This document shows, piece by piece, positions 1 through 55,238 of a stretch of 55,238 nucleotides of DNA. The stretch is from assembly GCF_026571515.1 (NCBI RefSeq), contig NW_026853223.1, positions 1 to 55,238 of the forward strand, written 5' to 3'. The first letter of the stretch is position 1, and every line of letters begins with the position of its first letter. Both the position numbers and the translations under genes were made by a program. Source of the DNA: Ruditapes philippinarum (taxonomy: Eukaryota). The notes below the pieces were generated by a model. It made no database searches. It was given only the letters and a program-made list of their open reading frames with translations, and was not told the origin of the DNA.

Positions 1-97
1 AAAATTTTTGGCAAAAAAAAATCAAAGTTGGGTGGTTAATTTTTTTCTAAAATTTGTTGGTGCCTATCGTTAATTAGCCAAATGATCAATAATTATT

Positions 98-337
98 TTT
101 GGGTTGGGGTTTACCAAGATAGTATAGGTCTTATGGCGACTGTCCAGCTTTGATGATGGAGAAAGATCTAAGGTGCACCTTTATGCACTATTTCAGGCAA
201 CGATCGGGCACCTGAGCGTTTCTCCTTCCACCGACGTTAGCTGGATAGCATTCTCACAGACGCTGGCGCGGATCGAAACCTACAGCGGTGAGAGGCAAAT
301 AGTTCAAAGTCAACGACCATAACCACTCGGCCACGGA
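98..337 (-). mobile_element. tRNA-derived SINE
   Basis: Minus strand begins TCCGTGGCCGAGTGGTTATGGTCG (A box) ... GTAGGTTTCGATCC (B-box-like), followed by a body ending AAAGCTGGACAGTCGCCATAAGACCTAT, a layout I recognise from mollusc SINEs. Confidence 0.75.
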
Positions 338-654
338 CGACAGTGACCTAAATTGAGACTAATGTTGAGATAACTTCATTCAAAGTTTTGCAAATTTTTT
401 ACCATTCTACGGAATATTGTTATGTGTATCCTACATGTACAGTAAAACAATCCATATTCCTTATAAATATCAAACAATATCAAAATGATTAAGGTAACGC
501 ACTGAATGAGGAAAATTCTAAAATAAGTCATATAATGCGACATCTTTTCAGGTGAAAAATATATAAACTGGTACAATATACATGTACTGGTACAATATAC
601 ATGTATGTTACATCTAGTGCTGCAAATCATGTGTAAAACATTTTTTTCTAAATT

Positions 655-655
655 A

Positions 656-695
<40 letters not shown>
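655..695. repeat. (ATT)n microsatellite
   Basis: Direct run of attattatt... Confidence 0.95.
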
Positions 696-696
<1 letters not shown>

Positions 697-1627
697 TGGT
701 TGTTGTATCAATCCGTTAATATGATAAGAAGATAAGAAACGGACTGTTAATGATTTTAAAGCTTTAGCTGAATTTCTGGCACAAGACTAATTTTATCCAA
801 TAGGCACAGAACTGCTTATGATGGCATCTATACAATATTTTTTACTAGAAAGAAAAGGACATCAACCGACAACATGTACGTACACATACTTATCTAAATC
901 GACTCGGTATATATTATTTTAAATTTAGATACACTATAATAAACAGAATACTTCTTGTTGCATAGTTATAATGTCCGAAAGCCATTAAATACCACAAAAG
1001 TGTTTTATGCGTGTCCAAAGTCTATGAATGATTGTCATGGAATGAAATGAAGGAATCAAATTTAAGGTGCCATGATCACCGTCTTAGGATGTTTCTAAAT
1101 TTAACATACTACTATTTGAAGAAGCTGGTGTTAGGGGCTTGAACGGTATATGCTATCCATAGTACGAATAGGCTCTTTGGAACCGAATCTGTAAAACTAA
1201 ATTTTAAACGTATTTGGCTAGGTTGAAAATATGTTTCTTCACGGTTTTTAGAGGTCAATATACATATTATTTATAATTTGACATGTCGCTCAATACATAT
1301 AAACCGGAATGAAGAGTTTTGCACATTGTGCACCAGTGGTTTGTCACCCCGACAACCAGCCCTAACCTTATAGGGAACTTTTTCTTCTTATAATCTAATC
1401 CCCGGTAAAAGCCCTGCTCTGCTAGAATAGCAAAATTCTAAGTAAGACACCAACCGCACTGCAGGCTGGAAAGTTCCCCACTAATTTGGTTTTACAGCTA
1501 AAGAATCGTTTGGGGACAAACAAAAGGTTAGCCATTTATACCCTAAACCGAACGTGATCAACTTTTGCCACTAGAGCCAGGCAAGCCTGAACATCTATAC
1601 AGAGTCTGACTTAGCTGTAGTCATTTA

Positions 1628-1674
1628 ACCATTGTATACACAGGTCTGTGAGAGACCGGTGTGTATACAATGGT
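1628..1674. repeat. short palindromic hairpin
   Basis: ACCATTGTATACACAGGTCT-gtgag-AGACCGGTGTGTATACAATGGT: near-perfect inverted arms. Confidence 0.8.
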
Positions 1675-3788
1675 CATTTACCGACCAATTTGAAATTTTC
1701 ATTTTGATATCCCCGAAAATATGATTTTCTTAGCGATATATATAGATATATCAGATATTCCACCAAACTGTAATTATGAAAATAAAATACGTAAAATATG
1801 TTTTTAATCAAGATTTTTGTACAAGCATATCAAAATTTCCTGTATGAAATTCCAATAAAGTCATCTGCTGGACCAAAATAGTCCGAGGATGTCGTTTTAA
1901 TAAAAAAAAGTCTGAACCACTTCAACATCGTGTATACATAAACGAAATGTGATTACAATATAACAAGCCATTTTCAAATCATTTAAACACGGTATTTCAC
2001 ATGTATATCACAAATCTTCCGTTGCTAAAATGAAATTATGAATTGAACAATATCTAGAACAATATCTCTCAGCAACAGGAAAAGTAGTATAAAAAAATAA
2101 ATGTTTTTACATTGTATCTGATCCCCCACCCCCACCCCCAACCCCCCAAAAAAAGTTTTAAAAAATGGTGGGGATGTCCAAATTGTAAAATGCACAATTC
2201 CACTTATTAAGTGTGGTTGTAAAAATCAGCAATAGAAACGGGAAATTGCTGTATTGTTCGTTAATTAATAGAAATTCAATCAATGATACAATGAAGACTA
2301 GTGTTCAGCACAAGATATAAATTTATTCTGTAAGCCTTAATATATTTACTAGAAATACTGAGCATGCGCAAACAAGCGTCATTTTAAGATAAGGAAGAAA
2401 ATAAAACGTAAAATTTCAATTTAGATATGTTTCTATTTATATCCAATTTATTTATTATACATGTATAGACAACAAAAACAGCAGGTGGGTTGTGAAAAAT
2501 ATCAAATTATGTAACTGGTGAAAATAATATGAAAGGGGAATCGTCCGGGAGGGGGATTGTCCGGGATTCAGGATTTTATGTAACCATTCGTACTTCAATT
2601 TAACGTCACTAATGAGAGAATGCGAGAAAAGTCGTGACTAAACTGCCGATAAATATGAAACCCGTCTGTCTCTGTAAAAGGAGTGCCTTGTATACATGTT
2701 AAATGGTGTGTACGGTTATTAAATATGGTAAGAATTGTTAAAGTTACAAAGCGATATTTCAGGATATTTCATTAGCTGGCCATTTGTTATTGACTATGTT
2801 CCCGGTCTGTATAACCTTTATCAGTTCTAACAAACAATTAATGATGGAAACACAGAAGTCTATACTTTTATATCGTAACAACACGTTATTTTTCACCACT
2901 AAGTTTTACAGACTTCATCTCAAGACAGACATATTTATAAAGCAATTACTCATTACTGTTAAGAAATTTTTATTTATCACTGATAAACATAGTCATCATA
3001 CTAAATATTTCAACCCAAAATTTCTTATAATATACAAGAGGGAGAAAATACATTAACTTCCATGAATTGACAAGATTGCAGCCAAACTTTAAAAAAAAAA
3101 GAATAAAAAGGCATATATTGTGACAGTTATTTTAAAAAAAGTACATGTACTACTTTTAAAAAGCAACTAACGAGTCTAGAAGAAAAACTGCAAACAAGAT
3201 TTAATTTTATTTTTGTTGCTTTGATTTTTTGAACATCATTCATGATTTTTGTATAAAATAAATAATATTATCACCATGTAACGTTGATTTATGAAACTAT
3301 TTTTAGCTCTATAGTCTTCTTTTATTTATGAGAAATACGTCTGAAATTCGAGCTACCAGTGGCGAAAACAGATTTTAATATGAAAGTTAATGTTCAAGAA
3401 ATGTCATCCTAATTTGTATTTAAGCATAAAATAAAAAAACAACGTTTGTTGTTTTTTATGCAAGATGTACTAGTATTTGTCCCCATCTCGTGAACTTTAA
3501 AATCCGTTTTCTCACTCGTATCCTCTATAATACATTACTTTCCTATCATATTTCTTATAACTTGTGAAAAAAACAAGATATATTATGTAGTTAATCCATA
3601 GTTAATGTATGGTGATTGGTCACCTTATTCTTTGACGTATAATTATATAGATATTTGAGTCTGGTTCTATCACGGAGAGTGCGTCCAAAGTTCAAAATCG
3701 TGATTGAAATGAAATTAATTATCACAGTTTTCTGTTGTTTTGTTTTCGGAATATCTTTTCTGTTTTTTATTGTCATAGTTGTTTAAAA

Positions 3789-6442
3789 CTTACTCAAGAG
3801 GTCATAGATCAACCAATAGACCACGTGGTACAAAATATTTCACAATTCATATCTGACAATGCATTCGATGTGTTCGGAACAAAGCGAATTTTAAATCATA
3901 AACATGGAAAATTAAGCAAAAAATGGTTTGATTAAGGATTGCTTCGAGGCAAAAAAGGAATTTAAGAAAGCACGTAATGTTTTTAATAGGCACAATACAG
4001 TTGATAATCGCCTCCATTTTATACATACGCGAACGCGTTATAATAAAATTAAACGATCTGCAAGACATAAGTTCAAAATAAAAGAAGGCTTAAGAATAAA
4101 TAACTTAGCTAAATCTCAACCCGGAAATTTTGGCAAAACATAAAAAATACTTATAAAGATGATAAAGAAAAGACTGATACATTAAATGTTGAACAACTAT
4201 ATGACCATTTTAAGGCACTATTCGGCGAGGAAAGCCAAAATGAAAATCAAAACTTTTTTTATTTAATGATAACTTAATTGATGAAGATCTAGACGCAGAA
4301 ATTAATGAGTGCGAGTTACGGGAAGCTATATTTTCTCAAAAATAATAATAAATCACCAGGCTATGATAAATTAATATGTGAAATTTTTAAAGCAGCCTAC
4401 GATATCATGTCTCCATTGTTGCTTAAACTCTACAATAGATTGTTTATTAATAGTGAATATCCTAAAGTTTGGGGGAGGGTATCATTACGCCTGTTTTCAA
4501 AAAAGGAGATGTTAATGATGCTAAAAATTACAGAGGGATTACACTTATTAATATTCTTGCGAAAATTTATTCCCAGATATTGTTAAATAGACTTAGTAAG
4601 TGGTCAATAAAACATGATAAAAATTTGTAGTGAACAATTTGGTTTCCAAAAAGGAAAATCAGTGTCTGATTGTATCTTTATTTTTTTCATGCAGTTATAT
4701 CAAATGTTCTAAATTCGGGTAATAAGTTATATTGTATTTTTGTTGATTACGAAAAATGTTTTGATAAAATAGATAGATCGTTTTTTGTGGCAAAAGCTTA
4801 TTGCAGAAAATATTAGCACGCGATTTGTTAAAGCAATGAAATCAATGTACACTACTGTAAAATCATGTGTAAGGTATAATTCTACATATTCAGATTTTTT
4901 CAATTCTCATATAGGCTTGAAACAGGGAGATCCGAGCTCACCTCTGATCTTCATGTTCTTCGTAAATGACCTTATAGACAATATTAACACTGATTTAGAG
5001 GGTATTTTTACAATTAATGAACTTAAGCTTTTTCTCATTTTATTTGCAGACGACCAAGGTACTTTTTTGCTAAATCCCTGAATCTCTACAGGCAATGCTA
5101 ACGGATATTGAAACTTATTGTAATACATGGGGTTTGAAAATAAATACATCTAAAACAAAAGCAATGATTTTTGAAAAAGGCAGGCATACACAGCACATTT
5201 TTTATATTTACAACACACCAATCGAACTTGTAGAATCATTTAAATACCTTGGAATTACCCTCTTTTTAAAAATGGCAATTGGTTTAGAACTCAAAATAGA
5301 ATAGCTCAACATGCCTCATTTGCTTTACATAACCTGTTTAAAGTATTTAAAAATATAGAACTGCCAACATATCAGAAATGTAAATTGTTTGATTCTCTAG
5401 TCGGTTCCATTTTTAAATTATAATTCGGAGATATGGGGAATGCACGATGCTAAAGATATAGAAGTTATTCATACTAAATTTTTTGCGTAGAGTCTTAGGG
5501 GTTAAAAAAATCTACTAACTTGTCAGCACTTTTATGGTGAGCTTGGTCGTCACCCGTTACATATTACTAGAAAACTTAACATGATAAGATATTGGTCAAA
5601 AATACTTAAAACTTAATGATGCATCACTTGTTAAGCAGACGTATTTACTTCTTAAGTCAGACACAGATGTTGGTCGAAATTATAACGGAAAAAAATTGGG
5701 CTTCTTTTATCAAAGACACCTTGTCAAGTCTTGGCTTTTCATATATTTGGGACAATCAGTTTGATATAGATATACCATACAATACTATTAAACAAAGATT
5801 AATTGACACCTTTCTACAAAGTTGGTATGCATCTATCAATAATTCACCAAGATTACAAACATATTGTATATTTAAAACATTTCTTTTGAAAATGGAAAAG
5901 TATTTAGATTATGTCCAAGAAAGTAAATATAGAACTGCTTTAACTAGATTTCGAACTTCTTCCCATAATTTATTTATAGAAACTGGTAGATACGAAAAAC
6001 ATTCCTAGAGAACAGCGATCATGTAAATCATGCAATATGAAGCAAATATAGAGTGAATGCCACTTTCTCCTTGTGTGTGTCCCAACTACCGAGATCTTAG
6101 AACAAAATATTTTAAAAAATACTACTGCCATTGGCCTACTATGAATAAATTTAGATAGTATCTTGTCGTCAGACTCAAAGAAAACTATATGTGCCTTAGC
6201 TAAATTTTTTATATTGGGCAAATCAGAAACGTATATCTTAATCTGATATTTTTTTCTGAAAAACTATATTGTTGATAAGTACAAGTATTATTTGTTCCCA
6301 TATTAACTTGTATTCTTCAGAAAATTGTGTATAATTGTTAACTGCTATTTTTCTCACTGTACATGTGTATCATTGTAAATTGGCTATAAGCAATGTATTT
6401 TGTTTTATGCTTAATAAAATTCGTATTCGTATTCGTATTCGT
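3789..6442 (+). mobile_element. 5'-truncated non-LTR retrotransposon (LINE; CR1/L2/RTE-X-like ORF2 reverse transcriptase), frameshifted
   Basis: RT motifs across frames: KSPGYD, ITPVFKKGDVNDAKNYRGITL, EQFGFQKGKS, FVDYEKCFDKIDR, GLKQGDPSSPLIF, LFADD, WGLKINTSKTK, FKYLG. C-terminal RFRTSSHNLFIETGRY...CKSC...ECHFLLVC. AATAAA then an (ATTCGT)n tail to 6442. GTTTAAAA at 3781 and 6441 may be a target-site duplication. Clade is not resolvable by eye. Confidence 0.92.
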
Positions 6443-6747
6443 TTAAAAGACGTGACAATTAAATGATTACCATAAGAAAAGGTGATTTTTTTTCTCTATA
6501 AAATTGCTAGTGAATAATCAAGATAATTACCAAAATACACAATAAGTCGAAAATTCATCTTAGAATTAAGTTGAAATTAGTGTTTTTTAAAAGGTCTCAT
6601 GAATTCATTTAAATTTCTGAAATAAATCTTAAATGCCATAAACCTATTCTGTGAATAATATTTATTATTTATCTTGCTGTATATTGCCAGAACAGTTATA
6701 CATGTCAGTCGCAACTTTTTGGCCCTTTCCGGAAGTATTCAGAACAG

Positions 6748-6774
6748 AACTGTTCTGTTCTGTTCTGTTCTGTT
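6748..6774. repeat. (CTGTT)n microsatellite
   Basis: ctgttctgttctgttctgttctgtt. Confidence 0.9.
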
Positions 6775-7312
6775 AGTAAGTATTCGAATAAGGACCTAAA
6801 CACAGAACGGATAAGGTATTACGGTCTTACCTATCTTAAAAACTAAACATGTAAACAAATAGTGTTGTTTTTTTTGTTTTTGTTTTTTTTAATCATTGTA
6901 CTTGTTGACTTAGTTTATTCTATTATATGGAATACAAGGCCATCTAAATAAAGTTGATATAAAAGTATATAGAGCATTACTTCTTTAAATATTTGTTGAA
7001 CATGGAATTATGTGGATGATACTTCGGATTTAGTTTAAATTGTACGTCAATTAGCATTGTTTAATTGTCTCTGACCGTCAAACATTTTCTACAATCATGA
7101 TTTTACCATTTTCGTTGGATATCAATAAATACATTCGTTACTCCTTATACAAAGATCGATTTATTTACATCTGAAGACAGTGGTAGAACTACTTTCAATA
7201 CGTATTCAATCTGAAATTATTACACAAATCACGTGGTTAAAGCATTAATACTGGTATGTATTTTAAACTAATGGTATAAAACGCAAATACATTTTCATTC
7301 GTAGATTACTGT

Positions 7313-7510
7313 ATGGTGGTGATGATGGTGATGATGATGATGATGATGATGACGACGACGACGACGACGATGATGATGATTATGATGATGACGATGTTGA
7401 TCATCATCATAGTCGTCGTCGTCATCAACAACAACATCAACAAAAAAAAAAAAACAAGAAAAAAAAACACAAAAAAACACACACAAAACAAAACAACAGC
7501 AACAACAGCA
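7313..7510. repeat. compound trinucleotide microsatellite (ATG/ACG, then ATC/GTC/AAC) plus A-rich tract
   Basis: Directly visible; explains the spurious ORFs at 7295-7552. Confidence 0.95.
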
Positions 7511-8649
7511 CTTCATTTGTGTGCAAAGATGATATTGTTAGATAACATCTAGTGGAAAAATATATGAAGTTTGTTAAATGTACTTTATATTTGGTTTAAA
7601 TCGCGCACAAAATAGTATTTAATAACGTAGATTAGTTTTAGTTCCATCGATGTAGTTAGTTAAGTACTTTTACGGATTTTTTAATTTACAAAGAGCATGT
7701 TTATGTAAATGTAGTGCTTATTTTTGTCTGCTTCAAGATCAATTAGAGGTAACAAGACATGTTTTTGATAATAATTATCCGTTATGTCTTCCAGAATAGA
7801 TTAAGATATTCCTCTTGTATAATGGCAGGAAATAATAAGTTATATAGATGGACGTACAATGGTCATGTATCATGAACAACATTGTTAAAAATAATGACCA
7901 TCATTTATAACTATGTCATTTTTGTATTGATTGATGTTTAAAAAAATGTCTAACAAACTAGGATTGTCAGAAGTTGTGAAGATCGGCTAAACTATCTGGC
8001 TTGCCCTGTGCCTCTCCACTGCGTGCATGTATCGTAATTGTCAACCCTTATACCTGGATGGACGGCGAGATTCCAAGCATTTTTGAATGCTTTTACTTGT
8101 TGTTGCAACTACAAATATATTTCATTCGGAATATTGATATGTTTAGTCTCGATATATTTACAAGAACTACAACGTTTACCTCATGCGATGTTAGACTTTC
8201 ATTTTTCGTTTTTTTCTGCTGTATTATAACGAATCCAAGAGACGTAGTGTACATTTTCTTAATTTGAAGTGCTACGAAATCTGAACTTACTTATATAAGG
8301 TAAATGTAATGTCTGTTTCCCATGACAACGGTATGTAAAATGAGTATAATTTCTCCGGAAATAATTTATCAAAACATAGCAAAATATAAAGCCAAACAGA
8401 TTGACGAAATAATTCATGGTAAACAATAACCATTTCAAAAATCATCTATTAGTTCATTCAGAGAACTGAACAAAAACTTATTAGTTCTCACAACTATATG
8501 AAAACTATTACTAAGTTTTCATTATTTAACACGAGTTTCATCGTCATGTTTTCAGAACACAGACCATAAGGAAAATGTTATTCACTTTTGTAGTTAATGT
8601 AAATTCAATAAATTGAAGGTTTATTTCTCCGGAATAAATATTTCCATTT

Positions 8650-8743
8650 CCGTTCATGAACAGGCTCAATCAAACCGAGCCTGCAACATTTTCAATTTTG
8701 TCGTTTCGTGCGTTCTTTAGGGATTCTTTATTACTCTATTTTA
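8650..8743 (+). repeat. dispersed repeat fragment (inverted copy at 22156-22250)
   Basis: CCGTTCATGAACAGGCTCAATCAAACCGAGCCTGCAACATTTTCAATTTTG... matches the reverse complement of 22156-22250. Confidence 0.85.
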
Positions 8744-9949
8744 CTTTCGTGCATGCCATGTTGAAATCCAGGCCTATAGAGCTAAAACAATTTCGCATTT
8801 ATAGGATAAAATGTATACTTTTTCCGTCAATAAATTTCATTGTATGCAAAGAAAATTGTTGTCTGAAAAACTATTTCAATCTTATTTTTGGTGCTTTAGA
8901 TATTAAAACATCGTCTTATTAATACATTTGATGGAAATTGAGATTGTCAGAAATAATTTTAACAATATCGTAAGTTTTACATGTGGACACATGTTTTCTA
9001 CCTGGATTTCAATTAAAATAGCTGATGGAATTCTTCAACGTGGTGACTGTCGTCACAAAACAGGGAACTGGTATTGGGTGTAGATTTGAATTAAGGTTAA
9101 AAGGGTTCGATTACAACACCTTTCCTTTTCACGAGAATCAGACATTAATTCGACCCACAAATGTCAACAGGACAGCGTCCGTGCATGTTAGAAATAGATG
9201 CTCGGTAATTACGGGGCACCTTATCAATAACATCCATTCTGATCAAACAGTACAAGCTGTATTCTTATGAAGTATGATCCAAGCAAGAAACACGTTTAAA
9301 ATTTTAAAAACTGGCTGTTGCTAACTTTTCTAAGATGTACAATTGAAATATATATACCTACAGGTAATACTGTATTTGAAGTAGAATGATACATGCAGTT
9401 TTAAAGTGGATTGGTCTACAATGGACACAATTTTATAAGTATTTCCAATGTTGATAAAAACAATAGAAATGTATGTATCATTTTGATATTCTTATAATAT
9501 ATAACTCTTGAACAAAAGTGTTCGTAATGATTTAGTATGAATATTAATATGATGAACGTTATTATTTTGTTCTAGAACTATTTATTATCTTCTATATATA
9601 GGTATCTATATATAGATCACGTATTTCACACCTACCAACAATATCCGTATAATCATGTAACTCTTTCATGGTTTGTTGTCATATGTTACTATAAATACTA
9701 TCAATATAATCATTTTGATATATTTTCATTTTGGACTAATTGTATCTATAACGGCTGACGTCAACAAGGTTCAACTGGTTTGAAGATGTAGGGTTAGAAA
9801 AATAACTGTGACATGAACCAGCTATAAAGTTTAGAGCATTGCATCTATAAAATAATATGTTTAAGCAAAATAATTTCACGGAACTTTTTAACTATTAGAC
9901 AAAGTCCATGTGGCTATACTGTTTAAAGTTTAGTTTGTTATTTACGTAA

Positions 9950-10276
9950 CTGTGCACCATGGCACAGACACTTGGGGTTTGGAGCTCAAAACGCTTTTAA
10001 AATCCAAATAAAATGCATATTTGTCAATCCCAGCACATGTACTGATCATATATATCAAAAAAACTTAATATAAGCCGTTTTGAAAAAATTTCATATTTCA
10101 ACATCTATAATAATACATTATTATAGATGTTGAAATATGATTTTTTTTCAAAACGGCTTATATTAAGTTTTTTTGATATATATGATCAGTACATGTGCTG
10201 GGATTGACAAATATGCATTTTATTTGGATTTTAAAGGCGTTTTGAGCTCCAAACCCCAAGTCTCTGTGCACCATGG
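9950..10276. mobile_element. foldback palindrome / MITE-like element
   Basis: 153-bp arms 9962-10114 and 10117-10269, 2-nt spacer, about 4 mismatches; direct repeat CTGTGCACCATGG at both ends. Confidence 0.85.
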
Positions 10277-12504
10277 TTGATTTTTTGTATTACATGAATG
10301 AGGCATCGACATTTTACAATGTTTTTTGATGCGATACAACAACCTTATTCTGCAATCACAATCCCAAATGTTTAAAACAGAATATTTTTTAAAGAATCAA
10401 TGGACTGTTTAGCTTTTGTTTGTACTAAACGTATATTTGTATTTATTAGAAACTTGTACTTGGGACACACATATAAGACGGGTTCCACAAATAAAATGAT
10501 AGACAGATTTACCCTTTGGAAATATTGTAATGGCACAACTTGTCAGCTCCTTGTGTGCCAAATAACATACTTGATAGTAGAACTACCTGTCCATGTAAAA
10601 ATATCCACTGGTATCTGCAAGTTTGGGAAGGTCACATAAATCTGTAGGCGCCACAAATACATGTATATGTCTTTCAACGAATTTAAGATATGAATTACTT
10701 ACACACGACAATGTTGAAAGTTAAACATCCTGTATACATCGTATCATTATTTGAACACCTATATTTTTGGCGAGTTTCGTTCCGAGGGTCATTGTGTATT
10801 TTTCAGTACCGACGAATGCCTTTTACTGGGGACCTCAGGCTTACAAGTTGTAGCCGACTCGACAATTACCGCAACAATCTAAGTTACTTCACATGTTAAT
10901 ACTAGCTTAATACGATTTTTATATCAAGTTACTTTCTTTGACTACAACCAATATGAATTTTGTTTCAACATTGTTACTGTCAATGTTGAACAAAATATAA
11001 TCGCCCAAAATATAAAGTAATGACACATTTTGTCCGTTGCTGGAAAAATGATGTCTCAGCAAGGCATTTTCGTGCAATCGCTGTCCGTTTTGGCAATATA
11101 CTGTAAACATGTAATTTACTGTGCACATTTATAAATCGCCTGGAAAACTACTAGATTATTTTTTTAGAAATACAAAGTCAGTCTCCAGAAAAGAAACAAT
11201 AAAGCAAAACATTAAACACTTACATACTCTGAATTATATGGCCAAGAACTTGAAGGAACCAACTATTAAAGTTTCTCATTGAAAATATTTTAGAACAACT
11301 GATTGAATCAAGTTTGTCTTTCCACAAAATATAGCCATTGATATATTATTTTATGATAATATTTCTATCATAATAGGCGATACTCATGTGTTAGAATTAC
11401 GTCATTTTAGGTGTAATGGCAAATAAGTAATATCTGTTTCAGAAAATTGCGTTCTTTGTGCAAATGTTTTCCAGGAAACCTGCTTGATATTTAAATGTTT
11501 GTTTTTTGTTTCTTTTCTAAAGAACATGTTAGAATATACATGTGATTTTTTTCAGTTTATATACAAAGGACGGATGAATGGCGACTGGTCTTTTTATTTA
11601 ATAAAACACGCTCTCTGCCAAGGTATCAAAATAAATATCACAGCAGCCGTAATCTAATAACGCCTTACCTTCGTTACCATGGTAACTACTTCGACGCTTA
11701 CCTCGGTTTTGTATATCGCAATTCACCGATGATCCTTTGTCGTCGTATGTGCGAAATATAAATATATCGTATATATATAATTTAATCATTTGCGACGCAG
11801 GAATATAGAGAATTATATGGTATACTAGTGAACTATGCGGTACGTATACTTTACATGTTTTTTCCTTTCTCATTCATCCTAAAATAATTTGGCATATAAT
11901 CTGGTAACTGTAATTGAATGCAAATTTTCAAATACCATCGAAATGAAAAGTATGCTCTTTTGATAATGATTATCATGTTGATGATGATGATGATGATGAT
12001 TATTATTTAAAATTATCATTACAATTCGAAGTCTTTTAATTAAATGCGCAGAACACAAATATGATGTTATTAATATCATCAAAATTATGTAACGAATATG
12101 AAAAGTTTGGCCGGAAGTTGAAAACAATGCTGGTAAACGCTTCTCTGGAGTTGAATTTAAAGTCAAAAGGCAGTCAGTACTTATTAAAATATATTAGGAT
12201 TTTATTTTGTTTGTTTGTTTGTTAATTTATTTCTAGCCAGCAATTATATTGATTGTAATTTTAGAAAATAACCATTTACATTAGCATGTAAGTATATCAT
12301 TGAATTATATTACAACAGTAAATGTTGTCTTTTCATTAAGATTATATATTAAGTTAATATAATTATTAATAATACATTAGATAATCAAGCAATTTACATG
12401 CGTGTTTTTAGAGACAAGACTTAAGCTCGTTGATATAATGATAAGTAAATTTATATATGTTCAAATAATGACTTTCAGAACGTATAGGTCTGAATGACAA
12501 CTAC

Positions 12505-13587
12505 ATGACAATGGATTCCAGTTATTGTGGACTCCATCTTCTGATGTGGGCTATTATTGTATTAAGTTTGGTTCACTCAGACGCTGTGTTGACAACAACC
12601 CAAATTGAATCTTTACATCAGGCATGCCCGGGATACGAAAATTGTTACAATACTGCAAGTGCTGCTTTATGTTGTTTACCATGCTCCTGTGATACTTCTG
12701 TTTGCATACACAAAGGTAACTGCTGCCCTGATATACAAACTACAAATCAAACTGAACAAATTGCAAATCAAACTGAACCAAACAAGAGTCAATCTGAATG
12801 CGTTACTACAACCATTAATTTGAATAAAAGTCAGAAACAAATGTCAAAATACGATGAAAAAGGTTCCAAGTCACACTTAGGAGTAACTATGGTAACAGGG
12901 TGTTTGCCAGCTATTAATGAAACGCGTTGTACGGAACCTGATGCAACAAAGTTTAACGAAAGCACTCCAGTATATGACTTCGACAATGGATTGACGTATA
13001 GAAATATTTTCTGTGCCCAGTGCAACAATATCAGTAACGACAACACTACTTACTTGGAACCATGGAAAGCTTTCATCACATGTTCTAAGGTGAATGTAAT
13101 TAAAGCAGACATATTATTGTTTCCTATTACAGCCGAGTCAGTTTTTACATACACTGCTACGACAAATTACCACGAATGTGGCATTGACTTCTTGCCGCCA
13201 AATGGAGCAGATGTGAAACAGGACTTCTGTTTCGAGGAAACAAACATTGTCAGAGTATGTCCAGATGAATTCAAGAACACCTCCGTACGAGCGGCATGTG
13301 GCGAGTTTTATATGCCTTATATAAGTGCTCAAGAAAACGAAACATTCGTATACGGAAACTACTTTTGCTATTTGTGTAATACATTCGACAGCGATAAGGA
13401 CAATCACACCTGTCCGTCTGATGTAGATATTTTTCTTCACGACGAAAATGAGTTGGTTGCTGAACTGAACAATGGTATGGGAGACGATTCACAGATTATT
13501 CCGCCATTGCTGGACGTAGAGCTTACACCTGCTAGTTATTTACCGTCTGGTGTGAGATGTGGAGAGCAGACATTTGACCCTTTCTTG
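12505..13587 (+). CDS. GPCR coding exon 1: signal peptide and Cys-rich (somatomedin-B-like) ectodomain
   Basis: Hydrophobic leader LHLLMWAIIVLSLVHS; CSCDTSVCIHKGNCCPD; TYRNIFCAQCN and YGNYFCYLCN repeats; many NxS/T sites; phase-0 donor TTG|GTAAGT at 13588. Confidence 0.88.
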
Positions 13588-13806
13588 GTAAGTTTATATA
13601 GTCATCTTCATGTTAGTAAATCGATAAATTGCTTGTCACAATTCAATTCATTTCTTAAATATTTTTTTTTAACTTTGCATGAACAGGAACATTTCAAGTG
13701 AGAATAAAATTTGAGGTCACTTTTTAAGTTTAAATTTGAATGTTTAAGGGCAAAAATATTGCCGATTTGTTGATATAACACTTGATGGACATTGTTGACA
13801 AAGTAA

Positions 13807-14570
13807 AACAAGAGCTGTCGGTAGGAATAGTAAATAAGAGTCTAGGTAATGTAGAAATTTCTAAGTTCAGAAGTAGCCATAATTATGTTTAAATCTTACT
13901 CGCACCTCCTCGGCCTTTCCGTCAAATTAAGGAGATAGACATCGAACATAATAGTTAGAATACACAGACCGGACTAACTAAACATGTACACATGGATGCA
14001 TGGAGTTGTTTATTCCAATATAGCGAGTAAATGTCCAACTTTATTAAGACAATTTATAGATATAAATGTAAACAGTACATTATTTTATATCTTATACTTG
14101 TAGAAACCGAAAGTAAAAATATCTACCTCCGGATTAGGTTATAATTTTTCATCAGTGGGAATTTATGAATTCATTGTGATTGTCAAACATATTTTCAATC
14201 ATAATAACCGAAGTAGACTTTCTTTTTCTTTTGATGTCAAATATATACATTCATTATACGTTATTAAAAATTATACCCTCTGTTTTTGTTTACATCTAAA
14301 ACCACGTGGTAGACCTACTTTAATCCGTATCAAGTCCGAGGTTAGTATGTCTAATAGCCGAGGTGTTCAAAATATATGGTACATGTAGAGTGCTCTACAG
14401 TAAGCCTTGGACAGCGACATTCTATCATGCTCTCAAATAAGTGTGTCAAGTTACAAAAGTTACAACCCATTCCCTTCAGTAGTTTTTAAGACTTAACCAA
14501 AGTGTCGCACCAAGGCCTGGGTGAGTACAGGCCTTGGGGGTCGCCCTATTCTTTGAATAGTCGCGACAGG
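13807..14570. mobile_element. degraded interspersed repeat (Helentron/HINE-like family) in GPCR intron
   Basis: Starts AAACAAGAGCTGTC and ends CCTATTCTTTGAATAGTCG; the same terminus occurs inverted at ~52655 (AGCTCGACTATTCGAAG). Family name is from recollection of bivalve repeats. Confidence 0.45.
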
Positions 14571-17500
14571 GTTGGCGAATATGGCATACATTTTGGTTAA
14601 TAGTCTTACCCCGGAATTAAGAATCTGAAAGAAGATTTTCACAGCTTTTCAGGGTTATAACTGTTACAAGTTGATTAAAAAGCGACTTTCAAGTTTATTG
14701 AATATATATCTGAGTTTTCATATTTACAATACAAAAACTTGAGACCAATACATATGTAATAGTAAACAATAATAAACAGTCACGTGAACATGTGAGGGGC
14801 AACACTATGAATAAATATATTAGATATACAATGTATTTGGACATATCAATAATGACCTAATGTAATACAAGAAAAGGAAAGAAAAAACCTTTATTTAAAT
14901 GTGTAGCTGTGCCTTGTTGAAAATTTGGCCTAATTATAGTTTTGGTGTTCAAGATAATTTTGTCAATTATCTAATTGCTATGCTTTTTGATAGGTCAATT
15001 TCTTTGGCCGTCAGTGACACGTGTTTTGTAAAATATATCAGTGTTATTGCACCGTGTATATTCAGTAACGCAGGAATGTGCAAATAACGCAGGAATTGTG
15101 CAAAAGTAAGGCAAAATTGTGCAATTTAGTGTCTGAAACATGCACCGCGATAAGTAATTGGGCCAACATTTTTCATTGCACACCAAATTGAATTGAAAGA
15201 AATTAATTAGAGCATACGGTTGCTGAGACATTTAACTTTAAACCTCATCAAAACAATTTCCATGAAAATGTTTATTTTTAAAGATCATTCGTGAAAATGA
15301 CGACCTAACTATCGTATTGATGGCGATTTTTAGTTTTGTTGGCATCTTTAAAAACTTACATATTACTTTATGACTTTTTATATGCGGTGTACCCGAGACA
15401 TTTTCCAATCTACTCGTGTCATATTACACTTAATTTAGACTATACACACCATTTTTACGAGGTAACGCTGAATTCGTGAATGGAGCACTGAAGCAACGTC
15501 GGTTATCTTATTAAACGTAGCTAAATCTTATTTTACCAACTTTCTTCTATTGTTATACAACACTTGTAGTTTGACAAATGTCTTAGGTATACAGGATATG
15601 AAAAAATATTGTTTTAAATGTGTTAAATGTACATATTTATTTGACGAAACACAAAAGTCACCTTCAAAACGGTAATCAGGTTGACTTTCTCACGACTGAT
15701 CAAAAGAAGTTAACACATTCCTGAAAAAAATTGTAATGCTGGTTTAAGTATAATGTCGTAGCGGCCGTATGCGCTCATTCATTTCTTTAAATTTGATTAA
15801 AAATAAAATATTTGGGTCCGTTTACTTACTGCGCTATTCGTTTTGGTAATAGTGTTTCACAGATTCGGCGTTACGGTTACATTATTTGCACATTCCTGCG
15901 TTACTGGATATTCACGGTGTACTGGGCCAGACAAATAATGTCATAATTTTCTGCTTTAAATTTGCAAGAAAATCGTGCAGATTTAACGAATATTCGCACG
16001 TGGTCTATCAATATGTTGTGCATGTCGAAGCAATGATTGTACCGAAATATTAGCCAGGAAAAAATCCCATATATGTCGAATTCTGGATAATATTTATCAA
16101 TTAGACAATTGTGATTTGGCAGTATAACTTTGGCATAATTATCCGTTATAAAGCTTAATTGATATGTATTGATATGTCTATAATTGGACAAATGAAATTT
16201 TTGCATCATGATCAGAATGAAAGCGAAGGATATAAATAAAATATGGTGTCCATATCTTTGTGTGAAAGGCAGCTCTGCATGCGTGCAATCCTCGCTTGGA
16301 CAAAAGAGTAGTATCAAGGATCGTATTATTAGATTAATTTCAGTGTTGTTATACTTTTCTTTTCCTTTAGAATAAATGATTCCAGCACATTTAGTGTTGA
16401 TAATTGAATATGTACCGCTTAAGTCGGTGTTATAGGGCATAAGATATGTTTCATTTTTTCATTATACCCATTAAACCGAGTTTGCAATTTTCATGTAAGT
16501 TATAGAATCAACAACTGTATAAGGATGTTCACCGTTGGTTAAATGAGCAACCGTTATGACAAGATTAGTACTTTTGGTCAATTAAACTATATGTCATTCC
16601 TGAAGGCCAAGATATACTGTATAATAGTTTTCAAATCGCCAACATGGTCTGTATATACATACTTTGTAGTCGTATTTCTCGTACTAGGAAAAGTTGTTAT
16701 CTTTTTATACAGGTTCAATAACAAATCAGGCATTGAGCATTTACTAACACTATTTCCTAGATTGAAGTGCAAAATTTAACCTTGTACGTACAGGGTATAT
16801 ATACCGTATATGTATAAACATTGGTTATTTTAATTTTGTCTTATCAACTGAAAACGCAATTACCTTTTTCTTTTCTTATAAATAAAATATTGTTCGTTTG
16901 TTCGTGTACGAATTGTTTTGTTCATCAAAAATATTATTATAATTGTTAACCTGTAATGTTGTTATAAATAAATTTTAGTAGAAATCCCGCCAAAAAAACC
17001 TAGGCAACCAGCCTAATTAGTGTCTTCTAAAAAAACACAGACTCAAATGAAAATTACATTTAATTCTATATTATTTATTTTAAAATACAATTTGTAAAAT
17101 ACTTAATCACTAAATGTTATTTTAACAGCAACAACCTCAACGAAAATCCTACTTTTATTCAGTTCTTCTCTGTGTGTTTTAAAAGAAGTCAATTTCGTGC
17201 TGGAGAAACACATTAAGTAAAATGTTACTTTTATATTTCACCCTAAACACCGAGAATGTTAATTATTACCAATACATACTCATTTAAACACTGGCCTTAA
17301 TGAGAATAGGCTTCAAACACGTACATACTTTACTCTGATTATTTCTTTCTTTCTTTTTGTTTCCTTGTGTTTTTTTTTTTTTTTTTTTTTTGGATATTGT
17401 CACATTTTCACTAATTGTCCCCTAATTTGTCACTTCACAGTTTTTATTCATGGTCACAAGAAATTGTAACTGTTGTACATTATTTTGATTGTTCTGTCAA

Positions 17501-17943
17501 ATGAAAAACACATTTAGTAAAGTTTACTAACGTGCGAATACGAAATAAGAAACTTGGAATTGCGTCAGACCGTTTATTGAATATGCTACACTGTAAAATG
17601 ACATGTTTAATTATCATTATTTTTTTCTATCATTTTAATTTTCTATAAGGTTTTTATAATTGTAAGTTATGAAATAATCATAAATTCTAACAATGTTGTA
17701 ACTTGGCTATAACACCTGATGCCTCACAATATTAGCTAAACTATCTGAGGGATAACATAAATGAAATCAATGTGCATCTCACTTTGCAAAACCAATACAA
17801 GTCAAGCGTTCAAAAACACATTCAAATCATCTTCATTTTATGGAAACCATAGTATCTTAGAGGAAAGATCATTTTACATATAAAAACATCAATATTAAAT
17901 TTACAGAAGATTATCTTTGTCTGTAACAACGCTTATATGATAG

Positions 17944-17990
17944 AAGAGAGAGAGAGACAGAGAGAGTGACAGACATACAGACAGACAGAC
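17944..17990. repeat. (AG)n/(ACAG)n microsatellite
   Basis: Directly visible. Confidence 0.9.
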
Positions 17991-18169
17991 TTGCAGGAAA
18001 ACCACACGAGTCTAGAAATTCTGAATGTTTCTGCAGATATAATTTGCAGACGTTATTTTAAACATTTCATTTTCGCACATTATATAGAAAGAAAACACAA
18101 TCCATCCATAGAAAATAACATTGTTATTTATTTCATAGTACGTGATTATATTTTTCATTTATATTTTAG

Positions 18170-20116
18170 GAGAAATGCAGGGATTGGTATTGTCCTAATG
18201 GACGTCAGCGTGTCGGCGTCAACTGCATTCCTATTTACAAAGACGTCATCAAAGCGAAATACAGTATATCTCTAAAGCTTATCCCAGACAGTTTGTCAAA
18301 AGACGTTTTCGAGAAAACAAACAAAACAATCTTCACTGATGATGTTTTAGCGCAGATGTTTGGATTTGACAATCAGATCACTACAGAAATTATTGTTCTT
18401 TCTATAACAGATGATAACTCTTACATTTATACATTTATACTGGTAAGCATAGATCGGAATTCAGTCAACAAAAGTATAATTTTTGATGAAACAACGTATG
18501 ATAGAGATATAGCTATCCTCACGGAGAACGGAACCGTTGGTGTCCACGTGGAGTTTTCTGTAGGTATCAAAATAGAATTAAGTACATACCCGCTTAGCGA
18601 TATTGTTATTATAGATCTTATTAAGTATACTGCTTTAATAAACATTTACAGGGTCGATGTTGAGGCCATTAAATCTTCATTCAAACATATGCAAATAAAC
18701 AAACTGTCATTTTGCACACAAGTGCTTCTTCATAGAAGCGAAATTCACGATTACATTGACATCTTTGACATAATCAAACCTGACACTCGTATTAATACCG
18801 GCGAGTTTGCAAGAACCACGAACTATGAACAGGTACGCATGTGCCTATCCGACTATCTCCGCGACGCCGGTAAATATCTCGAAGAGAAACGCAAGGGTCA
18901 GGTTTACTCACCACAGGCTATCGTTTCGGTTATTTGTAATATGATGTCAATTGCCGGTCTTTTAATCACTATCTTAACGTATGTCGTTTTCGACGAGCTG
19001 CGTTCTATTCCCGGAAAGAATAACCTAATGTTATCAGTACATCTTCTTTTCGCGCAGGTTTTATATCAGTTTGGCATGGATCAGACGGAGACCCCAAAGC
19101 TTTGTATCGCTCTAGGTGTTTTCATTCATTTATTTTGGCTTACTGCAATTTTCTGGATGAACGCATGCACTTTGCATATGTTTCGGACGTTTGTAACTGG
19201 ACAGAGTTATCGTTCCGTAAGAGCATTAGATCCGCAAGTCTGTTGTTATGCATTGTATTGCTATGGCATTGCTATTTCGATGGTAGCTATAAACATCACA
19301 GTTTCGATGTATAGATCCAATGGACAGGAAATCGGGTACGGTGGACGTGTATGTTATATATCGAACCCGGTTATGGTTGGTTGGGTGTTTGCCCTGCCTG
19401 TTGGCGTGATAATTATCCTTAACATGGGATTCTTTTTCGCCGTCGTATATCAAATATCAGCATCCACTATGCGTAGACGTGGAAAATCGACCGACCGCGC
19501 CAATACAGTGATATACATGAAATTATCATCCCTCACTGGAGTTACGTGGATTTTTGGCTACTTGTATCTATGGACCGATTTTACGCCCCTTGAATACATT
19601 TTCATTGTACTGAATGCAGGGCAGGGAGTATTCATATTCATTTCATTTATCTGTACGCAACGAATCACGAAACTGTACTGGAATTTGTTCCGGAAACATT
19701 GCCGGTCGTGTAGGAAGAACCGTTCGTGCGTATGCATATGTGCAAACAAGATGGACGAGTCGGAAGCTAATGCTGTAGAAATGAACACCGCAAAAATTTC
19801 GCTTACCGCAGCCTCGATCACAAAGGGATTTCATTCGCGCAAGCGCAAAGACGAAAGTAAATCCGGTTCCAATAACAAGACGCACTCGTCTTCAGATATT
19901 ATAAAGGATAGTTCTAAAATTGCTAAGCAGTTGTGCAACCCTGTTGCCAATGGTAATGGTCACGTAGAAAGCAACAGTGAAATTAACATGGATTTTGTAA
20001 ATTATAATGCTGGAGGGGTGGTCAGCGAGGGTCTTCAAAACGGACTTCAAAACATCGCAATCGCAGCCATTGGTTTACATGATATAGAGTTTATACCAGC
20101 CAAACATGGCGAATGA
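18170..20116 (+). CDS. GPCR coding exon 2: family-B (Methuselah-like/adhesion-like) 7TM receptor; joined protein ~1009 aa
   Basis: Acceptor ttttag|GAG at 18170 is in frame with ORF 18293 (FDPFL|EKCRDWYCPNG). 7TM motifs: TYVVFDELRSIPGKN, CIALGVFIHLFWL..FWMN, YGGRVCYI, FALPVG..ILN, KLSSLTGVTWIFG, LNAGQGVFIF. Confidence 0.93.
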   Translation, partial: EKCRDWYCPNGRQRVGVNCIPIYKDVIKAKYSISLKLIPDSLSKDVFEKTNKTIFTDDVLAQMFGFDNQITTEIIVLSITDDNSYIYTFILVSIDRNSVNKSIIFDETTYDRDIAILTENGTVGVHVEFSVGIKIELSTYPLSDIVIIDLIKYTALINIYRVDVEAIKSSFKHMQINKLSFCTQVLLHRSEIHDYIDIFDIIKPDTRINTGEFARTTNYEQVRMCLSDYLRDAGKYLEEKRKGQVYSPQAIVSVICNMMSIAGLLITILTYVVFDELRSIPGKNNLMLSVHLLFAQVLYQFGMDQTETPKLCIALGVFIHLFWLTAIFWMNACTLHMFRTFVTGQSYRSVRALDPQVCCYALYCYGIAISMVAINITVSMYRSNGQEIGYGGRVCYISNPVMVGWVFALPVGVIIILNMGFFFAVVYQISASTMRRRGKSTDRANTVIYMKLSSLTGVTWIFGYLYLWTDFTPLEYIFIVLNAGQGVFIFISFICTQRITKLYWNLFRKHCRSCRKNRSCVCICANKMDESEANAVEMNTAKISLTAASITKGFHSRKRKDESKSGSNNKTHSSSDIIKDSSKIAKQLCNPVANGNGHVESNSEINMDFVNYNAGGVVSEGLQNGLQNIAIAAIGLHDIEFIPAKHGE

Positions 20117-22155
20117 GATATGTTTAAGTCAAAACAATCCTTTGAAATACGGAAAAATACCAACTTGGTCACTATTGTATTATATATTTATTTGATATAT
20201 GGTGAAATGACTTTTTGATTCTCCTGCTGTTTTTATACGGCTGAAAATTATCTAAAAGTCTGAGATATCGTAATTTACTATTCACCAACTTCTAAATTAA
20301 CATATCCCCGCAACAAAATTCACCTGTGTCTATTAACCCATTACCAGATAAACACGCTTTTTTACGCCTTTTACTACCCCCCCCCTTTTTTTGTTGTCTC
20401 AAATGGTGAAAAAATGCCTTATTCATGCCCCAAACACTTGTTTTTGTTTGAGAAATGTTGTTTAAAAAAGTGAACACTTTTTCGGCGCCGCCCCATATCC
20501 AAAAGATACATCAAGGGGTTGCCAGAAGTGGGATGTGCCCACTTCTGTTTAGGGGTTTGAAGGGGGCGGCAGCCCCCTCATCGCCAAGAAAACTCTGGTC
20601 TTGTGAGGGGCTAAAATGATTCCAGATCGATCTTAAGGTAACGTGTAATCAACGAAAAAGCCTTTGACTCTATCTCAATCCATTAAGAAGTTGCAGCACT
20701 TTTGATAGAAAAAAATATAACGCAAAAAGCGATTTTGGTATTTTTTAGATGTCCCCTCGTTGCCATGGTAACAGGAAAATTAAGATAGAGCATATTGTTA
20801 CAATGGCAATGGTCCAGTCAACATTTGTGCCAAGTTTAATTAGTATTGAATCAGTTTTTATAATTTTACAGCAATTTGAACTTGTTACGGGAGACTTTTC
20901 AATGGAAACAGCCATTTTTTCACAAAATGCTCATGCGGTAATGGGCTAATGAAAAACAAAATGAAAAAATTCTACATAACAACAATTTCTCTTCAAAATT
21001 ATATGTTAGACCATGTTTTAACATGGAAGATCGCGATTTTGGGTCATTTCAGGTATTGTCATCATTTTCTGTTAAAGTATATCATTAGTTTGGTCCTGAG
21101 GAGACTCTTTTAGGTACGCTTGTAAATAATGTAGAACTGAGTTTATAAAACCAAAAGTTCAAAGGCAATGTAAGTCCGAAAAGTATGGTTTAAAGAAGTA
21201 GATGTCGATTGAAAACGTCAAATGAACTTTATTCAGTTATTGGCACAGTGTATTCTTTATATTTCTTTAGCCTATTTTCATTAATCGGTTTGAGTTATCT
21301 TCTTGTTAGAAAAATAATCTTAAAATGGGTAAGTGTAGCTGATAATTAAAAGAAATCACTTAAATGTCACCTGTAGTGTATTTATAATATACAATTACTG
21401 TTATTTTTGAATTAAATTCAATAAAAACAACATGCACATCTGGTTTTCATTAATGTGCATTAATTGTAGAATTGACAGTAGTGTTATCAAGGAGGGTGCA
21501 AAAATGCATTATCTTTATAAACAAAATGTCTAAACTTAAAAAATCACATGACATTTGAATACGTATGATATGGACATGTATGATTATGATGAAAATATTG
21601 TGATACAGGTTTTACGAAAAGCCGATTGTGATAGAAAGTTACATGTATATTTACTATTGATGTTTTGTTAAAAAATGTAAATTTGATAAAGTTAATTGCA
21701 CACACATATTGGAAAAGTGAGAGATGTATCGTACTAGTAAAATGGATAAACTCATTACCAATTGTTGCTTATCTTTAATTTCACCAAATGTGCCCAGGTC
21801 ATGATACATTGCAGAATTGTCAGTTTCATTGGTGACAGAATCAATTGTTACACGATAAAATACTTTTAACATGAAAACGTTCAGCGTCCCTAGTACGAAG
21901 AAGGCATCTCGAACAGCGTCGCCTATTGCTGGCAGTAACAACCCTTTTTTAGTTTGTGGACAGGTATTACTTTGGAATATTTCTTGACAGTTTTCTGGAA
22001 CCACCCAGCAAGAAAATAGCCGAATAGAAAGAACTAAATTGCCACAAGCACAACAATAATGTCGTGTTCAAGGATCGGAAATATTACCCCACTTATTGAA
22101 TGTTCTGGTCGACTTTTTACAGCCTCCACCCGGCGCAAACAACGCTGATATGGCG

Positions 22156-22298
22156 ATAAAATAGAGAAAATAAGAATCCCTAAAGAAAGGCCAACACGGC
22201 AAAATTGAAAATGTTGCAGGCTCGGTTTGATTGAGCTTGTTCATGGACGGTACTGCCAAGTGCAAACTACCGTCCACGCCCCCTAGCACCGGCTTAAG
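22156..22298 (-). repeat. dispersed repeat / transposon end (inverted copy at 8650-8743)
   Basis: About 95 bp shared with 8650-8743; extends to a GC-rich end next to TTAA at ~22294. Confidence 0.75.
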
Positions 22299-24063
22299 CA
22301 GAATTCAATATTTAACATGAACTGGTACAATTTTGAATTTTGGCACACCCGCAGATGTGTATATATGGCGGTTATCATAGAACTTTCAATAAGTGCCATT
22401 TCATGAAAAGCGGCATATGGTCCCCAAGTAAAAAATGCGTGTGCCCTAAACGAGAAAACAATGGGCAGAACTAAACAAAATGCAATTTTGAAAGGGGATC
22501 AGATGTTATAAGACTTCAATTTTTGGTGCTAAACCTTCTACCCAGAAATCAACAAAAACATTCAAAAACAACAACAGTAACAACAACAACAAAAAAGAAA
22601 GAAAAAGAAACAACATTATTTCCTATAAACAGATTTAATCTAACCGAGTATGCGATTTTCAAAAATATTTTTGTAATTACTGTCCGGAAATTTCGGAGAC
22701 GATTTTGGAATGCTTGCTATATGTTCGAAGGTGACCTTTAACATAACATTGAATGCAATGAAAAACTAGAGGAATATATTATATTTCAAGCATACCAATA
22801 AATCAAATTATTTTTCATTATAAACTTAGTAAATGTCATTCTAACAAATTAAAAGCTTAGCTATTATGAAATTACATAAATGACGAAAAGAACATTTCTT
22901 CTATCCTCAATAATTAAAAGATGTTTGTTAAGTAAAGTTATATAAGTAAGCATCAATTGTTTGTTTTCATTTCTATGAAAATATTGAACGTAGGAAAGAA
23001 ATTTTCCCCGAATGAAAAAGTTTTATAAAAGGCAATTGTGAAATTTTAAACAAATCTGGAAATATTTTGTTCGCTTGGATTCATATGGTTTCTTAGTTAT
23101 TAAATGGTCGTCAGATATTAATTAATAAAAAGAGAATATATAATTTGTTTCTATTCTATTTGGATGTCTTTAAGTATCTTATTTCTTTTAATTAATGTTT
23201 TGAATACAAATATAGTGTCAACATTTGACTTTATAACATTTTATTGGCAAAATTCATTAGATTATTTTCTATATTAACATTGTCTGAAACGAAATATAAT
23301 GATCTAATTACAGACATAAATATTATGAAAAAAGGGTATACGGATATATACGTTAAAGGAATAATCCTTTCAATTTCCTGCCTATATAACAGGACCAAAA
23401 GTGCATTGTACTATTTTTCTTGAAAAAAAAAGCAAAATACATCCGGCAAAAAATTGAAGCATAGTACATCTGTACATTTGATGCCAGTTAAAACAATCCA
23501 TGACCCCAAACATCAAACAGTTTATGAACAACAGTTAAGTAAGTTCTTCAAGAGAACATGCTTCAACATTCCCCCTATAGTTATTTTTGATTTGTAGCCA
23601 ACAGACCAACAGTGCTCCAGTATAATGGTTTTCTTTGTATATTCTTATTGTGATTTACTTGACACAGAATAGCTGAATTACAATGGAAAATGTTTTTGCC
23701 TATATCATTAAAGACATAGAAATCTGTCAAATGCGACGAGTATCTATCATATAGAATTGCGTCAGTTTTAGTTTCCCTACAGAATTATGTACCTCTAGTC
23801 GAATTACCTTTATTCAGGAAAGCATACTGTTTTGGTTTCTTAAATTCTCATACTCTTACAGGGCATTTCATGGCATAGAGGTTTAATTTGTTTACGTTCT
23901 GAGTTCTGTCTCAAGATTTTTCATTGGTCACTGTCCAATATGTGCTGGTTTAAGAGCAGTTAACTCCTTGAGAACTAAGTTTGAGGTGAGAAAATTCCAT
24001 GACTTGTTACATGATGAAGACTCAATTGCTGCATACCCGGTATAAACCCTTGGAACATTTCAT

Positions 24064-25172
24064 TCAGCGGATGCTTAAACATATTTTAACAATCCATTTA
24101 TTTCCATGAAGAACCGGACAGTTACAGTGTTCGTTACTTATATATTCTGAACCATCTCTAAACATGTTTTCATAAAGCAAAGCACTCCCTTTTTCTAATC
24201 TTACAGTGAGTCCTAATTTCTGAAAAATTTCGAACCCTCCGTCATCTACATTTGTTAATTGAAAAACAGCCGAAAAAATGCATTCTCTTTCAAAATAATT
24301 TACTTGTTGATCAGAAGAATCATTAATTCCAAACCCTCCAATCCCGTAATTAATCGCTCGAGCTCTGAAACTGATTAAGTCTTTGGTTCTTGAAAGCGCT
24401 AATATTTTTTGTTCAATTAATTTATATGACGTTACATGTGATAAATCAATATCTATAAAAGCCACAGCTTTTCCGTCTTCTACGTAAATCTTTTTTGTTA
24501 CATAAGAAGATGATTGTTCCTTGACAATCCTACGAATTGAATCTAGAGTTTTATCAGCTCTTACAATATGATGAAGAATAGCTAGACGTGGGCGATCTGA
24601 AATAATTTCTACCTTAACTGGATTAATAATCAACGCAGCTTGGTTATTATGCACTAGTTTACAATGGAGGTTCCTTTTCCGTGTTTTTATAACGGGTGAT
24701 TTCAATATTGCTTCCGTACAGAGATACAGAACATTTGAATTCACACCTTCTTGCGAATGGACCGCCAGCTTCATGTGTTTACAATCATGCACGGAGAAAG
24801 TCCGAATGCAAGAATTTAATGCAGATGATATTTTCTTGGCGTAAGTATTATTTTTACTATTCAATATGTTATAGATATGAATACTTTCCCGTGAGCAAAG
24901 ACATTTCTTTGTAACTAATGTTTTTGACATAAATTCAAGTTTATCAATATGATTTTCTTGGTCTATTTTAGCATATAAACCACTGTTGATATTTGCTAAG
25001 AATGTCAATGCGTGTTTAAAAGCACTTAGTCCGCTTTCTGAATCTGGTTTAATTGTTTGCACGATGTCAAGAATTTCATCAACAGTTAGATGCCTGGAAA
25101 CCTTGCCATTGATTTCACCGCGAAATATATCATTCCATTTTAGATTGTAGGCTGTTTGAATCCTGTTGATGC
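24064..25172 (-). CDS. prolyl 4-hydroxylase alpha-subunit-like, exon 2 (divergent 2OG-Fe(II) domain)
   Basis: INRIQTAYNL, LIINPVKVEIISDRP, NYGIGG, LTNVDDGGFEIFQKLG..V..EKGSA, EHCNCPVLHGNKW parallel P4HA motifs; phase-1 acceptor aatttag|GC at 25172. Confidence 0.9.
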
Positions 25173-25666
25173 CTAAATTAAGTAAGGACATGCTAGAAAA
25201 AAGTTATACATGACTATATTTTATAGGTTAGATAATGCACGTCTATTAAAAGATGCATAATGCATTATTTTATTTTGTTACACCTCGCATGACACTTGCA
25301 AAAGCAAAGCACTGCATGGATGGTGATTAATAAAAATATTATAGGCTATAAATATAAAAATCTAATTTAAAAAGTTGTGTTAAACCTTCAGGTGTGAATT
25401 TTTAAAATCGTAATATTGCGGCTTCACCTTTCAAATTTCTGTTGTTTTTTTTGAAATTGATGAAATTGCATTAATTCAAATTGGTACAAGTGCTTTGATA
25501 AGCTGAATTGTCACCATTATTAATCATGGTGACAAAGACAATAAATACGCCATAAACTTTAAGTGCGTCTTTTTCGATTTAAGCGAGACAGACATGTACC
25601 ATTCAATAAGAAGTATATGCCGCAATGATTAAAATGTCACAAACATTAAAAAAAACAGTTACATAC

Positions 25667-26129
25667 CCAGTGCTGCATTATGTAAATCCTTTGTTTTTGG
25701 CAGAACCACCATGCGTTTCTGAATCATCTTTTCTAGAAACGATGAAGTGTTATATTTTCCCTGTATAAGAATCTGTTTAGAGACGTTGTAATATTTCATC
25801 AAATGTTTCTGCATTCTGTAAACATGCAATTGATTTTGAAAAAGTTCGTTTCTATTTTGCTGCACATAGCCTTGTGTCTCGTGAATATCTATGTCTCTGT
25901 CACTCTGAAATATATCTACCATTTCTGCATGTTTGACAACTTCCTTCAAACAATTTACTCTAAATGTCTCTTCTTGAATAAATTGCTGTATAGCATTATC
26001 ATGTATTTTTGTATCAGTGCTCTTAATATAAGACAACAAGTTACCTATATTTTCAACAGATGCGGCAATATGCTGCTGTGTATATCCTCTGATCCTGATC
26101 AAAAATAGGAGCACTCCCCAAAACATCAT
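25667..26129 (-). CDS. prolyl 4-hydroxylase alpha-subunit-like, exon 1 (signal peptide and P4Ha N-terminal domain); joined protein ~523 aa
   Basis: MMFWGVLLFLI leader; NQLHVYRMQKHL (cf. NPxNAYxLxKRL); LPKTKDLHNAALG|INRIQTAY (cf. FPxxEDLxGAAxALxRLQDTY); donor CTGG|GTATGT. Confidence 0.88.
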
Positions 26130-26847
26130 CTTGACAATTTTGGAATAAGTCAGTCAATACGTTATGGTCTATACATACCAATTGGCATTTTGATGAAATG
26201 CGGAAACAAACTGTGCAGTAACAAATGTTTAAATTTTATTCCAACAAATTATGTGCTTCTGTTCCAAATAGTTAAACACCAACATTATAAATATGCTCCG
26301 ACAAGATTTCCCTTTTCCTTTCAACTCAATTCTTATCACAATTACAGCAATTTAAATATATCCATTTAATCTTTATTGTGAAATTACTTTTTTAAAACTT
26401 TTATATTGACTATATACTTAATGATTGTCGAGTCCACTTTTTTGTAGTGTAATTAAACACTGCATCACATCCGAGCAATAGTCAATAATAACATAAATTG
26501 AAAACACGTTATCACAGTAACACAAACAAATTATTGAGTTTATACTTTTAAATAAAAATCTTGCCTATATACTTTCCACTATGTTTCAATTAAAGAAACA
26601 ATTCATATTGTTCATTCACCACAAGTAATTACTTAACATATGTTACCTTTCTAACAGGCAAGTTTGTATCAATAATTTAAACAAATCTTTTTATATTGAT
26701 ATTTTATGCTTTATTAATATATACACTGAAATATTTGACTTTGATAAAAAATATCACTTGGAGTTTTAAGGAATAACAAACAAACAAATAAGATTTATTT
26801 CAGTATTTGAACTCATCTGGTTTATTTTATATTTATCTAAAATGAAT

Positions 26848-27843
26848 TATATCTACCATTTCGTCATGTTTGACAACGTCTTTCAGACAGTTTAGTCTAA
26901 ATGACTCTTCTTGAATAAACTGCTGTATAGCATTATTATGTATTTTCATATCAGTTGTCTTGATATAAGACAACAAGTTACCTATATTTTCAACAGATGC
27001 GGCAATATGCTGCTGTGTATATAATCTAACTCCCCAAAACATCATCTTGACAATTTTGGAATAAGTCAGTCAATACGTTATGGTCTATACATACCAACTG
27101 GCATTGTGATAAAATGCGGAAACAAACTGTGCAGTTACAAATGTTTAAATTTTATTCCAACAAATTATGTGCTTCTGTTACAAATAGTTAAACACCAACA
27201 TTATAAATATGCTCCGACAAGATTTCCCTTTTCCTTTCAACGCAATCCGTATCACAATTAAAGCAATTTAAACATATCCATTTAAGCTTTATTGTGAAAT
27301 TACTTTTTGAAACTTTTATATTGATTATATACTTTATTATTGTCGAGTCCACTTCATTTGACTATCTAGAATAAGTTTCATGTGAAAAAAAGATCGGCAC
27401 ACTTCTCCGATGTAATGCAATTAATTTAATAAGGTTGTCCCCAATCAAAGTATATTGAACTATATGCTACTACTTGTTTGTAGTGTAATTAAACAATGCA
27501 TTACATCCGAGCAATAATCAATAATAACATAAATTGAAAACAAGTTATCTAGTTTAAACTTTTCAATAAAAGTGTTGCCTTTACACTTTTCACCATGTAT
27601 AAATTTAAGAAACAATTCATATTGTTAATTCATCACAAGTAATTACTAAACATATGTTACCTTTCTAACAGACAAGTTTGTATCAATAATTAAAACCAAT
27701 CTTTTTATATTGATATTTTATGCTTTATTAATATATACGCTGAAAATATGTGACTTTGATAAAAAAAATATCATTTGGAGGTTTAAAGAAAAACAAACAA
27801 ACATCGAATAAGATAGATTTATTTCAGTAATTGAACTCATCTT
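26848..27843 (-). pseudogene. partial tandem duplicate of the P4HA-like upstream region and 5' part of exon 1
   Basis: Co-linear with 25911-26820; the ORF 27045-26833 has a deleted signal h-region (MMFWGVRLYTQQ) and stops after ~70 aa. Confidence 0.88.
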
Positions 27844-28418
27844 CTTTATTATACTTTGATTTTATAAAATTCATAACATATCACAGTATACAGAAACAAC
27901 CCAACTTTAGCATGATTTCAAATGAGCATAAAAAAGCTGGAGTGAAATGAACCTGATTCCTGTTCAAAACTGAAATATTATTTTTGTTTTCCTTTGACAT
28001 GTATCATTAGTCTTTTAATACAAACATGTTAGTAAAATAGTTAAAAACAAATACATTTTTAAGAAATTTAATTTAAATCAATTAATATACATGTATTCAC
28101 AAATATAGAATCTCTCCTTTCAAGATCGATAGAGAGGTGTGTCATTTATATGTTTTCTTTACTTACAGGTTAATATTTCTTATAAGTTATTATATGCCTT
28201 TATAACATTGTTTTGCACCACTCCAAATACGGTTAAGTACTGGTACAAGGCAGATAATGTGTTTTATATAGATTGCTGTTATATTGAACAAAATAACTCA
28301 GTATTCTAAAAAATGAGAAGAAAAACAGACAGCTTTATTATTAGACCATATTATTATTATTAAGCACAATCGGTCTTAATATTTTCAGCACTTTAGATAA
28401 AAATGCCTTAATTACATT

Positions 28419-29035
28419 TTATAATTTTGTGCAGTTTTCCTCTAATCCAAGTAAACCGAACTCTGAGTTTATTTCGCTGTCAAAATCATCTTCGGGTATT
28501 GAACCCAACCCACCAGAAAACCCGCTATCAGCGGTGCATCCATTTATTGCAATCTTGCAAGCTTCTGGTGGGGATGGAGAAACTACTTTTGTCAGGTCAG
28601 AGATTAAAGATCTTATTTCGCTCAAAGACTTTTTCAAATCATTGAATTCTTGCCGGTGCATTTGTTCCATATTTTTAATAAGAGCTCTTTGACATTTTAG
28701 TTCTTTTTCGATATCAAAATCTTGATTTCTAAGATGATGTACCATGTTTGTTAGATCAGTGAAATTACGCTTTAATTCATTAATGTCCTTTTGTTGAGCA
28801 ATGGTCAATTCCTTTAAAGCACAGCTGTGCAAATCGGCCTTTCCCTCAATTACTTTTATATGGTGTCCAAGTTCATTTATAACTCTGGTAGTTTTACACA
28901 TATCATATGTGCTGCTTACTCTGTTATGAATTGTTTCGTAATGCATTTCATGACGATATCTACTGTTGCTATGGTGATTAGCCTCGTGGTGAAACTTCTT
29001 GTGGTTGCATTTAACTTTCTTCAGATCAGTCTCGT
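28419..29035 (-). CDS. tandem-CARD protein, last exon (coiled coil and acidic tail)
   Basis: Phase-1 acceptor ctttcttttaaag|AC is in frame with ORF 28946-28419; heptad-like LKELTIAQQKDINELKRNFTDLTNMVHHL...FNDLKKSLSEIRSLISDL. Confidence 0.8.
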
Positions 29036-29193
29036 CTTTAAAAGAAAGATATACATATAGCTGAAATACATCTGTTTATTATGAAATATTACGACAGCTT
29101 GTGTTTATTTCGAGATTTCAATACTTTGAAAATAAGACATTATCTGCATAAAGATTAATGGAAAGGAAATAATAAAACGTCGGTAGTCCATAC

Positions 29194-29544
29194 CTGTTAC
29201 GGGTGACATCTGACGATCCTCTAAAAACGACAATAACTCAGCAACATCTCCCAGGCCACACTTTTTCAGTATGTCTGGTAACCGTTGCACCCACTCATGA
29301 GATTTTGTTGGTATAATGTTAAATATTTTATGAGCAGCCGCTAAAAGACCGTTGTTCCTTTTCTCTGATTCAACAATCTCTTTGTCTGCTTCATTCAATA
29401 GTTCTGCCTCAAACAGCAAATCTAAAAATTCATCAACATGGATGTTGTAGACAAGCTGTCTTGACATAAGAGCAAGTAATTTTCTTTTATCTTCTGTATC
29501 ATTTTCTGTCTCTGAGTTAAGCAGCTGGACGATCGCACTATAAC
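29194..29544 (-). CDS. tandem-CARD protein, CARD2 exon
   Basis: KRKLLALMSRQLVYNIHVDEFLDLLFEAELLNEADKEIVESEKRNNGLLAAAHKIF...HEWVQRLPDILKKCG is a CARD-fold pattern of RIG-I/MDA5 type; acceptor ctacag|GT, donor ACAG|GTATGG. Confidence 0.85.
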
Positions 29545-30056
29545 CTGTAGACATAGAAAAAACTTAGATAAAATAACACATTAGTTTCAATGTCCTCTTT
29601 TCAATATTATCTGAAAAAGGAAGGTTCAATTTTTCTTACGTAATCAAGTAAAGTTTTGAATATATGTTACATTGAAGGTCAAGGTGCATCATAAGACACT
29701 CGTATATGCAGATTTTAAGCACCATTTGTTTATTTATACTTATGGTAGAAATTACTATAGTTACTATAGCGATGGGCACTTTCTTCAAGGTGAGTGCTAC
29801 CGGACACTACGAGTATTTATTAATCACTTTATGTCACAAGTAATTATCTATTTCAATTAATGAACATACGGCGTTTGAGCACGACTGACAGAAACAAAAT
29901 TGTGATGAACTAAATTTGTCACAGGATTTCGAAATTTGATATTGTATGATTAACACTTCCAGAGAACCAAGGTCTGTTTAAGCAGCAATTAAATGCTATA
30001 ATTGTGTATCATCAGATATTTGTATATCTAATTAAGTATCTTTTTATGATACCGAC

Positions 30057-30807
30057 CATTATTATCCAAAGCTTCTATAAAGTTCTGCCATTTCCCTTGT
30101 TCAGGTGAGTGTCTGATATGTCCAAGTAACATGTCTACTGGTCGGAGACCATCAACCGGACACTTTTGGAACATTTGCCAGTACAGAGTTCATAATTTTT
30201 AACCTAGAGACCAAAAAATTTGACACAGTTCAGCTAGGTTCTTCTCCTAACTAACAAACTAGTTTGTTTATTTCTGATTGTAATGACACTTTCATCTGAG
30301 GCTCGACAAGGAGGGTATCAAAATTACCTAAATTGTCAACACTACAGTACCATGTGTCCGGACAGCTATGTGCATGATATGATTTAATTCAGATAAAAGC
30401 TTGGGTGTTTTGATTTTTGATTTGTAACATGATATACAGTATGTCAGCAACAAATGCTGAACTTTTGGATATTCTATTATTCACTCTGCGAATGATTATA
30501 GCTGGTAATTGAGGTCAGGCATTGCTTTCTTTACCCCCGAATTTCAACGTCAACATTCTTGAAATATAAATTAAAATATTACCATTTACGGAGGTTGAAA
30601 TACATTTATTTACTTAATTTTAAAAGAAACATGCACTTATTGTTGATAAAAAGTGACTGACAACCACCGAACAAAGAAAATACTAAATTAAGCATTTTCG
30701 GGGCCGTCCGGATTTAGTGGTTGTCCGGTTTTTGTGGTCCCCAACCAGTACAGCTGCTTGCCGTGATTCTTTTGATCTTCTCTCTATTTCTTCTTTGTAA
30801 ACATCGT
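30057..30807 (-). CDS. tandem-CARD protein, CARD1 second exon, interrupted by a TIR element (30138-30748)
   Basis: Removing the insert and one TA gives DDVYKEEIERRSKESRQAAV-DMLLGHIRHSPEQGKWQNFIEALDNNG in one frame; acceptor ttccctag|AC, donor AATG|GTCGGT, both phase 1. Confidence 0.82.
30138..30748. mobile_element. 611-bp non-autonomous TIR DNA transposon with TA target duplication (Tc1/mariner-type MITE)
   Basis: TA at 30136-37 and 30749-50; left end CTGGTCGGAGACCATCAACCGGACA, right end reverse complement CTGGTTGGGGACCACAAAAACCGGACA. Confidence 0.88.
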
Positions 30808-31207
30808 CTAGGGAAAATGATAAAATATTTGTTTTAGACATAAAAAAATTAAGAAACCATTTCGCCAGAAGCTGCCAAATATTAGCGAAAATGAGAAGCG
30901 CTTTTGTCAATTTTAGCAACTACTCTCCAACTTCTTATTTTAAATGTGTAATAAAAAGTCTTATCAAAATTAAATTCAAAACAAGTATGAATTATAAAAG
31001 ATATATATTAACAGTTAAATCAGACGAAAATCATTCAAATGAAATAATAATTCTCAGACGTTCCATTCACAGAGGAATGCTCATCAGTTAAAGCTATTGA
31101 CACGTTCATATACCATACGATTATTAGTATAAGATATATACTCATTTATACTAGATCTCGTAAATGATTCCCTATAAATCAGAATAATTCGTATAGAAAT
31201 TCTTTAC

Positions 31208-31430
31208 CAATACAGTGAATATCTTTTAAGAGGTCCTCAACGCGCAGATCCATTTGTAATCTTTTCTTGTAAACGTCTACCATGAACTCAATTTGTTGAG
31301 GTCGACACACGCTGCAATTTACACGCATGTAATCCTTAGAACTAGTGTGTCCACTCGCAGAAGTGTCTGCTGTAAACGCCGAATCTTTGGATGAATTTGT
31401 TCGTTCACTCATCCTTGGGAATGACCCCCT
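31208..31430 (-). CDS. tandem-CARD protein, linker and CARD1 first exon
   Basis: RGSFPRMSERT...QQIEFMVDVYKKRLQMDLRVEDLLKDIHCI; acceptor ttattag|AGG (phase 0), donor ATTG|GTAAAG (phase 1). Confidence 0.8.
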
Positions 31431-32245
31431 CTAATAACACAATAAAAGAAATAAATTTAAAAGTGATATAGTCCATAATGGAAGGTCTTTAATATCATGA
31501 CTTATAATGTTGTTTGCATAAAATATCATAGGCGACAACAAACCAAGAAAGAATTGAATATGGATATTGATGGCGAGGATGAGATACATGATTCGATAAG
31601 ACAAAAACATACAGCAGTTTAAAATGTAGAACATGTTAACATGTGTATGTATTATTCATATGAATAATCATACTAAATCACTATGGACATTTTCAACAAA
31701 TATGTTTCATAAGAATATCTCCAAATGATACATTCCTTGAGTTTTAATCAATATTTGAAATACTTTTGGAAAATATATCAATTGCATACGAATCAACTAT
31801 GTTTAAATGATCTAACATATTATATTAATTTCAATATCAATTCAACGTGTGGAATCATAGATAAATTGTATAAAAACTGTTGTATAATAACTGTTGTAAA
31901 TTGTATAATAACTGACAATCTTTGACAAAAGGCATACACGAATAGGGGTGTATGGGAAAGAAACCAGAGGACCGGGGAGGGGTGGGGTTGATCGTGGTGG
32001 CAAACTAGGGTAAAGAGGATAGTTTGGGACAAAAATAAGAAAGGACACAACAAATTATATCACAATAGAATGTAGTAATAAACAATACATACATCTTATG
32101 AAACTTATAGGGGCACCGCCTTGGAACGATAGCCGCAAAGTCTTTTCTGGGGTGTTTAAACATGTTAATGGTGCACAAAATCTCACTAACATGATCCTGT
32201 TAAACGGGTAGTGCAAATAGCATGAGAGGTCATGTGTTAACTTAC

Positions 32246-32308
32246 CCGGAAGTATTCAGGATTATCCCATCCTATTGTATGCTCGTCAGCAAGTGCGACT
32301 GCATGTGG
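32246..32308 (-). CDS. tandem-CARD protein, 63-nt exon PHAVALADEHTIGWDNPEYFR
   Basis: tattttag|CCA...CGG|gtaagt; phase 0-0, open frame. Confidence 0.72.
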
Positions 32309-32914
32309 CTAAAATATAAATAACACATGTAGAGATAATTATACAAATTCTATGTCTAAAATTTAATATGCACTAGTATATTAATACTTATTCGGTTAAT
32401 TTATTCATGATTCATTGTCAATTCTAGTATTTATGTCGTGCTTTATATATGTCAGCGTTTGTATTCGTGTGTATCATTTTATCAGCTAAGTATCAGTAGG
32501 CGGTTACTCTTTTTTAACTAGCATCAGGGGCTAAATGTCTGCTCATTAAAAATTTTATATGAAAAAATAATGTACAAAACTAGTTATTTTCAAACGATAT
32601 AAAGAAAAATAAGAGTTCACTTTTAAACAGTGATTTCATTCTCATTCTAAATCAAAGTCAAATAAAAAAACCTTAAAAGCCGACAAACATGGCCAAATTG
32701 AAACTTGTAATCTCCGTTTGATGAAGTGGTAGTTGGTGCAACATACAGACAGTTCTCTCGACACCAGCTTGACCTGAAGTCTTCATTTTTAATTAAGAAT
32801 CATCCAAATGTGAGATCAAGGTGAGATACAGCGGTGATCAAAGAACTTCCAATGTGATAATTCTTTCCATTGTATACATTTACTCAGTTAAAACAATTAC
32901 GAAACTATAGTTAC

Positions 32915-32977
32915 CTTTCGTACAGATGGCTTTGGATGAATTGTAGCATACACATCAACATCATCGCTTAAAGACAT
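32915..32977 (-). CDS. tandem-CARD protein, 63-nt exon MSLSDDVDVYATIHPKPSVRK
   Basis: tttctacag|ATG...AAG|gtaact; phase 0-0. Confidence 0.72.
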
Positions 32978-33805
32978 CTGTAGAAATAAAAGATATTTAA
33001 AATAGCATTTCTCTTTTACAAAAAAAAAAGAATATGAACGTGATGAATAATAAGCTGTTTGACAGCCTGCCTAGGAACAATGGGATGGCAGAACTGTGTT
33101 TTGGTAAATTAAATGCGGTTGACTGCCGTGTTTCTGCTTGGATGCTCTTACGCATGAAAGTTGATGGAACAATGTTTAAAAAATGTTATTTTTGGAATAT
33201 TGTATACGTTTCGGTAAGAAAAAATCATTTCAGTATAGTTTTGTTACCATCAGCACATTTATTGAAACAAGACATATTAGAATTAATTTTTTAATATCAA
33301 ATTTCTCCAGTGTTGTGCTCAGCTCTCAAAAGAATAATCATTATGCAATCATTTTCACAGTAGTATCTGAAGGTTATAATACATGTTGTTTTAACAGGAG
33401 AAAAAAAGAATATGGTTATAAAAATGCACTGATAATAAATATCCACTTATTAGACCAATCCTGCACTTTGGTTCTGTCCGCTGGTGGTCTTAATAGAGGG
33501 TTTTTACTGCACTATCAAATACTAATGTTGCTTTCCAAATTTGCCATTTTGTCATAATTATTATAAAGGATAATTTCTATTTTTATTAATTTATGTGCAA
33601 ATGGCCTAGAAAATAATCTGCATTTGACCTCTTAAAAAGTTTTCACTTATATCTGGTTTATATTTTTTTCATTACCAGGCATACTCAATCATTTCATTAA
33701 TGTACCAATAGTTATCAAATAGCAGGATGAGCTTAAACGATGAAAACAAATAAAGCACCCTCATCCCAAGTACAACGGTTTTGATTGCAATTTGTGAAGT
33801 TATGT

Positions 33806-34000
33806 TGGCGGCGTGGCCGAGTTATTAATGCGATTAGTAATCTAAGGATTGTTCAAATGCTGTCAGGGGCAAGCCATTGTTTCCTTGACCGAGAAACTTT
33901 ACATTCATTGCTTACCACTGGCTGGTTCCAGGAACGGATTCGAGAGTGTAATAATAAGCTGAAAGCTTCCAAGACAATCGAACCAAAATAAATTTGCATA
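33806..34000 (+). mobile_element. degraded tRNA-derived SINE (CORE-like)
   Basis: GGCGGCGTGGCCGAG head; TTTCCTTGACCGAGAAACTTTAC...TTGCTTACCACTGGCTGGTTCCAGGAACGGATTCGAG body resembles CORE-SINEs. Confidence 0.65.
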
Positions 34001-34023
34001 AACTAATTTGTCGTGAAACATAC

Positions 34024-34185
34024 ATTGTCATTGGTCTCAGCTTCTCCGCCATCATTTGCCAATCCTGTGCATGTGCCTTTTATTCCATTTATGTCGGTTC
34101 TAGACATAGACTGTTCGCTTTGATGATGATCTCTTACATTTAGAACTTCCAGTGTTGTTAAATAGTCTGGGTTTTCGTAAGAATT
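34024..34185 (-). CDS. tandem-CARD protein, 162-nt exon NSYENPDYLTT...ETNDN
   Basis: ttgtttatag|AAT...AAT|gtatgt; phase 0-0, 54 open codons. Confidence 0.72.
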
Positions 34186-34690
34186 CTATAAACAAGAGAA
34201 AAGATTATCGTAATTATGTTGCATCACTACCTCCCCTGATCTGTACAGAAATCGAATAATTAAGGGGAGATCACCGCATGGAGATTGGTAAATGATTACG
34301 CTTGAATATTTTATGTATCAGACGAAATTATTGAAGAGAAGATCAAAATCTGACATTATAATGTGAAGAAATAACGAGTTATTTTAAAATGTGTTATAGA
34401 TTAATCGACTTTTATAATATGTGTGAATGAAATGCAACATTAAATTTGTAGAAGTAAATAGACCTTGGTTTAAAATCAGAAATGTGTACATAAATTGATG
34501 AACAAGGGTACAGTAGAGATATATGTTGCTGCTCATTATAAGAGTATAAAAGGCTCGAGAAGTTGATGTCGCCCTTTCACAAAATCTGATTTCATTCCAT
34601 AAAAGGCGCCGCGCTTCGGCGCGGACGCCAATTATGTAAATCCGCCATGAAAATCAGGTGATCCATAAACAATGTATTTATCTAGTTTAC

Positions 34691-34747
34691 CTTTAATGTT
34701 GCCGACTGACCGCTTTGAAGTCTACGAGGAAAGGTCGGGCATGGTGA
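34691..34747 (-). CDS. tandem-CARD protein, 57-nt exon SPCPTFPRRLQSGQSATLK
   Basis: atttcag|TCA...AAG|gtaaac; phase 0-0. Confidence 0.68.
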
Positions 34748-35221
34748 CTGAAATATCATGTATGAAACAAAAGTGAAAAAGTTAGTGTATTAAGGTTTTT
34801 GTATGCACAGTGTATGCATTTAAAATTAAATAATTTTAATGTGTTAATATTTCACTAGTAAATGCTTTGGTGAGACAGTCTGGTGCTGTTGATTTCACAT
34901 ATTCTTTAAACCTGGGACATAATGAAATATTTTTTTACGCTCAGCGTATCTCTTTCACAGTTTTACCAGTTTTACGAGAATTTGATTTCTCTCAGAAATG
35001 GTATGACCTTATAAAATGCCAAAATTAGTACATTGGTAAAAATCATATAAATTCTGACTAGATTTATGTTGAAATCGTGATATGGTAAATGTTGCAGTGA
35101 AATGATTACTCTTTTAAACTGTATATACCTGAACATTATCATCATTTGAAGAAAATAAGACCAGCGTTTGAGTCTTCATTTTTAGAAAATAACAAAGAAA
35201 ACTGAATATACATCGACTTAC

Positions 35222-35371
35222 AGGGGGATTCTCTTTAATATCAGGAATTTCATTAGGAATCTCCTCTATGTCATGGGTAACATTTCTAACACCTTGTAAC
35301 GATGCAGGATCCCAACCGCTTATGACACTGACACCATAATCTTGACATTGCTGGTAGCGACTGGCCCTCAG
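35222..35371 (-). CDS. tandem-CARD protein, 150-nt exon LRASRYQQ...KENPP
   Basis: aatttcag|CTG...CCT|gtaagt; 50 open codons. Confidence 0.65.
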
Positions 35372-36270
35372 CTGAAATTTATAACGGTATTCAAAATTAA
35401 TTCTCCTCTCTTTTATTACACTTTATTTCCCCTTTCCATAGATTTTAAATTGAATAGAAAATTATCTTTACACAGTCATTACATTTTATACAATAATTCA
35501 AACATAGTAAATATAGGTCATGTTTAAACATAGGTTAAGCACATGAATTTATGACATGCATCGTAATATATACACACATTTACAAATAGTCCTAACTATC
35601 ATTTTCTACACCCATTTAGAAGAAATTTTTGCATAGTTGTATATTGAAGTAATCTGTAAAATTATATTTTCTTAGAATTCTAAAAATATCAGGTATAAAT
35701 TCTTTCTGAATAATGGAATTTCCATTTATAGCAAATCTAAGATCGAAAATTTGTTTTGCCAGTAGATGTATTTGCGTTGTTTATAGTTTTTCGAGTAAAC
35801 GTAATTTTCTTTTGACAATATTTGACCACACTGAAGGCCAACCAAGCATACTTAATGCGATGTCCGTTCTTGTTCGTTGACTTGTTTGGCACAGAATCTT
35901 AAAAACATTTCTACAATACTTAAATCATTCAATGCCATGCTATTCCCTATTTCAAAGCCATTAAGTGTAGTAGGGAAAACTATTTTTCAGTCATATTTGC
36001 AAGAATCATTGAATTTATTTAAGAGATTTCATTTCTTAAGTCCAATAGTGAAAAGGCAACCTCGGACTTCTGAGCACAAGTTTCGATTAAATTGGTACAT
36101 TGTTGTAATGGACCAACTAGTTTTAGATTCTTTGACGCTATTTGAATCATTAGAGGAATGTGTGTATGTTCCTGTCAAAAACTTGCTGTTTTCTTTATTT
36201 TCATGAATAGGAATACACAAGAACTATTTGATAAATTACTAGCTTAAACATTTACAAAACCTCCAACATA

Positions 36271-36328
36271 CCTGTCTACTGCTAGAAATGTTACCTTTCT
36301 TCTTCTGTTGTGAAAAATGATTTCCCAT
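36271..36328 (-). CDS. putative first coding exon of the tandem-CARD protein (MGNHFSQQKKKG...)
   Basis: Acceptor ttgtag then AAAATGG start; donors AAAG|GTAACA (after 36295) or CAG|GTATGT (after 36271). Probable next exon at ~36171-36061; the exact path to 35371 is ambiguous. Confidence 0.5.
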
Positions 36329-36415
36329 TTTATCTACAATTTTAAGAGAAATGAATGATTCAGAAGCAATTTATTTTAATGACACTAACAACACTAATTA
36401 AGTCTTGTTTTGTCG

Positions 36416-36925
36416 TTCTGTGTGTCAGCGTGTGTTAGAAGATCCCGGGTACTAGTGTGTATTCTGTATATCAGCGTGTGATGGAAGATCCTGGGTACTA
36501 GTGTGTATTTTGTGGGTCAGTGTGTTATTGAAGATCCCGGTAATTGTGTGTATTCTGTGTGTCAGCATGTGACGGAGAACCCAGAAACTTGTCTGTATTC
36601 TGTGTGTCAGCGTGTGATGGAAGATCCCGGGTATAAGAATGTATTTTGTGTGTTAGCGTGACGGAAGATCCCGAGTACTAGTGTTTTCTGTGTGTCAGTG
36701 TGTTATTGAAGATCCCGGTACTTGTGTGTTTTCTGTGTATCAGCGTGTAACGGAAGATCCCAGGAATTTGTGTGTATCTGTGTGTCAGTGTGTGATTGAA
36801 GATCCCGGATACTTGTGTGTATTCTTTGTGTCGGTGTGTGACGGAAGATCACGGGTTCTTGTTTGTATTCTATGTGCAGCGTGTTACTGAAGATCGCGGG
36901 TACTTGTTTGTATTCGATGCATGTC
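36416..36925. repeat. minisatellite, ~46-bp unit, ~11 copies
   Basis: Unit ~TTCTGTGTGTCAGCGTGTGACGGAAGATCCCGGGTACTTGTGTGTA, head-to-tail, no spacers. Confidence 0.93.
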
Positions 36926-37519
36926 TGAATGAGATTTTTTTCAGGTGCTGTTTTCTTTTCAAAAGACAAAACACACAAGATTTCGGGATCTCATGTATAG
37001 CTAGTTTAGTCTTGTGTTTTATAGTGTTTTCTCCTATCTTTAATCACCTTTGTGCATAGTAAGATTTTATTTTGTTTTATTTTGTTATATTCTTTTTTGC
37101 ATCATTTTCTTTTTGTGATACATATTGTACAATAAATATAACCATACAAACAATTTTGATGTACGTTTTTTTTGTAAATAATAATAATAATAATCATTGC
37201 TTTTCACATCGTCCTTATCTGACGGTATATTTATGTTCTGTATCATAGTTTGGAGACCTTTCTGTTGAAAATGTGTCAGGGCTAAATCGTATACATATAC
37301 ATGCACAGTGCGTTAACTGGAGTGCGGGTATTAGTTACCCGCACTCCAGAGCATGCTCATTGATTGGCTCATTTTTGCTGAGGTTTACAAATTGTGACGG
37401 CAGAGAAAGGGAAAGCGACAGAAATATCATATTCAGATGTTCGTTCATTGGTTCATTTTTCCGGGGTTTCATATTGTGACAACAGGGAACGTGTTTTTAT
37501 GTTTGACTATGATACAAAA

Positions 37520-37620
37520 GAGAAAGAACACCAAAACACTCGGTAATCTGATTAATACTCGGGGGCCACGCCCCCTCGTACAAATCAGATAACCTCGTGT
37601 TTCGGTGCTCTTTTCTATTA
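37520..37620. repeat. imperfect palindromic element with GC-rich central loop
   Basis: AACACCAAAACACTCGGTAATCTGATT..TACTCGGGGGC-cac-GCCCCCTCGTA..AATCAGATAACCTCGTGTTTCGGTGCT. Confidence 0.65.
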
Positions 37621-38511
37621 CTTGACTAATTCATAAGACAGTGAATTATATTCTTAAAGCCAGCAATACAATACCGAGGGGGGAAAAGACAATATCATAT
37701 GAAAATGCAATGCCGGAAAATTACAAACAGCTCCTCGAACATTTCGTTAACAAAAAAATATGCGATATATTTGCAGGCAGTTAAACTAACCGCATTAGAT
37801 TTTAGGCAATGTAATATACGTAAAACATGACAGACCAATTTATTTACTTCCCGGTTTGTTGTTTATTCTTCAATAGACATGTAGACGTTCCTAGCTGAAC
37901 TTAGTTAACCTTGTCAAAGCTGTCACAAGTAGATAATTTGAAAATTATTATAACAATACAGCAATCAGATTATCTAATGTAGGTTACAGATCAAAGACAT
38001 AAGATATACTTAAAACGCAATAACTATTATTATGTATTGCAAGATCAGATATGACAATACCATAGAAATTGTTGTTAAGATAATATCTTTTTAACACAAC
38101 TTCATCGTGTCCTTTTAAATTTTGTTTACCACAAATCCTTGAGTTACCACAGGAATTTAGGTTACATGTGGTCAAAATGTTTTTTCTGGTAAAGGATAAG
38201 GTTAAGCGTTAATTTTAAAACATACTGTATATAAAATATAGAACGCGGCTTCAGTTGAGCAACCTCCTTAAACATAATAAAAAATAATGTTATCAGCCAA
38301 TTGTAACCCCGGGTACAATCCCATGCAGGTCTTAACCGGGGAAGGGGCCAGAAGTCTCCGTTGTTGATGATAGAAATGGTTGGTGCATTACCACTGCAGA
38401 TTATTTCAAGGAAAAAAATCCCTCATTTCAAATGTTTGTTGATCCAGTATTTCAAGTCAACATTTCACCAATGCAATTTAAGCAAAAATCTCTTTTTTAC
38501 TTTTATGTTCG

Positions 38512-39652
38512 ATGGTACAGAGGTGACATGTGTGTGTTTTAATAATTTGTGCGCACGACTTAGTATCTCGTGCGCACTAGATAACAAATCGTGCGAACTA
38601 GTTACTAAGTCGTGCGTAAGAGTTACCAAGTCATGAGCACGAGATAATTAAGTTGTACGCAAGAGACAATATGTGGTGCTCAGGATTGACTAAGTGGTGC
38701 GCACGAGATAATTTAGTCGTGCGCACAACATAACTAGTAAATCAGATCGCCATGAGCAATATTAGTACCAAGTAACATAAACAATGGCTTATCTATTCTC
38801 GAGTTATTGTTTCGACAAGAATTTTACATTAAGGTCTTTGACCTTTGACCTAATAATCAAAATCAATAGAGATTTTCTACTGGTCATCAAGGGACTTTGG
38901 GACATGTCCCTATCAAGTTAAAAAACGCATGGCTTATTTCTTCTCAAGTTACTGATTGAAGGATTTTTAATAAAGCGTCACTGGGCCCTGATCTTTGACC
39001 AAAAACATTAGGTGTAATCTACTGATCAGGTGCAATGCACTTACTAGGTGATATAAACCATGGCTAATACCTTCTCAAGTTATTTATCAGACTAGGATTT
39101 TACATGAAGTGTCATGGTTTCCTTGACCTTTGACATTATGACTTCAAACATCAATATAGGTCATAATGGCTATGGACAATGTCCCTACCAAATAAAATTA
39201 AGCAGGACATATTTCTTCTCAAGTTATCGTATGCACAACGTTAACAGACCGTTTGTACGTACGTACTTAACAACCCAATCACATGATTGTCTCCACTTTT
39301 AGGTGGGAGCATAAAAACTTATAATTATCAGAACTTAGTCAAAATGAATGTCTGATTTATCGGCCTTGGATTGTGACCTCCTAATATATTCCTAAAGACT
39401 TGCATCAAGTTTGAAGTACAACCTTCAGTAGTGTTGGATATAAAACTTTAACCAGGAATTATATACAAGTTTGTAAAATTCATATATTTAATGTAACCTG
39501 ATTGGTTAATTATCTCGTTGGCACCACAAAGTAGCTCGTACACACGAGTTAATTATCTCGTGCACACGATTTAGTAGCTCATACACACGATTTAATTATC
39601 TCGTGCGCACGAGATAAATAAAAACACACACATGTCACCCCTGTGCCACTGT
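38512..39652. mobile_element. TIR element with ~21-bp subterminal tandem repeats (TCGTGCGCACGA core) and a nested repeat
   Basis: Left GGTACAGAGGTGACATGTGTGTGTTTT mirrors right AAAACACACACATGTCACCCCTGTGCC; GTGCGCACGA arrays at 38550-38730 and 39505-39615. Confidence 0.8.
38745..39320. mobile_element. nested Helentron/HINE-like repeat with tandem ~130-bp units (TGACCTTTGACC motif)
   Basis: Recurring ATGGCT(T/A)AT...TTCTC(A/G)AGTTA...GATTTT...TGACCTTTGAC...ATCAATA units; family name from recollection. Confidence 0.55.
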
Positions 39653-40265
39653 ATAAATGTTTATTTTACATTTTTAATGCTAACATTGATATTAGTACTT
39701 TCATTTAAAACGATCTCAAGCTTTAATGTATATAACATGGTTATTTGCATAAATATATTTTACAATTGTGATCATTACCTAGCGTTCTCCTTGAAATATG
39801 ATACTCAACAATAATCTTTTGTGATAAAATATTTTCTACTTTTGTATAATGTAGTAGGTTTCATTTTAAACTGTCATTTTAGTCTTCATTTATTCTACTT
39901 AAATACTTCTTTCAATGAATAACTATGATGACAGGTATACGAGTTGGGATATCAAGATAAACAGCCACCAGTATAGAACCTGGTCAGACTGCACGTGTTC
40001 AACCTGGTTTGACTTGTGCCAAAGGCTAATCATTTTTGGGTCCGGGGGTTAAAGATTAACAATACTTCTATTAAATTATCAGGTGCGAATTTCAACCCAT
40101 CTTGTATGAAGTTGAAACAGACTGAGATGACGATTTGCTTTAGGTGCTTGAGTTAAGGAATTTTTTAGAAAGGTATACTCACTAAGATGGCTTAATGTTT
40201 GACCTATATTAAACAAATTGTAAGTGCTCTTAAAAACAAGTTTTATAACTCTAATATCTTTTCAA

Positions 40266-40372
40266 TAATTATTATAATAATAATAATGATACAGTAATAA
40301 TAATGATGATGATGATAGTGATGATGAAAATAATAATAATAATAATAATAATAAATAATAATAAAAATAATA
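40266..40372. repeat. (AAT)n/(GAT)n microsatellite
   Basis: Directly visible. Confidence 0.9.
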
Positions 40373-41728
40373 TCAAGAAATCTATGCGCGACCTGGGCAA
40401 AAATCTAAAAAAAAACACGTGTCACTGCTATTAAAATGTTTTAGATATTTCAATGCTTATATTTATAGTTTAACTGCGTATATGAAATGAGCTGATGTTA
40501 CGTTAATTTACTGGTTCGTAAGAATGAATAGTGAGTGTATTCTATTGGTCTATTAGTTACTAGAGTTTTAACTTCCCTGTTGATTGTCATTAGTCGAAAA
40601 TTTTATTCACTCTATTCAAAGTTAACAAATTTGAAATCTTCTTTTCACATTTTAATTGAAATTTCATATCATACCTTTTATTATGTCATTGATAAAATGC
40701 CTGAACAGTTTTGGTGAAATTCTATTTCCCATTCATTATATATTTTAGAGCTTAATATGTTCAAAATTAGGTAAAGGAAGAATGGTTAGGTTAATTTCTA
40801 AGAAAACTTTAAATGATTAAGGAGTGTTGACAGTTGAAACGGTGCAAAAAGTCTTTCGGACTATAACAATTTCAAAAAAGTACCGAATACCCGAAAATAA
40901 CAGGTGTTAAATATAATCTTAAACTTGTTCAAACGTACTTAGGTGTTTATCTCATATCAGTTTTTTTGTATTATTTTATTAATATTTTGCTTGTTAAGTA
41001 ATCGAGTGGTAGACGTTAACATTAATTAATGTATTTAGCACAAGAATAAATGGTTATTTATGTAATCATAATTATATAGTGTATCCTGCACTGCAACAAT
41101 TATGAAATCAAGTATGCATTAGCGCGCATGCGTGTGTGCGTGTATGTGTGTGTGTGCTATTAAATTGTAATTTTCACACTTAGTATCTATATATTGTGTT
41201 ACTATGTACAAAACAGGAACAACAAAAACAAAAAAAAGATAAAAAAAATAAATGTCCGTCCTGCTGAAAGCAAATTAAGTTTCAGAAATGAATTCGATTT
41301 TTCCTGTAAAGAAAAGACAAAACTTTATTTTGTATTTTTTTAATATGGATAAAGAGCTCAATAAATGATTATCACGTGTACAAAGCATCGTTGAATGTGA
41401 ATAAGTTTGTCTTTAAATGTAGCAAAAAGTTTTGACTTCATACAAATTACTGAGTCACATTATAAGTGGCCGAAAAGCTAGATGGTACTGAGTATCGTTT
41501 CGGAAACTGTAACAGAATATCAACAATACGATAATAAAAATTTTTTTTATAACTTAATGAGCATGTAAGCTCTCCTTTGAATTAGGTTGTGGTAAATCCG
41601 AATGGTACAAAAATAGTTTGAGGAAAAGGAAAGTTTTAAAACTTGTCCATTCGAGCAAAATAAATCATTTGTCTAAACTTTTTTTAAATGTTTTAAAGTT
41701 TTGTGAAATTTTCATGTTTTCTGTAGAA

Positions 41729-42111
41729 NNNNNNNNNNNNNNNNNNNNNNNNNNNNNNNNNNNNNNNNNNNNNNNNNNNNNNNNNNNNNNNNNNNNNNNN
41801 NNNNNNNNNNNNNNNNNNNNNNNNNNNNNNNNNNNNNNNNNNNNNNNNNNNNNNNNNNNNNNNNNNNNNNNNNNNNNNNNNNNNNNNNNNNNNNNNNNNN
41901 NNNNNNNNNNNNNNNNNNNNNNNNNNNNNNNNNNNNNNNNNNNNNNNNNNNNNNNNNNNNNNNNNNNNNNNNNNNNNNNNNNNNNNNNNNNNNNNNNNNN
42001 NNNNNNNNNNNNNNNNNNNNNNNNNNNNNNNNNNNNNNNNNNNNNNNNNNNNNNNNNNNNNNNNNNNNNNNNNNNNNNNNNNNNNNNNNNNNNNNNNNNN
42101 NNNNNNNNNNN
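41729..42111. other. assembly gap (383 N)
   Basis: Run of N. Confidence 1.
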
Positions 42112-44965
42112 TGAAAAATTTGAAAATGTTTTTGAATGTATGATATTGTGAAATAACCAAAAGGAAGCAATTTGCGCATGATCAATGGCACTTACAACAC
42201 ACGTAAATTACCAAAAAATTGGTCAAAAAGTAACACAATAGAAATATAGTTGTTAATACTGACAAATCAGTCATTAACCGCACATAACATGTAAAATATT
42301 ACTTGAATCTTGAATCATTTTGCTTTTCCTAAAATCGTAGTACATATTTTTCAAGTTTGATTTTAATGAAATATTTTGACTCATCTGGTGGTATGCAGCT
42401 TTAAGAATAATAACAACATAAAAATCACCACGTATATGTCCCCGGCCCAATTTAACAAGAAAAATTGGACCAAATAGAACGAATATGATATTGGAGGAGT
42501 ATTGGAGAAGTATTGACATTTGTACATGCTATATATTGTATAACTCCTAATTCTAGAGAAGTTTTTTCATGTTGCATAAGTATAGAAGATGTTTTGATGT
42601 AATCAAGTGGAGATGCACATGAATAACTTTAATAATTAGACCAAAATAGTTATAAATTTTTGAAGACTTTTTGGAAATTTTAATATGATATTCGCCTATA
42701 ATTCCACAGACGTGTGTTTCTTCAATTTAATAAATGTTAAATCAATTAACACTATAAAGAAAATCATATAATTAATGAATAATCTATGTAAAAGGGCCAA
42801 TGTGCTATTATATTTGTTTTCTAAAAGCTTTCTCGATCTTTCGTCCTATTAGTTTCCAAATTGATACTTATTGACCATATTGCTCTGCTATCTTTTGTTT
42901 CTTTTGCGTTATGTTATAGTGTTTTGTATGGAGGTAAAAATACTGTTTTAATTACATTTTTCTACCTTTAACACAACTATTTGAATACAGCCCTATTTCC
43001 TTAAGGTGCACAAGCATCTCATATATATGTTCTAAATCTATTGTATCATAACATTGTCAAAGGCATGTTTGCCCTTTCTACGGAAAGAGAAAAAAATGTT
43101 TAAGGCATAATGTGCCGTTAACAATGGGACAAGGTGACATTGTGTGTTCCAAGTACATTTATACACTCACTCTTGTAAATTGCATCGCTTAGAATAAAAA
43201 TACAGCTGCGAACTTTAGATTATCTGTAACAACTTTATCTTATACATGTATATACATACTCATTTAGATCATTTTCGTATACGCAAATATTGAAAACACA
43301 ATAAATTCATAAAAACAAACATTTTAAAGTAACATTTATTTACCTTATTATCAATATTACGACGCCTACGTCTATACCAGAATTAAGTTTCCCAAAGACC
43401 AAAATGTGCCCCCTGACGTTTATGCACGCACCATTTTGCGAAAATTGTGTGGATATAAGACGGGAATTTCCAACATTTTATGGTTGACTGAACGTCATCT
43501 ATCCGATTGGTTGACTACCTGTCCAATTATTATAATAATACGATTTATAAACTCTTTAAACATCTAAAGTAGTTTCACATTTAATACTGAATGGTTTATA
43601 CTATATACCCCTGCTCATCTCTACCAATAACTGGGTAAGATAACTGTGTATGATGGTTCGAGTTTAGTTTCTTTATGATATAGCTGTTCATCAAGCTCAA
43701 GCATAGCTGCTGCTTCTGCACGTGTATTAAATAAAAATGCCGGTATTTTGTGGGATGGGTCAGGCACTACAAGAATACAGTCGGCGTGACATAAAACTTA
43801 CTTATTTCATACAATGAACGTGAACTAGAAATTATGTAAAGAATTATATTTTATTTAATACGCAATATATGATGTCAACCCGGTACGGAATTACACAAAA
43901 TCCGTTGAAGTCTAGAAAATAGATCTTCAATTTTTTTAAGTGTCCCATTTTAAGTTGGTCATATTTTAATTGTATCAATTGCATATGTTCCGCTTGTCTG
44001 TTTATAATATGATGACTTTAAAAGTTGTTTTGTGTGCACAAATTATTTCTCATTTCTGACCGAAAGGACACACCAGGGGCAGGAGTTTGGTTCAATGCTC
44101 CTTTTTCAAGTTTGTCGTTTTTGACGTTCTTTAGAACCCGCGACTTGTCTTACATGGGGGTGTAAAAAAGGTTTTTCTAGCAGTGGTGTAAACAGTAGAT
44201 AATGCTGTCTGATATGCAAGAACAGAACAAATTTTACATTACATATACGATCAGTACAAAAAGGATGAGAATGGGAACAACTGAACGCTTTATTTAAGTA
44301 TTTCCCCCAAACAGGACTTTTGAAAGTGGACAAGGAGGAAAATTTCTGAACAAAGACGATCGCTAAAATGTTTTATTGCGGGCTTCATTTCACTTGGATA
44401 GTTTTGATGTTTAAATTTTAAAACCGTAAATTTTTCATCAGAAATTGTAGAATCAAGAGTTTACCTTCGAATATGGCTGATTTCTTCTGGAATATAAATG
44501 ACAATACCTTTATCTTAAACTTAAATCTAGTATAAACTTAATGCCTTATTAACTTAATATATCTATCATATACACGCTATCTTTCTTTTGTATATATTAT
44601 ACTTACTATATCAAAAGGATTTCCATAAATATAAAGTAAATGCAATGCAATATGACTAAGAGTTCTTTAAGTGTATAATATCACACGAGTTGCAATGCTT
44701 TCAAGCTAACACGTAAAAGGAACTGGAAGTAATGCACTAAGAATCAAAGATGCAAACATCTAAATTCAATCCCAGCGCATTCTTAATGCGTTCTTAGTAA
44801 TGAAGTTTGAAGAAAATATATGGTCCAGTATTATATAAGTAACAACTTTTTATACACGACCATATAGCACATCAAACGCTTTATAACAAATATCAAATAC
44901 TTTTTATGATTAAAATACATGTAATCCTAAATTTATATCATCTTGAATTTCTGTATTTTGCTTTT

Positions 44966-44979
44966 AAGTCACGTGACTT
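44966..44979. promoter_or_regulatory. palindromic E-box/CLEAR-like site AAGTCACGTGACTT
   Basis: GTCACGTGAC ~40 bp before a donor GAG|GTAACT (45017) that could pair with acceptor atag| (45413) just before the B-box gene ATG. Confidence 0.35.
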
Positions 44980-45426
44980 TGACAAAATTGTAAATGTATT
45001 GATTGTGTGAAACGAGGTAACTGTATGTATAGGTTATAATAACAAAGTATGTAGTTCTTCTTACATTTGTATTGAATATTTAAATATGTAAATATAACTA
45101 GTACACTGTTACAATTTAATGTGTGTCATTGTTCGAGTGTCACTATCTACTTACCTGGCGTTAAAAGACAATAGGTGCTTTCAATTGAAGAAATCATTTA
45201 ACCTCGTTATACACATTAAAGTTTTAACTCTAAACATTCTTTATTCGATGTTCAACTTGCAATAGTATACCGTTGAATAGTTTTTTGATTGACAATAAGC
45301 GCTAACTTATTTTTTTAGTTTATTCACATGCTTTGTAAAAGTTATTCCTTTTCATTGATGTTCAATTGCGTTTTAAAGCTGTATTGGTAACACTGATTTT
45401 GCCGAAAATATAGCTACGTGTTGAAA

Positions 45427-46605
45427 ATGGCTTCAGGAACTACCTTGACAGATTTAATACAGGAAAACTCATCAGGATCAAAAAATGAGTCAGAATATGG
45501 TCTGTCCGATACGGTCAGCTATAAGGATGTACACTGTACCTCATGCCAACGCAGAGGACGAAAAACCAAAGGTGCTTACTATTGCCAAGATTGTAAAGTA
45601 GGTTTATGTCATGAATGCGCATCTGGGCACACAAAGGATGTGAAGTTGAACAGACATAGTGTGTCTGTAATAAGCAAGACATTCCTTACAACACCGAATC
45701 AAGGACCTTACCCAGAACTGACAGAAATTGGGACGATTAAATTCGATGTGGAATGTTCTCTAAAAGGATCTACATTCCTTCCGAATGGAGAGTTGGTTGT
45801 AACAGATTTCACAAACTCTAAAATCCGTGTTTTTAGTTCTGACTATACCCGTAAACCTGTTGCCAGTTTTCTGATTCCCAAACAGAACAAATGGGATGAA
45901 AAACGCCCAAAGCCTTTTGATATAACAGCGACTGGACCACATTCTGTCGCATTTACCGCGGATAATGGATGCATCTACATGGTAACCGTTGGTGCAACCA
46001 TGGTTATAAAGATAGAGAGAGTTATTCCAGTGATAAATTTTGAATCGAACTATGGTGAATGTTTAGGACTTGCTTTCAACAACATTGATAAAAATCTTTA
46101 CGTAGGCTGTAGTTCAGACAGGGAAGGTGTCTATATTAAAATCTACGGACTTGATGGTGAAGTAAGAAGAGTTGTTCGTGACGGAATAATAGAGCCACCA
46201 AACTATCTTACGTTTGGTATTGATAAGAGTAGATTGTACGCTGCAAATGCTGATAGCGTTACCGTATATGACATCAGAGATTTCAGCGTTGTAGAAGAAT
46301 TTACTGAGCTTCAGGCTCAAACAACAGATATTATTGTAGACAAATACGGATATCTTTACACGCTTGCCCTGGAGAGAAGAACATTCAATAAGCCCGGGAG
46401 CGTATATCGTCTGAATTCAGACAAAGGAGTCACAAAAGTGACCGACTTAACGTATAAACCCTCGTCTGTTTCTTACAGTATGAAAACCGACGATATCGCC
46501 GTCACGTTTGAAAAGTCTAGATACATTTTCCTATTTAAACTGAAACTACGGACGTTTCAAAAACCTTTCGGCGGCGGTCTGATGCGATACAAAGATGTGA
46601 AATAA
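45427..46605 (+). CDS. B-box zinc finger and NHL-like beta-propeller protein (TRIM-like; no RING or coiled coil)
   Basis: AAAATGG start at 45427; CTSC...AYYCQDCKVGLCHECASGH...RHSV (B-box1 pattern); propeller-like repeats STFLPNGELVVTDFTNSKIRVFS, PFDITAT, CLGLAFN..KNLYVG, PNYLTF..DKSRLYAA, DIIVDKYGYLY. Confidence 0.88.
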   Translation: MASGTTLTDLIQENSSGSKNESEYGLSDTVSYKDVHCTSCQRRGRKTKGAYYCQDCKVGLCHECASGHTKDVKLNRHSVSVISKTFLTTPNQGPYPELTEIGTIKFDVECSLKGSTFLPNGELVVTDFTNSKIRVFSSDYTRKPVASFLIPKQNKWDEKRPKPFDITATGPHSVAFTADNGCIYMVTVGATMVIKIERVIPVINFESNYGECLGLAFNNIDKNLYVGCSSDREGVYIKIYGLDGEVRRVVRDGIIEPPNYLTFGIDKSRLYAANADSVTVYDIRDFSVVEEFTELQAQTTDIIVDKYGYLYTLALERRTFNKPGSVYRLNSDKGVTKVTDLTYKPSSVSYSMKTDDIAVTFEKSRYIFLFKLKLRTFQKPFGGGLMRYKDVK

Positions 46606-47153
46606 ATTTAGCATGGACTTAAATGTACTAAAACAATACCAATAAAGAAATGTATTGATTTTCAATGCGAAATTATTTCAGTTTTGCTTTTGTTGGTAAA
46701 ATCTCCGGAAAGGAAACAAATATAATAAAGTAATTTCTTTTTACAAAATAAGTTTGTTACACACTGTCATTTATAACCAAACAATATAGGAAAAGGGTAA
46801 TTTGTGATAAGAAATAGAATTGTTACCAATAAATAGTGAGTTATTATTTGGTTTTATTTGTTGTTGATTAAAATACTGGATTATGTGTTTAACTCATATT
46901 CTACTCATAGCGTAAGATCATGTTAACGTATAGAATTGAATATAAAAATGTCATTTTGTCTTAGTGACTTGATTTGGGTTCTTTTTGACGTGACAGACGT
47001 TTGGCTTATTATTATATTGTTGCATATGACAACACACTAGACAACTTTGTTAAAAAAGTCATCTTATTCTCTTTGACTGCAATTTTGAAGACCAGTTTCT
47101 TGGTCAATTGTTTGACAACTATGAAAAGAATATATGACAAAAATTTGAATAAA

Positions 47154-48210
47154 ATTGATTAAAGTAATCAACACCGACGATTGCTTAAGTTAATCCACAT
47201 CGACGATTGCTTAAGTTAATCCACGTCGAACATTATTTAAGTAAATCAACATCGACCTTTTATTAAGTTAATCAACATCGACCATTGATTGATTAAGTAA
47301 ATCAACATCGACCTTTTATTAAGTTAATCAACATCGACCATTGATTAAGTAAATCAACATCGACCATTTATGAAGTAAATCAACATCGACTATTGATTAA
47401 GTAAATCAACATCGACCATTTTTTAAGTTAATCAACATCGACCATTGTTTAAGTTAATCAACATCGACCATAAGTTAATCAACATCGACCATTGATTTAG
47501 TTAATCAACACCGGCAATTAATTAAGTAAACCAACATCGACCATTGCTTAAGTTAACCAACATCGACCATTGATTAAGATAATCAACATCGACCATTTTT
47601 TAAGTAAATCAACATCGACCATTGATTAAGTTAATCATCACCGACCATTGATTTAGTTAATCAACATCGATCATTGTTTAAGTTAATCAACATCGACCAT
47701 TGCTTAGTTTATCAACATCGGCCATTGCTCAGGTTAATCAATAGCGGTCATTGCTAAAGCAGGACAAATTGTTGCCAATTTTCTCTATTAAATTATTCTT
47801 TTTTTTTTTATTTTGAGGAACTGGATAAAAGTTAATCAACATCGGCCATTGTTTAAGTTTACCAACATCGACCATTGTTTAAGTTAACCAACATCGACCA
47901 TTGATAAAGTTAATCAACATCGGCCATTGTTTAAGTTTACCAACATCGACCATTGTTTAAGTTAACCAACATCGACCATTGATTAAGTTAACCAACATCG
48001 ACCATTGATAAAGTTAATCAACATCTGCCATTGTTTAAGTTTACCAACATCGACCATTGTTTAAGCTACTCAACATCGACCATTGCTAAGTTTATCAACA
48101 TCGGCCATTGCTCAGGTTAATCAATATCGGTTATTGCTAAAGCAGGACAAATTTTGCCAAATTTCTCTAATAAATTATTCTTTTTTTTTATTTTGAGGAA
48201 CTGGATAAAA
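47154..48210. repeat. 26-bp minisatellite in two blocks with a duplicated unique 3' end
   Basis: Unit AAGTTAATCAACATCGACCATTGTTT; the tail GCTAAAGCAGGACAAA...TTTTGAGGAACTGGATAAAA occurs at ~47753-47830 and ~48135-48210. Confidence 0.95.
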
Positions 48211-48547
48211 ATAAAAAGCATACGGTATTTTTAAAAGAAAATATTTTCTTCAACGTGCAAAGGGAAAATACTAAATTTACACATACATAATTTTTAGGCA
48301 TTCAAGAATAATTAAACAACCAATTAATAAAGGTATAAGGGTAAGTATAGATTTGCTAAGTGACATAGTGACACGAATATAAAGCAGGTCATTCTTTGGA
48401 TCAAGTAACATACACTATAAAGTATTGTTTTGAAATCATTTCAGTTATACGAAACATACAAACAAGTATTATATTGACATGTATTCAAATCATATTTAAG
48501 AATGGTATGGATAATTCATTTGATAATTAAGGAGACGTGTTATAAAA

Positions 48548-48638
48548 ATGGAGAAAAAATTAAAGGCGGGACCAGATTGGATGTCGAAGCTCCCACCTGT
48601 ATTATGGGATCACCCTTTAAACTCTTTGGCCATACCAG
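48548..48638 (+). CDS. PI-PLC X domain-containing protein (PLCXD-like), exon 1
   Basis: DWMSKLPPVLWDHPLNSLAIPG; phase-1 donor CCAG|GTCTGT. Confidence 0.88.
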
Positions 48639-49254
48639 GTCTGTATATATTTTTTATTTCTTGTTCAACCTTTTACGACAATAGCTCGCACTTACGTATA
48701 TCATTTACATTGAATTTTAGATTTCGAAATTCGGGAGTGATCACTTGTTATTAATGGTACATTAAGGACAGCAGATCCAATACGTCTGTCTTTGCTAAGT
48801 GAAAAAAATGTTTCTGTGACTAACTGTGATAGTTTAGTAAATAATTATAAGCCTTTCTCTAGTTAATTTTATGTTTTTCAGCTGTCAATATAGGGAAACG
48901 TTTCAATATTCGGTAAACCTTTCTTCTCTGGAAGCAATTTTTTTTTCTGCGATTTATTATATTAACAGTTTTTGTAATGTCATATCCGAGTCGCTTGCAC
49001 ATTTTTTGTCACTGGAATATAGTAAAATATATCAGTCTGTTATTGGTGCAGCGTAGAGATGATTAACAAATCGGATATTGTATTATACTTATTATATACA
49101 TACATTGGTTTAAATAAACTAAAACTATTTTAGTAAACTAAATCCTGTTCAACCTAATTAAAATTTGAAATGTAAAGAAAGATCTGTATTTTCCAAATTA
49201 ACATAAACATGCTTCCTCTAGTTGCAAACATTGCATTATCAAATACTTCCTTTT

Positions 49255-49500
49255 TATATTACTATGCCCACGCCATGATTATGACAAGGAGGGGGGAGGG
49301 GGCATATAGTGTTACCCCTGTCTGCGTGATTGCGAGAATATGTGTTCGAAAATCTTATCCGGCCCATAACTTCGTTATGCATTAAGGGATTTTAAGATAA
49401 CTTGGTACAAATATGAAGTATGATAAGACGATGTGTCGAGCACTTGACATAGACCCCTAGTTTCAAGGCCAAGGTGACACTTATGAAGAACCGTTTGCTG
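49255..49500 (+). mobile_element. Helentron/HINE-like interspersed repeat fragment
   Basis: TATGCCC...GGGGCATATAGTGTTACCCCTGTC...CATAACTT...TCAAGGCCAAGGTGACAC, a layout I recognise from bivalve repeats. Confidence 0.6.
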
Positions 49501-49667
49501 ATGTTGTAATAACTCGTGGTTAAATCCTTTGATTCTTTTGGGTAAATATAATGATAACATACTGTTATAAATGTGTATAAAAAGAGCAATAAAATATGTT
49601 TGAATCATTTTACATAGAGTCGCGATAAAAAATTTGATCCTAATATTTATATCTTTCTTGTCACCAG

Positions 49668-49788
49668 GAAGCCATCATTCCTTCAGTTTCTACACGGACA
49701 AGGAAGCAAGAATAGACCGTCCAAGTGATCCAATTTACAGACAATTTGTTGAGGAATTTGGTGAGCTTGCAGGCGAAATATCTTACAG
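49668..49788 (+). CDS. PLCXD-like, exon 2
   Basis: tcaccag|GA gives GSHHSFSF...ISYR; phase-2 donor TACAG|GTTAAA. Confidence 0.88.
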
Positions 49789-50967
49789 GTTAAACATTTT
49801 GTTAACATTAAGAGACAATAAAACTCATTATGTTCGTTGGCAATACAAATATATATATATATTCATAGATTTATTTATTGATGTTGTTACTATTAAACAC
49901 AGATTTACATTTAAAATGTATTTGCCAGAAACATGGAAATTAAATGAAAACCACGAGAAACCTGCCAGGATCCTATAGTGTAAGCATAAATGTATAATTT
50001 AAATAAAAATCTTCCCGAAAAGAATGAAATTTCTTATGACATTTAGTGTGATAATTGTTGATACTTTCCCTAAGTATTGTAACATTGTATTTTTATCATC
50101 ATATACTACTGTAGCGTGTACCGAGCTGTTGATTATTTAATCTATAGCTACAAAATAAAATCACAATATTCTCAAATGCAAATATATAATTTTTCTTGGG
50201 ATACTTATCCGAATTGATTTGAAATATTCAAAAATATTTTTTTCTTGCCTTGTGCCTTCTTAGCGACGTGCACGATCCGAGGGGAAGTGAGAAGGGTGCT
50301 GATTTTTTTTACACTGAACACGCTCAATTTATATGCTTGTGAAGCATCATCCCCGCAGTGAATAAAAACAATCATTTTGATTGGCTAAAATAATAAAGCG
50401 TTTCATGAAACGGACTTTTACTAAACCTTATCAGCGTCTGTCACTTGAAGTAAATTTACATAAAAATTGATGTGAGTAAAGAAACAATTCAAAATATAAA
50501 CACTGGATGATTCTTTTAACTTATATATATTTGACGATAAAAACAACTAAAAATCCTACTCTTCCTATCTAATTAAATCTACGAATGAACTGTATTTTTT
50601 TTATGCAAACGGCGAACTTAAAAAAAAAGGAGAGGCAATCAAATTAACTATAAGGTACATTTCCGTCACACTACAATGCATTAGATTACAAATAAAGTAC
50701 TGTAAGGCTCTGAATGGTATGCCATTGACCCCTCGGCAATACTGACTAGAACAATAACAATAATAAAATACACATGATCGAATGAAAAAACCCACACAAC
50801 TAACATTTTTGAGGTTGAAGAATTTTTCATTATTATCATGAATATCCTTCATATACAATACAGAAAGACCTTGTCTGCTCTGCACGTATAGTAACAATTT
50901 ACATGGATAACCAACATAAAAAACATAAAGAAGAAATTTGTGGTTCATGTTATATCCATTATTACAG

Positions 50968-51337
50968 ATGGACTGTTACTCAAACAACCACATTCACACA
51001 ACAACTCAATCTTGGTATCCGATACTTTGATATAAGAGTGACAGCACGTGGCGAGGAAAAGGAGGATAAAAACGTTTACCTAAGAAACGGTCCAAACGTC
51101 TTGCAAGCTCTAAAAGAATTCAAAGTGTGGATTGGAATGCATCCACAAGAGGTCATCATTATAGACTTTCGGGTTGTGAACAAAATGAGCCCATTGCATC
51201 ACAAGTACCTTCTGGCAAACATTACCCAAGATTTGTTTGAAGAGAAATTGTTGCCGTACACAGGTAACGTGAAGGGAATAACTTTAAGGAATATGTGGTC
51301 GTTAGCAAAGCAAATCATTGTTATATACCCGAAAGAG
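50968..51337 (+). CDS. PLCXD-like, exon 3
   Basis: WTVTQTTTFTQQLNLGIRYFDIRV...HPQEVIIIDF...TLRNMW..KQIIVIY; acceptor ttacag|A, donor GAG|GTAAAT. Confidence 0.92.
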
Positions 51338-51595
51338 GTAAATATAACTCATAGTGATTTAATAATTATCTCTATATATCCTACCTATTTTGTTGTTAAA
51401 TTTTGGTGTAGTCTTAGCTCAAATGTTCAGAAAGGAGTCTATTTCACGACAATTTTTTATGAATACTCGGCTGAACGGCGATTCCTAGAATTTTTGGAAA
51501 TTCTAATACTTGTTTTATTTTAATTAAATAATACTCTTATATATTGTGATATGTTTTAATCAGAGTTGTTTGTACATAAAAGGAACTATATTATT

Positions 51596-51735
51596 AGTTA
51601 TAAAGATTGTTGACAGGTTATATGGCCCTATATAAACGGCTGTTTGTAAATATAACCCGAGCCGGTAGGCGAGGGTTATATTGTAAACAGCCGTTTATAT
51701 ACGGCCTTATAATCTGTCAACAATCTTTATATAAC
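51596..51735. mobile_element. palindromic MITE-like element
   Basis: TATAAAGATTGTTGACAG...TATAAACGGCTGTTT..AATATAACCC-GAGCCGGTAGGCGA-GGGTTATATT..AAACAGCCGTTTATA...CTGTCAACAATCTTTATA. Confidence 0.8.
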
Positions 51736-52140
51736 GAATTTATAATACAGCAAACATTATTTTTTAGAGAAAAAAGTAAGATTTCTTCATGAATCGACAA
51801 CAGTCGTGGATATAAAACTATATTAACGTCACGATTATCCAATGAAAAGCGACGTTACAAACGTGCAGTATTATAAAAGAAAAATATCGGTTTAGTATTC
51901 TTGTTCTGTTTATCTGTATTTTAAGAATGGGAAATTGTATCAAATAAGATACTTGTTCGTGACATATTTTCAAACAATGTCCGGCAAGCATGTCTTATTT
52001 GAATGTATATCTAACCTTAACTCTGTTGAATTATATACATGCCCTGTTTTGAATTAGGCACGGTCCGATTTTCAGTGAAATCAATTTGTTATTATCACGT
52101 CTTGCTTTCAAATTAAAAAGTCGCCGTTATTTTATTTTAG

Positions 52141-52548
52141 TGTACATATGGATATTCATCTGTGTGGCCAAACGATTGCACTGAATACGTCATAACAGAA
52201 AGTCAATCAGCAAAAGATTTATTTGAGAAACTAGAATCAAAATATCAACATGGGCGATCGCCACACATGTTCTTGTGTCAAAATGGCGTGATGACTCCCA
52301 CCAGGACTTATCTAGACACACATTTCCATGGCACTCTGAAACATAAGTTGTCAATGCCAGCTACAAAGACTATCTTATACTGGGCAATGGATAAAGACAT
52401 TAGTTTTGGTGATGTGAATATAATTGTGGCTGATTTTGTTGAGTCTAGCGATTTTTGCAATAAGGTTGTTTCTATAAACACTGAAATAAAACCAAGACCA
52501 AAAAATCATAGTTTTGAACCAGAAAGTCGCGCATGCATTTTATTGTAA
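52141..52548 (+). CDS. PLCXD-like, exon 4; joined protein ~329 aa ending CILL
   Basis: ttttag|TGT phase 0; QNGVMTP and VNIIVADFVESSDFCNKVVSIN match the PLCXD C-terminal pattern. Confidence 0.88.
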   Translation, partial: CTYGYSSVWPNDCTEYVITESQSAKDLFEKLESKYQHGRSPHMFLCQNGVMTPTRTYLDTHFHGTLKHKLSMPATKTILYWAMDKDISFGDVNIIVADFVESSDFCNKVVSINTEIKPRPKNHSFEPESRACILL

Positions 52549-54467
52549 AACAACATTTGTATATTTTGTTTCTTTTGAAAATGCAAGCTAGATATATGTT
52601 AACACATCCAAGTTAGAAATGCTCTCTTTAGTTTCAAATTATCCTTATTTTAAAGCTCGACTATTCGAAGCATAGGCCGGGAGAGTTATTGTACCCCCCC
52701 CCCCCTCTAATTATCTTAAGGATTAATTTTCGTAAATATAATCAAAATTATAATTTAAATATTGGATTAAAATGCTTAAGTCACCTGATGTCTCAATTTT
52801 TTAAAAAATGTATAGCATGCTTTAAAAAGATGCAGATAATGAGCTATCACACAGGGAAAGAAACTGGGCTTATCAAACAAAAAATATACTGAATCAAATT
52901 GGCATGTCTAACGTCTGGCTACAACAAGACAATTTAAATATAAATGTATGTATCATCAAACTTAGAATTTTAGATATTTACAAACAAAATTGGTAGTCAA
53001 ACATCAATAATTCTAACAGACTCACAAGCTGGAGATAGAAAAGGGAAGGCACGATAATATTCCAAGAGAAAATAGAAAATATCGGAATTGTCCGTTAAAT
53101 TTGGTAGAAACAGAATATCATTTCTTATTAAAATGGCTAAAATATTACTAGTTACGTAGAAAGTTTTTTAAACCATATTTTTTGTAGATTGCCTACAATG
53201 CACTAAAGACAAGCACAAATATCAAAACTATTAATAATCTGGCAAGTTATAATTATGTGTTTTGAGTTTAAAGAAAGGACATAGATTTAGATGTTGGCCC
53301 TTAGTATCCATAAACACTTTTTTCTTATGAAGACTGGTAAAAGGGAGATAACTACGACAACAAATGCTTAGTATATATAATGGCTATGTCATCTTAGAAA
53401 TATCAATACATGTAATTGGTGTTTAATTGGTGGATAACGATATAATGCAACGTTAATAAATATATTTCTTCTTAGTTTCTTACATGTATAAAAAAAACTT
53501 TGTTAGATATGTCGTAACCCTTGTTTATACTCTCGGCTAACTTACTGTAACATGTAAAACTTTACACCACACAGTATGACTGTAAATTGTTTGTATACAA
53601 TTTATGTTGAATAAAATATATGTCATGTTATGTTATGAACAAATTACCTATTACTATCAAATAATGTTTGACATTTCAAAACTGTAAAAGTCCTCTTTTC
53701 ATTTTACAACTACATGTAGATACATAATAGAAATTGAAATGCTAGTTAAAACCACTTTATAAAGAAGCTGTTGTTATTGTTGATGTTACAATGTTTTAAT
53801 TATTCTGACTAAATCTAATGATTAATACTGGTGTCAGCCGGATGAAAAAATGAAATGCCGTACTGAAAAATCCTTTTTGTGTGTAGTTGTAAACTTTGTA
53901 TAGCAAACCTGTTTGCGCTTACTCAAGATGAAGCTATTCAGGACAATCCATAAAAATATGTTTGCGCAGTGTTTGAAGAATAGCGTATTTTTATCAATTT
54001 GTTTGAAAAAAAAACTAAATTAAAGTTAAGAAAAGAGTCTTAAACCTTATGCATTTAATGAATATACGCCAACAACATTTATTGCGTTCTTTAGGTGTTC
54101 GACCTATATAGACCGGAACGGAAAAAGGAAATAGATCAACAACAAAAGTTATGAGCATCATATTTATCCCCAAAGGGGAAATCCTATTTGCATGCAGTAT
54201 GAACTGCACTATGAACAAACATGAAGATCTGCAACGAGATTGTTCGTCAATAGAAAGATGTTGTGCAAAACTGAATTCCTATAGCTAACATATACATATA
54301 AATCTACATATACTTAAAACTGTTAGTTTGACAATAATTACTGTGAAGATCAACGAAAAACAAGTTCCTAGTCAGTTATATAGTAGATTTGAAAACAGAA
54401 AGAACTCTATGTTGTTGCGCCAAATATAAGAAAAAAATCCCATAAAAAAGAACGTCAAAAAAATTCA

Positions 54468-54781
54468 TATAATAAAACAATTATTGACTAGTGAGCCATT
54501 GAATATGATGTGATATTCACCGGCAGATGACATATTGACGGAGGCCTCCGTCAATATGTCATCTGCCGGTGAATATCACATCATATTCAATGGCTATCTC
54601 CGTCAATATGTCATCTGCCGGTGAATATCACATCATATTCAATGGCTCACTCCTCCGTCAATATGTCATCTGCCGGTGAATATCACATCATATTCAATGG
54701 CTCACTAAATCGCCTCGGTCAATATGTCATCTGCCGGTGAATATCACATCATATTCAATGATGTCAATAATTGTATAATAT
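54468..54781. repeat. palindromic element with one left arm and four tandem right arms (~50 bp)
   Basis: ATTGAATATGATGTGATATTCACCGGCAGATGACATATTGAC, then four copies of its reverse complement (from ~54546, 54598, 54652, 54712). Confidence 0.92.
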
Positions 54782-54874
54782 CGAATGGGCTACCGGAGGA
54801 AAGATGGTTAGCAGCAATCAATGTTGACTTTTTAATTTTGTATTAGGGCATGAAACAACGTGAACGTGATGAAT

Positions 54875-55149
54875 GCTTCGATGCATAGGCACGATTACCC
54901 ATTGAGATCGACTACCCGCCGTGATTTTTATATTTTTTTATCTATAACACACACGCTGATCAATTCATTAAATATACACAGCAGATATATCTATTTTTAC
55001 AAAAGACGTTTTGTCGGTAGATTTTTAATGAATTGATATATGTGTGTGTTATAGACAAAAAATATAAAAATCACGGCGGGTAGTCGGTCACAATGGGTAT
55101 TCGAAAAAAAACAACGTTTTTTTGCCATCAAGTGCCTATGCTTCGATGC
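54875..55149. mobile_element. MITE with ~80-bp imperfect TIRs
   Basis: GCATAGGCAC...CGACTACCCGCCGTGATTTTTATATTTTTT.TCTATAACACACAC mirrored by GTGTGTGTTATAGA.AAAAAATATAAAAATCACGGCGGGTAGTCG...GTGCCTATGC. Confidence 0.85.
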
Positions 55150-55238
55150 TGTCTGAAGACATATATCAGATGATGATCTCAAACTGAAGAAAGAAGAACA
55201 GGAATTCTGAACGTCGTAAGTGAAATGTATCAGACGTG

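Follow-up and report, generated by a model that had tools for sequence, protein, structure and literature searches.

Within a window of 55,238 nucleotides from the clam Ruditapes philippinarum (NW_026853223.1; the window is the whole stretch of DNA that was analysed), a first-pass annotation had proposed a hidden minus-strand gene whose product would join two RIG-I/MDA5-type CARDs to a coiled coil and carry no helicase. The locus raises the question whether such a gene exists, whether its domains are what they seem, and what a protein of this build might do.

The locus is a transcribed ten-exon gene

The minus-strand locus 36328-28419 is a genuine gene of this venerid clam, with ten exons, and it is transcribed. 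All exons of the first-pass annotation were borne out by AG/GT sites and phases. The chain starts one exon further upstream, with an ATG at 36328 (exon 36328-36272, donor GTATGT, phase 0), which accounts for the end coordinate given in that annotation and for its word 'membrane-anchored'. The features of the locus are as follows.

36272-36328, minus strand: E0, first coding exon, 19 codons, MGNHFSQQKKKG..., N-myristoylation consensus and basic patch (sequence, RNA ends)
35222-35371, minus strand: E1, 150 nt, phase 0-0, N-terminal region with two Tyr (AG/GT sites, RNA joint)
34691-34747, minus strand: E2, 57-nt micro-exon, phase 0-0 (splice sites, joints in X1 and X2)
34024-34185, minus strand: E3, 162 nt, phase 0-0, SYENPDYLTT with one YxN and one NPxY pattern (sites, X1/X2 joints)
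32915-32977, minus strand: E4, 63-nt micro-exon, phase 0-0, DVYATI with a YxxI pattern (sites, X1/X2 joints)
32246-32308, minus strand: E5, 63-nt micro-exon, phase 0-0, DNPEYF with an NPxY pattern (sites, RNA joints)
31208-31430, minus strand: E6, 223 nt, Ser/Thr-rich last part of the N-terminal region, then first CARD1 helices (tblastn, joints)
30749-30807, minus strand: E7a, first piece of the CARD1 exon, ahead of the MITE (P0004 alignment, joint 30807/31208)
30136-30748, no strand assigned: MITE of 611 bp together with one TA of the duplication (inverted repeats, RNA skip)
30057-30135, minus strand: E7b, remainder of the CARD1 exon, GKWQNFIEAL (P0004 alignment, joint 29544/30057)
29194-29544, minus strand: E8, 351 nt, entire CARD2 (Pfam CARD_2 PF16739, E 1.2e-14)
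28419-29035, minus strand: E9, last exon with linker, helix, tail and stop codon (heptad test, homology)

Acceptors (AG) and donors (GT) are canonical and phases consistent at all exons of the chain. Spliced and freed of the MITE, it gives a predicted product of 626 aa; the RNA-supported CDS stops at 28419, and the exons follow the Mercenaria RefSeq protein in collinear order.

Spliced RNA contigs of runs X1 and X2, which come from two separate studies, reproduce eight of the nine predicted junctions exactly and join the small upstream exons to the CARD exons as anticipated. Exon depth in these contigs was 100-680, and depth was near zero across most introns. Both runs held the joints 29544/30057, 30807/31208, 32308/32915, 32977/34024, 34185/34691 and 34747/35222, while 31430/32246 was seen in X1 only. 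In both runs the contigs have a loose end at about 35371 whose sequence matches the end of E0 (the 36272 exon) in reverse complement, which confirms the joint E0/E1 as well. The comparison with RNA covered the junctions from E0/E1 to E7/E8; the ninth, E8/E9 (29194/29035), is predicted from collinear homology to Mercenaria and ENA proteins.

A young MITE interrupts the reference allele

The insert suspected in the exon at 30807-30057 is real. It is a 611-bp MITE (30138-30748) with a TA duplication and terminal inverted repeats of about 28 nt, which interrupts CARD1 and puts a stop codon in frame in the reference haplotype. Taking out the MITE restores the frame, and the alignment with the Mercenaria protein runs through the break, which falls at residue 288 on both sides. 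The genome holds at least 1,501 candidate copies, each flanked by TA...TA and with unrelated sequences around it. Since the best of them are 99% identical, the copy in CARD1 is very young.

RNA contigs of X1 and X2 skip exactly 613 nt at this place, as do a single raw RNA read from X21 and a single contig from the DNA-like run X15. Because the MITE is missing from both the RNA contigs and the DNA-like run, it is a polymorphic insertion that the reference haplotype carries. The reference allele, truncated inside CARD1, is therefore probably null; functional transcripts derive from MITE-free alleles.

The centre of the protein is an RLR-type tandem CARD

E8 was recognised by Pfam as CARD_2 (PF16739, E 1.2e-14) and as CARD (PF00619, E 9e-5), and is 56% identical to its Mercenaria counterpart. 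Its AlphaFold2 model consists of helices throughout (mean pLDDT 72), and the leading Foldseek matches of this CARD2 model were almost all CARDs; taken singly, it resembles Apaf-1/caspase-9 CARDs about as well as those of RLRs and MAVS. Since CARD1 is split over three pieces in the window, it was checked through orthologues only. E6 aligned with residues 194-268 of the relative P0004 (tblastn, 53% identity, E 1e-18), E7a with residues 266-288, up to position 30749, and E7b with residues 288-312 (68% identity). The GKWQNFIEAL at the end of CARD1, encoded by E7b, is the most conserved stretch of the family, with W and AL invariant in the family alignment. Two CARD_2 stretches were found by Pfam in nearly all full-length relatives tested.

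The family profile matched the MDA5 2CARD (7dni_A) at E 2.1e-19 and the RIG-I 2CARD at E 4e-13 to 1e-10, each time in a single stretch spanning both CARDs, compared with E 0.01 for the MAVS CARD and 0.05-0.1 for Apaf-1 and CARD11. In the orthologue AlphaFold2 model the CARDs lie at about residues 235-420 (2CARD pLDDT about 90). Foldseek placed this 2CARD on 7dni, 6bzh, 4p4h and 4nqk with a target TM of 0.78-0.82 and an rmsd of 2.3-2.8 Å over 177-196 columns, and only RLR 2CARDs gave two-domain structural matches. Judged by sequence and model, the protein has a central RLR-type tandem CARD (2CARD) that matches the MDA5/RIG-I 2CARD as one rigid unit. The earlier assignment of two consecutive CARDs of this type thus stands (profile E 2e-19 to the MDA5 2CARD; Foldseek TM about 0.8, rmsd about 2.7 Å, about 195 columns).

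The claimed lack of a helicase and of a TM segment also held, both on the contig and in the orthologues (Pfam, PF11648 search, Kyte-Doolittle). Pfam gave CARD families only, and no helicase, in the exons of the window and in the 10+8 relatives, with the exception of P0057, a true RLR. The genome has at least 18 exons matching the RIG-I C-terminal domain (PF11648), none of them on the contig of the window, and its CARD_2 exons number at least 38. Kyte-Doolittle analysis shows no TM segment, with a highest 19-residue mean of 0.77 among the exons and of no more than 1.31 among the relatives. The next gene downstream is P4HA-like.

The 2CARD is flanked by a putative lipid anchor and a coiled coil

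The protein starts with MGNHFSQ, which fits the PROSITE N-myristoylation pattern and is followed by an adjacent basic (Lys) patch. The pattern recurs in 12 of 16 aligned family representatives, where MGxxx[ST] is conserved, and 10 of 15 residues encoded by E0 are identical in the Mercenaria N-terminus. The protein is thus probably lipid-anchored. 'Membrane-anchored' survives in this form, as a prediction from the consensus, which is conserved across the family.

The region of about 210 aa from E0 to the start of E6 is disordered in the orthologue model and bears the Tyr motifs. Two of the five to six motifs alone are kept in Mercenaria, VYA[ST]I (DVYATI in E4, GVYASI in Mercenaria) and NPEYF (DNPEYF in E5, ENPEYF in Mercenaria), and distant paralogues retain a single Tyr column in the family alignment. 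E1 shows a weak collinear match to residues 14-62 of P0004. Identity to Mercenaria is 53-68% in the CARD exons, which we read as probable purifying conservation, while the Tyr-motif exons E1-E5 retain short motifs only.

E9 encodes a basic His-rich linker and about 105 aa of heptad-periodic helix, then PSPPEAC, an ADSGFSGG motif and an acidic tail ending in -CTKL, in line with the coiled coil and acidic tail noted before. The heptad test gave 32 windows, against 2.1 in shuffles, a value reached by 1 of 1,000 shuffles. In the orthologue model, residues 478-587 form a single helix (pLDDT >90), which a disordered linker of about 45 aa separates from CARD2. E9 is 42-55% identical to P0004 and P0002. 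A DS[GA]-hydrophobic motif recurs in the tails of the family, with 12 of 18 carrying it (0.2 expected from shuffles).

The gene belongs to a bivalve family

A search of other bivalves recovered the same architecture, as a multigene family, in Mercenaria, Mya, Dreissena, Mactra and unionid mussels. Examples are XP_045172599.2 (LOC123534423) of Mercenaria mercenaria, XP_052243722.1 of Dreissena polymorpha and XP_052798229.1 of Mya arenaria. The relatives share the same order end to end: MGN..., a Tyr-bearing region (disordered in the model of P0004), two CARD_2 domains, a coiled coil, a DSG-hydrophobic tail and an [ST]x[FL] C-terminus. They are 22-56% identical, and their N-terminal regions differ in length and motif content. 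The clam gene has MG with the N-myristoylation pattern, two CARD_2 domains with GKWQxF..AL, and a long helix followed by the DS[GA]-hydrophobic tail; it is a member of this uncharacterised, bivalve-specific (LOC123534423-like) family.

The gene is therefore neither a one-off nor a hidden system, since its relatives already exist as 'uncharacterized protein' or 'CARD domain-containing' models. Our literature searches found no paper on the MG-2CARD-coiled-coil family, and the protein databases searched held no model of the clam gene from the same species. Overall, the first-pass interpretation is partly supported: its architectural reading holds, and the link that it proposed from tyrosine-kinase signalling to CARD filaments stays hypothetical, two of the Tyr motifs being kept in Mercenaria.

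Possible function

We infer, at about even chances, that the clam protein signals as an adaptor of the RLR/MAVS type, a CARD-CARD protein tethered to a membrane and acting as a positive scaffold. N-myristoylation, together with the adjacent Lys patch, would keep it on the cytosolic side of the membrane. Once multimerised through the coiled coil, the rigid 2CARD units could build a short helical CARD assembly like that of the RIG-I/MDA5 2CARDs. Such an assembly may engage CARD partners (RLR 2CARDs, MAVS-like or other single-CARD proteins), and the N-terminal Tyr motifs and the acidic DS[GA]-hydrophobic tail could serve as phospho-dependent docking or turnover sites. Filaments of the MAVS CARD are known to be nucleated by tetrameric RLR 2CARDs (structures 4p4h and 7dni). 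A CARD-CARD RIG-I/MAVS axis is present in a bivalve (PMC5557890), and it is on these two precedents that the mechanistic analogy is built.

A 2CARD without an activating sensor domain could equally be an inhibitor. The protein would then bind RLR 2CARDs or cap MAVS-type assemblies, sequester them at the membrane and damp antiviral signalling, as a decoy or negative regulator. CARD-only proteins such as ICEBERG and COP damp caspase-1. The RLR signalling module is indeed present here without any sensor domain, the large RLR repertoire (at least 18 RIG-I C-terminal-domain exons and 38 CARD_2 exons) might need buffering, and the reference individual tolerates a null, MITE-bearing allele. However, simple decoys are short CARD-only proteins, whereas this family conserves a lipid-anchor signal, a Tyr-bearing region, a long coiled coil and the DS[GA]-hydrophobic motif, all needless for a pure competitor, and it has expanded and diversified as is typical of receptors and adaptors. 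We consider such a regulator possible, though clearly the less probable reading.

The positive-scaffold reading can be taken one tentative step further, to a proposal that we hold to be on balance unlikely. Heteroconch bivalves may have detached the RLR 2CARD 'seed' from the RNA-sensing helicase and placed it on a lipid-anchored, coiled-coil scaffold with Tyr motifs, giving an RNA-independent, membrane-receptor-driven entry to MAVS-type CARD filament signalling. If true, this would be a new class of innate-immune adaptor, and the family expansion would represent many such input channels.

It is quite improbable that the CARDs instead bring CARD-caspases, or a partner of the Apaf-1/NLR kind, onto a membrane platform, with apoptosis or pyroptosis-like death as the outcome in place of transcriptional signalling of the RLR/MAVS type. 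The single CARD2 does match Apaf-1/caspase-9 CARDs about equally to those of RLRs and MAVS, and scores with PF00619 (E 9e-5), but the two-domain module is specifically RLR-like (E between 1e-19 and 1e-10, where Apaf-1 and CARD11 reach 0.05-0.1) and its two-domain structural matches come from RLR 2CARDs only. That the gene is decaying or dispensable, a pseudogene in the making whose architecture has no current function, is suggested by the in-frame stop within CARD1 and by the missing same-species protein model, but is highly improbable given that MITE-free alleles are present as DNA and as spliced RNA in two studies, that open frames and splice sites are kept in all exons, that conservation extends to Mercenaria for the CARD and coiled-coil exons and across the family for the motifs, and that the MITE copy is very young.

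Comparison with known systems

CARD9 and CARD10/11/14 (CARMA) resemble the clam protein in having a CARD followed by a long coiled coil. In CARD9/CARMA the coiled coil drives oligomerisation, and these adaptors act downstream of Tyr-phosphorylated (ITAM) receptors. They differ in their single N-terminal PF00619-type CARD, with no 2CARD and no myristoylation signal, and the family profile matches the CARD11 CARD at E of about 0.1; the clam CARDs are tandem and of the CARD_2 type, with a linker of about 45 aa before the helix in the orthologue model.

In TRAM/TICAM2, FRS2 and Src-family N-termini, an MGxxxS/T start and basic residues hold the adaptor at the membrane, and Tyr/Ser motifs provide docking. 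None of these is known to have CARDs, and their likeness to the clam protein is one of anchoring principle only.

With RIG-I and MDA5 the clam protein shares the tandem CARD_2 (PF16739), homologous as one unit and, in the model, with the two CARDs set in the same rigid way. Unlike them, it lacks the DExD/H helicase, the pincer and the RNA-binding domain at the C-terminus, and its 2CARD is central rather than N-terminal, preceded by the myristoylation signal and the region of about 210 aa and followed by the coiled coil and acidic tail.

MAVS has one N-terminal CARD and a C-terminal TM anchor, whereas the clam protein has two central CARDs, no TM segment, a putative N-terminal lipid anchor and a coiled coil, and the match of the family profile to the MAVS CARD is weak (E 0.01). 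Both are nevertheless CARD proteins without enzymatic domains and membrane-associated adaptors (putatively so in the clam), with CARDs of the same Pfam family and long disordered regions bearing short linear motifs. CgMAVS of the Pacific oyster has an added Death domain, and self-association is important in MAVS signalling (PMC5557890).

Gene model and splicing

The CARD gene of Ruditapes philippinarum belongs to an as yet unnamed bivalve family in which the 2CARD module of RLRs occurs in a new, conserved architecture. The minus-strand exon chain claimed in the first-pass annotation proved sound: all listed exons are bounded by AG acceptors and GT donors, and their phases match. The true start of the chain lies one exon upstream, where an exon of 19 codons (MGNHFSQQKKKGNISSSRQ) runs from an ATG at 36328 to a phase-0 donor, GTATGT, at 36272. 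This exon explains the end coordinate and the label 'membrane-anchored' of that annotation. Without the insert in the CARD1 exon, the coding sequence is 1,881 nt long (626 codons and a stop).

Exons of the CARD gene (window positions)
36328-36272, minus strand, E0, start exon
35371-35222, minus strand, E1
34747-34691, minus strand, E2
34185-34024, minus strand, E3
32977-32915, minus strand, E4
32308-32246, minus strand, E5
31430-31208, minus strand, E6
30807-30057, minus strand, E7, CARD1 exon, split by a MITE
29544-29194, minus strand, E8, CARD2
29035-28419, minus strand, E9, last exon

We aligned four runs to window positions 29401-35400. Two of them, X1 and X2, are contig sets from different studies and behave as RNA, because their depth was 100-680 over exons and near zero in most introns. 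The joints 29544/30057, 30807/31208, 32308/32915, 32977/34024, 34185/34691 and 34747/35222 were found exactly in both, and 31430/32246 was present in X1. Both sets also have an overhang at the acceptor near 35371 whose reverse complement matches the end of the 36272 exon. Eight of the nine junctions are confirmed by these RNA contigs, including every joint between the small upstream exons and the CARD exons, the point on which the first-pass annotation had said that its model could fail. The ninth, 29194/29035 between E8 and E9, lies beyond the aligned stretch and is predicted from collinear homology: the Mercenaria mercenaria orthologue (P0004) and an ENA protein (P0002) continue directly from CARD2 into the sequence of E9.

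A minor alternative acceptor of E1, one base off, was seen in X1. Since E1 to E5 are all phase 0-0 with lengths that are multiples of three, the loss of any one by exon skipping would leave the frame intact and could vary the set of tyrosine motifs.

A tandem array with a 45-bp period (about 11 copies, 77% matches; alternative periods 91 and 178 bp) occupies 36416-36915. Its end is only about 90 bp upstream of the ATG, which places it within or beside the promoter or the 5' UTR. At 34545-34632, in the intron between E2 and E3, and at 33801-34000 there are short segments of very high copy number, whose depth in the DNA-like run X15 is of the order of 10^5. The first, a sharp-edged segment of about 86 bp, is abundant in raw RNA reads, which have thousands of loose ends at each of its two edges. 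A tRNA scan and an Rfam scan gave no match for this highly expressed repeat, which is probably a fragment of a SINE or MITE whose transcripts stem from other loci.

A MITE in the CARD1 exon

A 611-bp element at 30138-30748 splits the CARD1 exon; it has a TA duplication, and its terminal inverted repeats measure about 28 nt. At least 1,501 candidate copies occur in the genome, the best of them 99% identical, each flanked by TA and set in unrelated sequence. In the reference haplotype the element puts an in-frame stop 21 codons past the break, and the alignment to P0004 halts at 30749 and restarts at 30138, with residue 288 on both sides. An exact 613-nt skip was found in X1 and X2 RNA contigs, as well as in a single raw RNA read (X21) and one X15 contig. 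The depth of X15 is even, about 83 over introns and exons alike, as expected of DNA, and the skip in its contig means that the MITE-free form is present in DNA. The insertion is polymorphic and young; the observed transcripts derive from intact alleles.

X15 also differs from the reference by a 77-bp deletion and several small intronic insertions (window 29955-30033, 31091-31119), and it has many SNPs in E6 that the RNA contigs share. The reference haplotype of this locus is thus quite diverged from the expressed alleles. The MITE provides a natural presence/absence allele, probably null, which could serve directly for disease-resistance association, and the locus exemplifies how annotation can miss a gene of this kind when it has micro-exons and a young MITE.

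The tandem CARD module

Exons were queried singly in searches and folds, and the full-length architecture was examined on the natural orthologue P0004. E8 by itself was recognised as CARD_2 (Pfam PF16739, E 1.2e-14); its predicted fold is a helical bundle, and nearly all leading structural matches were CARDs. Nearly all full-length relatives had two CARD_2 stretches and nothing more in Pfam, while a helicase and a RIG-I C-terminal domain occurred among them only in P0057, a genuine RLR. Neither domain was found for the clam gene, so the earlier claim that it lacks a helicase stands.

A 16-member family profile matched the MDA5 2CARD (7dni_A) at E 2.1e-19 and RIG-I 2CARDs at E 4e-13 to 1e-10, each as one continuous stretch over both CARDs, and reached only 0.01-0.1 with the CARDs of MAVS, Apaf-1 and CARD11. 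Foldseek superposed the whole P0004 2CARD on those of MDA5 and RIG-I (target TM 0.78-0.82, rmsd 2.3-2.8 A, 177-196 columns), which indicates that the inter-CARD orientation is RLR-like as well. Profile and structure agree with the expectation of two CARD folds nearest to those of RIG-I/MDA5; this applies to the family and P0004, the window's CARD1 being covered through its orthologues only.

A bivalve family

A phmmer search with E8 against 1.84 billion representatives gave 63 matches. In this single-sequence search, all named matches were bivalve, and all heteroconch except one oyster protein of different architecture. They came from Mercenaria, Ruditapes, Mya, Dreissena, Mactra and the unionids Sinanodonta and Potamilus, and were mostly labelled 'uncharacterized' or 'CARD domain-containing'. 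The top full-length match, P0004 (XP_045172599.2, 642 aa), aligns collinearly with the window all the way from its MGN start to its tail. Searches with the family profile and the P0004 2CARD in a database whose word index is too insensitive for the family returned P0004 alone. The sole return for E9 there was a 175-aa ORF on a 1.7-kb metagenome contig, which is clam DNA (97% identical).

No model of the CARD gene from Ruditapes philippinarum surfaced in the protein databases searched, and it is in this limited sense that the gene is 'hidden'. Our literature searches found no paper on the family; in the molluscan literature, including the lophotrochozoan RLR paper, we found no account of helicase-less tandem-CARD or myristoylated CARD proteins. 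The first-pass suggestion of an undescribed system holds for the literature searched, but the family is already in databases as bivalve models.

The CARD gene is single-copy in the assembly. Genome-wide, CARD_2 exons number at least 38 and exons for the RIG-I C-terminal domain at least 18; many of the CARD_2 exons are on contigs that have no RLR C-terminal domain. A paralogue on contig C15390 has an identical CARD1a/CARD1b/CARD2 exon layout. The RefSeq paralogue XP_060587302.1 from the same species matches contig C3784 with 98-100% identity in the best exons. C3784 carries two tandem MG-2CARD paralogues about 20 kb apart (20866-24769 and 40364-42739), one 94-100% identical to XP_060587302.1 in most exons and the other 85-89%. 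The pair arose by recent tandem duplication in this family.

An immune gene cluster around the CARD gene was ruled out, its neighbours being the following.

Neighbours of the CARD gene (window positions)
18293-20116, plus strand, 7TM (7tm_2, GPCR-like) ORF of 607 aa, secretin/adhesion-type (PF00002, E 1e-15)
24064-26129, minus strand, P4HA-like gene, the next one downstream of the CARD gene (ORF 25659-26129 matches P4Ha_N at E 8e-6)
45418-46605, plus strand, NHL-repeat/beta-propeller ORF of 395 aa (weak matches, E 5e-5)

The 7TM ORF looks like one large exon belonging to a GPCR gene. The 375-aa ORF at 24064-25191 of the P4HA-like gene had no Pfam match. An assembly gap spans 41729-42111.

Putative anchor, helix and linear motifs

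AlphaFold2 predicts residues 1-228 of P0004 to be disordered, 234-420 to form a confident 2CARD (pLDDT about 90), 425-470 to be a disordered linker and 478-587 a single 110-residue helix (pLDDT >90), followed by a disordered C-terminal tail. No TM-grade hydrophobic stretch was found in any exon or relative examined. The PROSITE N-myristoylation pattern is present in the window protein and in 12 of 16 family representatives, usually with Lys/Arg next. Heptad periodicity in E9 is strong at residues ~45-152 (32 windows against 2.1 in shuffles, with 1 of 1,000 shuffles reaching 32). A two-copy complex prediction of this helix region scored 0.06 and returned no answer.

The E9 tail has 10 acidic and 2 basic residues. 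A DS[GA]-hydrophobic motif lies close to the C-terminus in 12 of 18 tails (0.2 expected). The closest relatives also terminate in [ST]-x-[LF]-COOH, which has the form of a putative class I PDZ ligand. By-eye inspection of the tail for TRAF-binding and pLxIS motifs gave no convincing match. The tyrosine motifs of the window protein include YENPDY, VYATI and NPEYF, among others; Mercenaria retains VYA[ST]I and NPEYF, and one tyrosine column is conserved more widely. DVYATI was ruled out as an ITIM, since its position -2 is Asp (Gly in Mercenaria) and not I/V/L/S.

Proposed mechanism and comparison with known systems

In RIG-I/MDA5, the 2CARD is known as the module through which an RNA sensor delivers its output. 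MAVS CARD filaments are templated by a short helical assembly of RLR 2CARDs (structures 4p4h, 7dni). In oyster, an RLR-MAVS CARD-CARD axis has been demonstrated, with a MAVS composed of CARD, Death and TM (PMC5557890). In the clam protein this 2CARD unit comes with no sensor; in its place are a predicted lipid-anchor signal, a helix that would multimerise and linear motifs that are conserved. Membrane tethering and oligomerisation would then create a CARD-CARD scaffold that passes on a positive signal, and the motifs may serve as phospho-regulated docking sites. We consider this the most economical reading and would give it an even chance. The protein might instead be a decoy or inhibitor of RLR/MAVS assemblies, which is possible if rather unlikely, while a death adaptor that recruits caspases seems doubtful. 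That the gene is decaying is very improbable.

As a membrane-tethered scaffold, the protein would present the two-domain unit of RLRs standing alone on a putative lipid-anchored, oligomerising support, in a conserved and expanded family. Bivalve RLR repertoires are very large, and to our knowledge bivalves are without interferon-type textbook pathways. The family suggests that they wire CARD-CARD signalling in so far undescribed ways, and its members are concrete, clonable candidates for the adaptors or regulators still missing from molluscan antiviral signalling, in clams and other aquaculture species. The protein is not an RLR, since neither the helicase nor the C-terminal domain of RLRs was found. 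It is not a MAVS, as it has two CARDs and no TM, and it differs from CARD-CC proteins in both the type and the number of its CARDs.

Follow-up and report, generated by a model that had tools for sequence, protein, structure and literature searches.

What does a 611-bp insert do in the middle of a coding exon of a clam gene, and is it an intron, a transposon insertion, or an error of assembly? The window (55,238 nt of Ruditapes philippinarum contig NW_026853223.1) holds a minus-strand gene whose first CARD is split by this insert. We conclude that a young MITE copy very probably sits at a duplicated TA in exon 8, with other chromosomes lacking it, and that the filled allele is likely null.

The interrupted gene encodes a tandem-CARD protein

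The host gene has the following parts:
28419..36328, minus strand: coding span, ten exons and nine introns
36328-36272, 35371-35222, 34747-34691, 34185-34024, 32977-32915, and 32308-32246, minus strand: exons 1-6, from joints in RNA contigs
31208..31430, minus strand: exon 7, start of CARD1, with a phase-1 donor in frame with the terminal AGs of the element
30751..30807, minus strand: 5' part of exon 8, middle of CARD1, acceptor confirmed by RNA contigs
30057..30135, minus strand: 3' part of exon 8, donor at 30056 confirmed by RNA contigs
29194..29544, minus strand: exon 9, CARD2 (Pfam CARD_2, E 1.2e-14, above the cut-off)
28419..29035, minus strand: exon 10, coiled coil and stop

All nine introns occur as joints in the RNA contigs of run X15, and eight of the nine in those of X16. 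When 613 nt are removed, exon 8 measures 138 nt and the gene encodes 626 aa in an unbroken frame, as expected by a sequence-only reading of the locus, which had held that precise removal restores the frame. The closest named full-length relative of the host protein, found in a full HMMER search, is the Mercenaria mercenaria orthologue XP_045172599.2, which aligns over 640 columns at 42% identity with no break at the insertion site. This orthologue (642 aa) has two CARD_2 stretches and neither a DExD/H helicase nor a C-terminal RNA-binding domain; in its structure model, the N-terminus is disordered, the CARDs account for twelve helices, and there is a long coiled coil. In that model, the insertion point falls inside a confidently predicted CARD1 helix (orthologue 284-297).

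The N-terminus of the host-type protein carries tyrosine motifs. The named relatives are bivalve proteins labelled "uncharacterized" or "CARD domain-containing"; an atlas search confirmed CARD only, and word-index protein searches returned nothing beyond the query. Judged from the domain type, a role in immune signalling is likely. Thirteen paralogue loci were compared at the insertion site: nine have a match spanning it, two are open through it, and two have no exon-8 match in the DNA examined. Two of the CARD-gene paralogues lie in tandem on contig C3784 (L033 and L035); a single additional A near the start of the exon-8 homologue of L035 reflects either a frameshift or a homopolymer error. 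The assembly contains no second, empty haplotype of the host gene: after the gene itself, the best CARD2 matches share 24-39% identity.

Two more high-copy repeats lie in introns of the host gene (34545-34632 and ~33720-33950), with depths of ~1200 and ~120 in runs X23/X24. Just upstream of the gene start, an array of degenerate ~42-bp tandem units occupies 36420-36910.

The insert is a short non-coding element between two copies of TA

Read along the minus strand, the order is exon, TA, 611 bases, TA, exon, and the element begins with CTGG and ends with CCAG. Its parts are:
30138..30748, minus strand: MITE, 611 bp, non-coding, longest stop-free stretch 52 codons over six frames
30749..30750, no strand: upstream copy of the TA target site, which completes the Val278 codon; single TA at the empty site
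30136..30137, no strand: downstream copy of the TA target site, paired with the upstream TA; single TA at the empty site
30735..30748, minus strand: left terminal inverted repeat (TIR), 14-bp core with a 12/14 match, containing a GT at 30745
30138..30151, minus strand: right TIR, ending in CAG, which together with the TA and the next G gives two AGs 3 nt apart (30138 and 30135)

The terminal 16-mers, TA included, are complementary at 14 of 16 positions (88%), which none of 20,000 shuffles reached, and the similarity of the left TIR extends to ~28 bp with a small indel. The sequence-only reading had described a 611-bp element with imperfect TIRs and a TA duplication in the CARD1 exon, splitting the codon run GCA GCT GTA / GAC ATG TTA; both the element and the split run are as it described them. 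The 613-nt skip at the empty site leaves one TA and is formally equal to a TA-less insertion, in which an ACTGG-ended element lies between T and A.

The element belongs to a large and homogeneous family

A search of the same assembly (1.41 Gb) returned 1501 candidate copies. The 40 that were scored are all 94-100% identical to the element, and 38 of them cover the full 615 bases of the query. Exact left-end 14-mers occur 596 times genome-wide and are preceded by TA in 569 cases, compared with counts of 0 and 2 for the reversed controls; exact right ends with TA number 191. TA is present at both ends in 28 of 30 fetched copies, with variable neighbouring bases. One flank is common to nine of the 30 loci, where the copy lies inside a larger repeat, and another to two others; the flanks are otherwise unrelated and fall into about 21 classes, or independent sites. 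A genome-wide count of copies and of their TA duplications had been proposed beforehand as a check. The window copy is a young member of a high-copy MITE family. It falls in a young 14-copy clade (support 100/100) and differs by six substitutions from its nearest fetched relative. The element shows the properties that define MITEs, namely TIRs, short length, no coding capacity, many homogeneous dispersed copies, and a target duplication visible against the empty site. The open frame across the empty site spans 24-69 codons at 26 of 29 family loci and 92-134 codons at the other three, which include the window locus. The family may already be catalogued.

Nine of the 14 youngest copies (L003, L004, L006, and L008-L013) have identical flanks, with the MITE inside a larger repeat that has internal inverted blocks. 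In the tree, the independent insertion L005 pairs with the nested copy L010 (support 99/96), so copies carried as passengers by this repeat may be a source of new insertions. A different 2.2-kb repeat (L053-L058, copies 95-98% alike) holds ~160 bp of a diverged MITE left end. A 735-bp look-alike, considered as a longer family member, proved to be a fragment inside this 2.2-kb repeat and was rejected.

A strict TA target is typical of Tc1/mariner elements, and TA at 569 of the 596 left ends agrees with this. Most Tc1 elements found in this analysis have CAG-type ends, and the ends of this element are CTGG. An autonomous partner with the same ends was found at none of the 30 DDE_3 loci fetched (of 150 matches) and none of the 30 DDE_1 loci fetched (of 149 matches). 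Pairing of the first 100 left and right ends listed gave eight stretches for examination, which contained only nested or diverged copies; longer copies of the element are nested insertions. No partner transposase was found among the 60 of 299 transposase matches fetched, so the putative superfamily assignment is based on the target. We infer that a Tc1/mariner-type transposase, supplied in trans, would have cut and pasted the element into exon 8.

Sequencing runs contain the empty site

Four of the 24 public runs listed under the same species label, from three studies, were compared with the window. The sequence-only reading had proposed genotyping by reads, with an empty site encoding AAVDMLL, and this precise site is found in three of the four runs: the joint 30135>30749, which skips 613 nt, occurs in a contig of X15 (depth 62), in three reads of X24, and in one read of X23. 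The support amounts to four raw reads and one contig from at most three samples. Position 30105 is covered by one read in X23 and three in X24, equal to the numbers of joint reads. X16 has no empty-site joint among the joints listed; its piece appears to break off at the TAC that both alleles share, consistent with an empty site.

Runs X23 and X24 are labelled RNA-Seq and behave as genomic DNA, since neither has a spliced read at any of the nine introns; their depth is driven by repeats and, read as DNA, implies about 230-240 copies of the element. The 613-nt skip has four possible placements, which read GT..CA, TA..AG, AC..GT, and CT..TA, and none is GT..AG. No GT-AG splice can therefore make the empty-site joint, so the insertion is a polymorphism and not an intron, and the joint comes from chromosomes that lack the element.

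At two window positions, 29223 (L412S) and 30105 (P289S), all four runs differ from the window; at the first of them, the Mercenaria orthologue shares the Ser. These may be replacements private to the filled haplotype.

The filled allele is predicted to be null

If the native exon-8 splice sites stay in use, the 613 extra bases would be kept in the message, and read-through would lead to an early stop:
30683..30685, minus strand: premature TAG on read-through, codon 300, product of 299 aa

On read-through, 21 residues are added before the stop at the 22nd codon, in line with the earlier count of about 22 codons. The filled allele is likely null because 980 nt separate this stop, at codon 300, from the last exon junction downstream. 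Messages with such early stops are subject to decay. The filled-allele message would be degraded, or would yield a 299-aa stub with half of CARD1. Two AATAAA motifs on the minus strand of the element (30605..30610 and 30267-30272) may lead to early polyadenylation of this message. The filled allele probably remains rare or is carried in heterozygotes. The sequence-only reading had left two branches, a recent insertion that makes a null allele in this haplotype or an insert that is spliced out. The first is supported by the young multi-copy element, the empty AAV-DML site, the unbroken orthologue, and the 11 of 13 paralogue loci that are unbroken.

Alternative explanations

An old ordinary intron at this position would account for the GT just before the element and the AG at its end. 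It is already refuted, and its chance is practically nil: the element is multi-copy, a GT-AG excision does not keep the frame, no break occurs at this position in the orthologue or in 11 of 13 paralogue loci, and the empty site is present in DNA-like reads. A single-copy insert at a conserved intron of relatives, named in advance as the result that would overturn the transposon reading, is thus not what we found. The filled junctions are known from the assembly alone and all four runs are consistent with the empty site, so a repeat copy misplaced into the exon by the assembly has to be weighed too. We rate this as very improbable, given that both element ends are complete, that the TA is exactly duplicated, and that the insert, six substitutions away from its nearest fetched relative, is no collapsed duplicate of any copy examined.

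The remaining alternatives accept the young MITE insertion and let the gene escape it by splicing. As the sequence-only reading had stated, the terminal AGs combined with phase-0 donors disrupt the frame. Its proposal of intronisation relied on an acceptor inside the element:
30163..30164, minus strand: weak internal AG (AAG, 5/11 pyrimidines), in frame with the donor at 30751 (+8 aa)
One part of the proposal holds on paper, where splicing from 30751 to 30163 keeps the frame with eight added residues. Pairs of this AG with donors at 30754, 30757, or 30745 keep it too, which would give a full-length protein with 6-10 extra CARD1 residues, and in other eukaryotes introns do arise from TIR elements that duplicate their target, according to the accessible text of 10.1101/2022.06.06.494994. 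The other part does not hold: no joint at 30163, 30751, or 30745 is present among the 15 of 21 joints listed, and the sites are weaker than the nine real ones. Each of the nine real donors has a G at -1, at +5, or at both; donor 30751 (GCT|GTACTG) has none at either position, and the acceptor at 30163 falls below all real acceptors, which have 6-10 pyrimidines in 11. The terminal GT and AG of the family leave five extra bases in both orientations, and the added residues would include two prolines and lie within a predicted helix. We regard intronisation as having only a slight chance. Partial rescue by altered splicing, which the sequence-only reading had missed, could take two other routes. 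Skipping of exon 8 (138 nt) gives 580 aa, and splicing from the intron-7 donor to the terminal AGs of the element gives 607 or 606 aa; all three products are in frame and lose 46, 19, or 20 aa of CARD1, respectively. With CARD2 and the coiled coil retained, their activity could differ from that of the full protein. The terminal AGs (7/11 pyrimidines) lie within the range of real acceptors, and exon 8 grows from 138 to 751 nt with the insert. Given these 7 pyrimidines and the weakness of the 30751 donor and the 30163 acceptor, the two deletion routes are the more plausible leaks, though both destroy CARD1: one and a half to three of its modelled helices would be removed. The native acceptor (9/11) is intact and upstream, and no in-frame escape joint of any kind is present among the 15 of 21 joints listed for the four runs, none of which was seen to carry the insert. 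Such a rescue is improbable in our judgement.

Consequences and neighbouring features

The preferred reading, a segregating MITE copy that likely inactivates one allele, describes variation that is ordinary for bivalves; a polymorphic MITE insertion in an exon is a feature of a known kind. As it stands, it matters little, being one more segregating insertion in a group where such insertions are reported to be common. What it does provide is a likely natural knock-out allele, together with a PCR marker, for a conserved, as yet uncharacterised tandem-CARD gene. Gene models built on this assembly will also omit or break up a gene that other animals carry intact. Its importance would be greater only if carriers splice around the insert.

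Elsewhere in the window, a ~1-kb tandem duplication seen by eye (~25900-27850) lies upstream of a neighbouring gene and includes part of it; the last exon of this gene (24064-25203) presumably encodes a prolyl 4-hydroxylase-type domain. Two long plus-strand frames at 12472-20116 look like an adhesion-type seven-transmembrane receptor.

Comparison with known systems

Stowaway-like is the plant name for Tc1/mariner-type MITEs with a TA target duplication. The clam element resembles such MITEs in being short and non-coding, with TIRs, a TA duplication, hundreds of near-identical copies, and presence or absence between chromosomes. It differs from them in its CTGG ends, in a small TGGT..ACCA palindrome at each terminus, and in that no partner transposase was found among the 60 loci fetched. 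The link between Stowaway and mariner is drawn in the available part of PMC6881990. For bivalves, the part of PMC10294476 at hand describes MITEs and TcMar elements as abundant and TcMar as the richest DDE superfamily, and the accessible text on oysters reports that transposable element insertions segregate, most of them in single individuals (10.64898/2026.02.10.705023). In contrast to those polymorphic oyster elements, the clam insert lies in a coding exon; the words "exon" and "coding" are absent from the text of the oyster paper.

Introners with TIRs and target duplications have been described, some of which add residues (10.1101/2022.06.06.494994, in the text available). The clam element is like them in its TIRs, target duplication, and GT and AG near the ends. 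Unlike them, it does not keep the frame: splicing at its own ends leaves five extra bases (+5 nt, or -1/-4 here), the precise skip has no GT..AG placement, and no spliced product was seen. The ends of the element do carry GT and CAG signals in both orientations. That it is a near-introner, with an in-frame acceptor that in carriers makes a one-CARD isoform out of a two-CARD adaptor or adds eight residues, we consider unlikely by a wide measure; if true, carriers would express a bivalve innate-immune protein in a splice form that a segregating transposon created.

The two CARDs of the orthologue match those of MDA5 (7dni; E 5.9e-6 by sequence, 1.8e-7 by fold) and RIG-I. Because the orthologue has no helicase, the host protein is not a RIG-I-like receptor, despite its tandem RIG-I-type CARDs; unlike RIG-I and MDA5, it combines them with a disordered tyrosine-motif N-terminus and a C-terminal coiled coil.
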